The notes under the pieces: generated by a model | Told to the model about the DNA's origin: nothing | The model's input: only the letters and a program-made list of their open reading frames with translations | Databases searched by the model: none | Shown: positions 1-64,000 of the stretch, piece after piece | Position numbering within the stretch: position 1 is the stretch's first letter | How the letters are laid out: each line of letters starts with the position of its first letter | Assembly (NCBI GenBank): GCA_964035575.1 | Contig: OZ037835.1 | Span: 1,116,001-1,180,000 of the forward strand | Direction of reading: 5' to 3' | DNA: 64,000 nt | Origin: Rhynchopus sp. YZ270_cl-10 | Taxonomy: Eukaryota | Position numbers and translations under genes: made by a program

Positions 1-664
1 CTCTAAGGTATTATTCTGAAATAAGATTCAATGGTTTCTTAAGGAATCCTCATATCGTGATATCTCTGAAAACCCTCGAAAATGAACCCCGCCGGAGGCG
101 GATTTTTTTTATACACATGTGCGCAAAAATAAACTTTTTTCTTGCTTATTTCGCACATTTGGGAGCACGGGACCCCAACATTTTTTTCCCTGGTCACTTT
201 TTCCCAGACAGAAGTGCCCTACCTAACTTCCCCCTTAGGCGAAAAAAAAGTGCGGCAACCGGGAAAATTTGGTCGGTAAAAAAAGTGCGGCATTTCCAAA
301 ATCTCAAATCCTAAAATCGAAACTCAGATTTAGGAAATAGCCTGCTGCCGACACACTCTTTTTTTTTTTTTTTTTTTTTTTTTTTGAAAAAATCAGGGCC
401 TTCAACCATCGACAAAGCCCAGGGATTACGCTCCACGTGTGGAACGTATGGAAATCCATACGTGAATTGTTTTTGAAAAGGTGGAATCCATACGTGTCCA
501 TACGTGTCCATACGTAGGTAATTTGGGTTTTGGATTGGGGCTGGGGTGGGGTAGGTGAGGAGTGGGGCTCCGCCCCCACCTCTCACCTACCCCCTACAGA
601 ATTCTATTTGTAGGAGACAATTTTCTATTTTACCGGAAAAGGAGCATGCAGCATGGCGAAAGAA

Positions 665-1510
665 AAAAGTAGCGTACCGTGCGCCTGCGGCGCTAGATTG
701 CAATACACCCTTCCCGTGACATAATAGGCAATTTTAAGCGCAATTTTTAGAAATGTTGCGTACCGTGGCTTCGCCAGAAACTTTCGTTTTAGCAAAATAT
801 GGAAGTAAAGTTTACGGAACTGGACCATAGTTACCAACGAAAGTGCCATTTTATGTCAAGATTTTTTAAAAATGTTGCGTACCGTGGCTTCGCCAGGAAC
901 ATTTGGATGCCATGACTGATGATTTCTCCAGTTCTTCGAACTTTCACAACCCTTCTCAACCAACTTTGCCAGGGAGAGCGCGCGCGAAGCGCGCGCGGTT
1001 TTTAATTGTTTTTGCTTAGAATTGTACGTGTTGAAAATCCATACGTACTTTTTTTATTTTTGGGGGAGCTGCGTAATCCCTGACAAAGCCTGTCCACAGT
1101 TTTGTCGAAGTAAAAATAAATAAAAAAAATTGACCTCCCCGAGCCCGCGCGCGCTTCGCACGCGCGGGTGCAGCAAATCACAGGGAGAAGCTCTCAGGGG
1201 GTTTATATAGGTTTTGGTCATTTTTGAAAACTCGGTCAGCCAAAAAACTCCGCCTGTCCCACACACGTGTATTTCAACACAAGCAGCATTGGTAGCTTTG
1301 TAGCCACTGGTGATCCACAAGCCGTAGTGGGTATCACAGCTGTCTTATCAGTAAGCTCAGTACATATATAACAACAAAGGTCCCTGGCGAAGCCACGGTA
1401 CGCAACATTTCAAATATTGCGCATACCATGGCGCTATATTTACAGCCAAACTATGTTATGGGAAGGGTGGAATGCCTGCTTGCGCCGCAGGCGCACGGTA
1501 CGCTACTTTT
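665..1510. mobile_element. Inverted-repeat (MITE/foldback-like) element or nest; true ends uncertain
   Basis: 29-bp inverted repeat AAAAGTAGCGTACCGTGCGCCTGCGGCGC at 665-693 and 1482-1510. Inner motif AAATGTTGCGTACCGTGGCTTCGCCAG at ~751 and ~870, inverted at ~1384-1410. GC hairpins at 978-996 and ~1146-1167. No TSD resolved. Confidence 0.55.
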
Positions 1511-3138
1511 GCCTGGCTCACTCCTCGCTGGGTTCTACGAGCTCTGTCCAAATGGTCACAGTGGATCACAGGAGAATGTTAAAGTTAAAACCCTGAACCG
1601 AGTTTCTCCCGTGGACTACCCTGCAACTCGGTCAGAGATAAAAGGATTTTGCTAAAATCCCATATTTTTTTTTTGAGATTTGTCGAACTTCGACAAAAAA
1701 AAAAACCAAAATAAAAAAGTTGTCGAAGTTAAGGCTTAACTTCGACACGTTGAAGGCCCTGGAAAAAATTGATTGTTTCCAGCACACGCGGACTGTGTCA
1801 GTGTGTGATGGTATATGATTATTGCCTGAAGTACAGAAAATGGGAGTGTCGGTGGCGGAGCACAAAAGAGGTAAAATGAGAAACATACCGGGTGGGGTCT
1901 CTGATCTAATCTGTGCGACGAATATATTTCCCCTAACACGCCATGTTTGGCCAGGGCCTCTCCAGCGCGTCAGTTGCAAAAAAAAAATGCAATACCCCCC
2001 CTTCTTTATTCGTTGTTGTTGTTTGTTCATCGCATCCATCCACCAAAGTCAGATTTCCCCTCTGTATTTTTCTTTCTTTATTTATTTATTTTTTTCAAAC
2101 CCCAAAAGTCCCGAAAAACCCCCGAAAATCCGCGTCCTGAAGTATGGGGGAGAGCTGGAGTACAAAAGGGGAACGTCTTGCTCAGCACAACTTTCCTCTC
2201 GCACCAAGTAGTAGTCTGTGCCACGGTGAGCAAGACTGTGCCCCTCTTCTTCTCCGAACCAGAGGACGCAGCAGACATACTGCCAGAGACCCTCCACCTC
2301 GGGGAGGTGCTGCCCTCCCACCAACACACCACGTCGTCATTGTGCGTGTCTCCGTCGCTTCTGGCTTTGCTCGGGGGATTCGTCTCTGCTTCGTTTCGGA
2401 CGTGCTTCAACCACAAGCTTCCTCAGCTTCTCGTCCTTCCTCACTTCGTTGGACACAACACTGCTGCAGCCGGAAAGGTAAATGCTCGTCAACGAAGTGC
2501 AGTTCTCAGCAAAATACGCACCTCCTCCAAAAGCGTTACTAAAATACGTCACGTTGCTGAGTGGTGACAAATCCAGGGTTGTTAAGCTGCTGCAGTTCCG
2601 AAGGAAGCCCACACCAACCTGCGTCACGTTGCTGAGTGGAGATAAATCGATGGTCGTTAAACTGCTGCAGCTCACAAGGAAGCCCACACCAACCTGCGTC
2701 ACATTGCTGAGTGGAGATAAATCGAGGGTCGTTAAGCCGCTGCAGTGCCGAAGGAAGCCCGCACCAACCTGCGTCACATTGCTGAGTGAAGATAAATCGA
2801 GTGCGGTTAAGCTGTTGCATCCGTAAAGAAAGTGGCTCATAATCGACGTCATATTGCTGAGTGGAGAGAAATTGAGGGTTGTTAAGTTGCTGCAGTTCTG
2901 AAGAAAGTACGTACCAACCTGCGTCACATTGCTCAACCCAGAGAGGTCGACACTTGTCAACGAGGTGCAGCATTCCAGGAAGCCGTCTCCAATGTGAGTC
3001 ACAATGGACTCAGCACTGAGATCAAGTCTCGTCAACGAAGTGCATAACAAGAAGTGATTCGGAATGACAGTCGCAACCTCCGCCTGCAGAAGCAAACACG
3101 CCACCTCAGGATCCTCCGCACTCTCCAACCTCTCGGCG

Positions 3139-3743
3139 AATAAACGTTTTTAAAATTAGGATGGAACACCCCGTTCCGAAGAGGAATGCAGCCACCCCGA
3201 AAAAGTGGGGGGTGTGTCGCCAGTCTGCGGTGAGAAACTCCTCCCTGAGTCAAAACTGCCGCTGGTTAGCGCTGGCTAAGGTTCCCTTTTCACCCGGTCA
3301 CAATCGAGTCTCGCTCCGTCGGCGTTGACTGCACTGCAAAGCCCCTTGGTCCACCGTCGTAAAAGACACCACAAAAAGCGTAGGTAGGTGGGGGACCGGC
3401 AGGTTACAGACAGAGGCAGTACGGAGCTAAGGTGTCGGCGGTCGCGGGTTACCGTGGAGGCCTGCCCCCCGTGGAGGTCTTGGGATCTGGGAGTTTTGTG
3501 GAAGTAATCGGCTCAGAGTACCCTGCATTCCATGCACGACTCGAGCTCCTTGTGGTAGGATATTGGGGTCCCGGGAAGCACCCTTCGCCCCGAGGTCCCA
3601 CCACCCCAGACAGTTTGTAGGTCTAAAAGCACAACGTACTTGTCCAGGACCTGGCCGCTCTTGGGTTCTCTCGAAAAAAAGATACTAATCCCGTACGCCC
3701 GTGCACCGCAAAAATGTGCTATGGGGGGCGGTCCGCCGTCGGG
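3139..3743 (-). mobile_element. Short non-autonomous retroposon (RIME/SIDER-like), 605 bp, 19-bp TSD
   Basis: TSD ACTCTCCAACCTCTCGGCG at 3120-3138 and 3744-3762. Absent from the paralog at ~6150. Minus-strand 5' end CCCGACG...CGGGATTAGTATC...GAGAACCCAAGAGCGG resembles the ingi/L1Tc 5' signature. No TIRs; only a short AT-rich tail. Confidence 0.75.
3653..3743 (-). ncRNA. Putative variant HDV-like ribozyme at the retroposon 5' end
   Basis: Manual fold: P1 CCCGACG/CGUACGGG (one bulge), P2 CCGC-C/G-A-GCGG, P3 CCC/GGG, P1.1 AU/AU, P4 UCUUUU/GAGAGA, J4/2 ACCCAAG. L3 is expanded by a GCAC/GUGC hairpin. Confidence 0.5.
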
Positions 3744-5520
3744 ACTCTCCAACCTCTCGGCGGTCAGGTCTGTCTCACCCAACGCATGAAGCTCTGCAAT
3801 GGCTTGGTACTTCTGCGTCTTCGTGAGGATGATTGTGTCACCAGCACTCAGCTGCGTCATGTCCGCTCCTTCTCCCAGCGGCTCGTCTCCGAAACTCATG
3901 CAAAAGCCGTCTTCAGGCAACCCCATTGCAGACGCCACCTTCCGCCGCAAGCCCTCCACTGTGTCATCTGCACCCACCTCGACTGTGTGCTGATTCGTGT
4001 CGAAACCCTTGATGTTCAGGTCCATGTCTTTGTTGTGGTTTTGTGTTCTGATCTCTGTGTGTGGTGGGGTGTTGGTGGTGATCAGAGTGCGAAAACAATA
4101 AAATAAGTGCATAATTATCGGGATCATTGGAGCCACTGTGCAATGAGGTCTATTCGATTTGGGTTGTGTTCCGGCTGGGCTCCTCCTCCTGTTTCGCTGT
4201 GAAGGCAAATGACTCGTAAACAATAGTGCTGGCAATGCGGCTGGGCTGCTCATTCTCCTCTCTGTCTTTGGTGCTGTGCGTTGTGGGGGGTAGACAAATG
4301 GCTCAAAAGTGCTAAAATTCGCAGAACAGTTTCTTCTTCATCTTCTCTTGGGGAGGAGGCACAATGTAAAATCAAAAGGTCGTTGTTTGAATAAGGAAAT
4401 AAACAGCTACCCTCAAATCCTCACAGCCTCAAACGTGTCTCACATGCACACACATTCGTACCCAATACGGTGCTTGCATCGCCCATGAGGTTACTGCTGT
4501 TCACATAAGTTGCCCACCCTACCGAGACACCTTAAAAACGGAGCACAGAGGCCCAACAACCCTCATATCTTCAAAATATCGTGGGCTAGTCGAAGTGTGC
4601 TATCACACATGAGGTTGGAGCTTCTTGGATGCAAAGTTGACAATACGCCACAAAGCTGCACCTTTGAACCCCCAGGCATAGTGGTCGCTGTGCCTCGTTG
4701 TATTCCCGCAAAAACATCGAAAAATTTGAGTCACCAAATTTTCTTCAAAACTATTTGTATTGCATGTGTGACAATTGTTCGCACAACATAGTGTGCCCCT
4801 CCACTGCCACCTTCTGCAACTCCTGACACTTTACGTCTACAACAGAAATTGATGTGCTGCAACCACAGACAAGCTGAGGTGCCAGACAAATGCACGAAAG
4901 TACCCCACGGTCAGACTCAGCTTCCCATCCCAACATCACCACAAAACGATAGTGGAAAGCGCCACACCCAAACCCCCCACACTCACAACACTGTGCACCT
5001 CCACCTCCCACACCCAAGGACAGCCCTGCAAAGCCATATGTAATGCCTGTGAAGAGGCTTCTCCTTGAAGCCCTCCTTCACAAACAAACGCTGTCTTCGC
5101 ATGCAGGCCCACACCCCTGCCTCCAGCACAGCCTCACTCACAAGAGTTCCCTCCACACCCCAAGCACCCCAAGCACCCCAATCCACTTCGTGAAAGCTAC
5201 CAAGAAGAGAGTGAAAGACCACGTGGTGTCAACGAGTTCAGAGTGATGAATTGCAGATAAAAAGAGGGTTGGGTGGGGAGGTACGTTGTAATGAATAAGA
5301 CATGGGTTTTGTGGGGATTATTTTGCAGCACAGCGTAACATAACACAATGTATGGAACGTCTTGCTCAGCACAGCTCTCCTCTCGCACCAAGTAGTAGTC
5401 TGTGCCACGGTGAACAAGACTGTGCCCCTCTTCTTCTCCGAACCAGAGGACGCAGCAGACATACTGCCAGAGACCCTCCACCTCGGGGAGGTGCTGCCCT
5501 CCCACCAACACACCACGTCG

Positions 5521-6432
5521 TCATTGTGCGTGTCTCCGTCGCTTCTGGCTTTGCTCGGGGGATTCGTCTCTGCTTCGTTTCGGACGTGCTTCAACCACAA
5601 GCTTCCTCAGCCTACTGTTCCTCACTTCGTTGGACACAACACTGCTGCAGCCGGAAAGGTAAATGCTCGTCAACGAAGTGCAGTTCTCAGCAAAATTCGT
5701 ATCTCCAAAAAGCCTACAACCAATATTCCTCACATTGCTGAGTGGTGACAAGTCCAGGGTTGTTAAGCTGCTGCATCCGGAAAGAAAGTAACTCTCAATG
5801 TGTGTCACGTTGCTGAGTGGAGATATATCCAGGGTCGTTAAACTGATGCAGCTCTGAAGGAAGCCCGGACCAACCTGCATCACATTGCTGAGTGGTAATA
5901 AATTGAGGGTTGTTAAGCTCTCGCACTCCGCAAGGAAGCACCCATCAACCTCCGTCACATTGCTCAACCCAGAGAGGTCGACACTTGTCAACGAGATGCA
6001 GCCTTCCAGGAAGCACTCTCCAATGTGAGTCACAATGGACTCAGCACTGAGATCAAGTCTCGTCAACGAAGTGTAGGACAAGAACCCATACGGAATGACA
6101 GTCGCAACCTCCGCCTGCAGAAGCAAACACGCCACTTCAGGATCCTCCACACTCTCCAACCTCTCGGCTGTGATGTCGGTCTCACCCAACGCATGAAGCT
6201 CTGCAATGGCTTCTTGCTTCTGCGTCTTCGTCAGGATGATTGTGTCACCAGCACTCAGCTGCGTCATGTCCGCTCCTTCTCCCAGCGGTTCGTCTCCGAA
6301 ACTCATGCAAAAGCCGTCTTCAGGCAACCCCATTGCAGACGCCACCTTCCGCCGCAAGCCCTCCACTGTGTCATCTGCATCCACCTCGACTGTGTGCTGA
6401 TTCGTGTCGAAACCCTTGATGTTCAGGTCCAT
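5521..6432 (-). CDS. Ubiquitin-like domain + leucine-rich repeat protein (25-aa BspA-like LRRs) with basic C-terminal NLS-like motif, 303 aa
   Basis: Intact ORF. N-terminal ~70 aa is ubiquitin-like (TVEVDADDTVEGLRRKVA...FCMSFGDEPL...LSAGDTIIL). Repeats LTTLDLSPLSNVTxIxxxFLxxCxS. C-terminus KRSRDESPEQSQKRRRHAQ. Confidence 0.85.
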   Translation of the reverse strand: MDLNIKGFDTNQHTVEVDADDTVEGLRRKVASAMGLPEDGFCMSFGDEPLGEGADMTQLSAGDTIILTKTQKQEAIAELHALGETDITAERLESVEDPEVACLLLQAEVATVIPYGFLSYTSLTRLDLSAESIVTHIGECFLEGCISLTSVDLSGLSNVTEVDGCFLAECESLTTLNLLPLSNVMQVGPGFLQSCISLTTLDISPLSNVTHIESYFLSGCSSLTTLDLSPLSNVRNIGCRLFGDTNFAENCTSLTSIYLSGCSSVVSNEVRNSRLRKLVVEARPKRSRDESPEQSQKRRRHAQ

Positions 6433-6879
6433 GTCTTTGTTGTGGTTTTGTGTTCTGATCTCTGTGTGTGGTGGGGTGTGGAGGACAACAAGCCTGCAGT
6501 CCTTTTCAACAACCTTGCCAACAAACTGTGGGAAGACGGGAGTTCATAAGAGCAACGGGCAACAAAATCACCGCAGACATGCCTGCCCTTACCGACACTG
6601 CTGTACCGTCTCACAGGCACACTACCCACACCCACCCATCCTTGAAGACATCCTTCTTCCACGGACAGACAGCAGACCTGCACCAGCTCATCAGACTGCC
6701 CCATGCAGCATGCCACAGCTGGCATGGTGCTGGCAAAGGTGAATGCTGTAAGACACCTGTTCAGCGTCAGGGGACTGCCCTGGTGCGCAGCTCTGCAGAG
6801 GACACTACGCAAGCTGTGGACATCGTGCATGCGTTTGAACGCACTGCGCCCACAGTGAAGGTGACGTCAGAAGCATGTA

Positions 6880-7065
6880 AACCCCCCCTCCGGATATTAT
6901 TTACTAAATTTGGAGTAAATAATAAACGGGAGAGTAAATAATAAACGGGTTTAATTTATTAAAACAGTTTTTTACGTTAGAAATTAGTAAATAATAAGTG
7001 GGAGAGTAAATAATACCCGTGAAGTAAATAATAAGTGGAGGTAAATAATATCCGTGGGGGGGGTT
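6880..7065. mobile_element. 186-bp MITE with TA target duplication (Tc1/mariner-type by TSD)
   Basis: Imperfect TIR AACCCCCCC(T/C)(C/A)CGGATATTATTT. TA at 6878-6879 and 7066-7067. Internal AGTAAATAATA repeats. Confidence 0.7.
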
Positions 7066-7762
7066 TACCCTGGAGAGGAAGATGTGCTGGACCTATGCAC
7101 GCATACGGCCCTGAGGTCAATTATTGAATAATTAGTGATCCCAATAAATACCCAATAACCCTCATTGGGCTTATGGATGCACTCTGGGCACGTTAATGTC
7201 AAGTGTTTGCGGCGGGTTTGGCGAACATCTGAACAATACGAAACACCCAGAACAGATGTACATTCCACCGTGCACTGCAGTACGCGCAATACTGCTTCCA
7301 AAATGATTAAGATATTATTTTCAATCGAAAGATAATCGCAATACTGCTTCCAAAAGAAAGTTGACTTGAAACACAACAACCCGCTCGTGGCAGTGCATCT
7401 TCGTACATGACTGGCTGTGCTGGGGTGGACCCAACTATGTTACGTACCCCCACAGACGTTCCCTCCTCACGAAAGCAAACCCACCTTCCCCTGCCCCTCT
7501 CACGCATCGTTTCCTGCCCCGTTCTGCACAACAAATCCTCACAGCCTCCACGCTGTCCCCACCCACCCCAAATCGTGCTGCAACCACAGACAAGCTGAGG
7601 TGCCAGACAAATGCACGAAAGCACCCCACCGCCAGACACGGCTGCCCATCCCAACATCACCACAAACGATGAAGGGGGGCGCCACACCCAAACCCCCCAC
7701 ACTCACAACACTGTGCACCTCCACCTCCCCCAGCACACGACAGCAACACTAGAGTTCCCTCC

Positions 7763-7891
7763 ACACCCCAAGCACCCCAAGCACCCCAAGCACCCCAAGC
7801 ACCCCAAGCACCCCAAGCACCCCAAGCACCCCAAGCACCCCAAGCACCCCAAGCACCCCAAGCACCCCAAGCACCCCAAGCACCCCAAGCA
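7763..7891 (+). repeat. 9-bp tandem repeat (CACCCCAAG)n, ~14 copies, within a duplicate of the UBL-LRR 3' flank
   Basis: Region ~7575-8045 is paralogous to ~4855-5340, where the same repeat has only ~3 copies. Confidence 0.9.
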
Positions 7892-8045
7892 CCTCTTCGT
7901 GCAAGCTACCAAGAAGACAGTGAAAGACCACGTCGTGTCAACGAGTTCAGGAGTGATGATTTACAGAAAAAAAGAGGGGTTTGGTGGGGAGGTAATGAAA
8001 AAGACATGGGTTTTTGTGGGGATTCTTTTGCAGCACAGCGTAACA

Positions 8046-8735
8046 GCAGCTTCACCGGCACGTGTGTATTGTGTAAAGGGGGAAGGGTGAGGTGGCGGTA
8101 TTAATTAGGGGAGTTGGGGAATTTGGGATTTTGGTGGGCGGGAAGAACGTCCGTATGGTAAGACGCGCCGCACGCCTCTTTGGGCACATGTAGTGTTTGT
8201 GTGTGCATTTGCTTGCATGTTTAGTCATAAGGGGGTTTTTGATGGTTGTGTTGGTAGCTCGCATCGGGGGTGTCGCTACGCACCCTTCCACTTAACAGTA
8301 ATTGCTGCCGTAAAAGAAAAATAAATAATTAGTGAAAAAGAGGAGGTTACCAGAGCGCGGTACACGCTGGCGCCTCCCCTCGAGGTGTTTGGTTGCGACA
8401 GAAAAGGTTACATTTTGCATTTTAAAAGTTTCAAAAGAGGATAAGGTGTGAGCAGTTAAAGTAAAAGTGTGGGTCACTACCCTTTGAAGGGGAACAATGG
8501 GGTAACTGTAGCGCGGTAGTCGCTGGTGACCCTCAAGAGTGTGTTGTTGCTTTGACGGGCAGCGTAATCGGTGGAAAATGCAAGGTGGCCGGGTAGACCC
8601 CTAAGCAGCTTCACCGGCACGTGCGTATTGTGTAAAGGGGGAAGAGTGAGGTGGGGGTATTAAATAGGGGGGATTGGGGCACGGGAAGAGCATTCGTAGG
8701 GTAGGACGTGTGGTACACCTCCGCCCGCACATGTA
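8046..8735 (-). mobile_element. Diverged internal fragment of the LINE 3'UTR
   Basis: Collinear with ~49738-50427. Appears to resume briefly (GTTTGCTTTAA) after the family-A insertion at 13667. Confidence 0.85.
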
Positions 8736-8829
8736 TTTCCTTAACACTCTGTGTTAAGGTTTTTAAGGTTGCTTTTGTGGCGTTCCCCCTCCCCTCTAGG
8801 CACCCCCCCCCCCCCCCCCCCCCCCCCTA

Positions 8830-9653
8830 GGCATACTGTGCAGGCGAGCCGTTTTTAGGCGAGTTTTTCGTTTTCCTGATTTTCAGGAAAAACTCGCCAA
8901 AAACTCGCCCTACTCGCCCATTACTCGCCTATTACTCGCCAAAACTCGCCTAAACTCGCCAAAAACTCGCCTAAACTCGCCTAAACTCGCCCACATTTGG
9001 GTGCAAATCCTGGTGCACATACGCACCTTGGGGGGTGAAAATGTGCACCAGGATGTGAAAATGGAGGGCGGGGGTGACTGATGACAACATGCCACTCGAA
9101 AACACACAAAAAAATTGAAATTGTTTCACTTGTACGTCTAAAGGCAACCATGTCACGGCAGTGGCTGACAGGCATGTATGTAAACATTTGCTCCAGGGGA
9201 AGATCCAGGCGTGCCATAGATCCCGGGGGACAAGACGTGCTACAATCCGGAGGATGACGAAGACATGAGCCGGGGCTACACTCGCTATACAACAATGTCC
9301 TCGCCATGCCGGTAAATGGCAACCCTGCAGGCCACCCCTTGGCGGTATTCCACCACAACTACATCGCACCCATCTGTGCAAGCTTCATGGATCCGCAGAA
9401 GCTACAGCTGGACTGGTGGTACTGGTTGTGGAAGCCTACAAAGCAAACTGTAGAGGTCTTGTTCAAGTGGAACGAAAAAATTTTTCTCTTCAAAACTCAA
9501 ATTTCCCTCATATTTTCGTGTGTACACTTTTCCCAAGGTAAAATCCCTACCAAAAAAAAAAACTCGCCAAAACTCGCCCCCCAAAAATGGGCGAGTTTTA
9601 GGCGAGTTTTTGGCGAGTAGGCGAGTTTTTTTTACTCGCCCGCACAGTATGCC
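8830..9653. mobile_element. MITE-1 copy 1 (TIR GGCATACTGTGCRGGCGAG; inserted in CCTAGG)
   Basis: 19-bp TIR with one mismatch. Subterminal AAACTCGCC arrays. Flanked by TA on both sides. Three near-identical copies in the window. Confidence 0.9.
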
Positions 9654-10842
9654 TAGGTGGGGGCAAAACCCCTATTTTTTTGAGGCATTTCGATTTTTTT
9701 GGATTTACGCGCAAAGTACCCGCAAACCACCGAAAATTTCGGGTCAGAGATGGTTTTGGGGTGTGGTTTGGGGGTGTTCTATAGGTGAGACACCCCAGAG
9801 ATACAAAAAAATGGAAAAAAATAGCAAAAATAGACCATTTTGGCCGTTTGGGCCATATTGGTCAAAATGGCCATTTTTGACCAATATTTCAAAAAAAAAG
9901 CAAAATTTTGTCATCATTAGGCCTGTCTGGGCACAAATATGCCCCAAAAATGTCCCGCGAGTCCATTCCGACCTGTTTTGAACACATTTATCGCCCTTTT
10001 TGGTGTTTTTTTTGGTGTTTTGAGGTGAAAAAAGATCCCCTGACTATCCCCTGGCAGCCCTGGGCCGCGACTTGCGCCCTGCTTTTGGACCCCCTCTGGG
10101 CCAAAAAATGGGTGAAAACCCCCGAAAAAGCACTCCGGGAACCCAGATAGTTCCAAATATCCACTAGAAACCCACCCAAACACCTCAAAAACATGCCAGA
10201 AAAATATTTTCAAAAACACACTTTTTTCAAAAAGTTCATCTGGGCAGGTTCCATAATGACTTATTTGAAAAAGTGTGTTTTTGAAAATGTTTTTCTGGCA
10301 TGTTTTTGAGGTGTTTGGGTGGGTTTCTAGTGGATATTTGGAACTATCTGGGTTCCCGGAGTGCTTTTTCGGGGGTTTTCACCCATTTTTTGGCCCAGAG
10401 GGGGTCCAAAAGCAGGGCGCAAGTCGCGGCCCAGGGCTGCCAGGGGATAGTCAGGGGATCTTTTTTCACCTAAAAACGCCAAAAAACGGCCAAAAAAAGT
10501 ACCTAAAGTGTCCAAAACAGGTCGGAATGGACTCACAGGACCTCCCTGGGGTAGTTTTGTGCCCAAGCAGCTGTCATGATGTCGAAATTTTGCTGTTTTT
10601 TTGATTTTTTTGTCCAAAAATGGTCATTTTACCCAACATGGCCAAAACCGTCAAAAGGCCACTTTTTCACTATTTTTTTGCATTTTTTCATATTCTGAGG
10701 TGCCCTTATCATGGATTTTCGGGTCACAGGGTGTTTCTGACCCATTTCTGGGGGTGTATGAGGGGTGGTTTGTGGGTACTTTGCGCGGAAGTCCAAAAAA
10801 GTCAAAATGCCTCACCCGTCCTGAAGGTTTTGCCCCCACCTA
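9654..10842. mobile_element. Foldback-2 copy 1 (TAGGTGGGGGCAAAACC termini) inserted in poly-C
   Basis: Long imperfect inverted arms centred at ~10230-10265. Ends GGTTTTGCCCCCACCTA followed by a C run. Second copy at 25411-27206. Confidence 0.85.
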
Positions 10843-10864
10843 CCCCCCCCCCCCCCCCCCCCTA

Positions 10865-11717
10865 GGCATACTGTGCAGGCGAGCCGTTTTTAGGCGAGTT
10901 TTTCGTTTTCCTGATTTTCAGGAAAAACTCGCCAAAAACTCGCCCTACTCGCCCATTACTCGCCTATTACTCGCCAAAACTCGCCAAAACTCGCCAAAAC
11001 TCGCCTAAACTCGCCAAAAACTCGCCTAAACTCGCCTAAACTCGCCTAAACTCGCCCACATTTGGGTGCAAATCCTGGTGCACATACGCACCTTGGGGGT
11101 GAAAATGTGCACCAGGATGTGAAAATGGAGGGCGGGGGTGACTGATGACAACATGCCACTCGAAAACACACAAAAAAATTGAAAATGTGTCACTTGTACG
11201 TCTAACGGCAACCATGTCACGGCAGTGTCTGACAGGCATGTATGTAAACATTTGCTCCAGGGGAAGATCCAGGCGTGCCATAGATCCCGGGGGACAAGAC
11301 GTGCTACAATCCGGAGGATGACGAAGACATGAGCCGGGGCTACACTCGCTATACAACAATGTCCTCGCCATGCCGGTAAATGGCAACCCTGCAGGCCACC
11401 CCTTGGCGGTATTCCCCCACGACTACATCGCACCCATCTGTGCAAGCTTCATGGATCCGCGGAAGCTACAGCTGGACTGGTGGTACTGGTTGTGGAAGCC
11501 TACAAAGCAAACTGTAGAGGTCTTGTTCAAGTGGAACGAAAAAAATTTTCTCTTCAAAACTCAAATTTCCCTCATATTTTCGTGTGTACATTTTTCCCAA
11601 GGTAAAATCCCTACCTAAAAAAAAAACTCGCCAAAACTCGCCCCCCAAAAATAGGCGAGTTTTAGGCGAGTTTTTGGCGAGTAGGCGAGTTTTTTTTACT
11701 CGCCCGCACAGTATGCC
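10865..11717. mobile_element. MITE-1 copy 2
   Basis: Same TIRs and internal sequence as 8830-9653; CCTAGG on both sides. Confidence 0.9.
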
Positions 11718-12906
11718 TAGGGGGTACGACTCCAGCCATTTTTTGCGCACGGAAAATTCATTTGGCATTATCTGGTCATCTCCAAGGCAACTGCGGGTGA
11801 AAAACACCCTCAGAGTGGGTCACAGGGGGCCTGTGGGTCGAAAAACGACCCAGAAGCCACCCCAGAATACAAAAAAATGGAAAAAAATAGTGAAAAAACG
11901 GCTTTTTTCACGTTTTGGCCACTTTGGGCAAAATAGCGATTTTTCGAGAAAAAAATCAAAAACCGGGATATTTTTTGACATCACAAAGCCTCCTTTGGCA
12001 CAAATATACCCCAAAAGTGGCCTGTGAGTCCATTCCAACCTGTTTTGGACATATTTGACACTTTTGGAAGTGTTTTTTGGTGTTTTTAGGTCAAAAAAAT
12101 GCCCAAGACGTCCCCAAGACATCCCCAGACACTTTGCACACCCCCTGTTACGGTCATATTTTTTTCGTTTTTTTGCCTGAAACCCCCAAAATACCCCTCC
12201 CGGACCCCACATAGTCCCGAATATCCATCACACACCCACTCAGAGTGAGTAGAAGCACCCCAAAAAAAATATTTTTTAAAGCCCTAAAATTGTGCTTCAG
12301 TTTCGGCAGCATCCATGTTGAAGTTGAAGGGCTTTAAAAAATATTTTTTTTGGGGTGCTTCTACTCACTCTGAGTGGGTGTGTGATGGATATTCGGGACT
12401 ATGTGGGGTCCGGGAGGGGTATTTTGGGGGTTTCAGGCAAAAAAACGAAAAAAATATGACCGTAACAGGGGGTGTGCAAAGTGTCTGGGGATGTCTTGGG
12501 GACGTCTTGGGCATTTTTTTGACCTAAAAACACCAAAAAAACACTTCCAAAAGTGTCAAATATGTCCAAAACAGGTTGGAATGGACTCACAGGCCACTTT
12601 TGGGGTATATTTGTGCCAAAGGAGGCTTTGTGATGTCAAAAAATATCCCGGTTTTTGATTTTTTTCTCGAAAAATCGCTATTTTGCCCAAAGTGGCCAAA
12701 ACGTGAAAAAAGCCGTTTTTTCACTATTTTTTTCCATTTTTTTGTATTCTGGGGTGGCTTCTGGGTCGTTTTTCGACCCACAGGCCCCCTGTGACCCACT
12801 CTGAGGGTGTTTTTCACCCGCAGTTGCCTTGGAGATGGCCAGATAATGCCAAATGAATTTTCCGTGCGTTTGGTCCCAGCCAAAATGGCTGGAGTCGTAT
12901 CCCCTA
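11718..12906. mobile_element. Foldback-3 (TAGGGG(G/A)TACGACTCCAGCCATTTT termini; ~570-bp near-perfect arms) inserted in poly-C
   Basis: 11718-12285 is essentially the reverse complement of 12330-12906 (mirror ORFs in the track), with a ~45-bp spacer. Followed by a C run. Confidence 0.9.
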
Positions 12907-13679
12907 CCCCCCCCCCCCCCCCCCCGACGGGGTACCTCAAAAAATGACATTTCTCGCAGAGGCACCAAAGTGTAAGATTTTTTCGGCATTGGAAAGATTG
13001 GGCCAAAAATCCAGTTATTCTAAATACAGTTTTCTCAGAAATGAGTTTTTAATTCCTATTTTCGTGTCGCGAGTTTACGTGTAAAGTGCCTTAGAAACCG
13101 TGCGTTCCTTAAGGGTTCTTAAGGATTCTACAGGCAAAACAGGCGTTTTGGCCAAAAACCCGGTTTTTCAGAAAGGGAACCGGGTTTGCGGCTTCGCAAA
13201 CATGCCAACGCGGTGCGAGAACCATGTGTGGGGGTTTGTAACCACTCGTTACGTACACATAGCTACGGACACATCGGTTGAGTCAGGTTGCATGCGTTGC
13301 GTTCGTTGTGTAGAGATCGTTACGTACAGAGCGCAACGTGTAGACCGGTTGCGTTGCGTTGGTTGTGTTCGGTTGTTAACGTTCATTGCGTTCCGATCGT
13401 TGCGTGCACACCGGTTGCGTTGCGCTGGATTCGTTGCGTTCGTTGCATACAGATCGTAACGTACACATCGGTTGCGCTGTGTTGGATGTGTTGCGTTGCA
13501 TCCGCTGCGTTGCGCTCGTTGCATACATATCGTAACGTATAGAGCGGTTGCGTTGTGTTGGTTGTGTTTGTTGCCACATGTTCGTGGGAATCTGTTCGTT
13601 TCTTTTCAGATTTTTGCATACATCAACCACGAGCAATAGGGAGTGTTAAGGATTAGCAAAACTAAATGTTTGCTTTAAG

Positions 13680-13833
13680 TGCCACCTTCCGCCGCAAGCC
13701 CTCCACTGTGTCATCTGCACCCACTTCGACTGTGTGCTGATTCGTGTCGAAACCCTTGATGTTCCGGTCCATGTCTTTGTTTTGTGTTCTGATCTCTGTG
13801 TGTGGTGGGGTGTTGGTGGTGATCAGAGTGCGA
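13680..13833 (-). pseudogene. 5' fragment of a third UBL-LRR paralog
   Basis: Encodes MDRNIKGFDTNQHTVEVGADDTVEGLRRKVA plus upstream sequence matching ~3933-4094, then truncated. Confidence 0.85.
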
Positions 13834-14365
13834 AGCGTTCGATCCAAACGCGGCGTTTTTCTGAAAAGCGACGCGTTCGATCCAAAAGCGGCGTTTTTCC
13901 GAAAAGCGACGCTTTCGATCCAAACGCGGCGTTTTTCTGAAAAGCGACGCTTTCGATCCAAACGCGGCGTTTCTCTGAAATGCGACGCTTTCGATCCAAA
14001 AGCGGCGTTTTTCTGAAAAGCGACGCTTTCGATCCAAACGCGGCGTTTCTCTGAAAAGCGACGCTTTCGATCCAAAAGCGGCGTTTTTCTGAAAAGCGAC
14101 GCTTTCGATCCAAAAGCTGCGTTTTTCTGAAAAGCGACGCTTTCGATCCAAACGCGGCGTTTCTCTGAAATGCGACGCTTTCGATCCAAAAGCGGCGTTT
14201 TTCTGAAAAGCGACGCTTTCGATCCAAAAGCTGCGTTTTTCTGAAAAGCGACGCTTTCGATCCAAACGCGGAGTTTTTCTGAAAAGCAACGCGATCGATC
14301 CAAACGCGGCGTCTTCTGAAAAGCGACGCGTTCGATCCAAACGCGACGTTTTTCTGAAAAGCGAC
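13834..14365 (+). repeat. 38-bp minisatellite, ~14 copies
   Basis: Unit AAAAGCGACGCTTTCGATCCAAA(C/A)GCGGCGTTTTTCTG. Confidence 0.95.
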
Positions 14366-15321
14366 AGTAATAGGAGAAAACCAGATATCGGCGCAAAATC
14401 CTAAACCCCCCACAAATGTACCTGCGCCAATATCAGTGCAAAGGGTAATCAATTTATTTCACTTTGTATAACTTGTAGCATGCCTGCCTTGTAGATCTTC
14501 CAGTGTGATCATAGCTATGTTATGGAGAGAAACTAGGCTTCACACTTCGTAGAGCATCAGCCAACTGTAGACTTGAGTACGGTGTTGTAAGTCTGTACAT
14601 AGAGACAGTTCAGAAAGGCACCGGAATGTCCCCAGATAGAGCAGGAATAAAAGCATACAGTGTGTCGTGAGGTAGTACAGAATCATTTTGCTGGGATCAT
14701 CTTCGGATATTGTTTCTCTTCTTTTTTTTTTGTTGTTGATTTATATAATGTGGAATTTTTAATGTTAGATTATTGGCGCAGATTTTTAGTTCAGATTTTG
14801 GCGCAGATTTTTGGGTATGATTTTGGAATAAGTCCCTCATTCTCCTCAATCTCCTCAAACTGTCCACTTAACGATTGAGGAGATTGAGGAGATTGAGGAG
14901 TGCACGTTTCCACAACCACCCAGGAGGTAGTGCACTTGGAGCGTTAGTCATTATTTTACGTGGCGTTCCCCTGTAGGCCTATACCACGGGTTCTCTTGAA
15001 CCACAATTACCGTAATGGTTACTTTAGGAGAGAAAGTGTATATTCCTGTCTGGGTGTGGGTGTGGGTGTGGTGTTGTATGGTGGATGAGGAGCAATACAG
15101 AAGAAAAAAATACACGTAGGTCTCAACTTTTTTTTACCCTCCGATTGTTTTTTGTTTTCTTTTCTTTTTTTTGTTGCATCGACAATCACCCTTTCAAAAG
15201 ACAGGGTTCTGTGCACAATGTCAGTTTTTATTTTTCTACTCGTATCTACTGTACTTTTTCCCCCCGATGTGCGAGCACAACTACACTACTTTATGTCCAC
15301 TACCTATAAAAAAAAACACAC

Positions 15322-17145
15322 CAAAACAAAACAAAACAAAACAAAACAAAACAAAACAAAACAAAACAAAACAAAACAAAACAAAACAAAACAAAACAAA
15401 ACAAAACAAAACAAAACAAAACAAAACAAAACAAAACAAAACAAAACAAAACAAAACAAAACAAAACAAAACAAAACAAAACAAAACAAAACAAAACAAA
15501 ACAAAACAAAACAAAACAAAACAAAACAAAACAAAACAAAACAAAACAAAACAAAACAAAACAAAACAAAACAAAACAAAACAAAACAAAACAAAACAAA
15601 ACAAAACAAAACAAAACAAAACAAAACAAAACAAAACAAAACAAAACAAAACAAAACAAAACAAAACAAAACAAAACAAAACAAAACAAAACAAAACAAA
15701 ACAAAACAAAACAAAACAAAACAAAACAAAACAAAACAAAACAAAACAAAACAAAACAAAACAAAACAAAACAAAACAAAACAAAACAAAACAAAACAAA
15801 ACAAAACAAAACAAAACAAAACAAAACAAAACAAAACAAAACAAAACAAAACAAAACAAAACAAAACAAAACAAAACAAAACAAAACAAAACAAAACAAA
15901 ACAAAACAAAACAAAACAAAACAAAACAAAACAAAACAAAACAAAACAAAACAAAACAAAACAAAACAAAACAAAACAAAACAAAACAAAACAAAACAAA
16001 ACAAAACAAAACAAAACAAAACAAAACAAAACAAAACAAAACAAAACAAAACAAAACAAAACAAAACAAAACAAAACAAAACAAAACAAAACAAAACAAA
16101 ACAAAACAAAACAAAACAAAACAAAACAAAACAAAACAAAACAAAACAAAACAAAACAAAACAAAACAAAACAAAACAAAACAAAACAAAACAAAACAAA
16201 ACAAAACAAAACAAAACAAAACAAAACAAAACAAAACAAAACAAAACAAAACAAAACAAAACAAAACAAAACAAAACAAAACAAAACAAAACAAAACAAA
16301 ACAAAACAAAACAAAACAAAACAAAACAAAACAAAACAAAACAAAACAAAACAAAACAAAACAAAACAAAACAAAACAAAACAAAACAAAACAAAACAAA
16401 ACAAAACAAAACAAAACAAAACAAAACAAAACAAAACAAAACAAAACAAAACAAAACAAAACAAAACAAAACAAAACAAAACAAAACAAAACAAAACAAA
16501 ACAAAACAAAACAAAACAAAACAAAACAAAACAAAACAAAACAAAACAAAACAAAACAAAACAAAACAAAACAAAACAAAACAAAACAAAACAAAACAAA
16601 ACAAAACAAAACAAAACAAAACAAAACAAAACAAAACAAAACAAAACAAAACAAAACAAAACAAAACAAAACAAAACAAAACAAAACAAAACAAAACAAA
16701 ACAAAACAAAACAAAACAAAACAAAACAAAACAAAACAAAACAAAACAAAACAAAACAAAACAAAACAAAACAAAACAAAACAAAACAAAACAAAACAAA
16801 ACAAAACAAAACAAAACAAAACAAAACAAAACAAAACAAAACAAAACAAAACAAAACAAAACAAAACAAAACAAAACAAAACAAAACAAAACAAAACAAA
16901 ACAAAACAAAACAAAACAAAACAAAACAAAACAAAACAAAACAAAACAAAACAAAACAAAACAAAACAAAACAAAACAAAACAAAACAAAACAAAACAAA
17001 ACAAAACAAAACAAAACAAAACAAAACAAAACAAAACAAAACAAAACAAAACAAAACAAAACAAAACAAAACAAAACAAAACAAAACAAAACAAAACAAA
17101 ACAAAACAAAACAAAACAAAACAAAACAAAACAAAACAAAACAAA
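15322..17145 (+). repeat. Perfect (AAAAC)n microsatellite, ~1.8 kb
   Basis: Uninterrupted pentamer repeat. Confidence 0.98.
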
Positions 17146-17889
17146 TTTTATTTTTCCTTCCTTCAAAACTACACACACAACGCTTTTTTGGTTTTTGGGA
17201 GACACACAAGGTGCCAGGTTCTATGATAAGCACGGAACCACCCTGCACCTGTTTGTCATATTGTTTCCCGTGCAATACATGGAGAAACGTTTCGCACTCG
17301 AAACAAGGGAAACCATGACAACACAGGTGCAGGGGTTTTTTAAAGTTTGCTGCATTTGCATATTTTTCTGCTTTATGACAAAGAACAAGAGATACGTAAG
17401 AGCAGACACGCCGCTAGGCTGTGTATTGACAGAGCAAATAGAAACATGTATACATGTTCCAGAGAGGGAACAGAGAAGCGTCACAAGAAAGCGCTACGAC
17501 GAGCGTAGCAGAAAAAATCGTAAGAAAGCCACAAGAGATGTTAGCAAGCATCCAGCACTCAATCCACTAAAGGACTACATGAGCACTATGTAAGAGAAAA
17601 AACAACACTAACATTCATGGAGCCAAGGGAGCGAAGGGTGCACACGGCACCGAGAAAGAAACACGAAGGATACCCGAGTATCCCGCACTCTGTCCTACGA
17701 GAGACCACCAGCTCTCTTCCCCGGACAGGCGAGCCCACAAGTGCTCTGTCCAATCCACGAGATCAACCAGGATCTTAACTTAAATACAGGTACAGACTCA
17801 TATGACTTTCATGCAGCGAAAAAGAATGGCAAACCAGAGTGCAAACAGCACCGGGAGAGAGCATCAAAAAACATCCGAGAAGCTAATAC

Positions 17890-19680
17890 TCAAGTCAAGC
17901 AAGAGATCCCGAGAACTCATCACTAGGCTCCAACAAGAACTTAATCTCTAACCTAGCTCAACCAAGAACTCTACCCAAGCAAGACCAATCCATACGAGAG
18001 ATCACAAGAACTCATCACTAGGCTCCAACAAGAAACTTAATCTCTACCCTAGCTCAACCAAGAACTTCACTCAAGCAGGACCCCCATACGAGACGTCACA
18101 AGAACTCGTCACCTGGCTCAACCAAGAACTTAATCTCTCACCAGGCTCATCCAAGAACTGTACTCACGCAGGGTTACCAAGTATAAAACTCATCAATGTA
18201 TGTGATGCAGAAGAAACAAAACAGAGTGCAAAAGGCACAGAAAAACGAAAAACCATCGAGCAAAATACTCAAGTCAAGCAAGAGATCCCGAGAACTCATC
18301 ACTAGGCTCCAACAAGAACTTAATCTCTAACCTAGCTCAACCAAGAACTCTACCCAAGCAAGACCAATCCATACGAGAGATCACAAGAACTCATCACTAG
18401 GCTCCAACAAGAAACTTAATCTCTACCCTAGCTCAACCAAGAACTTCACTCAAGCAGGACCCCCATACGAGACGTCACAAGAACTCGTCACCTGGCTCAA
18501 CCAAGAACTTAATCTCTCACCAGGCTCATCCAAGAACTGTACTCACGCAGGGTTACCAAGTATAAAACTCATCAGTGTTCGCGGCGCAAAAGAAACAAAC
18601 AAAGTGCAAACAGCACATAGAGAAAACGTAAAACATGACACATATCCGAACATCAAATACTCGATCCACACAAGAGATCCCAAGAACTCATCACCCATGA
18701 GAGACTAGCCCCCTCGGCACTCAGTCTCACACTAGGGCTCAACCAAGGACTTTTCTCCAGCAGGACCACCAAGTGTATACTCATCCGCATTCATGTAACA
18801 GGAAAGGAAGACAGAGCAAACAGACACAAAAAACATCCGAGCATAAATACAACGGTAATTCATGAGACCACAGAGCTCTACCCCTGGAGAGACAAGCCCA
18901 ACTGGCGCACATCTCCTATCACCCGGGATCAACAAGCCTACAAGTGTCATCGAGACCTCTAACCCTGGAAAGACGAGCCCATACGGCACTCAGTCTCTTT
19001 ATCACCCGGGATCAACAAGATCTCTACGCAAGCAGAACCAACCCATGCGAGAAGCCACAAGAACTCTAACCCTGGAGTCACCCGGGATCATCAAGAACTC
19101 TGCTCAAGCAGGGTTACTCAGTATTAGCTCATCCGCTTTTGTGCCACAGGAAGAAACAAAACAGTGTACAAGTAACATAACAGAACACAAACACCACAGA
19201 GAGAGCGAAAAATCCCCCGAGCAAGAACTCTAACCCATGAAAGACGAGCCCATCCGGCCCTCAGTCTTATCACCCGGGATCATCAAGAACTCTGCTCAGG
19301 CAGGGCCATATAAACTCATCAGTGTTCTTGTAACAGGACAGAAAAAACAGTGCAAGCAGACACGAAAAACATCCGAGCATAGATACAACAGTAATGCATG
19401 AGACCACAGAGCTCTACCCCTGGAGAGACAAGCCCAACTGGCGCTCATCTCTTATCACCCGGGATCAACAAGCCTACAGTGGCATCGAGACCTCTAACCC
19501 TGGAAAGACGAGCCCATACGGCACTCAGTCTCTTTATCACCGGGGATCAACAAGATCTCTACGCAAGCAGAACCAACCCATGCGAGAAGCCACAAGAACT
19601 CTAACCCTGGAGTTACCCGGGATCATCAAGAACTCTGCTCAAGCAGGGTTACCCAGTATTAGCTCATCCGTATTCATGTA
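17890..19680 (+). repeat. Complex hierarchical satellite (CTCAACCAAGAACT-type subunits; ~380-bp and ~535-bp higher-order duplications)
   Basis: ~17890-18195 matches ~18268-18573; ~18830-19140 matches ~19365-19672. Confidence 0.85.
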
Positions 19681-20904
19681 ACAGAGCAAGCTGATCAAGC
19701 AGGTTAGCCAATGAGGCACTATTTTTAGAAGAAGAAAACAGGGAGCGGGGGGAGGGAAAGCTTTTTGATAAAAATTAGCGAAATACAAAAACCAGCGCGT
19801 GTGGAAGAAAAAAGGAGAGGAAAATATTTTTTCTGATTCAAAGTGGTGTTTACGTTTTGGGTACGGGGCGGAGAATAAAATCTGTTCGATAAAAGAAACG
19901 CGAGCTTATTGTTTTATCTTGTTCATTTTATTTTTCCTTCCTTCAAAACTACACACACAACGCTTTTTTGGTTTTTGGGAGACACACAAGGTGCCAGGTT
20001 CTATGATAAGCACGGAACCACCCTGCACCTGTTTGTCATATTGTTTCCCGTGCAATACATGGAGAAACGTTTCGCACTCGAAACAAGGGAATAGAAACAA
20101 CTCCCCCCCTCCCCTTTTCAACCCATCCCTGCCGCACAAGGGACCACAGCGTTGCCGCAGTAGGGAAGGGGTGGACGAGCCGCCGATAACATTAAAGAGA
20201 AAAAACAGTTTTCTTTCCTTACGTCAAAAACTCTCTCTTTTTTAATTGATTTGGTTTTGGTTGAGACACATCAATGGTGTAGGTTCTGCGGAATCACTGA
20301 ACCACCCATATCCTGTATCACATCGTTGATTGTTCTTTCCCTGCGTTGAGTGCAGGAAAGTTCGCGAAAACTATCGCGACCAGTTTACAATAAAAGACTC
20401 CAGCGTCGGTTTTCTTTTACACAGAAATAACAAGAAACGATAACCTGAGCTGACACCTGGGCGTTCACACCAAACCCAGAGTGCCGTACAAACCCAGAGT
20501 GCCGTACATAGAGGCACAAATAATATAACCTACATTCTTGAACTCTTCTACTATTGGACGCATCCTTCGTCCCGACCAAGACCTTCTCCGAAGACCTGAT
20601 GCCTGACAACAACCTAACCACCAGCGGGTCCACCCCTGTAGGTGGGAGGAGGAGACCTGACACCCAGCTCTCGCTTGTGTTTGCGGAGGACGGCACTCAC
20701 AGTGGTGCTCAAGCCGAGGTGCATGAGGTGTCCATCCGGGAAGTTCTCCACAAAGCAAGATCCGAAGGTCGCAACCCTGCCACGTCGCGTCAGTCTCCTG
20801 GGCAGTAAGCGCACAACGTGTTGCCACATCCGCCGTGATATCGTGAATCCCACCTCAACCAAGGGGTGCGACTCCAGGGACCACGCGTAGCTCCTGACTC
20901 CCGA

Positions 20905-21128
20905 TTACTATCCAGAGGTACGGAGGGTGTCGACCTCCTTGTGGCGTTACACAACCAGCATGTCCCCCACGCCGCACCCATCAACGCCAAGTGCTGCAGG
21001 GCCCCTCGCTTCCAGGAGTGGTCGCGAACCTCCGGGAAGTACAGAGAGGTTTCCCGTCCCAGGCTGTGAACGTCTGACATACTGAACGCCACTCCGCGTT
21101 GCTTCCAGTAGCGGACGACGGGGAACAT
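20905..21128 (-). pseudogene. Tyrosine recombinase C-terminal relic
   Basis: EVRDHSWKRGALQHLALMGAAW, then after a frameshift DMLVV*RHKEVDTLRT. This matches the HSx(K/R)RGA...RH...(Y) box of DIRS/VIPER-type YRs. Confidence 0.65.
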
Positions 21129-21213
21129 GTACTAGGGGAGGGTGTACAGCAGCTCGGCTGGGTCCCCTCGCAGCTTGGCCACCTTCCGAGCCGCACTGCT
21201 CATGATGTGACCT

Positions 21214-21596
21214 TTGGATGAAGAAACAAGAGGATTAAAAAACACAAGTACACGTGCACGCAGTGATCAGCTGCTTGTGTTCATTGGCATTCAGCTGGAC
21301 ATGACGGCGAAGACCGTGTGCCAGACGAGAACTGGAGGCGTAAGCTGCTCGTGTCGCCGTTCCCCCGGGTCCTCACGTCATGCAGAGCGGTGGCACCACC
21401 ACATCGGGTGTTACGGATGGACACACTTGGTCATGCGCATGCCGATCGCCGGATTCGCTCTGATTGCTGCCTCTCTCATCAGATTAGCTGCCACTGCGCT
21501 ACAGCCGTAGACTGGGACAGGACTATGACCCTATTCGACGCTACTCCTACTAAAGGACTTTCGTCGTGCGGAGGTGAGGGCCTCGATGTGTGTTGA
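21214..21596 (+). pseudogene. DIRS-type RT C-terminus/RNase H relic, opposite strand to the YR relic
   Basis: LVFIGIQLDMTAKTV resembles the DIRS 'FLGxxxD' motif; MTLF-DATP resembles the RNase H 'TDAS' motif. Frameshifted. Confidence 0.45.
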
Positions 21597-23184
21597 TGGA
21601 GGCGCCTGTCTGCCATATCTGGTCGAGCGCCAGCGACGGTGCCTCCTTTGTCTTGTTGGGCCCTACGACAATGAAAGATGAAAACGCGTGTGAACTGGAC
21701 GCTGCGACACCGTCGAACGCTTCTCCTGCATCTTGATCTGCGCAAACTTGTGCGCATCCAGCAGCAGCTTCGACAGCGCCACAATCTGGTTCGGGCGGAA
21801 GGTTGCGCGACTGCTAGATCAGACGCATCACGAACATGTCGCGCTGCCCCTCCGCCAGATGCTTCCACGGCACCACGTGGTGATCGGCGACGGCGGCATC
21901 GGCGTCACGTCAAACCCGAGGGCCGCTGCAGCACCCGAGTTTGTCTTCTCCCCAGCCGCCATGTCCGCAACCCCCTCAAGCGAGGAGTCCTTCTTCGACG
22001 GGTTCACTGTCCCAACAAAGGCAATGTTCTCGCGGTGGGTATTCGTCGAAAAGTTCTTCAGATTCGTAGGAAACTCTCCTGCCGACGCGCGTACCCGTCA
22101 ATTCGCATTGAGGAGCTGTTCACTGCCCTCATCGCCATGGCTGCAGCTGACTCTGTTGCCCCGCGAGATTACGGCCTGGTGGCTTCCCACGACAACTCCA
22201 CGGCGGAGTCACGTACCACAAAGGATCTTCACTGCCTTTTCCTGTGCGGAGACTGATGGATCACTTCGCACAGGCATACTAAGGCATCGCGGCCCCGACA
22301 TCCCCTAGAGAATCTACGCAACAGAGAAGGTTGTGGGTGAGCGCTCGATGTCGTGCAGTTGTGGTGTGAGGGAGAACCGGTTTAGACTCTTGTCGTATAG
22401 GGGGTGGCATCTGAGCATGGTACCCCTATGTCGTATTCCCTCGCATCGATCAGAAGGCGAGCCAATCGGTCTTCTGCGCGATCTTGAAGGTGGGGCAGCC
22501 TTGCGGATGGGGACAATACTGGTGATACGGATCACCCTCTATTCCTTCAGGGCGGCGCTACACATCAACGTCACCTCCACAGCCATGCAGACTAGGATGT
22601 AGTACCTCTGGTTCTTCCACGTGCGCTCAATCGCCCACACACCGCAATCCTGCAGCTCCATGTTCCGCGTCATCGCAACGGAGCGTGAACAGCGTCCCAT
22701 AAAAAACAACGCCTCCTCAGCAGGGAAGCCGATCCGGATCCCAGGTACATCCGTAAACGTCATACAGGCTCAGTGGGCTCGTCGTCGTCACATTGCAGGG
22801 AAAACTACGCAAGCAACGGGCACTAGTGTCGTGTAGGTTCCGTCCGACACAACCTCCACGTCTGGAAGCTGGCGCCGAGCACCTGCAGCATACGTCCTTC
22901 GTTCCCGTCACCGGAGTGTACGAAAACTCCCGCTACACCACTGGCAACCACTGCCCACTCTTGCGCGGTCGTTGCTGTCGGCGGGTGCTACGGTGTCCTG
23001 CTCAAACGCTCTGCTGGTACCTGCCGTCCAACGTGCGTGTGAGTGACACAAGATTGTGGAGGCACGTCGTTCTGCTTCTTCCGCAGATGGCCTCCCAGCG
23101 TCGTTTGTCGCCAACCCGAAGCGTCGTGGTGGACACACAGATCGCAGCCTGTGCACGGGATCGCTCCTGCAGGTTCAGCGTCTA

Positions 23185-23330
23185 GGCCAGGACGGTTGTG
23201 TCACCAGTACTCAACCGCGTGAGTCCGCACCTTCGGGCATCACCTTCCCTCATAGCTCATGTCAAAGCCGTCTTCGCACAGCGCTGCTGCAGACGCCATC
23301 GTACGCCATACGTCCGCAGTTGTATCATAT
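23185..23330 (-). pseudogene. Diverged UBL-domain relic related to the UBL-LRR family
   Basis: Minus-strand translation ~DTTADVWRTMASAAALCEDGFDMSYEG...EGAD...STGDTTVL aligns to DDTVEGLRRKVASAMGLPEDGFCMSFG...EGADMTQLSAGDTIIL. Confidence 0.6.
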
Positions 23331-24977
23331 AAAGAAAGCTTTTTGATAAAAATTAGCGAAATACAAAAACCAGCGCGTGTGGAAGAAAAAAGGAGAGGAA
23401 AATATTTTTTCTGATTCAAAGTGGTGTTTACGTTTTGGGTACGGGGCGGAGAATAAAATCTGTTCGATAAAAGAAACGCGAGCTTATTGTTTTATCTTGT
23501 TCACAAAAAAAAGTATCAAATGCGTATAGAACATAGGGTACTTGGCAAGAGACAAATAAAAGTAGGAATAAAGGGAGAGAGGCATGAGAGGGGAATGTGT
23601 TTGCTTTTATTTGAACGCACCAGAGACACGGTTGTGATGCCGTTGTGATGTAAAGAGCAATACAAGAAAATATATCTGAGGGGTTGGACCGTTTTGCTGC
23701 TGCAGTTTTTTTTGTTTTTTTTGTTTTTGTGTTGTCGACAATCGCCTAGACGACCCCAGAGGGGATGCCTAAGGTCTGTACTCATCGTTGGCCGGAGCCT
23801 TTGTACTACTTTTTTTTTTGAGGGTGGGCGAGATAAAATAACCAAACGTAAAACTCAGAACGAAGAGAAAAAACCTACCATACAAAACAAAAACAAAAAA
23901 AAAATCCTAAATCCAAATAACGTGCCAGAGAAGGGTAGGGCGAACCCTGGCCGCATCGAAATACACACAAAAAAAAATACCATACAAAAAAAAAAAGACA
24001 ACGTTGAAACCAGAGCTCGCGCTAAAGTCCATCCCTCATCCCGGGATTTTTGGGGGTTTTGGTAGGAACGTTTTTTTTTTTGCAGTACGGGGATTTCATT
24101 AAGAAACCAGAAGTTCTAATATTGTTGAGTAAGACCACCACATAGTGGACTTGCATATACATGTGACCCCGCCGTGGAACGCAATTGGCTCGGAAAGTCA
24201 AAAGAAAGAGGAGAAAAAAGAAAAGGAAAAAAAAAAAAAGTTGGTTACCGTGCGCCTGCGGCGCTGCCTGTTCCCTTCCAGTTTCTACAGGCAAACACTT
24301 GCCCCCTTTACCTTACACTGACGGGTTTTGACCAAAACCAAGAACTTGTCCATTTCGGCAAATTGACCCCACCACAGAACGGACGAATTCCGGAAATGCA
24401 AATGCCGGTGTTTTCGCGCATTTTCATGTTGCAAGACGTTCAGGATCAGGGAGAGAAAATCTGGTTGTGGGATTTACATTGGCCCTCTTTACCCACATGG
24501 ATTTTGACCAAAACCAAAAAATTGGCCATTTCGGCAAAGTGACCCCACCACAGCGCGGACGGATTCCGGAAATTCCAATCGCGGTATGTTTTGGGGCTGA
24601 AAACCCACTGATTTTCAGGAGAAAAATTGCTTCCAAATCTCGGAATTTTCCGAATTTTCCTGAAAATGACCCTTGTTTACGAGTATGGGTTCATATTTTG
24701 CGAAAATTTAAGTCACTAAAATTTTGTCCATTTTTCCGTATATACCCCACCACAAGCCGGGATTGGCCCGGAAATGCCACAAAACGGGGTTTCCGGGCCT
24801 CCCCAGCTAACCTTTTCAAGGAACGTTTTTCCGTACCCGAAATCCATTTTTTCCCCATTTTTTCCCATAATTAGCGCGACCACTGGTTGAAACTGCAGAG
24901 ACCTCTTGGTGTGGGTAATCTACTTTATTAATCGACTTTATTTACGAGACATGCCATGAGCATTAACTTTTGCGAGG

Positions 24978-27900
24978 CTAGAGTTTGCTCGGATCAGCAT
25001 CTTTCTCAATTGCATCCGACTTCGGCTTTGGCGATGATGAAGGAAACTCACACTTCGGGATCTCACGCTTCAGGATCTCGGCACGGATACATGCCATCAT
25101 CTGCACGAACCAGAGTCTGTTCTTAGGGCTCAGTAGGCTCACTCCGTAGTCCTCACCAGGTTTCAACGCATCCATCGGGACGTACTCGACCTGTCAAAAC
25201 AAAGAGGAAGTATAGGAAGTATACAATAAAAAAATAATATTCACGACAGAATTGAACTCTGTGAAGTAAGAATAAAAGCTTTTCTTAAGCGTTGAGGACA
25301 ACCTGCGTCTAAACCTTTTGATTCGTGAAGCACAAAGGCTTCGATCGACACGGCGACAGATCTCCACCCGTGGGGTAGAGTAATTTTGTTGATACGGGGG
25401 GGGGGGGGGGTAGGTGGGGGCAAAACCCCTATTTTTTTGAGGCATTTCGATTTTTTTGGATTTACGTGCAAAGTACCCGCAAACCACCGAAAATTTCGGG
25501 TCAGAGATGGTTTTGGGGTGTGGTTTGGGGGTGTTCTATAGGTGAGACACCCCAGAGATACAAAAAAATGGAAAAAAATAGCAAAAATAGACCATTTTGG
25601 CCGTTTGGGCCATTTTGGTCAAAATGGCCATTTTTGACCAATATTTCAAAAAAAAAAGCAAAAATTTGTCATCATTAGGCCTGTCTGGGCACAAATATGC
25701 CCCAAAAATGTCCCGCGAGTCCATTCCGACCTGTTTTGAACACATTTATCGCCTTTTTTGGTGTTTTTTTGGTGTTTTGAGGTCAAAAAAGATCCCCTGA
25801 CTATCCCCTGGCAGCCCTGGGCCGCGACTTGCGCCCTGCTTTTGGACCCCCTCTGGGCCAAAAAATGGGTGAAAACCCTCGAAAAAGCACTCCGGGGACC
25901 CAGATAGTTCCATATATCCACCAGAAACCCACCCAAACACCTCAAAAACATGCCAGAAAAATATTTTCAAAAACACACTTTTTTCAAAAAGTTCATCTGG
26001 GCAGGTTCCATAATGACTTATTTGAAAAAGTGTGTTTTTGAAAATGTTTTTCTGACATGTTTTTGAGGTGTTTTTGAGGGTGTGCGGTGGAAATTTGGAA
26101 CTATCTGGGCTCCCAGAGTGCTTTTTCGGAGGTTTTCGCCCATTTTTTGGCCCAGAGTGGGTCTAAAAGCAGGGCGCAAGTCGCGGCCCAGGGCTGCCAG
26201 GGGATAGTCAGGGGATCTTTTTTGACCTCAAAACACCAAAAAAACACCAAAACAAGTGCCTAAAGTGTCCAAAACAGGTCGGAATGGACTCACAGGACAT
26301 TTTTGGGGTAGTTTTGTGCCCAAGCAGCTGTCATGATGTCGAAATTTTGCTGTTTTTTTGATTTTTTTCTCAAAAAATGGCCATTTTACCCAACATGGCC
26401 AAAACCGTCAAAAGCCACTTTTTCACTATTTTTTTTGCATTTTTTCATATGGGTCGATTTCAAACCCCCCCCCCCCCCCCCCCAAAAGTTCTTTTTTGTC
26501 TTTTTCATGATATAGGCAGTTTTTTTGCAGTCTGAGGTCCGGAACCGCCCCAAAAACGATTTTCTGGGAGGTTTTGGGTGGTTTTGGGGCGAAATGGACC
26601 TTTTTTGACCATTTTTATGGTATTTTTAGGCTGTTTTTGGCCCTTCTTCTTACACAGCCTATTGGGGGTCAAAATAGCTATTTTTGACCAAAAAACACAA
26701 TTTATTTGACGCCAGGAGGCCTCCGTTGGCCCAAATATATCCCAAAAATGGGCTGTGAGCCCAATCCGACCTGTTTTGGGCACATTTGGCACTTTTCTTG
26801 GTGCTTATTTGATGTTTTTTGGTCAAAAATAGCTATTTTGACCCCCAATAGGCTGTGTAAGAAGAAGGGCCAAAAACAGCCTAAAAATACCATAAAAATG
26901 GTCAAAAAAGGTCCATTTCGCCCCAAAACCACCCAAAACCTCCCAGAAAATCGTTTTTGGGGCGGTTCCGGACCTCAGACTGCAAAAAAACTGCCTATAT
27001 CATGAAAAAGACAAAAAAGAACTTTTGGGGGGGGGGGGGGTTTTGAAATCGACCCATATTCTGAGGTGCCCTAATCATGGATTTTCGGGTCTCAGGGTGT
27101 TTCTGACCCATTTCTGGGGGGTATGAGGGGTGTTGACAGGTTTTTTGCTCACAAAACCACTTTTTCCAAAAATGCCTCACCCGTCCTGAAGGTTTTGCCC
27201 CCCCTAGGCATACTGTGCAGGCGAGCCGTTTTTAGGCGAGTTTTTCGTTTTCCTGATTTTCAGGAAAAACTCGCCAAAAACTCGCCCTACTCGCCCATTA
27301 CTCGCCTATTACTCGCCAAAACTCGCCAAAAACTCGCCAAAACTCGCCAAAAACTCGCCTAAACTCGCCTAAACTCGCCCACATTTGGGTGCAAATCCTG
27401 GTGCACATACGCACCTTGGGGGTGAAAATGTGCACCAGGATGTGAAAATGGAGGGCGGGGGTGACTGATGACAACATGCCACTCGAAAACACACAAAAAA
27501 ATTGAAAATGTGTCACTTGTACGTCTAACGGCAACCATGTCACGGCAGTGGCTGACAGGTATGTATGTAAACATTTGCTCCAGGGGAAGATCCAGGCGTG
27601 CCATAGATCCCGGGTGACAAGACGTGCTACAATCCGGAGGATGACGAAGACATGAGCCGGGGCTACACTCGCTATACAACAATGTCCTCGCCATGCCGGT
27701 AAATGGCAACCCTGCAGGCCACCCCTTGGCGGTATTCCCCACGACTACATCGCACCCATCTGTGCAAGCTTCATGGATCCGCAGAAGCTAACTGGTGGTA
27801 CTGGTTGTGGAAGCCTACAAAGCAAACTGTAGAGGTCTTGTTCAAGTGGAACGAAAAAAATTTTCTCTTCAAAACTCAAATTTCCCTCATATTTTCGTGT

Positions 27901-28941
27901 GTACATTTTTCCCAAGGTAAAATCCCTACCTAAAAAAAAAACTCGCCAAAACTCGCCCCCCAAAAATAGGCGAGTTTTAGGCGAGTTTTTGGCGAGTAGG
28001 CGAGTTTTTTTTACTCGCCCGCACAGTATGCCTAGGGGGGGGGGGGGGGGGGAAAGGCAAGTTGATACCTGCAGCTTGGTCTCTGGGATGACACCCTTCT
28101 CGCACACGTCCTCGATCTGCGCTGCGGTCATCTCCAGCTTGAAGAAGGCAACCATGTGGTCGATCAGGCGGACTGCGTACACCTCACATGGCTTATACTT
28201 TTTCGTCTTGTTCCGGTAGTGCGCTGAGATCATCTCCCCGATGATTTGAGCAGCAGAGCGCTCCAGCATCCCCTCAGTCACTTTCAGCTTGCCTGTTTTG
28301 TCCTTCGACAGTTTGTCCTCCCAGATGAACACAATTTGATCTGATGCTTCGCTGTGGCGTTTTGCCACGTAAACGTCAGCCTCGCTGTTGATCGGCATCC
28401 CGGCAAACTTGAAATCGATTGGTTGGCAGGTGATCGTGAACCCCTTGCTATTGAACCCACATAAGATTATCAGTTGCATGGCCAACACATCCGGGAACTT
28501 CTCCGAAGCTTCAGACACTACCCGGGTTTCAGGAATCGTGTGCTGACGGAGGACTTGCTGCAGCTTTACGAAGGTGTCGTCCACATAATCCTTGACCTGC
28601 CATAAACCTTCATGAGGCACACCCTTCAGGTCCAGCTTCCACTCTCCTTTGAAGATGTCGTCCCTTCTGGCAGGGCACTCGGCAAACACTCTCTCTGCCG
28701 GGAACAAGTCGATGGTATCGAGGTTGTCCTTGGGGAACCCGAGCCCAGTCTTAAATACCATGTCGCAAATGGGTTCTACCCAGTCAAGGTGCCACTTGCT
28801 AGTGGGGTGAAGTCCCTCCCCCTGCGGCTTCCTAAAGTGAGTCAGGTCGATGCTCTTCTGTGACAACACCGAGCTAACTGAGAACGACCGCACAACAGGT
28901 GATGATAACCTGATGATACGTGCGAATGGGTTCCGATGCAT
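24978..28941 (-). CDS. Two-exon PD-(D/E)xK (restriction-endonuclease-fold) protein with predicted mitochondrial presequence, 361 aa; exons 28941-28069 and 25190-24978
   Basis: ATG at 28941 (MHRNPFARIIRLSSPVVRSFSVSS). Phase-0 donor CAG|GTATC at 28068 and acceptor TTTTGACAG|GTC at 25191 give ...ETKLQ|VEYVPMDALK.... Motifs ADVYV, WEDK, AQIIGEMISA, VAFFK. Confidence 0.75.
25411..27206. mobile_element. Foldback-2 copy 2, in a poly-G tract inside the nuclease-gene intron
   Basis: Homologous to 9654-10842. G runs on both sides (25396-25410 and 28035-28052, the latter beyond MITE-1 copy 3). Confidence 0.85.
26451..27055. mobile_element. Foldback-4 (GGGTCGATTTCAAA termini, ~245-bp arms), TSD ATAT (or AT)
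   Basis: ATAT at 26447-26450 and 27056-27059. Empty site TTTCATATTCTGAGG is visible in foldback-2 copy 1 at ~10686-10700. Confidence 0.9.
27207..28032. mobile_element. MITE-1 copy 3
   Basis: Same TIRs; located in CCTAGG at the right end of foldback-2 copy 2. Confidence 0.9.
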
Positions 28942-28959
28942 TGTGTTTGTGTTGTAAAC

Positions 28960-29015
28960 CTGTAGTGGGTCTGTGTCATGTATAGGAGAGAGGTAGAGGA
29001 GGGTAGAGGAGAATT
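28960..29015 (-). promoter_or_regulatory. Polypyrimidine tract + AG acceptor 18 nt upstream of the ATG (candidate trans-splice or 5'UTR intron acceptor)
   Basis: Minus strand reads TTCTCCTCTACCCTCCTCTACCTCTCTCC...CCACTACAG|GTTTACAACACAAACACAATG. Confidence 0.5.
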
Positions 29016-29595
29016 TAAAAAAAAGAGGGGCTGGGAGGGGTTCGTTTGTTTGTACATGCCTAAGGCATTCCAAAAGGCAGACAGTGCACCTCTTCGCAAA
29101 GAAGGGATGTGAGCAGGCGGAAGCCTGGTCTGACAAAAAAAAAAGTTTATCGTTTGATAATCACCTTCGGATTCCCAACACATTTGCTTCTGCAACACAT
29201 CACAGTCATGATCTTGCTCCCAACACTGCCACTTGAGCTCACATCTCTAGTCTTCGTTGTTGCTGTTCTGTCAGACATGTCTTTTCTCTTATCGTCCTGG
29301 AAATACAATCTCGTCAAAGTTCCTTCGATACTTCAGTTCAGGGATAATTGGTTGGTTGTCGATCATGACAAAGTTGTACCTGGGCAGACCATCATGAACG
29401 GCCATGAGGGGAGAAGCTTTGAGTGTTGATCGTCTACAGCTGGCTTTGTCTTCTCAACATAATTGTGGATCATTTTCAATAAGAAAATGCAACTGAACAA
29501 CACATCAAGTCTCGAGAAACTCCTTCTTGATATTGGTAGACTGAAGGACTCCATAGCACACCAACGCTCTGATGCTCTAAATGAGCAAGGTGTCT

Positions 29596-30552
29596 ACGCA
29601 ACCAACGCAACGCAACCGATGCATACGTAGCGATCTGTATGCAACGAACGCGACGCAACCAACGCAACGCAACCGATGCATACGTAACGATCTGTATGCA
29701 ACGAACGCAACGCGTGCAACGCAACGCAACCGATGCATACGTAACGATCTGTATGCAACGAACGCAACGCATCCAACGCAACGCAACCGATGTATACGTT
29801 ACGATCTGTATGCAACGAACGCGACGCAACCAACGCAACGCAACCGATGCATACGTTACGATCTGTATGCAACGAACGCAACGCAACCGATGCATACGTA
29901 ACGATCTGTATGCAACGAACGCAACGCAACCGATGCATACGTAACGATCTGTATGCAACGAACGCAACGCATCCAACGCAACGCAACCGATGTATACGTT
30001 ACGATCTGTATGCAACGAACGCAACGCAACCGATGCATACGTAACGATCTGTATGCAACGAACGCAACGCAACCAATGCATACGTAACGATCTGTATGCA
30101 ACGAACGCAACGCAACCGATGCATACGTAACGATCTGTATGCAACGAACGCAACGCAACCGATGCATACGTAACGATCTGTATGCAACGAACGCAACGCA
30201 ACCGATGCATACGTAACGATCTGTATGCAACGAACGCAACGCAACCGATGCATACGTAACGATCTGTATGCAACGAACGCAACGCATCCAACGCAACGCA
30301 ACCGATGCATACGTAACGATCTGTATGCAACGAACGCAACGCGTGCAACGCAACGCAACCGATGCATACGTTACGATCTGTATGCAACGAACGCGACGCA
30401 ACCAACGCAACGCAACCGATGCATACGTAACGATCTGTATGCAACGAACGCAACGCGTGCAACGCAACGCAACCGATGCATACGTAACGATCTGTATGCA
30501 ACGAACGCAACGCAACCGATGCATACGTTACGATCTGTATGTAACGAACGCG
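29596..30552 (+). repeat. AACGC-rich minisatellite (43/58-bp variant units)
   Basis: Core GCAACGCAACCGATGCATACGTAACGATCTGTATGCAACGAAC; related to the family A/B central repeats. Confidence 0.95.
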
Positions 30553-31266
30553 TTCCAAAAGGCAGCCCGGCTGCGGTGGGGTGCTCAGTCTCGCGCCAGT
30601 TGCGTGGTTAAACCAGTCTGTGTGGGTTTTTGGGTGGTTTTTACCCACCAACGCCTTTACCGTTTTTTGCTGTACAAACATGGGTTGCGTGGCACTGCAA
30701 AGGGCACGTGTGCACGACTGTGTATGACCCATACGTGGTCAAAACACTCCGTAGATGCGTTTCGCACGCCGCATGCACGCGTATGCCTCCTAAAAACCGG
30801 TTTCTGTGTGGTTTTTGACCACAAACGCCTTTGCCGTTTTTACGTGTAAAAACGTGGTACTGCAAAGGCACGTGTGCACCTCTGTATATGACCCATATAT
30901 GGTCATAACACCCCCTAGATGCGTTTCGCACGCCGCATGCACGCGTATGGGCCCTAAAAACCGGTTTCTGGCCCAAAAACCCGCCTAAACAGGTGCTTTT
31001 TTTTTACACGTTTTTACAGCAAAAAAAGTACTAGGCGGTTTGCGACCAAAAAATCGGGTTTCGAGTTAGGTGGTCCAAAAACGGCCTCCTGAGCGCTGTA
31101 ACCGCAGTGTGTCGTTTCCGGGCCAGTATGAGGCCATTCGTACCACTTTTCCAGGTTTTGGAGGCTGTTCGCCGATTTTTGGCATTTTCGGAATTTGGCC
31201 ATCTTTTACCTCTTACTTACCTTAGCAAAAACGACCCCTTTTTTTGGTCGGGGGTTCATGGCCCCA

Positions 31267-32007
31267 TTTCCTTAACACTCGGTGTTAAGGTCTTTAAGGT
31301 TGCTTCAACACCACACACCCCTTAACACCCCCCCCCGGTCCCCCCCCCCAGGGGTGGGTTTCGGCCATTTTTTTTCAGGTCTCTAAACCTCCAGAGAGGT
31401 CAAAAAAGTGGATTCTTGGGAAGATAGGAGGTTTTTTTTAGGGTTTGCAAATGAGAAAGACCTCCAAACCCTGACAGACCCTGAAACCAGGGTGTCGCGA
31501 GTACCCCTTTTTTACACGTGTTTCTTAAGGGTTCTACAGGGTTCTACAGGCAAAACAGGCGTTTTGGCCAGAATCGCGGGTTTTCAGGCAGGTGACCGGG
31601 TTTCCGGCTTGGGAAACGTGCCAGAGCGGTGTGAGAACCATGCGTGGGGGTTTGTAACCACTCGTTGTGTTGGTTGCGTTGCATGCGTTGCGTTCGTTGC
31701 GTACACATAGCTACGTACACACCGGTTGCGGTGCGTTGCATGCGTTGCGTTAGTTGTATAGAGATCGTTACGTACAGAGCGCAACGTACAGAACGGTTGC
31801 GTTGCGTTGGTTGTGTTCGGTTGGTTACGTTCGATGCGTTGCGTCGGTTGCATTCGTTCCGTTCACATCGTTCCGATCTGAACGGAACGATGTGAACGCA
31901 AGAAACGTATCGCATCGTTTGTGTTGGTTGGGTTGTGTGCGTTGCAAACCTTTCATACATCAACCACACCAGCCAGTGAGTGTTAAGGATTGCCAAAAAA
32001 AACTAAA
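31267..32007 (+). mobile_element. Family A element, uninterrupted (741 bp)
   Basis: TTTCCTTAACACTCGGTGTTAAGG...GAGTGTTAAGGATTGCCAAAAAAAACTAAA; directly followed by a family B start. Confidence 0.8.
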
Positions 32008-34640
32008 TTCTAGAAAACACTTGTGTTTTCTAGTTTTTAACCCCCTGCGCGTGGTTTAAAAAACTCCCCCTAAGTCACCCCCCCCTCCCTGGTGGATCCG
32101 ACCAAAATCGACCAAAAATCGGTTTTTTTTTCAGGGTGTAGAAGCTTCGCCCAGCTCAAAAAACTGTTTCTTTGGAAAGATCGGACACTTTTTGGGGGGT
32201 GTATAGGCTCAGCGAAGCGTTAAACCGTTAGAGACCCTGACACCAGGGTGTCACGAGTACCCCTTTTATACACGTGTATCTTAAGGCTTCTACAGGGTTC
32301 TACAGGCAAAACAGGCGTTTTGGCCAAAAACCCCGTTTTTCAGGCAGGTAAACGTGTTTGTATCCCTCAGGGTACACTTTATACCCTCCCTTACGCAAAA
32401 ATTATTCCCTATAGGGTGTAAAATTTACCCACTTTATCTCCCTCCTGCTCACTTTATCTCCCCAGGGAGATAAAGTGAGCAGGAGGGAGATAAAGTGAGC
32501 AGGAGGGAGATAAAGTGAGCAGCAGGGAGATAATAGCTATTTCCCTCCCTCCGTCCGGCGCCCTAGGGATTCACGAGTGCGGAAGAAAAATGCCCGAGGG
32601 CCGAAGGCCCGAGGGCGTTTTTTTTACGCACGAGTGGATCCCGAGGGCCCGGGGAGGGAGGGATGAGGCTTTCCCTCCCGCGGGTGAGGGTTTCCGACCC
32701 TTAAAATACAAAAAAATGCCATTTTACAGCCTGTAAAGTAAAAGCCCGGTGCAATCACTTTACAGGCTGTAAAGTATCGTATCAATAAATATGTGATGCT
32801 CAAAACATCAAAATTTTTCGGTTTTTCGCATTTTTGGGCTGGTCTGCGACCAAAAAAAAAAATTTTTTTTGGCTGAAAAATGTCTTTGCCAAAAAAAATT
32901 TTTTTTGGGAAAGTAAAAATCCCGCCGACTTTACTTTCCCGATCCCGCCGGGAGGGAAAGTGAGCAGGAGGGAGATAAAGTGACCAAAAATTTTTTTTTG
33001 GCAAAGACAAATTTCAGGTGAAAAAAAAAATTTTTTTGGGCTCAGATTGGCCCAAAAATGCAAAAAAACGAAAAATTTTGATGTTTTGAGCATCACATAT
33101 TTATTTCCTGGCCATTTTGTGAATAAAATACCCCCCCTGTACAGTTTGTATGGGCCAGCACCTTAGCAAAAAATCGAAAAATCTCAAAAAAAAAATTTTT
33201 TTTTTCGAGAAAATTTCGACCCTTGACCTGGGTTTTTGGGCACCAAAAAATGCAAAAAAACGCAAAAATCGGGTGTTTTGACCATCTGTGGTTACACAAA
33301 ACACACTTCTGTGTACAAGCGCACACCAATACAGTGGTTATACAAGGCGATTTTTGACCAAAAAAAAAAATTTTTTTTTCGCCCAAAATTTGCCGTGGTA
33401 CCTCATAAAATGGCCCAAAGAATCCAATGAAAACCTCAGATTGGGCAATAGCTATTTCCCTCCCTCCGTCCGGCGCCCTAGGGATTCACGAGTGCGGAAG
33501 AAAAATGCCCGAGGGCCGAAGGCCCGAGGGCGTTTTTTTTACGCACGAGTGGATCCCGAGGGCCCGGGGAGGGAGGGATGAGGCTTTCCCTCCCGCGGGT
33601 GAGGGTTTCCGACCCTTAAAATACAAAAAAATGCCATTTTACAGCCTGTAAAGTAAAAGCCCGGTGCAATCACTTTACAGGCTGTAAAGTATCGTATCAA
33701 TAAATATGTGATGCTCAAAACATCAAAATTTTTCGGTTTTTCGCATTTTTGGGCTGGTCTGCGACCAAAAAAAAATTTTTTTTTTGGCTGAAAAATGTCT
33801 TTGCCAAAAAAAAATTTTTTTGGGAAAGTAAAAATCCCGCCGACTTTACTTTCCCGATCCCGCCGGGAGGGAAATTATGAAAAAAATTTTCAACTCAAAT
33901 TTTCAACCAAAATACGGTCAAAAGTCGCCCAATAGGCTCGCTTCGCTCGCCTATTGAGCTCATTCTGTGGGTTAGGGTCCGGTTTTTTTTCTCGTTTTCC
34001 CGTTTTTTTTTGAAAAATTGCCAAAAAATCAAAAATAATACCCAAAAAGTCACAAAATTCTGAAATTTTGAATTTTTCCCTGATTTTTTTCAGAAATTTC
34101 AAGAAAAATGACAAGGATTCTGGTCTACAGTAGCCTGTATAAGAGACCCTACATAGGGCCTTATAAGCCATTTTTTTTGCTTCGGGAGGTCAAAAGTGCA
34201 CCCTTTGGGATACAAAATTACATATTTACCCCCGGTGAGTTCACTTTATCTCCCCTCGGGAGCCAATATTTCCCCTCGGGCCCTACGGGCCCTCGGGGAA
34301 ATATTGGCTCCCTCGGGGGAGATAAAGTGACTCCCCGGGGGTAGAATAAATAACTATTGCGGCTTGGGAAACGTGCCAGCGCGGTGTGAGAACCATGCAT
34401 GGACCACACACGGCACGAGTTGCAGCAGCCCACCGAAGGTGGGCTGCGTTTGGTACCCACTCGTTACGGTTAACGCGTGTATCGCTTGCAACCGTTGTGT
34501 GCATGTGTAGACGCAAACGGGTTGCCCGCACAACAGAGACGAGCCCTAGTCCACCGAAGGTGGGCTGCGGTTTTTAAGCACTGGTTGGGTTGGTTGCGTT
34601 GCATCCGTACGTACGGAGTGCTTGAGTTGAGTTGCACGAG
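32008..34640 (+). mobile_element. Family B element head (its central minisatellite and nested inserts appear to run to the window end)
   Basis: Hairpin TTCTAGAAAACAC-TT-GTGTTTTCTAG. Body matches 47841-48330. Interrupted at 32361 and resumes at ~34357. Confidence 0.75.
32361..34356. mobile_element. Composite DNA-transposon insertion (TA...TA ends, probable 3-bp TTG TSD)
   Basis: Flanks GTTTG|TATCCC and TAACTA|TTGCGG versus empty GTTTGCGG at ~48217. Internal GGAGATAAAGTGAGCAG repeats in both orientations. ~430-bp direct duplication at 32532-32960 and 33447-33872. Confidence 0.6.
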
Positions 34641-36106
34641 TCCGGTTCGTTACGTTGCGTTCCGTTCGTTGCGTTCCGTTCGGTGCGTTCCGTTCGTTGC
34701 GTTCAGATCGCAACGTACAGATCGGTTCCGTTCGGTGCGTTCCGTTGGTTGCGTTCAGATCGTTGCGTTCAGATCGCAACGTACAGATCGGTTCCGTTCG
34801 GTGCGTTCCGTTGGTTGCGTTCCGTTCGTTGCGTTCCGTTCGTTGCGTTCCGTTCGTTGCGTTCAGATCGCAACGTACAGATCGGTTCCGTTCGGTGCGT
34901 TCAGATCGTTGCGTTCCGTTCGTTGCGTTCAGATCGCAACGTACAGATCGGTTCCGTTCGGTGCGTTCCGTTGGTTGCGTTCCGTTCGTTGCGTTCCGTT
35001 CGTTGCGTTCAGATCGCAACGTACAGATCGGTTCCGTTCTGTTCGTTGCGTTCCGTTCGGTGCGTTCCGTTCGTTGCGTTCAGGTCGTTGCGTTCAGATC
35101 GCAACGTACAGATCGGTACCGTTCTGTTCGTTCCGTTCGTTGCGTTCAGATCGCAACGTACAGATCGGCACCGTTCTGTTCGTTCCGTTCGTTGCGTTCC
35201 GTTCGGTGCGTTCCGTTCGTTGCGTTCAGATCGCAACGTACAGATCGGCACCGTTCTGTTCGTTCCGTTCGTTGCGTTCCGTTCGGTGCGTTCCGTTCGT
35301 TGCGTTCAGGTCGTTGCGTTCAGATCGCAACGTACAGATCGGTACCGTTCTGTTCGTTCCGTTCGTTGCGTTCAGATCGCAACGTACAGATCGGTAACGT
35401 TTACTTTCTCTTTGGGTCATAAGGTACGCCCTTCTCTGACCACGACATGAAACACAAAGCCAAAACAATTGATCACCGGAAAGGTCCTGTATGTCCGTTC
35501 GGTGCGTTCCGTTCGTTGCGTTCAGATCGCAACGTACAGATCGGTTCCGTTCGGTGCGTTCAGATCGTTCCGTTCCGTTCGGTGCGTTCAGATCGTTGCG
35601 TTCCGTTCGGTGCGTTCCGTTCGTTGCGTTCCGTTCGGTGCGTTCCGTTCGTTGCGTTCAGATCGCAACGTACAGATCGGTTCCGTTCCGTTCGTTCCGT
35701 TCGGTGCGTTCCGTTCGGTGCGTTCAGATCGTTGCGTTCCGTTCGGTGCGTTCCGTTCGGTGCGTTCAGATCGCAACGTACAGATCGGTTCCGTTCCGTT
35801 CGTTCCGTTCGGTTCGTTCCGTTCGTTGCGTTCCGTTCGTTGCGTTCAGATCGTTGCGTTCCGTTCGGTGCGTTCAGATCGCAACGTACAGATCGGTTCC
35901 GTTCCGTTCGTTCCGTTCGGTTCGTTCCGTTCGTTGCGTTCCGTTAGTTGCGTTCAGATCGCAACGTACAGATCGGTTCCGTTCCGTTCGTTCCGTTCGG
36001 TTCGTTCCGTTCGTTGCGTTCCGTTCGTTGCGTTCAGATCGCAACGTACAGATCGGTTCCGTTCGGTGCGTTCCGTTCGTTGCGTTCAGATCGCAACGTA
36101 CAGATT
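34640..36106 (+). repeat. CGTT-rich modular minisatellite (core GTTCAGATCGCAACGTACAGATCGGTTCC), continuing at 57769-58856 and 59970-62290
   Basis: Directly visible; same unit in all three blocks. Confidence 0.95.
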
Positions 36107-36585
36107 GGTCCTGAGTATGACCTTAAACTGCTAAGTCGTGAGCGAATGTATCCTAGTAGGTATGGGGAAAGGGGAAGGAGTTCTTTGACCGCCCGAAGGC
36201 TTTGGCTGGGAAGGTATGGGGGGACTTCAGAACCTTTCTTGACCGCCCGTGGATGCATTCTCAAGGATTGGACATGGACACCCCTCCGTAGCGCAACGTC
36301 CCGCTGACTTAGGGTGAGGCAATGTATTGTGGCCCCAAAGTCAGTGCAAAAAGACCCTAGGCTCACCTTTGGAAACTGCATGTGTCTACCTGGTGCATGT
36401 GGACAAACTTCTGGAGACGGGCAGGTTGACGGCGACTACTACGGTAGATCTTTCCAGAAACCGTTGATGCGGCCACCCGGACATGATGACACACAACACA
36501 CGTTTACTTTCTCTTTGGGTCATAAGGTACGCCCTTCTCTGACCACGACATGAAACACAAAGCCAAAACAATTGATCACCGGAAA

Positions 36586-36730
36586 GGGGTTTATACACAT
36601 TACACAACACCACGTGCCACCCTGTTTTTACTTATTTACTTTTTACCACCTCACCCCTTTTATACCTACCGCAGTCGCCTCCCCGTGGCAACCCTGGACG
36701 GTCAAGAAGAGTGACCGACTAAGAACTGCG
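36586..36730 (+). ncRNA. HDV-like self-cleaving ribozyme fold in the LINE 5'UTR
   Basis: P1 GGGGUU (36586-91)/AACCCU (36690-95); P2 CGCAGU/ACUGCG; P3 GCC/GGC; L3 UCCCCGU; P1.1 CC/GG; P4 CGGUCA/UGACCG; J4/2 ACUAAG with C36719; ~78-nt J1/2. Confidence 0.8.
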
Positions 36731-36909
36731 ATCAGGAGAAACAGGGTCTTCTAACATTACTTTATTTTTATTTTTATTTTAAGTGTAATACCTATTATAC
36801 TTTTGCCTGCTATTCGCTTTTGACCTGGTAAGTCTGCTTTTGTTTCCTTTCCCCCCTTCAACAACCTCCGCACGCCCACCTACCCTTTGCTAATCCCACC
36901 CCCCACAAC

Positions 36910-38439
36910 ATGACCTCACCGGATCACGCCATGGACGTAGATGCAGAGACGCAGCCGGCACCCTCCCTCACGCTCCGGAACCCGGCGGCAACGCCAGCAG
37001 CCGCGGCACGGCTAGCGGAAGCAGAAGGCTTCCTGCTGGAAGTGTCGCGGTCGGCGCATGACGCGCACGAGTGGGAGAAGAACGCAGACGAGAAGGCGAG
37101 GCAAGTCCTCTCGCAACACCGTATGTCAGTCTCCCCCCTCACCCTCAAAAGAAGAGAACCCTCCTCTCAACATATTTTTAAATTTTATTTTGAGGGAATC
37201 CCATCCCCCGAAGCCCCCATACTATCTTTCTCCGGTGTGAACGGGGTGTTCATACGCCCCGCCCGCACCAACTCAAATGACGGACTTACGTCGGTCATTT
37301 GGCCAGAAGCGTCCTACGACGAAACGCTGGAGCACTCGGAAAGAGTACAGGGGAGGGTGGTAATGGGTAGATTAGGGGATTTCGGGATCGTTGTCCCAAA
37401 AAAGGACGAAGTGAAGGCATGGGAAACAGTGGGAAAGGCGGAAAGGGCAGGGGAGGCAAGCTACAGGCTCACCGGCTTACCCACCACGTGCACACCCGAG
37501 GACCTAGTGTCGGCAATTTCCCAAACGGGACGCCACATCAGAGGGAGAAGCACTCGCAGGGAAACAGCACCCGGGGGCACACACACACACACACTCCTGG
37601 TCGCAATGCATGCACAACCACCACCCCCACCCTCCTTCACATTTGGGGAGCATGTGATCGTCTGCACACCAGCGATCCATGCAAAATTCCCCCCACACAA
37701 AAAAAACACGACCTCACAGACACAAAAAGGAGGAAAGGGGAGGGGGAGAGGAAAGGGCTACCAAAGCCCAGGAGCAAAGGGTCAGGGCGGGGGCAGGGGA
37801 GGAGCAAAGAGCGGGGAAGGGGGGAAGCAGGCACACAGTGCATCCCTCCCAATGGGAGTAGGGCTCGGCCAGAATGCAACGTCCCCCAAAACGGTGGGAG
37901 GCGATGGGAACGAGAACATGGGTGGAAAGGGAAGCGGGAAGGGGAACAAGGGAGGCAAGGGAAAGGGGAGCGTACCAGCGACCGGACCCTCAGTTTGGGA
38001 CGCGAGGTTTTCCGATTTGGAAAAGAGAGTGGAAGCTCTCTCTACAAATCAGGAAAACCTCGCGTCACAATTGAGGGTGGGCTTAGCCGAAGGCTTCGAA
38101 CAAATCAGCCAAGGGTTATCGCTAAGCCTAGAAAAGCTCCTCCCCAAGAGCACAAGACCCGGAAAGAAAGGCGGTGCAAAACTAAGTGTCGACACCAACA
38201 TCGGCACAGAAGACGACGAAGAAATGACAGAAGGCAAAACGCCTTCGTCAAAGACACCGCTACCGTCTGGATCCCCCAGGAAAACGCCCAAAGGGAAAAG
38301 GGCGAGGGTGGGAGAGGAGCACGCGCGGAACACGTCCGCCAAGACTGGGGACAGCTCCCCCACAGCCCGGACGATACCGGGGGGGATAACGGTGCGGTCG
38401 CCGCGGTCCAGCAACAAGGGGATCAAACTCGTCGTGTAG
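36910..38439 (+). CDS. LINE ORF1 (gag-like nucleic-acid chaperone by position), 509 aa
   Basis: Intact ORF upstream of ORF2 with G/K-rich region and coiled-coil-like segment (FSDLEKRVEALSTNQENLASQL). No CCHC knuckle seen. Confidence 0.8.
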   Translation: MTSPDHAMDVDAETQPAPSLTLRNPAATPAAAARLAEAEGFLLEVSRSAHDAHEWEKNADEKARQVLSQHRMSVSPLTLKRREPSSQHIFKFYFEGIPSPEAPILSFSGVNGVFIRPARTNSNDGLTSVIWPEASYDETLEHSERVQGRVVMGRLGDFGIVVPKKDEVKAWETVGKAERAGEASYRLTGLPTTCTPEDLVSAISQTGRHIRGRSTRRETAPGGTHTHTLLVAMHAQPPPPPSFTFGEHVIVCTPAIHAKFPPHKKNTTSQTQKGGKGRGRGKGYQSPGAKGQGGGRGGAKSGEGGKQAHSASLPMGVGLGQNATSPKTVGGDGNENMGGKGSGKGNKGGKGKGSVPATGPSVWDARFSDLEKRVEALSTNQENLASQLRVGLAEGFEQISQGLSLSLEKLLPKSTRPGKKGGAKLSVDTNIGTEDDEEMTEGKTPSSKTPLPSGSPRKTPKGKRARVGEEHARNTSAKTGDSSPTARTIPGGITVRSPRSSNKGIKLVV

Positions 38440-38834
38440 ACCATACCACCACCCCCCTCCCTATCTCTCCAACCCCACCCTCCCTAATCCAACCTCCTCC
38501 AACTACACACAAACTCATCCCCCTTACACCCCACAAAACAAAACATGTACCGGTACAGCAGCACCAACAACAACAACATCAGCAGCAACAACAGCAGAGG
38601 CACCTAATACGACAGCAACAACAACAACATCACCAGCAGCAACAACAGCAGCATCAACAGCAGTGGCCGCTTACACGACAACAACAACAGCAACATCACC
38701 AGCAGCATCAACAGCAGCAACGACAGCTACAACAACAACGGCAACAGCAACAACAACAACGACAACATCACCAGCAGCAGCAACAGCAACAGCACCAACA
38801 ACTGCACCAACAGCTGCAACCATCTGAGGGACGA

Positions 38835-38903
38835 CGCCACCTCCTACACCTGAGACGTCTACTTCTCCTGAGGTGCGGCGACGTAGAGCAGAACCCCGGA
38901 CCA
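38835..38903 (+). other. 2A-like ribosomal skipping (StopGo) peptide
   Basis: RHLLHLRRLLLLRCGDVEQNPG|P matches the DxExNPGP consensus and lies immediately before the APE domain. Confidence 0.9.
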
Positions 38904-41726
38904 GAGGAAGCCCTGAAGCTGATCAGCTTCAACTGCAACGGGCTGACCGAGCAACGGGAAGAGGAGCTGCAGGAGTTACTGAACTCGGAGCACTTCGATG
39001 TGGTGGCTCTGCAGGAGCTGAAGGAGGCGCAGACAGCACTGCCCGCGTTCCCGGGCTACACCCCCTTCCTCCGGAAGCGCACGCAACGCCGCACCCCCAA
39101 TGGCAGCCTGTACTCCGGAGGCGGCATAGCCACGCTGGTGCACACAAGCCACCAAGCCTCCCTCACCTGGGCCAGCGGGGAGCCAAGTGTGACGGAGCGT
39201 CTTGACGTGAGGGTGACGACGGAGCATCGGGAGTACACGGTGACGAACCTGTACCGACCTGGAGGTGTAGGCAGCAGCGCTGATGACCTGCGTGTGGACG
39301 ACTTCTCTGCAGATGACCTCCCCTCCGACGAAGACTCCATCATCCTCGGTGACTTCAACGTCCACCACCCTGCGTGGGACCTCCAAGCGAAGCCAGATGC
39401 CAAAGGGTCACAGCTACACCAGTGGTCGCTGCGCAACGCCATGCAGGTGCTCAACTGCCCCAACACAGTCACGCGCTTCTCCGGAACAGTCTTCTCCTCA
39501 CCGGACATCACCTTGGTACACAGGAACGTAGAAGCCACATGGACCACACTTTGCGCACGAGGCTCCGACCACCTCCCCATCCTAGTCACAGTGCAACCTC
39601 CGACGGAAGGGGAGGAAGTGAACGGAGGCGACGAAGACGCGACAGTGCCCGAACACCTGCTGAGATGGTGCTGGTCACGTGCGGATTGGGAGGCGTACAC
39701 GGCAGAGCTGGAGCGTTACGCCCCCAAGGCCCACAACTGGGGTGGTGTAGATGCGGTGAACAGGTTCACGGGATTGTGCAAAAACATCGCAGAAAAACAC
39801 ATCCCACTCTCCCACCACACCTCCACACCAAGGGTCAGGAAGTCGTGGTTCACTCCTCAGGTCCATGAATTGCTGCAAGAACGCAACGCAGTGACGGAAC
39901 TACTTCTCTCCGCGGACGAGACGGAACGCGACGTCCAAGCCGAAAAGCTGAAAGAGCTGAAGGTCGCCACCTCCTGTGCCATCATGGATGCGAAGCAGCA
40001 GGCATGGGTGCGTAGCTGCAACGCCGCCACACCACCACCTCTCAGCAGCACTTTCCGGAGGTTGAAGGAGCTCAGTGGTGACCGGGTGAAACCCATCACC
40101 AAAGCAGTCGCTACCCCGGAGGGCCCTCTGACGAACACACCGCAGGAAAAAGCGAACACCCTGGCCCGCTACTTCGCCGCAGTGAGTGGAGACGGCACGC
40201 CCCCTTCTCTCGCCAACCCGCAGCGTACTGCTAGGCGCAACAACACACAGAGCGCGGGCTACACCGGAGCGGCAAGCGAAGCTCCCTTCACCTTGCCGGA
40301 GCTCGATTACGCGATGAGCTCGCTGAAGCTGGGCAAAGCACCTGGGCTGGACGAGATGCACAACGAGCTCTTGCTGCATCTTGGGCCCAAAGGACGAGAC
40401 GCCTTACTCCACGTCCTCAACTTATCCTGGTGCAAAGGTGAACTCCCTACATCGTGGCTGCAGAGCAACATCGTGCCCATCGCTAAGAACGGGAAGGACG
40501 CCAGCATCCCCGCGTCGTACCGCCCCATCTCTCTTACGAGCAACGTCTGCAAACTCTTGGAGAAGATGGTCAAGTGCCGCATCACCCAGATGCAAGACAG
40601 TCCGGACCTGCCGCAGTACAGGGGCCCACACCGCACACAAGCAGGTTTCCGCCGTCGTCTCTCCACGATAGACCAGCTCGCGGCGCTCATGCAGCGGGTG
40701 AATGCGGGGAAGAACCGCCCCACCATCGCACTCTTCTTCGACGTAGAAAAGGCGTTCGACACTGTGTCTCGCAAGCGCATACTCCAGGCGCTGAAGCACA
40801 AGCAGCACCTGCCACCACGCTACCTCAACTGGATTGAAGCCTTCACCAGTGACCGCTCCGCCTGTGTTTCAGTGGATGGAGCAAAGAGTGCGCAGTACGT
40901 GATGAGAGCTGGAGTACCGCAGGGTACAGTACTGTCACCCCTCCTTTTCCTCGCTGCTATGGACGAAGTTGCGGAAGCGCTCGACGACCTCAGTGCAACA
41001 TATCCCACATTCTTCGCCGACGACATGGCAGTCACCGTGCAAGGGGAAACATTAGGGGAAGTGCAAGAATTGGCGCAAGCGGTCATCAACCGTGTCACAG
41101 CGGCGATGGAGCCACTCGGAATGCGCCTCTCCAGCACAAAGACCGTCTTCACCTTCTTCGGCACAAGAAACGTCCTCAACAAGTACCCGTTAGCGGCCGA
41201 CACAGAACTTTGGCTGAGGAACGGTATTCGGGTGCCCTACTCCGCCACACCCAAATACCTGGGATTGACGCTGGATCCGTCCTTGACGATGGAGGCACAC
41301 ACCACCGCAGTCATCACCAGGGTGCAAAAAAGGCTCGGTCTGATGAAGATGTTGTCTGGAACCACGTGGGGAGCTAACACACACACCCTCCGCACCACCT
41401 ATCTCACATACGTACTTCCCCTGATCCGCTATGCTCTTGGCATATACGGTCCACAGCTGTCAACACACCTGATGGACAAGCTGGAGGCCGAACACAACGC
41501 CGCGGCGCGTATCATCACCGGATGTCCTTTGCCTACGTCTCGCGCCAAATTGCTGTGGGAGGCACGCCTGACCCCGATAGTGGACCTGATGCGATTGGAC
41601 GCCGTAACTGCGTTCGAGTTGTTTCGGCGTCACACCGACACGCCAGGGAAAGCGGCCTGCGGCTACACCTCCGCCTCCCTCACGCTCAACAACTGGCTCT
41701 CCGCCGCCCAGCGACTCTCCTCCGAG

Positions 41727-42134
41727 CAGTGCTACCAACGCGACAAGTCGCGCGCGACTCGCGACAAACCACCCGCGACAGCGCGACAAAATGAGTTGTC
41801 GCAAAAATCGAAAATTTTTTTTTTCCATTTTGAGACACTTTTTTTTTTTTTTTTGTTAGGAAAAATCGCGTTTTTTCCGGGTACTTAGCAAAATTTTGGT
41901 CAAAAAATGATGGCTTTTGCTTACGTCGCTACTGTACCGTCTGCGATGGTTTTTTCTGGATTTTTTTTTTTGGATTTTTTTTTCCAAAATCGCCCACACC
42001 CAAAAAAAAAAATTTTTTTTTTTTTTGGTGAAAATTTTTGTGATGTCGAAAAAAAAAATTTTTTTTGGGCGCGACAGCGCGACAAGTGGCACTTTGTCGC
42101 GCGACTAGAATCTCTTGTCGCGTTGGTAGCACTG
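41727..42134. mobile_element. 408-bp MITE, 21-bp perfect TIR CAGTGCTACCAACGCGACAAG, 7-bp TSD CTCCGAG
   Basis: TSD at 41720-41726 and 42135-42141. Empty site present in the minus-strand LINE at ~52028. Confidence 0.93.
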
Positions 42135-43784
42135 CTCCGAGGCACACAAGGAGTTCCGCAGACCTGGGGTGCATATGGCAGATATGCAGCGTCACCTGCC
42201 TGTAGACCCGTGGTATTGGAGTGACGTACTGCCCCGCCTAAGTATCACCGCCACGATACCTGGGATACGCCGCTCCGACCCTGAGCCAGATGACGAAAAA
42301 TTCCTGCTCCTCACAGAGGAGGCCCTCCAACGCCTTCCCCCCTGCGAATGGCACGCCTACACCGACGGCTCTGTCCAGGGCAAAAGCGGGGGTGCTGGGG
42401 TAGTGCTGTACAAGCTCCCCGAGATGCGAGAACCCAACTGCTCCTTCTCCTACGGGGCCGGCACCGGCGCAAGCAGCTTTCAAGCCGAAATGATCGCCAT
42501 AGGCCACTCCATTGACCTTCTCTTTGACAAAGCAACCCCTGGGGCCACCTGCGCCATCCTCACAGACTCGCAATCGTCCCTGCGTGCGCTAGAGAGCGGT
42601 CCCAAGAAGGCCAGAGAGGACTTCGAACACAAACTCTGGAAAGGACTACACCGGCTTGCCGGCAACAACATAAACCTAATACTGCACTACGTCCCCTCGC
42701 ATGTGCAGGTCCTGGGCAATGATGCTGCTGACGCTGCGGCCGCAGAAGGCACCAAGATGGTGCAGAGCCCTGGCCTGTCCTTCTCTGCCGCCAGATCATG
42801 TGCGAGACGTCACCTGGCGAACACCCCTTCCGTCGAGCAGCCCGGCACGAACACGGTGTACGCCAGGAAGGCCGGAGCGGACGTAGCGGTGCTGCAACCT
42901 CCCGTCCACTGCACGGACCTCACCCGCAGGGGGGAAACCACCATCCGCAGCCTCCGAGCTGGCAGCAACCAGCTAACGTTCGACTTCCGCACCTCGTCGA
43001 ACACTGCCACATGCCTGCGATGCGACAAGCCCTGCACCCTGAAGCACCTGTTCTTCTCCTGCCGACAAACGTGTAGCGAAAGCCTCCCGGACCTCCATAC
43101 CCTCCTCATGCGAGAGCCGGCGACCGCCCTGAAGTACCTCGTCAGCGAGAGTTTCCTGCCTGGCCCGCTTGAGGAGTACCTCCGTAACGGTAGTTAGTCG
43201 TGACTGAGTTGTTGTTGATTAATATTATTATGTTCTGTGTTTAATCTTGTGTCATAGGCTGCAGTACGACTTACGTCGCGCTGCTAGCCCCTGACAACAA
43301 GCGTGTTATTCATGTCCCCCTATTTACAACGGGTATTTTGTTGCTTTTCTGCTGTCTTTCCCCACATGTTACCCAATCAAAAGCCTTTCGTTCGCTCATT
43401 CAGCGTTCCCCCTACCCATTTTTCCACATCTCTACCACACTTCTCACACCGTAGAAATCCCTGATGCATAATTCTCTCTCGCTATTGAAGCCCCAGGTCC
43501 CTCCGCACTCGAAGTACGCCCAGAGAGGCGTACTCCACATTTTACCCAGCGGACGCTTCTTTATGCACCTAGTTATCCCCTTTTTATGCCGCCACTCCCT
43601 ACACTCTCTGTACCACAGCACAATGTATTTACCGCTCTTTTGGAGGTCAACAGTCGTTAAACACAAGTAGATTAGGAGCATCTGACTGTACATTAATCAA
43701 TTAAAGCAAACTATACATGTGCGGACGGAGGTGTACCACACATCTACCCTACGAATGCTCTTCCCGTGCCCCAATTCCCCCCTA

Positions 43785-45712
43785 TTTAGTTTTTTTTGGC
43801 AATCCTTAACACTCCTGGCTGGTGTGGTTGATAAACGCAACCGAACACAACGAAACGGATCCGCTCTATACGTTACGATCCGTATGCAACCAAAGCATGC
43901 AACGCAACGCAACCTATGTGTACGTAACGATCAGAACGCAACGAACGCAACGTAACGGATGCAACACAACCAACGCAACCTATGCGTACGTTGCGATCTG
44001 TTTATATCGATCTCAACATAACGAACACAACGCATGCAACGCAACGCAACCGATGTGTACGTAACGATCAGAACGCAACGAACGTAACGAAACGAACACA
44101 ACCAACGCAACGGATGCAACGCAACCTGTGTGTACGTTGCGTTCTGTATGCAACGCGTGCAACACAACGCAACCTATGCGTACGTTGCGATCTGTACATA
44201 TCGATCTCTACACAACGAACGCAACGCATGCAACGCAACGCAACCGATGTGTACGTAACGATCGGAACGCGTTTTCTGCCACGACAACCCCCAGACTCAG
44301 CCCCTGCCCGTGGCCCGATGTAGTACCCTAAGCACACCCGATTGCGGCACAGGCAAATGCGACGACAAGGGGAGGAGGGGTGGGGAGAGCGATGGGTACC
44401 TGAAGTGGAAGTTGCGCCTCTGCTGGGTGTCCGAGTCTCATAGGTAATAACACGAGCCACATGCCCCAAAAGTACGCCACCAACACCCCAACAAGGGCAA
44501 ATCGTGTACGCCGCCACAACACAAACCTACCTAAGAGATCAGGGCTCCTGGTGGGGGTTTGCGACTGCCACAGATGCCTGCCTCTCACTCTGCCCGCCCC
44601 CTCGCCCCTAAAGACACACAAACACACCAGTCACTGCATTTTGTTGATGTTAAAATCGATTGCGCCCTGGGTGCTATCTTGGGATATGAAAGGGGGAAAG
44701 CGTGTGATGGGGGCGAGCTGTGTGTACCCTATTTGCTGCCTTACGTTTCACTTTCCACACCGCCCCATATAAATACACACTAGTTATACTTACACAATGC
44801 ATATTCCCTTTTATTTTTTTTTTTTTTGAGTGACTTTTAAGCGTATACCTTTGGCTAAGCACGCCACGACACCGCTTACATTACTGCGCGCACCACTCCA
44901 TTTGTATTTTCCAGTTTTAGGGGAGGTATCCTCGCGTACGAGTTGTTTGACTCCAAAGTGATTCCCCGGCCTCTCAAGCAAGCAGGAGACCAACGTCAGG
45001 GGAGGTGTAATGAGATACCCTGGGCCGTGCCCACCTTTTGTGTTCTGTTCATTTTGTTTGAGTGGTGCGCCCACCTTGCTTTTTGTTCATTGTGTACTAA
45101 CCTATCGCAATAAAAAGACCACTAAAGGCCAAAGAGAAAAAAAAAAAAAAAACGCAACGAACGTAACCAACCGAACACAACCAACGCAACGCAACCGCTC
45201 CGTACGTTGCGCTCTGTACGTAACCATCTCTACACAACGAACGCAACGTATGCAACACAACGTAACCGGTGTGCTCGTAGCGATGTGTACGCAACGTAGC
45301 GAAGGCAACGCAACCAACGCAACGAGTGGTTACAAACCCCCACGCATGGTTCTCACACCGCTCTGGCACGTTTCCCAAGCCGCAAACCCGGTTGCCTGCC
45401 TGAAAAACCGGGTTTTTGGCCAAAACGGCTGTTTTGCCTGTAGAACCCTGTAGAAGCCTTAAGAAACACGTGTAAAAAAGGGGTACTCGCGACACCCTGG
45501 TTTCAGGGTCTGTCAGGGTTTGGAGGTCTTTGCTTCAGAGAAAGTCTCCTAAAAACCTCCTATCTTCCCAAGAATCCACTTTTTTGACCTCTTTGGACGT
45601 TTAGGGACCTGAAAAAAAATGGCCGAAACCCACCCTGGGGGGGGGGTGCCTTAGGGTGGGTGGGTGGGGTGGTGAAGCAACCTTAAAGACCTTAACACCG
45701 AGTGTTAAGGAA
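43785..45712 (-). mobile_element. Family A element in the LINE 3'UTR, itself containing a LINE 3' stub
   Basis: Same termini as 31267-32007, reversed. Empty site CCTA|TTTAATAC confirmed by ~50349-50362. Confidence 0.85.
44272..45152 (+). mobile_element. 5'-truncated LINE copy (~0.88 kb)
   Basis: Ends AATAAAAAGACCACTAAAGGCCAAAGAG(A)n. Short TSD AACGC; empty site at ~59400. Confidence 0.88.
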
Positions 45713-58108: not shown

Positions 58109-58856
58109 TTCCGTTCGGTGCGTTCCGTTCGTTGCGTTCCGTTCGGTGCGTTCCGTTCGTTGCGTTCAGATCGCAACGTACAGATCGGTTCCGTTCGGTG
58201 CGTTCAGATCGTTGCGTTCCGTTCGGTGCGTTCAGATCGTTGCGTTCCGTTCGGAGCGTTCCGTTCGTTGCGTTCAGATCGCAACGTACAGATCGGTTCC
58301 GTTCGGTGCGTTCCGTTCGTTGCGTTCCGTTCGGTGCGTTCCGTTCGTTGCGTTCAGATCGCAACGTACAGATCGGTTCCGTTCGGTGCGTTCAGATCGT
58401 TGCGTTCCGTTCGGTGCGTTCAGATCGTTGCGTTCCGTTCGGAGCGTTCCGTTCGTTGCGTTCCGTTCGGTGCGTTCCGTTCGTTGCGTTCAGATCGCAA
58501 CGTACAGATCGGTTCCGTTCGGTGCGTTCAGATCGTTGCGTTCCGTTCGGTGCGTTCCGTTCGTTGCGTTCAGATCGCAACGTACAGATCGGTTCCGTTC
58601 GGTGCGTTCAGATCGTTGCGTTCCGTTCGGTGCGTTCCGTTCGTTGCGTTCCGTTCGGTGCGTTCCGTTCGTTGCGTTCAGATCGCAACGTACAGATCGG
58701 TTCCGTTCGGTGCGTTCAGATCGTTGCGTTCCGTTCGGTGCGTTCCGTTCGTTGCGTTCAGATCGCAACGTACAGATCGGTTCCGTTCCGTTCGTTCCGT
58801 TCGGTTCGTTCCGTTCGGTGCGTTCCGTTCGTTGCGTTCAGATCGCAACGTACAGA

Positions 58857-59969
58857 TTAGTTTTTTTTGGCAATCCTTAACACTCACTGGCTGGTGTGGT
58901 TGATAAACGCAACCGAACACAACGAAACGGATCCGCTCTATACGTTACGATCCGTATGCAACCAACGCATGCAACGCAACGCAACCGATGTGTACGTTAC
59001 GATCTGTATGCAACGAACGCAACGCATGCAACGCAACGCAACCGATGTGTACGTAACGATCAGAACGCAACGAACGTAACGCATCCAACGCAACGCATGC
59101 AACGCAACGCAACCGATGCGTACGTAGCGATCTGTATGCAACGAACGCAACGCATGCAACGCAACGCAACCGATGTGTACGTAACGATCAGAACGCAACG
59201 AACGTAACGCATCCAACGCAACGCATGCAACGCAACGCAACCGATGCGTACGTAGCGATCTGTATGCAACGAACGCAACGCATCCAACGCAACGCATGCA
59301 ACGCAACGCAACCGATGTGTACGTAGCGATCTGTATGCAACGAACGCAACGTAACGGATGCAACGCATGCAACGCAACGCAACCGATGTGTACGTAGCGA
59401 TCGGAACGCAACGAACGTAACCAACCAAACACAACCAACGCAACGCAACCGCTCCGTACGTTGCGCTCTGTACGTAACGATAGCTACACAACGAACGCAA
59501 CGCATGCAACACAACGTAACCGGCGTGTACGTAGCGATGTCTACGCAACGAAGTCAACGCAACCAACGCAACGAGTGGTTACAAACCCCCACGCATGGTT
59601 CTCACACCGCTCTGGCACGTTTCCCAAGCCGCAAACCCGGTTACCTGCCTGAAAAACCGGGTTTTTGGCCAAAACGCCTGTTTTGCCTGTAGAACCCTGT
59701 AGAACCCTTAAGAAACACGTGTAAAAAAGGGGTACTCGCGACACCCTGGTTTCAGGGTCTGTCAGGGTTTGGAGGTCTTTGCTTCAGAGAAAGTCTCCTA
59801 AAAACCTCCTATCTTCCCAAGAATCCACTTTTTTGACCTCTTTGGACGTTTAGAGACCTGAAAAAAAATGGCCGAAACCCACCCCTGGGGGTGGGGAGGG
59901 TGGGTGGGTGGGTGGGTGGGTGGGAGGTGATCAGCAACCTTAAAGACCTTAACACCGAGTGTTAAGGAA
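58857..59969 (-). mobile_element. Family A element with expanded central repeats
   Basis: Same termini; empty site CAGA|TTGGTTCC occurs elsewhere in the minisatellite. Confidence 0.85.
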
Positions 59970-62290
59970 TTGGTTCCGTTCGGTGCGTTCCGTTCGTTGC
60001 GTTCAGATCGCAACGTACAGATCGGTTCCGTTCGGTGCGTTCAGATCGTTGCGTTCCGTTCGGTGCGTTCAGATCGTTGCGTTCCGTTCGGTGCGTTCCG
60101 TTCGTTGCGTTCAGATCGCAACGTACAGATCGGTTCCGTTCCGTTCGTTCCGTTCGGTTCGTTCCGTTCGTTGCGTTCCGTTCGTTGCGTTCAGATCGCA
60201 ACGTACAGATCGGTTCCGTTCGGTGCGTTCCGTTCGTTGCGTTCAGATCGCAACGTACAGATTGGTTCCGTTCGGTTCGTTCCGTTCGTTGCGTTCCGTT
60301 CGGTGCGTTCCGTTCGTTGCGTTCAGATCGTTGCGTTCCGTTCGGTGCGTTCCGTTCGTTGCGTTCCGTTCGGTGCGTTCAGATCGTTGCGTTCCGTTCG
60401 GTGCGTTCCGTTCGTTGCGTTCAGATCGCAACGTACAGATCGGTTCCGTTCGGTGCGTTCAGATCGTTGCGTTCCGTTCGGTGCGTTCAGATCGTTGCGT
60501 TCCGTTCGGAGCGTTCCGTTCGTTGCGTTCAGATCGCAACGTACAGATCGGTTCCGTTCCGTTCGTTCCGTTCGGTTCGTTCCGTTCGTTGCGTTCCGTT
60601 CGTTGCGTTCAGATCGCAACGTACAGATCGGTTCCGTTCGGTGCGTTCCGTTCGTTGCGTTCAGATCGCAACGTACAGATTGGTTCCGTTCGGTTCGTTC
60701 CGTTCGTTGCGTTCCGTTCGTTGCGTTCAGATCGCAACGTACAGATCGGTTCCGTTCGGTGCGTTCCGTTCGTTGCGTTCAGATCGCAACGTACAGATCG
60801 GTTCCGTTCGGTGCGTTCAGATCGTTGCGTTCCGTTCGGTGCGTTCAGATCGTTGCGTTCCGTTCGGAGCGTTCCGTTCGTTGCGTTCAGATCGCAACGT
60901 ACAGATCGGTTCCGTTCCGTTCGTTCCGTTCGGTTCGTTCCGTTCGTTGCGTTCCGTTCGTTGCGTTCAGATCGCAACGTACAGATCGGTTCCGTTCGGT
61001 GCGTTCCGTTCGTTGCGTTCAGATCGCAACGTACAGATTGGTTCCGTTCGGTTCGTTCCGTTCGTTGCGTTCAGATCGTTGCGTTCCGTTCGGTGCGTTC
61101 CGTTCGTTGCGTTCCGTTCGGTGCGTTCAGATCGTTGCGTTCCGTTCGGTGCGTTCCGTTCGGTGCGTTCCGTTCGTTGCGTTCCGTTCGGTGCGTTCAG
61201 ATCGTTGCGTTCCGTTCGGTGCGTTCCGTTCGTTGCGTTCGGATCGCAACGTACAGATCGGCACCGTTCTGTTCGTTCCGTTCGTTGCGTTCCGTTCGTT
61301 GCGTTCCGTTCGTTGCGTTCAGATCGCAACGTACAGATCGGTTCCGTTCTGTTCGTTGCGTTCCGTTCGGTGCGTTCCGTTCGTTGCGTTCAGATCGCAA
61401 CGTACAGATCGGTACCGTTCTGTTCGTTCCGTTCGTTGCGTTCAGATCGCAACGTACAGATTGGTTCCGTTCGGTTCGTTCCGTTCGGTGCGTTCCGTTC
61501 GTTGCGTTCCGTTCGTTGCGTTCAGATCGCAACGTACAGATCGGTTCCGTTCGTTGCGTTCCGTTCGTTGCGTTCAGATCGCAACGTACAGATCGGTTCC
61601 GTTCGTTGCGTTCCGTTCGGTGCGTTCAGATCGTTGCGTTCCGTTCGGTGCGTTCCGTTCGTTGCGTTCAGATCGCAACGTACAGATCGGTTCCGTTCGG
61701 TGTGTTCAGATCGTTGCGTTCCGTTCGGTGCGTTCAGATCGCAACGTACAGATCGGTTCCGTTCGGTGCGTTCCGTTCGTTGCGTTCAGATCGCAACGTA
61801 CAGATCGGTTCCGTTCGGTGCGTTCAGATCGTTGCGTTCCGTTCGGTGCGTTCCGTTCGTTGCGTTCCGTTCGGTGCGTTCCGTTCGTTGAGTTCAGATC
61901 GCAACGTACAGATCGGTTCCGTTCGGTGCGTTCAGATCGTTCCGTTCCGTTCGGTGCGTTCAGATCGTTGCGTTCCGTTCGGTGCGTTCCGTTCGTTGCG
62001 TTCCGTTCGGTGCGTTCCGTTCGTTGCGTTCAGATCGCAACGTACAGATCGGTTCCGTTCCGTTCGTTCCGTTCGGTGCGTTCCGTTCGGTGCGTTCAGA
62101 TCGTTGCGTTCCGTTCGGTGCGTTCCGTTCGGTGCGTTCAGATCGCAACGTACAGATCGGTTCCGTTCCGTTCGTTCCGTTCGGTTCGTTCCGTTCGTTG
62201 CGTTCCGTTCGTTGCGTTCAGATCGCAACGTACAGATCGGTTCCGTTCGGTGCGTTCCGTTCGTTGCGTTCAGATCGCAACGTACAGATT
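59970..62290 (+). repeat. CGTT-rich minisatellite block (2.3 kb)
   Basis: Same unit as 34640-36106. Confidence 0.95.
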
Positions 62291-64000
62291 GGTCCTGAGT
62301 ATGACCTTAAACTGCTAAGTCGTGAGCGAATGTATCCTAGTAGGTATGGGGAAAGGGGAAGGAGTTCTTTGACCGCCCGAAGGCTTTGGCTGGGAAGGTA
62401 TGGGGGGACTTCAGAACCTTTCTTGACCGCCCGTGGATGCATTCTCAAGGATTGGACATGGACACCCCTCCGTAGCGCAACGTCCCGCTGACTTAGGGTG
62501 AGGCAATGTATTGTGGCCCCAAAGTCAGTGCAAAAAGACCCTAGGCTCACCTTTGGAAACTGCATGTGTCTACCTGGTGCATGTGGACAAACTTCTGGAG
62601 ACGGGCAGGTTGACGGCGACTACTACGGTAGATCTTTCCAGAAACCGTTGATGCGGCCACCCGGACATGATGACACACAACACACGTTTACTTTCTCTTT
62701 GGGTCATAAGGTACGCCCTTCTCTGACCACGACATGAAACACAAAGCCAAAACAATTGATCACCGGAAAGGGGTTTATACACATTACACAACACCACGTG
62801 CCACCCTGTTTTTACTTATTTACTTTTTACCACCTCACCCCTTTTATACCTACCGCAGTCGCCTCCCCGTGGCAACCCTGGACGGTCAAGAAGAGTGACC
62901 GACTAAGAACTGCGATCAGGAGAAACAGGGTCTTCTAACATTACTTTATTTTTATTTTTATTTTTATTTTTATTTTAAGTGTAATACCTATTATACTTTT
63001 GCCTGCTATTCGCTTTTGACCTGGTAAGTCTGCTTTTGTTTCCTTTCCCCCCTTCAACAACCTCCGCACGCCCACCTACCCTTTGCTAATCCCACCCCCC
63101 ACAACATGACCTCACCGGATCACGCCATGGACGTAGATGCAGAGACGCAGCCGGCACCCTCCCTCACGCTCCGGAACCCGGCGGCAACGCCAGCAGCCGC
63201 GGCACGGCTAGCGGAAGCAGAAGGCTTCCTGCTGGAAGTGTCGCGGTCGGCGCATGACGCGCACGAGTGGGAGAAGAACGCAGACGAGAAGGCGAGGCAA
63301 GTCCTCTCGCAACACCGTATGTCAGTCTCCCCCCTCACCCTCAAAAGAAGAGAACCCTCCTCTCAACATATTTTTAAATTTTATTTTGAGGGAATCCCAT
63401 CCCCCGAAGCCCCCATACTATCTTTCTCCGGTGTGAACGGGGTGTTCATACGCCCCGCCCGCACCAACTCAAATGACGGACTTACGTCGGTCATTTGGCC
63501 AGAAGCGTCCTACGACGAAACGCTGGAGCACTCGGAAAGAGTACAGGGGAGGGTGGTAATGGGTAGATTAGGGGATTTCGGGATCGTTGTCCCAAAAAAG
63601 GACGAAGTGAAGGCATGGGAAACAGTGGGAAAGGCGGAAAGGGCAGGGGAGGCAAGCTACAGGCTCACCGGCTTACCCACCACGTGCACACCCGAGGACC
63701 TAGTGTCGGCAATTTCCCAAACGGGACGCCACATCAGAGGGAGAAGCACTCGCAGGGAAACAGCACCCGGGGGCACACACACACACACACTCCTGGTCGC
63801 AATGCATGCACAACCACCACCCCCACCCTCCTTCACATTTGGGGAGCATGTGATCGTCTGCACACCAGCGATCCATGCAAAATTCCCCCCACACAAAAAA
63901 AACACGACCTCACAGACACAAAAAGGAGGAAAGGGGAGGGGGAGAGGAAAGGGCTACCAAAGCCCAGGAGCAAAGGGTCAGGGCGGGGGCAGGGGAGGAG
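62291..64000 (+). mobile_element. Third LINE copy, 5' end (ribozyme fold 62770-62914; ORF1 from 63106, runs off the window)
   Basis: Appears identical to 36107-37804 except for a 12-nt longer TTTTTA repeat. Confidence 0.93.

What the first reader, a model, noticed from the sequence alone, without database searches (positions are those of the whole stretch)
24978..28941. Hidden two-exon restriction-endonuclease-fold gene with a mitochondrial-type presequence
Seen: the ORF track splits this gene. A phase-0 GT-AG intron (25191-28068) joins ...ETKLQ to VEYVP...LLSPKNRLWF..., giving 361 aa. The N-terminus is R/S-rich and acid-free with an RSFS motif. Known: D...EDK...Q spacing (ADVYV, WEDK, AQIIGE) is typical of PD-(D/E)xK domains such as those in Crinkler/RHS-type effectors; this resemblance is from memory. 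Inference: a nuclease aimed at the mitochondrion, of interest if the host has unusual euglenozoan mtDNA or RNA processing.
Basis: partly seen in the sequence, partly recalled or inferred. Interest (0 to 1): 0.7.

Follow-up and report, generated by a model that had tools for sequence, protein, structure and literature searches.

The report
Mitochondrion-addressed nuclease family resembling mL37/mL65
This real, spliced gene of a diplonemid protist encodes a restriction-enzyme-like protein that keeps its catalytic residues and is likely imported into the mitochondrion; its family's predicted fold is closest to two animal mitochondrial ribosome proteins thought to be retired nucleases.

Summary
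The gene is real. A contig of run X1 joins the exons exactly at the 2,878-nt GT-AG intron and another carries a euglenozoan spliced leader at 28959. The 361-aa protein has no Pfam family but belongs to a eukaryotic family (74 profile hits: diplonemids, a euglenid, a fungus, many unnamed) that conserves a PD-(D/E)xK site (D189 67/76, E208 and K210 66/76). A confident model of a diplonemid homolog matches animal mitoribosomal mL37/mL65 best (Z 14, next 8.7, type IIG restriction enzymes), and is predicted to be a homodimer (0.58 vs 0.00). Presequence-like N-termini mark 28 of 38 members of the protein's clade and 0 of 7 outside; close paralogs swap to KRK-type (nuclear-like) starts, and an 18-residue segment at the predicted dimer axis is hypervariable. 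Best reading: a likely mitochondrion-imported, dimeric DNase of a fast-evolving, conflict-type family. Localisation, activity and substrate are untested. It is not a Crinkler by architecture, and a role in diplonemid mitochondrial transcript joining is unlikely.

The parts
28942..28959 (-). 5' UTR after the spliced-leader acceptor (AG at 28961-28960)
   Evidence: X1 contig diverges into leader sequence at 28960
28069..28941 (-). coding exon 1, residues 1-291
28882..28941 (-). presequence-like N-terminus, residues 1-20, ending in R-S-F before S21 (R-3 cleavage pattern, recalled)
   Evidence: composition and moment; clade pattern; not tested experimentally
28792..28803 (-). family T-S-x-W motif starting the N-terminal subdomain (W50 in 48 of 50 rows with a residue)
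28573..28626 (-). hypervariable segment, residues 106-123, at the predicted dimer two-fold axis
28489..28503 (-). motif I acidic helix E147...D151
   Evidence: E 55/76, D 60/76
28375..28377 (-). motif II D189
   Evidence: 67/76
28312..28320 (-). motif III E208-D209-K210
   Evidence: 66/76 each
28234..28248 (-). helix motif Q232...E236
   Evidence: 69/76 and 67/76
25191..28068 (-). GT-AG phase-0 intron, 2,878 nt; position shared by the genomic paralogs
25400..28045 (.). about 2.65 kb of dispersed, partly palindromic repeats inserted into a formerly ~230-nt intron
   Evidence: 96% copies at 8821-9663, 9654-10693, 10856-11724 and paralog read-through matching 25244-25401; inverted repeats; DNA contigs joining 25395 to 28045
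24978..25190 (-). coding exon 2, residues 292-361: last strand and C-terminal helix of the domain plus a tail
24927..24977 (-). 3' UTR, at least to 24927
   Evidence: X1 contig extent

Best explanation
A spliced, leader-bearing diplonemid gene encodes a stand-alone PD-(D/E)xK protein that is likely imported into the mitochondrion and predicted to work there as a homodimeric, metal-dependent DNase of a fast-evolving, conflict-type family. Shown: gene structure, transcript, family, conserved D189/E208/K210 with E147, Q232, E236. Predicted: restriction-enzyme fold with an extra N-terminal subdomain, and a homodimer (both on a homolog). Inferred: the first ~20 residues are removed on import; the two subunits bind Mg2+ and cut DNA leaving 5'-phosphate ends (textbook chemistry of the fold); the hypervariable 106-123 segment at the two-fold axis sets which paralogs pair or which target is held; N-terminal swaps send sister copies to the nucleus. 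The likely job is restriction-like removal of foreign, selfish or damaged DNA circles in a DNA-rich organelle, not a housekeeping step.
For: Transcript. Motif conservation across 76 sequences mostly 17-30% identical to the first row; D-E-K intact in 56 of 76. Fold: model of P0028 pLDDT 82; VIA rows after mL37/mL65 are led by restriction-type nucleases (BpuSI and DrdV Z 8.7, HsdR 7.2, NucC 6.5); the window protein's own exon-1 model (pLDDT 63) gives the same top pair then Cas4/RecB; a fungal relative matches cyanobacterial HSDR_N proteins at TM 0.56-0.57. Dimer: ipSAE 0.58 vs best control 0.00, pLDDT 81-82, runs agree in at least 80% of contacts; mark reached by 17 of 29 eukaryotic dimers and 0 of 30 monomers in the tool's calibration. 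Presequence rule met by 28 of 38 N-complete members in the 60-row clade, 0 of 7 outside, 8% of 15,432 internal 20-mers. Conflict-like evolution: 15 close genomic relatives on long contigs; 106-123 identical at 37 of 108 pairwise positions among four copies whose core is 87-90% identical; P0006 and P0009 217/239 identical with KRK-type versus presequence-type starts; a tandem 1.78-kb unit in L001.
Against: No activity, substrate or localisation data. The presequence test is my own crude rule, sequences are related (so the p-values overstate), and it misfiles P0006. Fold and dimer come from P0028, only 27% identical to exon 1, the alignment was not used in the dimer job, and a pass may reflect memory of the solved mL37-mL65 pair (only 1 of 7 eukaryotic dimers without an older solved relative passed). 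The closest structures bind rRNA, not DNA (PMC8998825). Coding differences in close copies are 26 nonsynonymous to 3 synonymous (29 coding rows among 40 shown, 46 hidden; 16 of 18 single-hit codons, p 0.08-0.19): no sign of purifying selection among recent copies, which fits diversification but also drift. 9 of 26 diplonemid-clade rows lack the exact D-E-K triad. Whether the close relatives lie in one genome is not shown.
Confidence: 0.45

Rival explanations
1. A mitochondrial RNA-binding or RNA-cutting protein, a functional analogue of mL37/mL65, that binds rRNA pieces or trims transcripts in the diplonemid mitochondrion.
For: Best structural matches are the two mitoribosomal chains, over 217-239 residues including the N-terminal subdomain; mL37/mL65 form a pseudo-dimer on rRNA domain III (PMC8998825); presequence-like start.
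Against: Many divergent paralogs, some with KRK-type starts; module transcripts carry 3'-phosphate and 5'-OH ends (PMC12699882), the opposite of the usual PD-(D/E)xK products (recalled); nine family motif strings found no family member in the D. papillatum mitoproteome table (exact strings, cells cut at 400 letters); no mention of mL37, mL65 or nuclease in the Diplonema mitoribosome paper's main text.
Confidence: 0.2
2. A Crinkler-like toxin or defence DNase aimed at endosymbionts, prey or viruses, whose basic N-terminus is not an import signal or is incidental.
For: Expansion and hypervariable segment; fungal relatives sit near a cluster with 17% Crinkler members (TM 0.58); REase domains are the toxic part of many CR proteins (PMC5289972).
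Against: No header domain, NTPase or kinase; no longer fused forms among 6,379 candidates (weak); acid-free R-rich starts recur across the clade far above background.
Confidence: 0.2
3. A selfish or mobile gene (REase-type transposase or drifting duplicate) with little host function.
For: Copies on many contigs, repeat-rich setting, nonsynonymous excess among recent copies, several copies with altered active sites.
Against: Leader, shared intron, catalytic residues kept over great distance; no inverted repeat pair flanking the gene in 23000-31000; one copy in the 64-kb window.
Confidence: 0.15

Closest known systems
Animal mitoribosomal proteins mL37 and mL65/mS30 (chains 5 and s of the mitoribosome entries; chain-to-name assignment recalled)
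   Same: Best structural match: Z 13.7-14.7, rmsd 3.4-4.5 A over 217-239 residues, spanning model residues 42-361; Foldseek E 4e-4; mitochondrial; dimer (pseudo-dimer there, predicted homodimer here).
   Different: 7-11% identity, no profile match; mL37/mL65 are metazoan-only (PMC1950548) structural rRNA binders called 'probably repurposed endonucleases' (PMC8998825), while this family keeps D-E-K, is multicopy and fast-evolving.
Type IIG / type I restriction nuclease domains (BpuSI, DrdV, HsdR N-terminal, cyanobacterial HSDR_N proteins)
   Same: PD-(D/E)xK core, Z 7-8.7; TM 0.56-0.57 via fungal relative P0086; E-x-K followed by a Q-bearing helix.
   Different: No methyltransferase or helicase part, eukaryotic, extra N-terminal subdomain and targeting peptide.
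Crinkler/RHS (CR) REase domains
   Same: Eukaryotic, lineage-expanded REase-fold domains; a fungal relative aligns to a cluster with 17% Crinkler members.
   Different: No ubiquitin-like header, NTPase or kinase; stand-alone. The defining paper (Zhang et al. 2016) was not held, so assignment to one of its REase families is untested.
Known mitochondrial PD-(D/E)xK nucleases MGME1 and Exo5
   Same: Same superfamily and compartment.
   Different: Weak structural matches only (Z 3.4-4.9); single-copy housekeeping exonucleases (recalled).

Membership tests
PD-(D/E)xK superfamily | alpha-beta-beta-beta-alpha-beta core fold | tested here: met
   P0028 model H164-177, E187-194, E207-214, E222-229, H239-263, E271-278; matches to many superfamily structures. 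Predicted, on a homolog; window model agrees at lower confidence.
PD-(D/E)xK superfamily | acidic residue on strand 2 and (D/E)xK on strand 3 | tested here: met
   D189, E208, K210 map to P0028 D208, E227, K229 on those strands; 67, 66, 66 of 76.
PD-(D/E)xK superfamily | metal-dependent phosphodiester cleavage | not testable with these tools
   needs assay
Crinkler/RHS (CR) proteins | N-terminal ubiquitin-like or other header domain | tested here: not met
   N-terminus is a short low-confidence basic peptide; no Pfam match in 76 members at E<=10 to a Crinkler or ubiquitin family.
Crinkler/RHS (CR) proteins | NTPase or kinase fused to the REase | tested here: not met
   361-aa transcript-supported gene is REase only; no hit among 624-2000 aa candidates (weak for relatives).
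Crinkler/RHS (CR) proteins | REase domain belongs to one of the published CR-REase families | not testable with these tools
   paper and profiles not held; Atlas gives a fold-level lead only.
mL37/mL65 | shared overall structure | tested here: met
mL37/mL65 | sequence or profile match | tested here: not met
   no mitoribosomal chain in the PDB profile search, no such Pfam family listed.
mL37/mL65 | stable subunit of the mitoribosome | not testable with these tools
   no text or motif hit in the Diplonema papers searched, which is weak.
Mitochondrial presequence proteins | Arg-rich, acid-free amphipathic N-terminus with R-2/R-3 site | tested here: met
   clade enrichment; own rule, not TargetP or MitoFates.
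Mitochondrial presequence proteins | import and cleavage in vivo | not testable with these tools
   needs tagging or proteomics

The most novel reading that the evidence does not exclude
This is a catalytically intact, homodimeric, mitochondrion-imported branch of the eukaryotic nuclease family from which animal mL37/mL65 arose, and in diplonemids and relatives it works as a restriction-like arsenal whose paralogs switch between mitochondrion and nucleus by N-terminal swaps and change specificity through a hypervariable dimer-axis segment.
Probability: 0.25. Interest if true: 0.82.

Novelty: new variant of a known kind. Interest (0 to 1): 0.6.

Why it matters
The origin of the animal-only mitoribosomal pair mL37/mL65 is described only as 'probably repurposed endonucleases' in the review passage read; this family supplies a concrete candidate with an intact active site, the same extra subdomain, a predicted homodimer and presequences, which makes the idea testable. 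For diplonemid biology it adds an unannotated, expanded nuclease family probably acting in an organelle with about 250 Mbp of DNA in more than 80 circles (PMC7049700). The gene and its paralogs are truncated by ORF-only calling, which is why they lack annotation.

Tried and rejected
Pfam, NCBIfam, PADLOC, PHROGs: no shared family (one PADLOC PD_DExK hit in 1 of 76, E 0.003). PDB sequence searches: nothing relevant. No relative in viral contigs, GTDB genomes (close relatives only) or plasmids; BFVD fold search gave no E<=0.001. No whole genome held, so copy number, synteny and dN/dS from paralog DNA were not measured. No run is on record as RNA; depths of contigs were not used as expression or copy number. 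Taxa of the 34-row environmental clade could not be named: 30 proteins looked up gave names for D. ambulator (2), Rhynchopus humris, Ploeotia vitrea and Hesseltinella vesiculosa only; the one locus fetched (L001) holds only the gene. The careful tree did not finish; the quick tree is used, 73 of 76 rows (three under 170 aa left out). mL37/mL65 sequences could not be obtained, so no profile-profile test, no check of their active sites and no interface comparison. Earlier findings: none. Literature searches found no description of this family; Zhang 2016 and the 2014 mitoribosome structure paper were not held. Rejected: chance ORF join (exact junction seen), module-end-forming RNase (end chemistry), bona fide Crinkler (architecture).

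Full report
Observation. The minus-strand gene has exon 1 at 28069-28941, a 2,878-nt GT-AG phase-0 intron and exon 2 at 24978-25190, giving 361 aa. Four public runs were laid on 24850-29150: one X1 contig with no differences skips exactly the intron; X2, X3 and X5 do not show that joint. In a second laying (X1, X4, X2) the X1 contig leaves the genome at 28960 with 21 loose letters while X2 and X4 continue along it; those letters match 21 of the last 22 of a euglenozoan leader in the table of PMC3795323 (passages; that this row is the Diplonema leader is recalled). This is one run of one study, its kind not on record. Independent support: a D. ambulator transcript protein continues into exon-2-like sequence, and the genomic relatives' open frames end or drift right after the same K-L-Q/K-V site. 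The host is thus very likely a diplonemid (leader, canonical intron, closest named relatives D. ambulator and R. humris).

Intron. About 2.65 kb of it is repeat DNA with 96% copies elsewhere in the window and long palindromes. Read-through peptides of four paralogs match 25244-25401 and DNA contigs join 25395 to 28045, so the older intron was about 230 nt. Repeats in introns are ordinary for diplonemids (PMC10161547 passages).

Family. The word search gave 17 hits of 364 candidates: the window's own read-through frame, 15 relatives on long ENA contigs at 47-82% identity and one EukProt protein. A profile over 1.84 billion representatives gave 74 hits. Named members are D. ambulator, R. humris, the euglenid Ploeotia vitrea and the fungus Hesseltinella vesiculosa (5 of 30 looked up); the Atlas places the fungal member among large unnamed Mucoromycota and Basidiomycota clusters. 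No library names the family. In a 76-row alignment E147 (55), D151 (60), D189 (67), E208, D209, K210 (66 each), Q232 (69), E236 (67) and R258 (73) are conserved.

Fold. The exon-1 model (pLDDT 63) matched two mitoribosome chains at Z 8.9 and 8.3, then Cas4/RecB-type nucleases near 5. The full-length homolog P0028 folded with the deep alignment (pLDDT 82, pTM 0.80) matched them at Z 14.1 and 13.7 of 48,161 chains, next BpuSI and DrdV at 8.7; Foldseek and a second look agree. I read chains 5 and s as mL37 and mL65 from memory. The match starts at model residue 42-48, so it includes the T-S-x-W subdomain, whereas the restriction enzymes align only from residue 87 or later. A review calls mL37/mL65 a pseudo-dimer of probably repurposed endonucleases on rRNA domain III (PMC8998825 passages); they are metazoan paralogs (PMC1950548 passages). 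Two copies of P0028 28-362 scored 0.58 against a best control of 0.00, pLDDT 81-82, runs agreeing in at least 80% of contacts; the mark was reached by 21 of 30 microbial dimers and 0 of 23 monomers, 17 of 29 and 0 of 30 in eukaryotes, but by 1 of 7 without an older solved relative, so the pass may reflect the solved mL37-mL65 pair.

Targeting. A quick tree (73 of 76 rows) has a 60-row clade (SH-aLRT 98) made of 26 diplonemid-type and 34 unnamed environmental rows. A simple rule (at least 2 R, at most 1 D/E, R not fewer than K in the first 20 residues) is met by 12 of 18 and 16 of 20 N-complete members of these, by 0 of 7 outside, and by 8% of internal 20-mers. Five of the 7 outsiders and 4 of 18 diplonemid-type rows carry KRK-type motifs; P0006 and P0009 are 217/239 identical yet differ in this way; L001 has a lysine-rich start. 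Relatedness inflates these counts and the rule is mine.

Rapid change. Among the window protein and its three closest relatives, residues 147-291 are 87-90% identical but 106-123 only 37 of 108, and pieces of that segment resemble more distant paralogs. It maps onto the two-fold axis of the predicted dimer (P0028 122-135 is about 109-122 here, with a gap in the alignment). Listed coding differences in close copies are 26 nonsynonymous and 3 synonymous (29 of 40 rows shown, 46 hidden), against 71-77% expected; single-hit codons 16 of 18, not significant; none touches D189, E208, K210, Q232 or E236. This cuts both ways: diversification or drift.

Mechanism. Shown: transcript, family, motifs. Predicted: fold and dimer, on a homolog. 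Inferred: import with cleavage near F20/S21, Mg2+-dependent DNA cutting by paired sites, specificity or pairing set by 106-123, retargeting by N-terminal swaps, a restriction-like or DNA-clearing role (0.45). The RNA or mitoribosome reading (0.2) rests on the mL37/mL65 likeness, but module transcripts end in 3'-phosphate and 5'-OH (PMC12699882 sections 18, 34, 35 part 1, 39 read), unlike usual products of this fold (recalled), nine motif strings found no member in that paper's mitoproteome table (exact match, long cells cut), and PMC10325924's main text has no such term (its supplements not examined). Toxin-like (0.2) and selfish (0.15) readings remain.

Comparison and verdict. Member of the PD-(D/E)xK superfamily by fold and motifs; not a Crinkler by architecture (PMC5289972 passages; Zhang 2016 not held); like mL37/mL65 in structure but not a member by sequence. 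Ten literature searches showed no account of this family; the library lacks most subscription papers. New variant of a known kind, interest 0.6.

Noticed in passing
window 2337-6432 (minus): Tandem ubiquitin-domain plus BspA-type leucine-rich-repeat genes (303-aa copy 5521-6432; a second copy appears split at 2337-4253), sharing the same C-terminal basic tail.
   Followed up: partly
window 36910-43197 (+) and 50973-56875 (-): Two near-identical LINE copies in opposite orientation (APE endonuclease, RT, RNase H); the first is interrupted between 41888 and 42175; a Q-rich stretch precedes the endonuclease.
   Followed up: partly
window 15308-17145: AAAAC microsatellite of 368 copies.
   Followed up: no
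window 29596-30551, 34648-36093, 58107-59573, 59972-62293: Related CGTTG/CAACG-rich satellite arrays, one directly upstream of the gene.
   Followed up: no
window 25649-26359 and 26470-27040: Long palindromic repeat units inside the intron (344-nt arms 87%, 228-nt arms 100%), MITE-like, with copies near 8.8-12.8 kb.
   Followed up: partly
L001 377-1381: Intronless homolog with a lysine-rich N-terminus in a tandem unit of about 1.78 kb, from an unnamed metagenome.
   Followed up: partly
window 28414-28617, run X1: An X1 contig matches both sides of this stretch but not the stretch itself, suggesting an expressed paralog with a replaced variable region.
   Followed up: no

What the first reader, a model, noticed from the sequence alone, without database searches (positions are those of the whole stretch)
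35397..35493. Genomic insert joins the predicted ribozyme cleavage site to the element's first bases: trace of a circular or template-jumped leader RNA
Seen: inside the minisatellite lies an 86-nt exact copy of LINE 36500-36585 ending ...CCGGAAA, exactly at the predicted scissile bond. It is followed by GGTCCTG-TATG, which matches the LINE start GGTCCTGAGTATG minus 2 nt. There is no poly(A) and no TSD. Inference: this end-to-start junction is what would result if the cleaved leader (2',3'-cyclic phosphate end) were ligated into a ~479-nt circle and reverse-transcribed, or if RT jumped from the 5' end of one RNA onto the cleaved leader. Either way it independently supports in vivo cleavage and hints at a LINE-derived circular RNA. 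It is a single example with an 11-nt gapped match, and the GG is ambiguous with the ribozyme start.
Basis: partly seen in the sequence, partly recalled or inferred. Interest (0 to 1): 0.88.

Follow-up and report, generated by a model that had tools for sequence, protein, structure and literature searches.

The report
Self-cutting LINE with rejoined leader repeats
A jumping gene, probably from a diplonemid protist, has a predicted self-cutting RNA 479 letters inside its front end, and the front piece is often found joined end-to-start, likely because the copying enzyme hops back onto the cut-off piece; a circular RNA is possible but not shown.

Summary
The 98-nt insert (35396-35493) is the last 86 nt of a 479-nt LINE leader, ending at the predicted scissile bond of an HDV-like ribozyme, followed by the leader's first bases lacking 2 nt.

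It is not a one-off. Contigs of 2 of 5 runs laid (X2, X3, one study) hold the clean end-to-start junction, making up 42-44% of resolved leader ends. Leader depth is 2.1-2.5 times body depth in three runs, one of them probably Hi-C DNA. Leader-leader and leader-ribozyme junctions both occur with 3 and with 4 A; crossover alone cannot interconvert these four forms.

Best reading: an ingi-like LINE whose RNA cuts off its own leader, and whose reverse transcriptase likely re-attaches it by end-to-end jumps, building genomic leader tandems in register with the cut. The insert is probably a repair patch copied from such a junction, so it does not by itself indicate a circle. Against a circle: no ribozyme at the leader start, and weak folding (z +1.1). 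Cleavage, promoter activity and RNA forms are untested. New variant of a known kind.

The parts
35396..35493 (+). 98-nt insert in a satellite unit: one extra A, the last 86 nt of the leader, then the leader start with a 2-nt deletion; a fragment of a leader-leader (3-A) junction
   Evidence: the clean junction is in contigs of X2 and X3
34648..36106 (+). satellite array of 52-136-nt modular units that holds the insert and precedes the LINE
36107..36585 (+). 479-nt leader; the unit of the end-to-start junctions; promoter role inferred, untested
   Evidence: a leader contig starts at 36107 or up to 5 unmatched letters before it in 4 of 4 runs; junction contigs
36477..36554 (+). C/D-box snoRNA-like stretch inside the leader (box C at 36483, box D at 36539); 73 of 78 nt shared with a separate low-depth contig
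   Evidence: no Rfam hit
36586..36730 (+). predicted HDV-like ribozyme: P1 36586-91/36690-95 (6 bp, G1.U), P2 36670-76/36723-30, P3 36677-79/36687-89, L3 36680-86, P4 36699-704/36712-17, catalytic C 36719; long J1/2; cut predicted between 36585 and 36586
   Evidence: activity untested
36653..36661 (+). J1/2 strand complementary to 36582-36590, across the scissile bond; possible attenuator
   Evidence: duplex -13.9 vs P1 -6.7 kcal/mol; not populated in the pseudoknot-free ensemble
36910..38439 (+). ORF1, 509 aa, no Pfam family
38853..43197 (+). ORF2 region: 2A-like motif at 38880, APE endonuclease, RT, RNase H; interrupted at about 41727-42131 by an inverted-repeat insertion
62291..64000 (+). 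second leader + ribozyme (G1 at 62770) + ORF1 start; same satellite junction, so a duplicate and not an independent insertion; its array lacks the insert
57852..58110 (-). three LINE 3' ends with poly(A) stacked head to tail (about 140, 10 and 36 nt): consistent with the RT restarting at RNA 3' ends

Best explanation
The insert is a fragment of a common leader-to-leader junction of a young ingi-like LINE, whose RNA is predicted to cut itself 479 nt from its start and whose reverse transcriptase likely re-attaches the cut-off leader by jumping onto its 3' end. Step 1 (inferred): transcription starts at 36107 from a promoter in the leader. Step 2 (structure predicted, activity inferred): the HDV-like ribozyme cuts at 36585/36586, giving a free leader RNA and an mRNA that starts at G1. 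Step 3 (inferred): after copying the mRNA the RT jumps onto a leader 3' end, which restores a full element with 3 or 4 A at the seam; at the leader's 5' end it often jumps again. Step 4 (junctions shown in contigs, genomic state inferred): this yields head-to-tail leaders, about two per element. Some full-length copies may also come from uncut precursor. Step 5 (inferred): the insert itself is a templated repair patch at a break in the satellite, copied from such a junction in DNA or in a read-through RNA.
For: Direct end-to-start junction at depth 393 (X2) and 279 (X3); the same junction with one more A at 183 and 136. Leader-to-ribozyme with 3 A at 377/269 and with 4 A at 416/268. Leader-leader is therefore 42% and 44% of resolved ends. 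Leader:body depth is 2.2-2.4 (X2), 2.2-2.5 (X3) and 2.1 (X5). X5 shows GATC-GATC joints at 2 of the 5 GATC sites in the stretch, a proximity-ligation signature, so the leader excess is likely genomic. The unit runs exactly from the element's 5' boundary to the predicted scissile bond. A crossover inside the leader keeps the A-run linked to what follows, so four junction classes need repeated joining, or two independent slips at one 3-A run. One search lists only one other indel (37205, depth 34 of 2294) in 1213 nt, which hold 83 homopolymer runs. Stacked LINE 3' ends at 57852-58110 fit an RT that restarts at RNA ends. Precedent: R2 jumps onto U12 and tRNA upstream of its ribozyme (PMC3414825, section 8 read).
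Against: The junction was seen in 2 of 5 runs laid, both of one study, and either may be the window's own source sample. It was not seen in X1 (one contig, 4-A leader-ribozyme form only), X5 (no cover at 36580-36784) or X7 (nothing laid). The kind of every run is not on record; DNA is inferred. Contig depth is no copy number, and the four classes account for only 52-57% of leader-end depth. Assembly drops simple bubbles, so the rarity of other indels is weak evidence. Both leader-bearing copies in the window have a single leader. No junction shows untemplated bases other than A. The leader-ribozyme join accounts for 74-80% of ribozyme depth, which uncut precursor would explain equally well. 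No relative with this layout was found among 80 distant loci, so there is no covariation support for the ribozyme.
Confidence: 0.52

Rival explanations
1. The cut leader is ligated at the RNA level, into a circle of about 479 nt or into linear multimers, by an RtcB- or Trl1-type ligase. The RT then transfers onto that RNA by homology and copies across the seam.
For: HDV-like cleavage leaves a 2',3'-cyclic phosphate (PMC3185411, passages). RtcB joins such ends to L1 RNA before retrotransposition (PMC6789731, abstract) and circularises retrozyme monomers (PMC7229834, passages). 3-A and 4-A parents would give both seam types without new errors. The element has RNase H, which would free cDNA for strand transfer. 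If X2 and X3 were RNA libraries, the junction would be direct evidence.
Against: There is no hammerhead core or HDV-like P1 partner at the leader start or across the seam, so the 5' end would be capped or phosphorylated, not 5'-OH. Folding is no better than shuffles, linear (z +1.18) or circular (z +1.14; 35 of 40 shuffles as good), unlike highly self-paired retrozyme circles. The leader excess is also present in the likely-DNA run X5.
Confidence: 0.2
2. The leader is a captured cellular small RNA, for example a snoRNA-bearing transcript, whose own 3' end varies between 3 and 4 A. The RT jumps onto it, but its end owes nothing to the ribozyme, which may rarely cut.
For: A C/D-box-like 78-nt piece is shared with a separate low-depth contig. 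R2-U12 and L1-U6 chimeras are precedents. A possible attenuator helix spans the cut site.
Against: Only 78 of 479 nt were seen in another context, and no listed contig shows the leader's 3' end running into unrelated DNA (rows may be dropped). The two copies of the ribozyme core are intact and identical.
Confidence: 0.13
3. The leader is a promoter monomer as in mouse L1: one old duplication spread by unequal crossover, and copies move as uncut precursor RNA.
For: Monomer arrays of 1.5-3.7 units on average are known in mouse L1 (PMC9022269, passages). GG is a 2-nt microhomology at both unit ends. Most ribozyme depth is joined to a leader.
Against: It does not explain why the unit ends at the predicted scissile bond and starts at the element boundary. 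It needs two independent A slips at one run, each rising to 32-52%.
Confidence: 0.12
4. The 11 nt after the copied stretch are chance repair filler, partly from a related satellite that holds a 7-nt match.
For: A 7-mer of the filler occurs many times in the related satellite, and 26% of 11-mers have some gapped match in the window.
Against: The chance at the leader start is 8e-5, and the ungapped junction is present at depth 279-393 in two runs.
Confidence: 0.02

Closest known systems
L1Tc/ingi LINEs of trypanosomatids with the Pr77 promoter-ribozyme (PMC3185411, PMC4035085; passages read)
   Same: APE, RT, RNase H, 2A-like peptide before APE, poly(A) tail and an HDV-like ribozyme in the 5' region; a T. 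vivax protein is among the named homologues (29%) and has a similar 2A.
   Different: Pr77 cuts at +1 of the element and overlaps the promoter. Here the cut is predicted 479 nt inside, a separate ORF1 is present, and the upstream piece is repeated head to tail.
Drosophila ambigua R2 with a U12 snRNA 5' extension (PMC3414825, section 8 read)
   Same: A small-RNA-like extension upstream of a ribozyme that cuts at the old 5' end; template jump proposed; the authors could not explain how the extension is kept.
   Different: One jump with a uniform seam, inside rDNA, with no tandem copies. Here there are four seam classes, leader-leader joins and dispersed insertion.
U6/L1 chimeras made by RtcB ligation (PMC6789731; abstract and outline read)
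   Same: An RNA with a cyclic phosphate end joined upstream of LINE RNA, then retrotransposed.
   Different: The partner is a host snRNA joined to variably truncated L1; no ribozyme and no self-joining.
Mouse L1 5' monomer arrays (PMC9022269; passages read)
   Same: A variable number of head-to-tail units at the LINE 5' end.
   Different: No ribozyme between array and body in the passages read; Tf 5' ends cluster inside a monomer, whereas contigs here begin at the unit start.
Non-LTR retrozymes (PMC7229834, passages; bioRxiv 10.64898/2026.07.22.740005, abstract)
   Same: Short genomic tandem repeats tied to a self-cleaving ribozyme and a retroelement.
   Different: Each retrozyme unit carries a hammerhead and gives a highly paired circle. 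Here the unit has no ribozyme, the single ribozyme lies downstream, and folding is ordinary.

Membership tests
L1Tc/ingi clade LINE | APE endonuclease, RT and RNase H in one ORF | tested here: met
   Pfam PF03372/PF14529, PF00078, PF00075; a 1260-aa cluster member ends in the same RNase H tail
L1Tc/ingi clade LINE | 2A-like peptide just upstream of APE | tested here: met
   motif at 38880; similar in the T. vivax protein P0011; feature per PMC3708506
L1Tc/ingi clade LINE | HDV-like ribozyme cutting at +1 of the element (Pr77 position) | tested here: not met
   predicted cut is 479 nt inside the mobilised unit; no P1 partner in a ribozyme core for the leader start
L1Tc/ingi clade LINE | no separate ORF1 | tested here: not met
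   509-aa ORF1 at 36910; PMC3708506 says Ingi-clade elements appear to lack ORF1
L1Tc/ingi clade LINE | RT phylogeny inside the clade | not tested
   no labelled reference set; only similarity ranks, so filed as ingi-like
HDV-like ribozyme | P1 of 6-7 bp, P2 of 5 bp or more, P3/L3, P1.1, catalytic C and A in J4/2 | tested here: met
   P1 of 6 or 7 bp and long J1/2 are normal in R2 (PMC3774820)
HDV-like ribozyme | match to a curated Rfam model | tested here: not met
   no ribozyme family at E<=10 on 36090-36800; the long J1/2 may defeat the models
HDV-like ribozyme | covariation among homologues | tested here: inconclusive
   no homologous ribozyme in 80 distant loci or by pattern in metagenome contigs
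HDV-like ribozyme | self-cleavage 5' of G1 | not testable with these tools
   needs an in vitro assay
Non-LTR retrozyme | a hammerhead ribozyme in every repeat unit | tested here: not met
   no hammerhead core on either strand of the leader or across its seam
Non-LTR retrozyme | highly self-paired monomer | tested here: not met
   z +1.18 linear, +1.14 circular
Non-LTR retrozyme | expressed circular RNA | not testable with these tools
   only contigs of unrecorded kind were available
LINE 5' monomer array (mouse L1 type) | head-to-tail 5' units in genomic DNA | tested here: inconclusive
   junction contigs and depth ratio imply it; no long read or assembly with two full leaders was seen
LINE 5' monomer array (mouse L1 type) | promoter activity of the unit | not testable with these tools
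   needs a reporter or cap mapping
Box C/D snoRNA (36477-36554) | box C near the 5' end and box D near the 3' end, about 70 nt apart overall | tested here: met
   boxes at 36483 and 36539; rough chance of both at the ends of the shared stretch 1e-4; box consensus recalled
Box C/D snoRNA (36477-36554) | guide complementary to rRNA or snRNA | not tested
   no rRNA of this organism was at hand; no Rfam snoRNA hit

The most novel reading that the evidence does not exclude
A bipartite LINE. Its RNA splits itself into a promoter- and snoRNA-bearing leader and an mRNA, and most new full-length insertions are reassembled from the two pieces. The freed leader also closes into a 479-nt circle that templates tandem leader arrays: a LINE-derived circular RNA made with a single ribozyme.
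Probability: 0.17. Interest if true: 0.92.

Novelty: new variant of a known kind. Interest (0 to 1): 0.72.

Why it matters
Ribozymes in LINEs are understood as trimming host sequence off the front of the element. Here the predicted cut would remove the element's own first 479 nt, yet that piece stays with the family and is over-represented. If the RT rejoins it, template jumping is a routine step of this element's cycle, not an accident. That gives a testable answer to the puzzle left open for the U12-extended R2 and a route by which 5' promoter arrays can grow. The A-run at the seam is a built-in marker for following it. It also bears on design of R2-type insertion tools, where 5' junction formation and jumping matter. 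A circular leader would add a new route to ribozyme-made circles.

Tried and rejected
No whole genome is held for the window, so arrays could not be counted in an assembly. No RNA holder listed. The leader 3' pattern found 0 matches in metagenome contigs. The RT alignment returned 80 loci of 21-37% identity; a relaxed HDV-like scan gave 3 AT-rich, unconvincing cores in 355 kb and blastn gave no leader or ribozyme match. Rfam found no ribozyme or snoRNA family over the leader. X7 laid no contig on the insert, and X5 has no cover at 36580-36784; neither shows absence.

Rejected: (1) A second ribozyme at the leader start. (2) Site-specific insertion into a leader array: 0 of 7 LINE poly(A) ends in the window are followed by leader (6, a seventh). 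(3) The second copy at 62291 as independent support: it shares the satellite junction and 158 nt of exact upstream sequence. (4) Telomerase RNA, considered from recall because of the C/D boxes; I saw no telomeric template by eye. (5) The attenuator helix as established: it is favoured as an isolated duplex but absent from the folded ensemble.

Literature: full-text searches listed no paper describing a LINE with tandem leaders upstream of an internal ribozyme, or a diplonemid LINE ribozyme; I judged most hits from listings only. The D. papillatum genome paper has 0 occurrences of 'ribozyme' in its main text; its supplements were not read. The survey of HDV-like ribozymes in non-LTR elements by Ruminski and colleagues (recalled) is not held and may describe internal ribozymes. 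Earlier scan notes held nothing for this place or sequence.

Full report
Observation. The insert lies in a satellite array (34648-36106) that ends at a LINE. Positions 35397-35484 are an exact copy of 36500-36587; the last GG is shared by the ribozyme start and the leader start. After it come 9 more letters, then satellite. Taking out 35396-35493 restores the common 52-nt unit, so this is a 98-nt insertion without TSD or poly(A). The 11 letters 35483-35493 match, with one 2-nt gap, only the two leader starts in the window. The chance at one named place is 8e-5, although 26% of 11-mers match somewhere.

The element. ORF2 has APE, RT and RNase H with a 2A-like motif before APE, as in L1Tc and ingi (PMC3708506, passages). 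The nearest named homologues are EukProt 'Rhum' transcripts at 38-40%, which I read from recall as Rhynchopus humris, a diplonemid, and a Trypanosoma vivax protein at 29%. The host is therefore probably a diplonemid. The family is young: 3129 nt of ORF2 are identical between two copies, and its protein cluster has 19 members. It has a separate 509-aa ORF1, a long 3' UTR and a poly(A) tail.

The ribozyme. A generic HDV-like descriptor finds G1 at 36586 and at 62770 only, against 0.017 hits per shuffled 7.7 kb (written after seeing the site). All helices and the catalytic C are in place. A 6-bp P1 and a long J1/2 are normal in R2 ribozymes (PMC3774820, passages). Rfam has no match and no homologue was found for covariation, so activity is predicted only. 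A J1/2 strand can pair across the scissile bond but is not populated in the folded ensemble.

The junction in other data. Thirteen runs were listed, none on record as RNA; I laid five. On 36088-37300, a leader contig starts at 36107, or up to 5 unmatched letters before it, in 4 of 4 runs, which fixes the 5' boundary. X2 and X3 hold a joint from 36585 back to 36107 with one A between, at depth 183 and 136. On the insert, the same runs hold the direct junction, continuing into the undeleted leader start, at depth 393 and 279. Leader-to-ribozyme joins occur with 3 A (377, 269) and 4 A (416, 268). Leader-leader joins are thus 42% and 44% of resolved ends. The four classes cover only 52% and 57% of leader-end depth. 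X1 has one contig, the 4-A leader-ribozyme form. X5 has no cover over the seam, and X7 laid nothing. Both positive runs are of one study and may include the window's source. The insert's own flanks were not in any contig.

DNA or RNA. The kind of run is not on record. Of the 4 listed loose ends peculiar to X5, 2 form GATC-GATC at GATC sites, which from established knowledge marks a Hi-C library. X5 has leader:body depth 2.1, like X2 (2.2-2.4) and X3 (2.2-2.5). X2 and X3 also show the satellite (X3), contigs up to 66 and 37 kb, no splice joint, and 74-80% of ribozyme depth attached to a leader. I infer they are DNA, with roughly 85% confidence. Depth is no copy number, but the ratios agree across three runs of two studies.

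Mechanism. The repeat unit runs from the element's first base to the predicted scissile bond with no spacer, so it looks defined at the RNA level. A crossover inside the leader keeps the A-run tied to what follows it, so the four seam classes cannot be interconverted by recombination. They need repeated joining of leader ends, or two slips at one short run; one search lists one other, minor indel in 1213 nt, though assembly hides simple bubbles. End-to-end jumping needs no special 5' end and is documented for R2, including jumps onto U12 and tRNA upstream of the ribozyme (PMC3414825, section 8). Three LINE 3' ends stacked at 57852-58110 suggest that this RT restarts at RNA ends. Ligation is the main rival: RtcB joins cyclic-phosphate ends to L1 RNA (PMC6789731, abstract) and circularises retrozymes (PMC7229834, passages). 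But the leader start has no ribozyme to give a 5'-OH, and the leader folds no better than shuffles. A healing ligase acting on a decapped end (recalled for trypanosomes) would get round that. Nothing here shows a circle.

The insert itself. It has one extra base on the left, a 2-nt deletion, a 2-nt match to the satellite just beyond its right end, and no TSD or tail. It sits where the array changes unit type. This fits a templated patch at a break. With leader-leader junctions common, its template can be DNA or a linear transcript, so it is a sample of the junction class and not separate evidence for a circle.

The leader's origin. Nucleotides 36477-36554 are shared (73 of 78) with a separate contig at about one twentieth of the leader's depth in X2 and X3, and are bracketed by C and D boxes. 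The leader may have captured a snoRNA. The guide was not tested.

Comparison and verdict. It works like an L1Tc/ingi element, but fails two membership features (ribozyme at +1, no ORF1). It resembles the U12-extended R2 and mouse L1 monomer arrays, and it is not a retrozyme. My searches listed no description of this layout; one relevant survey was not held. An earlier scan note on a Penelope partial tandem is a parallel case of a tandem without evidence for a circle; I did not test it. Verdict: real feature, new variant of a known kind. Template jumping 0.52, RNA ligation or circle 0.20, captured RNA with its own end 0.13, DNA-level array 0.12, chance 0.02. Interest 0.72.

Noticed in passing
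window 36477-36554: C/D-box snoRNA-like stretch in the LINE leader, shared at 73/78 with a separate contig (4.0 kb in X2 and X3) that continues into a G-rich run; possible captured snoRNA or a sister element.
   Followed up: partly
window 57852-58110 (-): Three LINE 3' ends, each with poly(A), stacked head to tail inside the satellite.
   Followed up: partly
window 58858-59971 and 43789-45711: Elements with a T-rich start, short sub-terminal inverted repeats and a 3' hairpin, inserted at T-rich sites in the satellite and in the LINE 3' UTR; Helentron/HINE-like by recall.
   Followed up: no
window 41727-42131: About 400-nt insertion with terminal inverted repeats and a 9-10-nt duplication, splitting RT from RNase H in the plus-strand LINE.
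   Followed up: no
window 47321-48384: A 1.06-kb near-perfect palindrome (92%) between LINE fragments; smaller inverted-repeat elements at 10157-10337, 25888-26120 and 32428-32517.
   Followed up: no
window 55157-56206 (-): A 5'-truncated LINE 3' end inserted into another copy of the same LINE with a 6-7-nt target duplication.
   Followed up: partly
window 45712-46727: The LINE 3' UTR contains two diverged (about 69%) tandem copies of a unit of roughly 550 nt; the whole 3' UTR is about 3 kb.
   Followed up: no
window 36299-36378: By eye, a possible pseudoknot in the leader with an A-rich linker, and a short internal duplication at about 36157-36250.
   Followed up: no
window 15308-17145: (AAAAC)n array of 368 copies at 99% match.
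   Followed up: no
window 5521-6543 (-): ORF with a ubiquitin-like domain and BspA-type leucine-rich repeats.
   Followed up: no
window 37177 (contig of X1): The element end that interrupts the LINE at 47027 and 57107 in the window also interrupts ORF1 at 37177 in run X1.
   Followed up: no

What the first reader, a model, noticed from the sequence alone, without database searches (positions are those of the whole stretch)
36586..36730. HDV-like ribozyme located ~480 nt inside the LINE 5'UTR rather than at its 5' end
Seen: all HDV elements in the right order (P1 GGGGUU/AACCCU with a G1.U wobble, P2, P3 GCC/GGC, L3 UCCCCGU, P1.1 CC/GG, P4, J4/2 ACUAAG) with a long J1/2. The TSD places the element start at 36107. 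Known: in R2, L1Tc/ingi and RTE elements HDV-like ribozymes normally define the 5' terminus. Inference: cleavage at 36585/36586 would release a 479-nt leader and leave an uncapped ORF1/ORF2 RNA, so only uncleaved RNA could give full-length copies. This could act as a switch between translation and replication.
Basis: partly seen in the sequence, partly recalled or inferred. Interest (0 to 1): 0.85.

Follow-up and report, generated by a model that had tools for sequence, protein, structure and literature searches.

The report
Self-cutting RNA inside a LINE leader
A 7.7-kb jumping gene (LINE) carries, 479 bases in from its front end, a sequence that fits the whole fold of the hepatitis-delta-type self-cutting RNA, and the predicted cut falls at the end of a front module that one public data set also holds joined head-to-tail, so cutting would likely decide whether the RNA is translated or copied whole.

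Summary
The motif is real. Positions 36586-36730, and the identical second copy at 62770-62914, fit every element of the HDV-like double-pseudoknot fold. A descriptor I wrote hits only these two places in the window. A stricter version hits 0 times in 1000 shuffled windows. Rfam gives no match.

A paralogous empty site at 58858/58859 joins the 5' flank of 36107 directly to the 3' flank of 43788. So leader plus LINE body fill one gap, and the ribozyme lies 479 nt inside it.

The predicted cut (36585/36586) matches the 3' edge of the 479-nt leader module. In one public run short contigs join 36585 back to 36107. The leader has 13 ATGs. The 324 nt from the cut to the ORF1 start have none.

Best reading (about 0.5): an internal ribozyme, probably slow, that would split an AUG-rich leader from a translatable body RNA. 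Main rival (0.27): an ordinary 5'-terminal ribozyme behind a separate upstream repeat.

Cleavage, RNA ends and covariation are all untested. It is a new variant of a known kind.

The parts
36107..36585 (+). 479-nt leader module. It holds 13 ATGs and two G-rich sub-repeats, and gives no tRNA or Rfam match.
   Evidence: The left edge comes from the empty site and from contig starts in X1, X3 and X6. The right edge comes from contig ends at 36585 in X1 and X8 and the 36585-to-36107 join in X1. ATG count. tRNA scan. Rfam.
36586..36591 (+). P1 5' strand, GGGGUU. The predicted cut is 5' of G36586.
36592..36669 (+). J1/2 linker, 78 nt, with 3 G in 78. It is predicted to be unstructured. ACCCC at 36653-36657 can pair with the P1 5' strand instead of the P1 3' strand.
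   Evidence: Fold of -1.4 kcal/mol, z -0.71, and the alternative helix in the MFE of 36586-36735. Composition.
36670..36675 (+). P2 5' strand, CGCAGU.
   Evidence: The MFE fold recovers P2.
36677..36689 (+). P3 (GCC/GGC) enclosing L3 (UCCCCGU). C36681-C36682 form P1.1. U36680 and G36685 sit where the conserved L3 U and G lie.
   Evidence: The role of the L3 G and U is from PMC3774820, passages.
36690..36697 (+). P1 3' strand AACCCU, then GG (the P1.1 3' strand).
36699..36717 (+). P4 hairpin, 6 bp with a 7-nt loop.
36718..36724 (+). J4/2, ACUAAGA, with the candidate catalytic C36719.
36725..36730 (+). P2 3' strand, ACUGCG.
36731..36909 (+). Rest of the 5'UTR. It has no ATG and contains a (TTTTA)n tract at 36752-36791 that is two units longer in copy C.
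36910..38439 (+). ORF1, 509 aa, no Pfam family.
37371..41888 (+). ORF2 frame: Q-rich region, a 2A-like DVEQNPGP at 38880-38903, then the APE endonuclease and reverse transcriptase. In this copy it is cut short by a 408-bp inverted-repeat insert at 41727-42134.
42130..43197 (+). RNase H part of ORF2, moved out of frame by the insert. In copy B it is continuous with the rest of ORF2.
43198..43788 (+). 3'UTR. The element ends ...CCCCCCTATTTA with no poly(A).
   Evidence: The 3' ends of copies A and B coincide.
62291..64000 (+). Copy C, with leader, ribozyme (62770-62914, C62903) and the start of ORF1. It runs off the window and is identical to copy A over 654 of 654 nt from the leader start.
50353..56864 (-). 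Copy B, 5'-truncated at copy-A position 37946, so it has no leader or ribozyme. It carries a roughly 1-kb foreign insert, and its 3' flank differs from copy A's.
58844..58885 (+). Empty paralogous site. The satellite end ...CGCAACGTACAGATT is joined through one A to GTTTTTTTTGGCAATCC...

Best explanation
The 145 bases at 36586-36730 fit the complete HDV-like self-cleaving ribozyme fold and lie 479 bases inside a 7.7-kb LINE segment that an empty paralogous site lacks, so the RNA is predicted to cut itself after A36585, which would separate a 479-nt AUG-rich leader from an AUG-free, uncapped ORF1/ORF2 RNA.

Shown:
- The fold fits and is far above chance.
- The motif is present in both full-length copies.
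- The segment 36107-43788 is absent from an otherwise matching site.
- The predicted cut coincides with a module edge seen in public contigs.
- The ATG counts differ sharply on the two sides of the cut.

Inferred:
- Transcription starts at or near 36107, in the leader.
- Cutting is slow or partial, because the 78-nt J1/2 is unstructured and the P1 5' strand has a rival partner within J1/2.
- Uncut RNA would then be the template for full-length copies. Cut RNA would be the translatable form, with the ribozyme fold possibly helping cap-independent initiation, as proposed for R2 and L1Tc.
- The head-to-tail leader joins would arise when the element's reverse transcriptase copies a released leader after reaching a template's 5' end.
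For: Fold:
- Every helix and junction pairs as described.
- The descriptor parameters match the R2 ribozyme consensus: P1 of 6-7 bp, P2 of at least 5 bp, J1/4 of 0-2 nt, P4 variable (PMC3774820, section 16).
- The loose descriptor gives 2 hits in the window, both in LINE copies, against 13 hits in 300 shuffles. The strict descriptor gives 0 hits in 1000 shuffles.
- The nested MFE fold of 36660-36735 returns exactly P2, P3 and P4 (-21.1 kcal/mol, z -2.0, 9 of 200 shuffles as good).

Position:
- The empty site 58844-58885 carries both flanks of 36107-43788 with one A between them. The 3' flank is 193 of 204 aligned columns identical.
- The X3 contig runs unbroken from 36107 to 37177.

Edge at the predicted cut:
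- X1 and X8 contigs end at 36585.
- X1 and X5 contigs of the LINE body begin at 36583.
- In X1 one joint runs from 36585 through an extra A to 36107 (word depth 182.8). One contig leaves after 36587 into the 25 letters that follow G36108.
- X1 word depth is 2328-2609 on the leader and 878-1087 on five contigs between 36583 and 37400. The tool warns that depth is not copy number.

ATG counts: 13 ATG in the 479-nt leader (shuffle mean 7.7, P of at least 13 is 0.035). 0 ATG in the 324 nt after the cut (shuffle mean 3.3, P of 0 is 0.034).

Precedent from papers:
- J1/2 loops of 216-498 nt in active silkmoth R2 ribozymes (PMC3774820, passages).
- Long unstructured J1/2 slows HDV-like ribozymes by up to about three orders of magnitude (PMC4908430, abstract and passages).
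- An IRES-like role has been proposed for these ribozymes (PMC6765202, section 11 passages).
Against: - No Rfam family matches at any threshold tried.
- No covariation test is possible. Copies A and C are identical over 654 of 654 nt, and no variant letters appear in 36586-36751 in the runs that cover it.
- The descriptor finds 0 hits in 79 metagenome loci (331,260 nt) encoding distant ORF2 relatives. Those relatives are at most 43% identical in their best segment, and many loci lack 5' ends.
- The contig evidence for the leader-to-leader join comes from one run (X1). The same is true of the two 55-nt X1 contigs across 36585/36586.
- The empty site fits a two-step history equally well: leader unit first, then the LINE body at its end.
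- The unstructured J1/2 and the alternative helix (36586-36590 with 36653-36657) could make the ribozyme weak or inactive.
- The ATG statistics are modest, and the post-cut region is G-poor.
Confidence: 0.5

Rival explanations
1. This would be an ordinary 5'-terminal ribozyme. In this reading the LINE proper starts at G36586. The 479-nt unit is a separate repeat, a promoter-bearing or co-transcribed unit that also occurs on its own and in tandem. The ribozyme trims the LINE RNA out of a read-through transcript, as in R2 with 28S or L1Tc with polycistronic RNA. The unit and the LINE would lie together because the LINE lands at unit ends, or because cDNA synthesis jumps from the cut LINE RNA onto a unit RNA.
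For: - The predicted cut is exactly the unit/LINE border.
- Unit contigs have about 2.2-3.2 times the word depth of LINE 5' contigs in X1 and X5.
- In X5 and X6 the main unit contigs leave the window's sequence after 36577, so the unit family also occurs in other contexts.
- The post-cut 5'UTR is ATG-free, as expected of a true 5'UTR.
- The empty site is compatible with two successive insertions.
- This is the known role of HDV-like ribozymes in LINEs (PMC6765202 passages; PMC3774820 abstract).
Against: - Both full-length copies in the window carry the unit with an identical joint.
- The X3 contig spans the joint.
- In X1 the two short contigs across the joint sum to 793 of the 1074 depth of the LINE 5' contig.
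- No contig shows a LINE 5' end behind any other sequence, although low-depth flanks would be trimmed from contigs.
- The LINE is not site-specific. Copy B has a different 3' flank, and neither 3' flank is the unit (0 of 2).
- The unit's 3' end (...CCGGAAA) does not resemble the LINE's 3' end (...CTATTTA), so independent mobilisation of the unit by this LINE has no visible basis.
Confidence: 0.27
2. The fold would be a relic or a look-alike that no longer cuts, or never did. In this reading the module edge at 36585/36586 has another cause, such as a DNA-level duplication or an A-run polymorphism that breaks assembly graphs.
For: - No Rfam match.
- No covariation data.
- An unstructured 78-nt J1/2 and a competing helix for the P1 5' strand.
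- Part of the contig breaks near 36583-36587 is explained by an AAA/AAAA length variant.
- Neither copy of the element in the window is intact: copy A carries an insert in ORF2 and copy B is truncated.
Against: - The strict motif gives 0 hits in 1000 shuffles of the window.
- It sits on the sense strand, in the 5' region of a LINE. That is where such ribozymes are known to act.
- The 36585-to-36107 join has its right end within the 3-position window that contains the predicted cut and its left end at the insertion's first base. I estimate about 3 chances in 800 for a random edge in the 5' region.
- The core matches the conserved L3 U and G and the C-N-A-A of J4/2.
Confidence: 0.1

Closest known systems
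R2 retrotransposon 5' ribozymes (HDV-like). Source: PMC3774820 (abstract, passages and section 16 read).
   Same: - The same double-pseudoknot layout: P1 of 6-7 bp, P2 of at least 5 bp, a 3-bp P3, L3 with a conserved U and G, a catalytic C in J4/2, and a variable P4.
- Long J1/2 loops are tolerated (216-498 nt in silkmoths).
- The ribozyme removes upstream co-transcribed RNA.
- Cleavage need not be at the element's own first base: in R2 it can lie up to 36 nt upstream, in 28S.
   Different: - R2 has a single ORF and a restriction-like endonuclease, and it is site-specific for 28S rDNA.
- In R2 the RNA removed is host rRNA, not a module that travels with the element.
- Here the element is an APE-type, two-ORF LINE with RNase H, and it is not site-specific.
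- Here the cut would lie 479 nt downstream of the insertion's first base.
L1Tc/ingi Pr77-L1TcRz of trypanosomatids. Sources: PMC3185411, PMC3383444 and PMC4035085 (only abstract starts in search listings seen); PMC6765202 (passages).
   Same: [quoted passage not shown]
- Promoter and ribozyme functions are combined at the front of the element.
- The transcripts are described as poorly translatable.
- A 2A-like peptide precedes the enzyme domains. For L1Tc this is recalled and comes from no call. Here it is DVEQNPGP.
   Different: - In L1Tc the ribozyme and the promoter are the same first 77 nt, and the cut is at the element's first base.
- Here the ribozyme is 145 nt with a 78-nt J1/2 and sits behind a 479-nt leader.
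- Membership of the ingi clade was not tested.
Tandem promoter monomers of mouse L1 5'UTRs (recalled; no paper read).
   Same: A repeated upstream module, with head-to-tail copies ahead of the non-repeated part of the 5'UTR.
   Different: - No ribozyme is known at the monomer/body border of mouse L1.
- Here the tandem state is seen only in short contigs of one run.
- Promoter activity of the unit is untested.
Twister-variant ribozymes upstream of Perere-3 LINEs in Schistosoma. Source: PMC8501958 (passages read).
   Same: A self-cleaving ribozyme at the front of an APE/RT LINE is co-transcribed with it. [quoted passage not shown]
   Different: The ribozyme class is different (twister, not HDV-like), and it lies at the element's 5' end.

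Membership tests
HDV-like self-cleaving ribozymes (fold class) | Nested double pseudoknot with the strands in the order P1-J1/2-P2-P3-L3-P3'-P1'-P1.1-P4-J4/2-P2'. | tested here: met
   All strands pair in this order. The descriptor hits only the two LINE copies. Shuffle hits: 13 in 300 (loose) and 0 in 1000 (strict). The MFE fold recovers P2, P3 and P4.
HDV-like self-cleaving ribozymes (fold class) | The cleavage site is 5' of the first P1 nucleotide. P1 is 6-7 bp. | tested here: met
   P1 is 6 bp and starts with G36586.U36695. The P1 length range is from PMC3774820, section 16. [quoted passage not shown] Only the position is predicted; the cut itself is not shown.
HDV-like self-cleaving ribozymes (fold class) | A catalytic C in J4/2, and in L3 two C that form P1.1 plus the conserved U and G. 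| tested here: met
   C36719-U-A-A. L3 is UCCCCGU with U36680 and G36685. C36681-C36682 pair with G36696-G36697. The importance of the L3 G and U and of the catalytic C is from PMC3774820 passages.
HDV-like self-cleaving ribozymes (fold class) | Mg2+-dependent self-cleavage giving a 5'-OH and a 2',3'-cyclic phosphate. | not testable with these tools
   No RNA run is listed for this sequence. A bench assay is needed.
HDV-like self-cleaving ribozymes (fold class) | Helices kept by compensatory changes in relatives. | tested here: inconclusive
   Copies A and C are identical over 654 of 654 nt. No variant letters appear in the covered contigs. The descriptor finds 0 hits in 79 loci of distant relatives, and closer relatives could not be fetched.
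Rfam HDV-type ribozyme families (covariance models) | A match to a curated model at or near its gathering score. | tested here: not met
   0 matches at gathering scores. No HDV-type match at E up to 10 in 36000-37000 or in 36655-36745. The 78-nt J1/2 and the pseudoknots may explain the miss; that is my inference.
5'-terminal LINE ribozymes (R2 / L1Tc type) | The cut defines, or lies upstream of, the first base of the inserted element. | tested here: not met
   The empty site shows that the filled gap begins at 36107, 479 nt upstream of the predicted cut. A two-step insertion history would restore membership and is not excluded.
Monomer-type LINE 5'UTR (mouse L1 type) | Head-to-tail repeats of a promoter unit upstream of the body. 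| tested here: inconclusive
   Both window copies carry a single unit. A 36585-to-36107 join appears in short contigs of run X1 only. Promoter activity was not tested.
APE-type LINE with RNase H | Endonuclease, reverse transcriptase and RNase H domains in one ORF2. | tested here: met
   Pfam Exo_endo_phos 2.6e-13, RVT_1 3.3e-29, RNase_H 6.3e-9. Copy B has a continuous 1406-aa frame. Relatives at 37-39% identity carry the same three domains.

The most novel reading that the evidence does not exclude
The ribozyme makes a free 479-nt leader RNA. The LINE's reverse transcriptase then copies that leader by end-to-end template jumps after reaching the 5' end of its template. This would put the promoter-bearing leader back on cut RNAs and stack leaders head-to-tail, with an occasional untemplated A at the joint. 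It would be an RNA-level mechanism for how LINE 5' monomer arrays are built and renewed.
Probability: 0.2. Interest if true: 0.85.

Novelty: new variant of a known kind. Interest (0 to 1): 0.6.

Why it matters
HDV-like ribozymes in LINEs are known as devices that define the RNA's 5' end. Here the fold sits behind a 479-nt module that appears to travel with the element, and the predicted cut is the module's exact edge. If the cut is real, one transcript would have two fates:
- Uncut RNA is full-length and carries the leader, but it is loaded with 13 upstream AUGs.
- Cut RNA has lost the leader and is uncapped, but its 5'UTR has no upstream AUG.

That makes a long-standing question directly testable: how a LINE balances its RNA between translation and serving as the copying template. 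The head-to-tail leader join, if confirmed by long reads, would also suggest how tandem 5' monomers of LINEs arise, which is unexplained for mouse L1 (recalled).

Tried and rejected
- **Whole genome:** none is held for this window, so no genome-wide tally of copies starting at 36107 versus 36586 was possible.
- **RNA evidence:** no RNA holder is listed among 12 runs, so nothing can be said about expression or RNA ends.
- **Cover gaps in laid contigs:**
  - X6 has no contig on 36579-36785, although it covers the leader and ORF1.
  - X8 covers only 36172-36585.
  - X9 laid nothing.
  - X5 shows no contig on 36579-36582.
  - The tool states that such holes prove nothing, so I draw no conclusion from them.
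- **Leader pairing with J1/2:** rejected as a specific feature. The duplex energy is -43.6 kcal/mol against -42.7 +/- 4.6 for shuffled J1/2, and 38 of 100 shuffles are as good. The first attempt timed out.
- **Whole 36107-36735 fold:** no more stable than shuffles (z +1.59).
- **Site-specific insertion into the leader unit:** rejected. 0 of 2 LINE 3' flanks are the unit.
- **Other occurrences of the spacer after the element:** GTTTTTTTTGGCAATCC... also occurs at 31998 and 13661 on the minus strand, behind ...ATTTA. No LINE ORF lies beside either place, so I dropped a target-site preference.
- **Alternative continuations seen in contigs:** neither is in the window.
- **Other searches that found nothing useful:**
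  - tRNA scan: 0.
  - Genome contigs: no relative.
  - Protein atlas on ORF1: best score 0.80, below the level the tool calls meaningful.
  - Earlier findings of this scan: none for this genome or this sequence.
- **Literature:** three searches listed no paper on an HDV-like ribozyme behind a repeated leader module. That covers only the held library and the listed rows. The key paper by Ruminski et al. 2011 is not held, so a precedent there cannot be excluded.

Full report
**What is there**

The window holds three copies of one non-LTR retrotransposon.

- Copy A lies on the + strand from 36107 to 43788.
- Copy C (62291 to the window end) is identical to A over the first 654 nt. It is 99.3% identical over 1.8 kb.
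- Copy B lies on the minus strand (56864-50353). It is 5'-truncated at copy-A position 37946 and carries a foreign insert of about 1 kb.

The element encodes:

- ORF1 at 36910-38439, with no Pfam family.
- ORF2, with an APE endonuclease, a reverse transcriptase and RNase H.

In copy A the RNase H part is out of frame, because a 408-bp insert with 21-bp inverted ends sits at 41727-42134. Copy B has one continuous 1406-aa frame. The element ends ...CCCCCCTATTTA without poly(A); copies A and B agree up to that point and differ after it. The nearest non-self proteins are unnamed, 37-39% identical, and have the same domains.

**The observation**

- P1: G36586-U36591 with A36690-U36695, 6 bp, first pair G.U.
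- J1/2: 36592-36669, 78 nt.
- P2: 36670-36675 with 36725-36730.
- P3: GCC/GGC, enclosing L3 UCCCCGU (36677-36689).
- P1.1: C36681-C36682 with G36696-G36697.
- P4: 36699-36704 with 36712-36717.
- J4/2: ACUAAGA, with C36719 followed by U-A-A.

These sizes fall within the published R2 ribozyme consensus: P1 of 6-7 bp, P2 of at least 5 bp, J1/4 of 0-2 nt, P4 variable (PMC3774820, section 16). L3 has the U and the G that form the conserved reverse wobble (PMC3774820 passages).

**Is it more than chance?**

I wrote a descriptor with those published ranges. It was written after I had seen the candidate, so it is not blind.

- On both strands of the window it hits twice, at the two full-length LINE copies and nowhere else.
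- In 300 dinucleotide-preserving shuffles of the window it hits 13 times, about 0.04 per window.
- A stricter form (P2 and P4 of 6 bp, U and G in L3) keeps the two real hits and gives 0 in 1000 shuffles.
- The only 6-nt partner for the P1 3' strand on the + strand between 33607 and 36690 is at 36586.
- A nested MFE fold of 36660-36735 returns exactly P2, P3 and P4 (-21.1 kcal/mol, z -2.0).

Against this, Rfam gives no match on the whole window at gathering scores. It gives no HDV-type match at E up to 10 on 36000-37000 (4 unrelated weak matches) or on 36655-36745. I attribute the miss to the long J1/2 and the pseudoknots, but that is inference.

**Where the element starts**

The longest word shared by the flanks is 4 nt for a start at 36107 and 5 nt for a start at 36586, which is the commonest value for random 46-nt pairs from the window.

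The window does contain a better test, an empty paralogous site.

- At 58844-58885 the satellite end ...CGCAACGTACAGATT runs, through a single A, straight into GTTTTTTTTGGCAATCCTTAACACTC....
- The first part is the 5' flank of 36107.
- The second part is the 3' flank of 43788, and it stays 193 of 204 aligned columns identical for about 200 nt.

So 36107-43787/8 fills a gap that is closed elsewhere, and the motif lies 479 nt inside it. Contigs of three public runs also begin at or within 5 letters of 36107, and one X3 contig runs unbroken from 36107 to 37177.

One caution applies. The empty site equally allows two successive insertions at the same point: the 479-nt unit first, and then the LINE body at its end.

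**The predicted cut is a module edge**

I laid public contigs on the region. All are contigs of runs whose kind is not on record.

- X1 and X8 have contigs that end exactly at 36585.
- X1 and X5 have LINE-body contigs that begin at 36583.
- In X1 one joint goes from 36585 through one extra A to 36107 (word depth 182.8).
- Another X1 contig leaves after 36587 into the 25 letters that follow G36108.

Because GG follows A36585 in both contexts, the join can be placed at three positions. With the left edge fixed at 36107 by the empty site, the right edge is 36585/36586, which is the predicted cleavage site.

An AAA/AAAA length variant sits at the same point. It appears both in unit-to-body contigs (depths 377 and 416) and in the unit-to-unit join.

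X1 word depth is 2328-2609 on the unit. It is 878-1087 on five contigs from 36583 to 37400, so the ribozyme segment goes with the body in depth and not with the unit.

Limits of this evidence:

- The tool warns that depth is not copy number.
- The junction contigs are short, with fewer than 31 letters on a side.
- The head-to-tail join is seen in one run only.
- One holder may be the window's own source.

**Two further observations**

- The leader has 13 ATGs in 479 nt (shuffle mean 7.7). The 324 nt from the cut to the ORF1 start have none (shuffle mean 3.3; P about 0.03 each).
- The 78-nt J1/2 has 3 G and no predicted structure (-1.4 kcal/mol). The P1 5' strand can instead pair with ACCCC at 36653-36657.

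[quoted passage not shown] Even so, silkmoth R2 ribozymes with J1/2 loops of 216-498 nt do cleave (PMC3774820). So slow or partial cutting is the natural expectation here.

**Most likely mechanism (confidence about 0.5)**

Transcription would start in the leader, at or near 36107. The ribozyme would cut part of the transcripts after A36585. Uncut RNA would be copied into full-length elements that keep the leader, as in copy A. Cut RNA would lack the 13 upstream AUGs and would be the translatable form. The ribozyme fold might help cap-independent initiation, as proposed for R2 and L1Tc (PMC6765202 passages).

The fold, its position, the edge and the ATG pattern are shown. The start site, the cut, its rate and the translation effect are inferred.

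**Rivals**

1. *Ordinary 5'-terminal ribozyme (0.27).* The unit would be a separate repeat that supplies transcription, and the LINE proper would start at G36586. In favour: the unit's higher depth and its other continuations after 36577 in X5 and X6. Against: both window copies, the X3 contig and most of the X1 junction depth have the unit joined to the body. The LINE is also not site-specific.
2. *Inactive look-alike or relic (0.1).* It is hard to reconcile with 0 of 1000 shuffles and with the match between the predicted cut and an independently observed edge.

**Most novel reading not excluded (0.2)**

Released leader RNAs would be re-copied by end-to-end template jumps of the element's reverse transcriptase. 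This behaviour is known for R2; I saw only the reference-list entry for Bibillo and Eickbush 2004. It would explain three things at once:

- a repeat unit bounded by the element's first base and the cut site;
- the extra A at the joints;
- how cut RNAs could regain a leader.

**Comparison with what is known**

The fold class is known, and so is its use in LINEs (R2, L1Tc/ingi, RTE and others, as summarised in PMC6765202). What differs is the position behind a 479-nt module that fills the same gap, and the coincidence of the cut with that module's edge.

Three literature searches listed nothing like it. The main survey of LINE ribozymes (Ruminski et al. 2011) is not held, so a precedent cannot be excluded.

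No covariation test was possible. The 79 distant relatives from metagenomes gave 0 descriptor hits, which is weak evidence either way.

**Verdict**

The motif is real and non-random. The internal position is supported by an empty site rather than by a TSD. Function is unproven. I rate it a new variant of a known kind, with interest 0.6.

Noticed in passing
window 41727-42134: A 408-bp insert with perfect 21-bp terminal inverted repeats (CAGTGCTACCAACGCGACAAG...) and a 7-bp duplication (CTCCGAG). It looks like a MITE. It splits ORF2 of LINE copy A between the reverse transcriptase and RNase H, and it is absent from copy B.
   Followed up: partly
window 38880-38903: A 2A-like 'ribosome skipping' motif, DVEQNPGP, sits directly before the endonuclease domain of ORF2 and follows a long Q/H-rich tract. 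2A-like peptides in LINEs are known (recalled).
   Followed up: no
window 34640-36106, 58100-62290 (+ orientation) and 29480-30640, 43834-44270, 58860-59570 (opposite orientation): Large arrays of a complex satellite built on units of about 14 nt (CGTTCCGTTCG.../...CAACGCAACG), in both orientations. The LINE copies and several other repeats are embedded in them, and the layout looks like a higher-order repeat.
   Followed up: partly
window 44272-45152, 48393-49273 (-), 55167-56054 (-), 57103-57757: A repeat of about 0.88 kb, more than 98.9% identical between copies, with a long T run at one end (a poly(A) tail on the other strand). One copy is inserted into LINE copy B. It is probably a young non-autonomous retroposon.
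   Followed up: no
window 31978-32040 (-) and 13641-13680 (-): The spacer GTTTT..GGCAATCCTTAACACTC that follows LINE copy A recurs twice on the minus strand, each time behind ...ATTTA. At 32000-32030 it lies next to a perfect 11-bp-arm palindrome, CTAGAAAACAC..GTGTTTTCTAG.
   Followed up: partly
window 36752-36791 versus 62936-62985: A (TTTTA)n tract in the LINE 5'UTR differs by two units between copies A and C. Public contigs also break here.
   Followed up: no
window 7764-7898 and 38543-38851: In-frame short tandem repeats: 9-nt CACCCCAAG units, and 9-15-nt CAG/CAA-rich units inside ORF2.
   Followed up: no

What the first reader, a model, noticed from the sequence alone, without database searches (positions are those of the whole stretch)
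37419..38903. ORF2 has no local AUG: 340-codon -1 overlap with ORF1, then polyQ, then a 2A peptide that would release the enzyme
Seen: the ORF2 frame is stop-free from 37419 and overlaps ORF1 in the -1 frame. There is no Met between 37419 and the APE domain. A ~90-residue Q/H tract (38556-38819) precedes GDVEQNPG|P, and an in-frame A_AAA_AAC slippery heptamer lies at 37701-37707. Known: 2A peptides precede APE in L1Tc and several other non-LTR clades, but L1Tc/ingi lack a separate ORF1. Inference: frameshifting or non-AUG initiation plus StopGo would give ORF2p a fixed N-terminus and a separate polyQ-bearing product.
Basis: partly seen in the sequence, partly recalled or inferred. Interest (0 to 1): 0.7.

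Follow-up and report, generated by a model that had tools for sequence, protein, structure and literature searches.

The report
LINE with kilobase dual-coded gene overlap
This is a very young jumping gene (LINE retrotransposon) whose enzyme reading frame has no start codon nearby but stays open for about 1 kb underneath the upstream gene; ribosomes likely enter there, and a 2A peptide is predicted to shed the leader and release the enzyme.

Summary
The anatomy is real, with one correction: position 37419 is itself an in-frame AUG. The element is a young, multi-copy APE–RT–RNase H non-LTR retrotransposon with a genuine RRM-type ORF1. The ORF2 frame is open from 37371, 356 codons under ORF1 (P = 0.0004–0.011 across five nulls), through an 88-codon Q/H tract and a canonical Leu-rich 2A motif. 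The next in-frame Met lies inside APE. Independent assemblies carry the same frames.

The A_AAA_AAC heptamer is in frame and sits just after the RRM, but it has no downstream stimulator and arises by chance 13–30% of the time.

Best reading: ribosomes enter the ORF2 frame early in the overlap (about 65%), most likely at AUG 37419 (38%) or by -1 slippage (28%), and 2A gives ORF2p a fixed N-terminus. No RNA, ribosome data or diverged DNA relatives were available, so the mechanism is inferred. Every part has precedent; the combination and the overlap length were not found in ten literature searches.

The parts
36107..36585 (+). 479-bp upstream repeat unit attached to the element in copies A and C; probably a separate mobile unit or promoter module
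   Evidence: About twice the contig depth of the LINE body in X2 and X3 and self-joins 36585->36107; a 3' fragment at 35397-35484; its 3' end reads into RNase H sequence in protein P0134
36586..36730 (+). HDV-like self-cleaving ribozyme fold; predicted 5' end of the element RNA (activity untested)
   Evidence: P1, P2, P3, L3, GG, P4 and C-containing J4/2 all present; the descriptor finds only this site and its twin in copy C (62770-62914) in 64 kb, and 0 of 200 shuffles (descriptor written after seeing the site). No ATG in 36586-36909
36828..36938 (+). GTAAGT donor-like motif followed by a 106-nt AG-free, 70% pyrimidine leader before and over the ORF1 start
36910..38439 (+). ORF1, 509 aa: conserved N-terminal domain, RRM-like domain, G/K-rich linker, coiled-coil-like segment, basic tail
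   Evidence: Homologues P0157 and P0163 families match the ORF1 frame and not the ORF2 frame of the overlap; no Pfam hit
37216..37367 (+). Multibranch RNA structure ending at the point where the ORF2 frame opens; candidate internal entry element
   Evidence: -75.8 kcal/mol, z -5.4 against dinucleotide shuffles, z -4.3 against synonymous-codon shuffles
37371..38439 (+). 356-codon stop-free overlap of the ORF2 frame (-1) under ORF1
37419..37421 (+). Only in-frame AUG of ORF2 upstream of APE (G at -3, G at +4)
   Evidence: arises from the Ala-Trp pair invariant in ORF1 homologues, chance 0.49
37395..37404 (+). In-register weaker slippery heptamers C_CCA_AAA and A_AAA_AAG, 8-9 codons after the frame opens
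37441..37698 (+). RRM-like domain of ORF1p (residues 178-263), wholly inside the overlap
   Evidence: Low-confidence model (mean pLDDT 51); the 50 rows listed are dominated by RRMs, best Z 7.7, rmsd 3.2 over 73 residues; no Foldseek hit at E <= 0.001
37701..37707 (+). In-register A_AAA_AAC heptamer within an A8 run, directly after the RRM
   Evidence: no stimulatory fold 3' of it (z -0.96; z +1.4)
37986..38078 (+). 93-nt RNA hairpin inside the dual-coded region
   Evidence: -59.3 kcal/mol, z -11.6; z -4.9 against codon shuffles
38440..38556 (+). Unstructured, AG-free, C/A-rich spacer after the ORF1 stop, ending in a CAG acceptor-like site (38556-38558)
   Evidence: resembles leaders of host genes in the window
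38545..38607 (+). Out-of-frame AUG (ORF1 frame, A at -3) opening a 20-codon uORF
   Evidence: no indel here in the contigs laid
38556..38819 (+). 88-codon Q/H tract in the ORF2 frame, with 66-nt internal repeats
38832..38903 (+). 2A-like peptide ending GDVEQNPG|P, with 6 Leu at positions -19 to -10
   Evidence: compared with criteria in PMC3708506 and PMC13405545
38922..39572 (+). APE endonuclease domain
   Evidence: PF03372 E 1.8e-13, PF14529 E 4.6e-14
40485..41273 (+). Reverse transcriptase domain
   Evidence: PF00078 E 9.4e-30
41727..42134 (.). 408-bp MITE-like insertion with terminal inverted repeats and a 7-bp target duplication; interrupts ORF2 in this copy
   Evidence: absent from copy B
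42355..42753 (+). RNase H domain
   Evidence: PF00075 E 6.6e-9
43012..43062 (+). C-terminal CX2CX7HX4C zinc-knuckle-like motif; ORF2 stop at 43195-43197
   Evidence: read from sequence
43198..43787 (+). 3' UTR; no poly(A) tail
50353..56864 (-). Copy B: 5'-truncated at the equivalent of 37946, a 1.05-kb poly(A) SINE inserted in the Q tract, uninterrupted 2A-APE-RT-RNase H frame
   Evidence: 100% identical over 659 and 3129 nt
62291..64000 (+). Copy C: 5' part including unit, ribozyme, ORF1 start, AUG and heptamer equivalents; runs off the window
   Evidence: identical to copy A apart from a 12-nt microsatellite indel

Best explanation
This is a young APE–RT–RNase H LINE whose ORF2 frame is open for 356 codons under ORF1; a few ribosomes likely start at the in-frame AUG at 37419, read a basic, polyQ-ended leader of 494 aa, and the 2A peptide is predicted to release a 1293-aa enzyme beginning at Pro. 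Shown: frames, AUG, motifs, domains, copies. Inferred steps: (1) the HDV-like ribozyme cuts the RNA at 36586, making AUG 36910 the first AUG, for abundant ORF1p (about 80%); (2) entry into the ORF2 frame happens in the first third of the overlap, 37371-37707 (about 65%), most likely at AUG 37419, reached internally or by leakage, possibly helped by the structure at 37216-37367; (3) 2A skips and/or throttles output (about 80%), so the leader's sequence and the exact entry point do not matter to the enzyme. The leader is probably disposable rather than a functional protein.
For: Open overlap beyond chance, P 0.0004-0.011, spread over both halves (P 0.025 and 0.016). The frame has 5 stops in the 153 codons upstream and none after a point 16 codons before the AUG. 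Chance of the observed upstream openness is about 0.58 for entry at 37419, 0.16 for 37701, 0.025 for 37959 and 0.0004 for the spacer. The AUG has purine -3 and G +4. A z -5.4 structure ends 50 nt upstream. Ribozyme fold with no ATG between it and ORF1; HDV-like ribozymes of R2 and L1Tc are proposed to support cap-independent initiation (PMC6765202 passages); an IRES upstream of mouse L1 ORF2 is reported (PMC3592465 passages). The 2A motif is canonical and Leu-rich like active peptides. A diverged database protein, P0158, reads stop-free through the ORF2 frame of the overlap (match to 38148-38262, P 0.001).
Against: The AUG comes from an Ala-Trp pair invariant in ORF1 homologues and would occur by chance 49% of the time. 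Seven AUGs precede it on the cleaved RNA, two in strong context. It is base-paired in the local predicted fold, and its purine-rich context differs from the C/A-rich host leaders. Strong structure occurs at several ORF1 sites (9 of 36 windows), so the upstream domain is not specific to the AUG, and structure lowers the stop-avoidance significance to 0.011. The 494-aa leader has no Pfam hit and no match but the 2A among the 162 proteins then held. P0158 itself switches from the ORF2 frame to the ORF1 frame, so its ORF2 path is broken, and 58 open codons are weak evidence. The family is nearly invariant, so the overlap is effectively one sequence. Single low-depth contigs in X2 show indels at 38378 and 38451.
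Confidence: 0.38

Rival explanations
1. Low-level -1 ribosomal frameshifting from ORF1, mainly at A_AAA_AAC 37701 (or at C_CCA_AAA / A_AAA_AAG 37395-37404), gives ORF1(1-266)-leader-polyQ-2A, then free ORF2p.
For: A_AAA_AAC is among the shiftiest eukaryotic heptamers (PMC5009743 passage), is in register, lies in an A8 run and directly after the RRM. No special initiation is needed, and little ORF2p may suffice. TRE5-A and TRE3-A are described as needing a -1 shift (PMC5911963 passage). The frame downstream of 37701 is open beyond chance (P 0.003).
Against: No stimulatory structure 3' of any heptamer; the strong hairpin lies 279 nt downstream of 37707 and 20 nt from G_GGA_AAG. A strong heptamer occurs by chance in 30% of permutations, and the Lys-Lys is conserved in homologues. 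Leaves 110 extra open codons to chance (0.16).
Confidence: 0.28
2. The overlap is a by-product of U-poor, structured ORF1 RNA; ORF2 starts after the ORF1 stop by AUG-independent reinitiation, at near-cognate CUGs at the end of the Q tract (38802, 38814), or on a spliced or trans-spliced RNA using the CAG at 38556-38558.
For: Unstructured, AG-free, pyrimidine-rich spacer ending in CAG in phase with ORF2, a GTAAGT at 36828, and in-frame CUGs that would keep the whole 2A. AUG-independent ORF2 initiation is proposed for mammalian L1 (PMC5009743, PMC5972666 passages). The strictest null gives only P 0.011. Spliced-leader trans-splicing is shared by euglenozoans (PMC10161547 passage), if the host is one.
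Against: Leaves a 356-codon open frame unexplained. AUG 38545 would intercept scanning ribosomes out of frame. No 36827->38559 joint among contigs of X1, X4, X6, X8, and no leader-like loose end among those shown (28 not shown; run types unknown).
Confidence: 0.2
3. AUG 38545 is the ancestral ORF2 start, put out of frame by a recent indel; these copies are mobilised in trans by a rare intact master.
For: AUG 38545 has a host-like C/A-rich context matching that of ORF1 and lies 119 codons before the 2A proline, near the 40-80 aa typical of 2A-bearing ORF2s (PMC3708506 passage) once the 66-nt duplications are discounted. The nearest relative with an N-terminus, the P0004 family, has a local Met.
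Against: No indel at 38545-38559 in any of the 7 runs laid (contigs drop rare variants). ORF2 is uninterrupted in copy B and in P0125 (5 contigs). The open overlap would be coincidence.
Confidence: 0.1

Closest known systems
L1Tc / ingi (INGI clade of trypanosomatids)
   Same: APE-RT-RNase H, 2A immediately before APE, HDV-like ribozyme at the 5' end (PMC12278014, PMC6765202, PMC3708506 passages)
   Different: Has a separate 509-aa RRM-type ORF1 and a 356-codon overlap; ribozyme spans 145 nt with a long J1/2, not 77 nt; no poly(A) tail and no clear target duplication; 2A lies 495 codons from the AUG, not 40-80
CR1-26_BF, CR1-53_BF, CR1-1_LG (rare elements with both ORF1 and a 2A in ORF2)
   Same: ORF1 plus 2A upstream of APE (PMC3708506, PMC3894237). 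Locus L001 has a similar layout: an upstream ORF, a spacer, then 2A-APE
   Different: CR1 clade; no long overlap reported in the passages read; this element has RNase H, a ribozyme and a polyQ tract
Dictyostelium TRE5-A / TRE3-A and NLTR-A / NLTR-B
   Same: Overlapping ORF1/ORF2 with a proposed -1 frameshift; NLTR-A has APE-RT-RH; the NLTR-B RT lacks a start codon (PMC5911963 passage)
   Different: The one overlap quoted is 13 bp, against 1069 nt here; no 2A described
Mammalian L1 and SART1 ORF2 translation
   Same: Bicistronic RNA with unconventional ORF2 initiation: AUG-independent reinitiation, IRES, or stop-start coupling
   Different: Their ORF2 AUG is at or within about 60 nt of the ORF1 stop; no 2A
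Unnamed ENA families P0003 (42%) and P0004 (36%); Diplonema papillatum P0013/P0156 (29%)
   Same: Closest ORF2 relatives found; APE-RT-RNase H
   Different: P0004 family has its own Met 40-50 aa before APE and no 2A; P0156 is one long ORF without 2A; the P0003 gene call starts inside APE and is uninformative

Membership tests
APE-type non-LTR retrotransposon with RNase H (I group) | APE, RT and RNase H in one ORF | tested here: met
   Pfam hits; continuous frame in copy B
APE-type non-LTR retrotransposon with RNase H (I group) | Dispersed copies with 5' truncation and a common 3' end | tested here: met
   Copies A, B, C; B truncated at the equivalent of 37946 with the same 3' end; 19 proteins in the ORF2 cluster
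INGI clade (L1Tc/ingi) | Single ORF, no ORF1 | tested here: not met
   Separate 509-aa ORF1 with stand-alone homologues
INGI clade (L1Tc/ingi) | 2A peptide N-terminal to APE | tested here: met
   GDVEQNPG|P at 38877-38903; activity untested
INGI clade (L1Tc/ingi) | HDV-like ribozyme at the 5' end | tested here: met
   Fold at 36586-36730, 0 of 200 shuffles; no Rfam hit; cleavage untested
INGI clade (L1Tc/ingi) | 77-nt Pr77 sequence hallmark | not testable with these tools
   No reference sequence was returned by any tool
INGI clade (L1Tc/ingi) | Poly(A) tail and target-site duplication | tested here: not met
   Copies A and B end without poly(A); no clear duplication against the empty-site look-alike at 58850-58875
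INGI clade (L1Tc/ingi) | RT phylogeny groups with ingi/L1Tc | tested here: inconclusive
   118-row FastTree has no labelled ingi reference and leaves the element unresolved among RNase H-bearing rows
Canonical programmed -1 frameshift cassette | In-register X_XXY_YYZ heptamer | tested here: met
   37701-37707, also 37395
Canonical programmed -1 frameshift cassette | Stimulatory stem or pseudoknot 5-9 nt downstream | tested here: not met
   Only 4-bp stems; z -0.96 and +1.4; pseudoknots were not modelled with a dedicated program
Active 2A (StopGo) peptides | Core GD(V/I)ExNPGP motif with a hydrophobic, Leu-rich helix at -19 to -10 | tested here: met
   6 Leu in -19..-10, including -13 and -14, the pattern linked to skipping and reduced output (PMC13405545 section 13)
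Active 2A (StopGo) peptides | Measured ribosome skipping | not testable with these tools
   Needs a reporter; several motif-conforming CR1 peptides were inactive (PMC3708506 section 7)

The most novel reading that the evidence does not exclude
An entry-agnostic funnel: a ribozyme-capped LINE keeps a kilobase of ORF1 open in the -1 frame so that any rare entry (internal AUG 37419 or -1 slips at several A-rich sites) flows through a polyQ spacer to a 2A that trims every product to the same enzyme N-terminus. This would be a triple-coded region (ORF1 protein, ORF2 leader, RNA structure) and a direct explanation of why LINEs acquire 2A peptides.
Probability: 0.3. Interest if true: 0.75.

Novelty: new variant of a known kind. 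Interest (0 to 1): 0.52.

Why it matters
How LINE ORF2 is translated, and why some LINEs carry 2A peptides, are open questions (PMC3894237). The published view ties 2A to loss of ORF1. This element has ORF1, 2A and an HDV-like ribozyme together, is nearly invariant and so probably recently active, and offers three point-mutable candidate entry sites. It is a clean test of whether 2A serves to make ORF2p independent of where translation starts.

Tried and rejected
No whole genome is held, so other copies were seen only as database proteins and contigs. No RNA holder listed; run types are unknown. No ORF1-ORF2 fusion among 7996 candidates of 411-2000 aa (weak evidence). P0156's N-terminus did not match the ORF1 profile (probability 0.1). 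Atlas hits for ORF1 were under 0.9. Rfam found nothing at gathering thresholds and only chance hits by E-value. Assembly error rejected. The 93-nt hairpin was rejected as a canonical frameshift stimulator because no heptamer lies 5-9 nt upstream. Lack of stops in the Q tract is not significant by shuffling (P 0.41); all 23 one-step variants of CAA/CAG fall at codon positions 2-3, only suggestive given internal duplication. The first fold (3 sequences, pLDDT 40) was not used. The quick ML tree did not finish. Three primary papers (HDV-ribozyme initiation, L1 ORF2 initiation, SART1) were not held and are cited only through reviews. Earlier findings of this scan: none in 3 look-ups.

Full report
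1. Observation. The + strand carries ORF1 (ATG 36910 to TAG 38439, 509 aa) and a second frame, -1 to it, open from 37371 to 41888. Position 37419, where the finding starts, is an in-frame ATG; the next in-frame Met is at 39441, inside APE. The Q/H tract is 88 codons (Q60, H13), GDVEQNPG|P spans 38877-38903, and A_AAA_AAC at 37701 is in the right register. So the description holds, except that the overlap is 356 codons and ORF2 does have a remote AUG.

2. Is the overlap more than chance? At 73 sites where a synonymous T in ORF1 would make an ORF2-frame stop, none has T. Synonymous permutations give P = 4e-4 and 6e-4 (20,000 each). Context-aware rates from the single-coding parts of the element give 7.15 expected stops, P = 4e-4. 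Stratifying by next base and predicted pairing gives 6e-4 or, using the overlap alone as reference, 0.011. The -1 frame is stop-poor elsewhere too (14 stops in 935 ORF2 codons, longest run 174), and the family is effectively one sequence, so the signal is real but moderate. It is spread over both halves (P 0.025 and 0.016); 37371-37700 alone gives 0.16. The heptamer is not remarkable: 0.125 at that site, 0.30 for any strong heptamer; the ATG has chance 0.49. The frames are not an assembly error: contigs from X1 (37148-38594) and X2 (37235-38361) have 2 substitutions and no gaps; one substitution, at 38324, changes ORF1 and is silent in the ORF2 frame. Eight runs from 5 studies hold the stretch, one possibly the source; 7 were laid. 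Three single low-depth contigs in X2 show indels (37205, 38378, 38451).

3. What it is. Pfam gives APE, RT and RNase H, with a C-terminal CCHC-like motif read from the sequence. The window has three near-identical copies: A (interrupted by a 408-bp MITE before RNase H), B (minus strand, 5'-truncated, SINE in the Q tract, uninterrupted enzyme frame) and C (5' part). ORF1 is a real gene: two families of stand-alone 354-600 aa homologues match its frame and not the ORF2 frame, and a low-confidence model of residues 178-263 matches RRMs (best Z 7.7). The ORF2-frame leader has no Pfam hit and looks overprinted. One database protein, P0158, matches the ORF2 frame at 38148-38262 (P = 0.001) and then the ORF1 tail at 61%: a diverged, probably decayed, relative whose -1 frame was open for at least 58 codons, which is weak support. 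The closest ORF2 relatives are unnamed (42%, 36%); the best named is Diplonema papillatum (29%). Of 121 proteins scanned, 18 carry an NPGP motif, all within 135 residues of their N-terminus; the 36% family has a local Met and no 2A. The RT tree does not resolve the clade. The host was not identified; a euglenozoan is a guess from that named hit.

4. (a) An HDV-like ribozyme fold at 36586-36730, found only there and in copy C, in 0 of 200 shuffles (descriptor written after seeing the site, consensus recalled). Its predicted cut site falls exactly where a separate 479-bp repeat unit ends, and no ATG lies between it and ORF1. (b) RNA structure confined to ORF1: 9 of 36 windows at z < -3, against 0 of 104 in ORF2, RNase H and the 3' UTR, including a multibranch domain 37216-37367 (z -5.4) and a 93-nt hairpin 37986-38078 (z -11.6), both surviving codon shuffles. 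Nothing folds 3' of A_AAA_AAC. (c) An unstructured, AG-free spacer with an out-of-frame AUG at 38545 in a host-like context, opening a 20-codon uORF, and an in-phase CAG at 38556-38558.

5. Mechanism. Shown: everything in sections 1-4. Inferred: ribozyme cleavage yields an RNA whose first AUG is that of ORF1; a minority of ribosomes enter the ORF2 frame early in the overlap; the 2A, canonical and with 6 Leu at -19 to -10, skips or throttles, giving a 1293-aa enzyme starting at Pro and a 494-aa, pI 11.6 leader if AUG 37419 is used. Weighing where the frame opens, the chance rates of the AUG and heptamer, and the missing stimulator, I put internal AUG 37419 at 0.38, -1 slippage at 0.28, downstream AUG-independent or spliced initiation at 0.20, and a broken AUG 38545 rescued in trans at 0.10. 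These weights are my judgement. The first two are not exclusive, since 2A makes all entries equivalent.

6. Comparison with what is known. It works like L1Tc/ingi (ribozyme, 2A, APE-RT-RNase H) but is not filed as INGI: it has an ORF1 and no poly(A) tail, and the tree is inconclusive. 2A with ORF1 is known in a few CR1 elements; -1 or +1 shifts are proposed for Dictyostelium TREs and Paramecium LINEs; AUG-independent or IRES-type ORF2 starts are proposed for L1. Papers seen: PMC3894237 parts 1-2 of 3; PMC3708506 passages and section 7; PMC13405545 abstract, passages, sections 13-14; passages only of PMC5009743, PMC10161547, PMC6765202, PMC5972666, PMC5405496, PMC12278014, PMC5911963, PMC3592465. 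No supplements were read. Ten searches listed no non-LTR element combining ORF1, a kilobase overlap, polyQ, 2A and a ribozyme; subscription papers and Repbase were not searchable, so this is not proof of absence.

7. Verdict. A real and unusual layout made of known parts: a new variant of a known kind. Interest 0.52. The route into ORF2 is undecided but can be settled with point mutants in one reporter.

Noticed in passing
window 36107-36585; fragment 35397-35484; copy at 62291 onward: A 479-bp repeat unit sits directly upstream of the ribozyme, has about twice the element's depth in two runs, joins to itself in tandem, and occurs inside the RNase H region of another copy (P0134). Unit and LINE together fill one empty-site look-alike (58850-58875). 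Role unknown.
   Followed up: partly
window 55157-56206 (-), 48381-49425 (-), 44272-45152, 57103-57767, 46645-47027: A 1.05-kb poly(A)-tailed SINE-like element, at least five 98-100% identical full or partial copies; one is inserted in copy B's Q tract with a 6-bp target duplication.
   Followed up: partly
window 41727-42134: 408-bp MITE-like insertion with CAGTG-starting terminal inverted repeats and a 7-bp target duplication; similar insertions interrupt other copies of the family (P0002, P0130, P0135, P0138; contig end at 36498 in X5).
   Followed up: partly
window 56875 (-): The flank of 5'-truncated copy B supplies an ATG in frame with the ORF2 overlap frame (228 codons to the SINE); probably chance.
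   Followed up: no
window 37978-38014: A 37-nt piece of the long hairpin's 5' arm matches another contig in runs X2, X3 and X5 with different flanks; possibly a related family or chance.
   Followed up: no
window 2337-3149, 3513-4337, 5521-6543, 13662-14432 (-): A family of ubiquitin-like plus leucine-rich-repeat genes and fragments, with C/A-rich leaders.
   Followed up: partly
window 15308-17145: A near-perfect (AAAAC)n array of 367 copies.
   Followed up: no
window 29600-30550, 34650-36090, 43900-44260, 57780-62290: Satellite built from CGTTC/CAGAT-type short units; LINE copies A and C are inserted at the same position at its edge and may be a segmental duplicate.
   Followed up: partly
window 27745-29160 (-): A 398-codon host ORF without Pfam match, with a likely intron donor near codon 364.
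   Followed up: no
proteins P0163-P0168: A second family with a homologous ORF1 occurs on contigs of the same lengths as this family's, so probably in the same genome; its ORF1 is about 100 aa longer at the N-terminus and its ORF2 was not identified.
   Followed up: partly
L001 988-2853; L003-L006, L008-L010: L001 is a distant element with an upstream ORF and 2A-APE; several other metagenome contigs carry short 2A-ending exons or ORFs beside non-retroelement genes.
   Followed up: no
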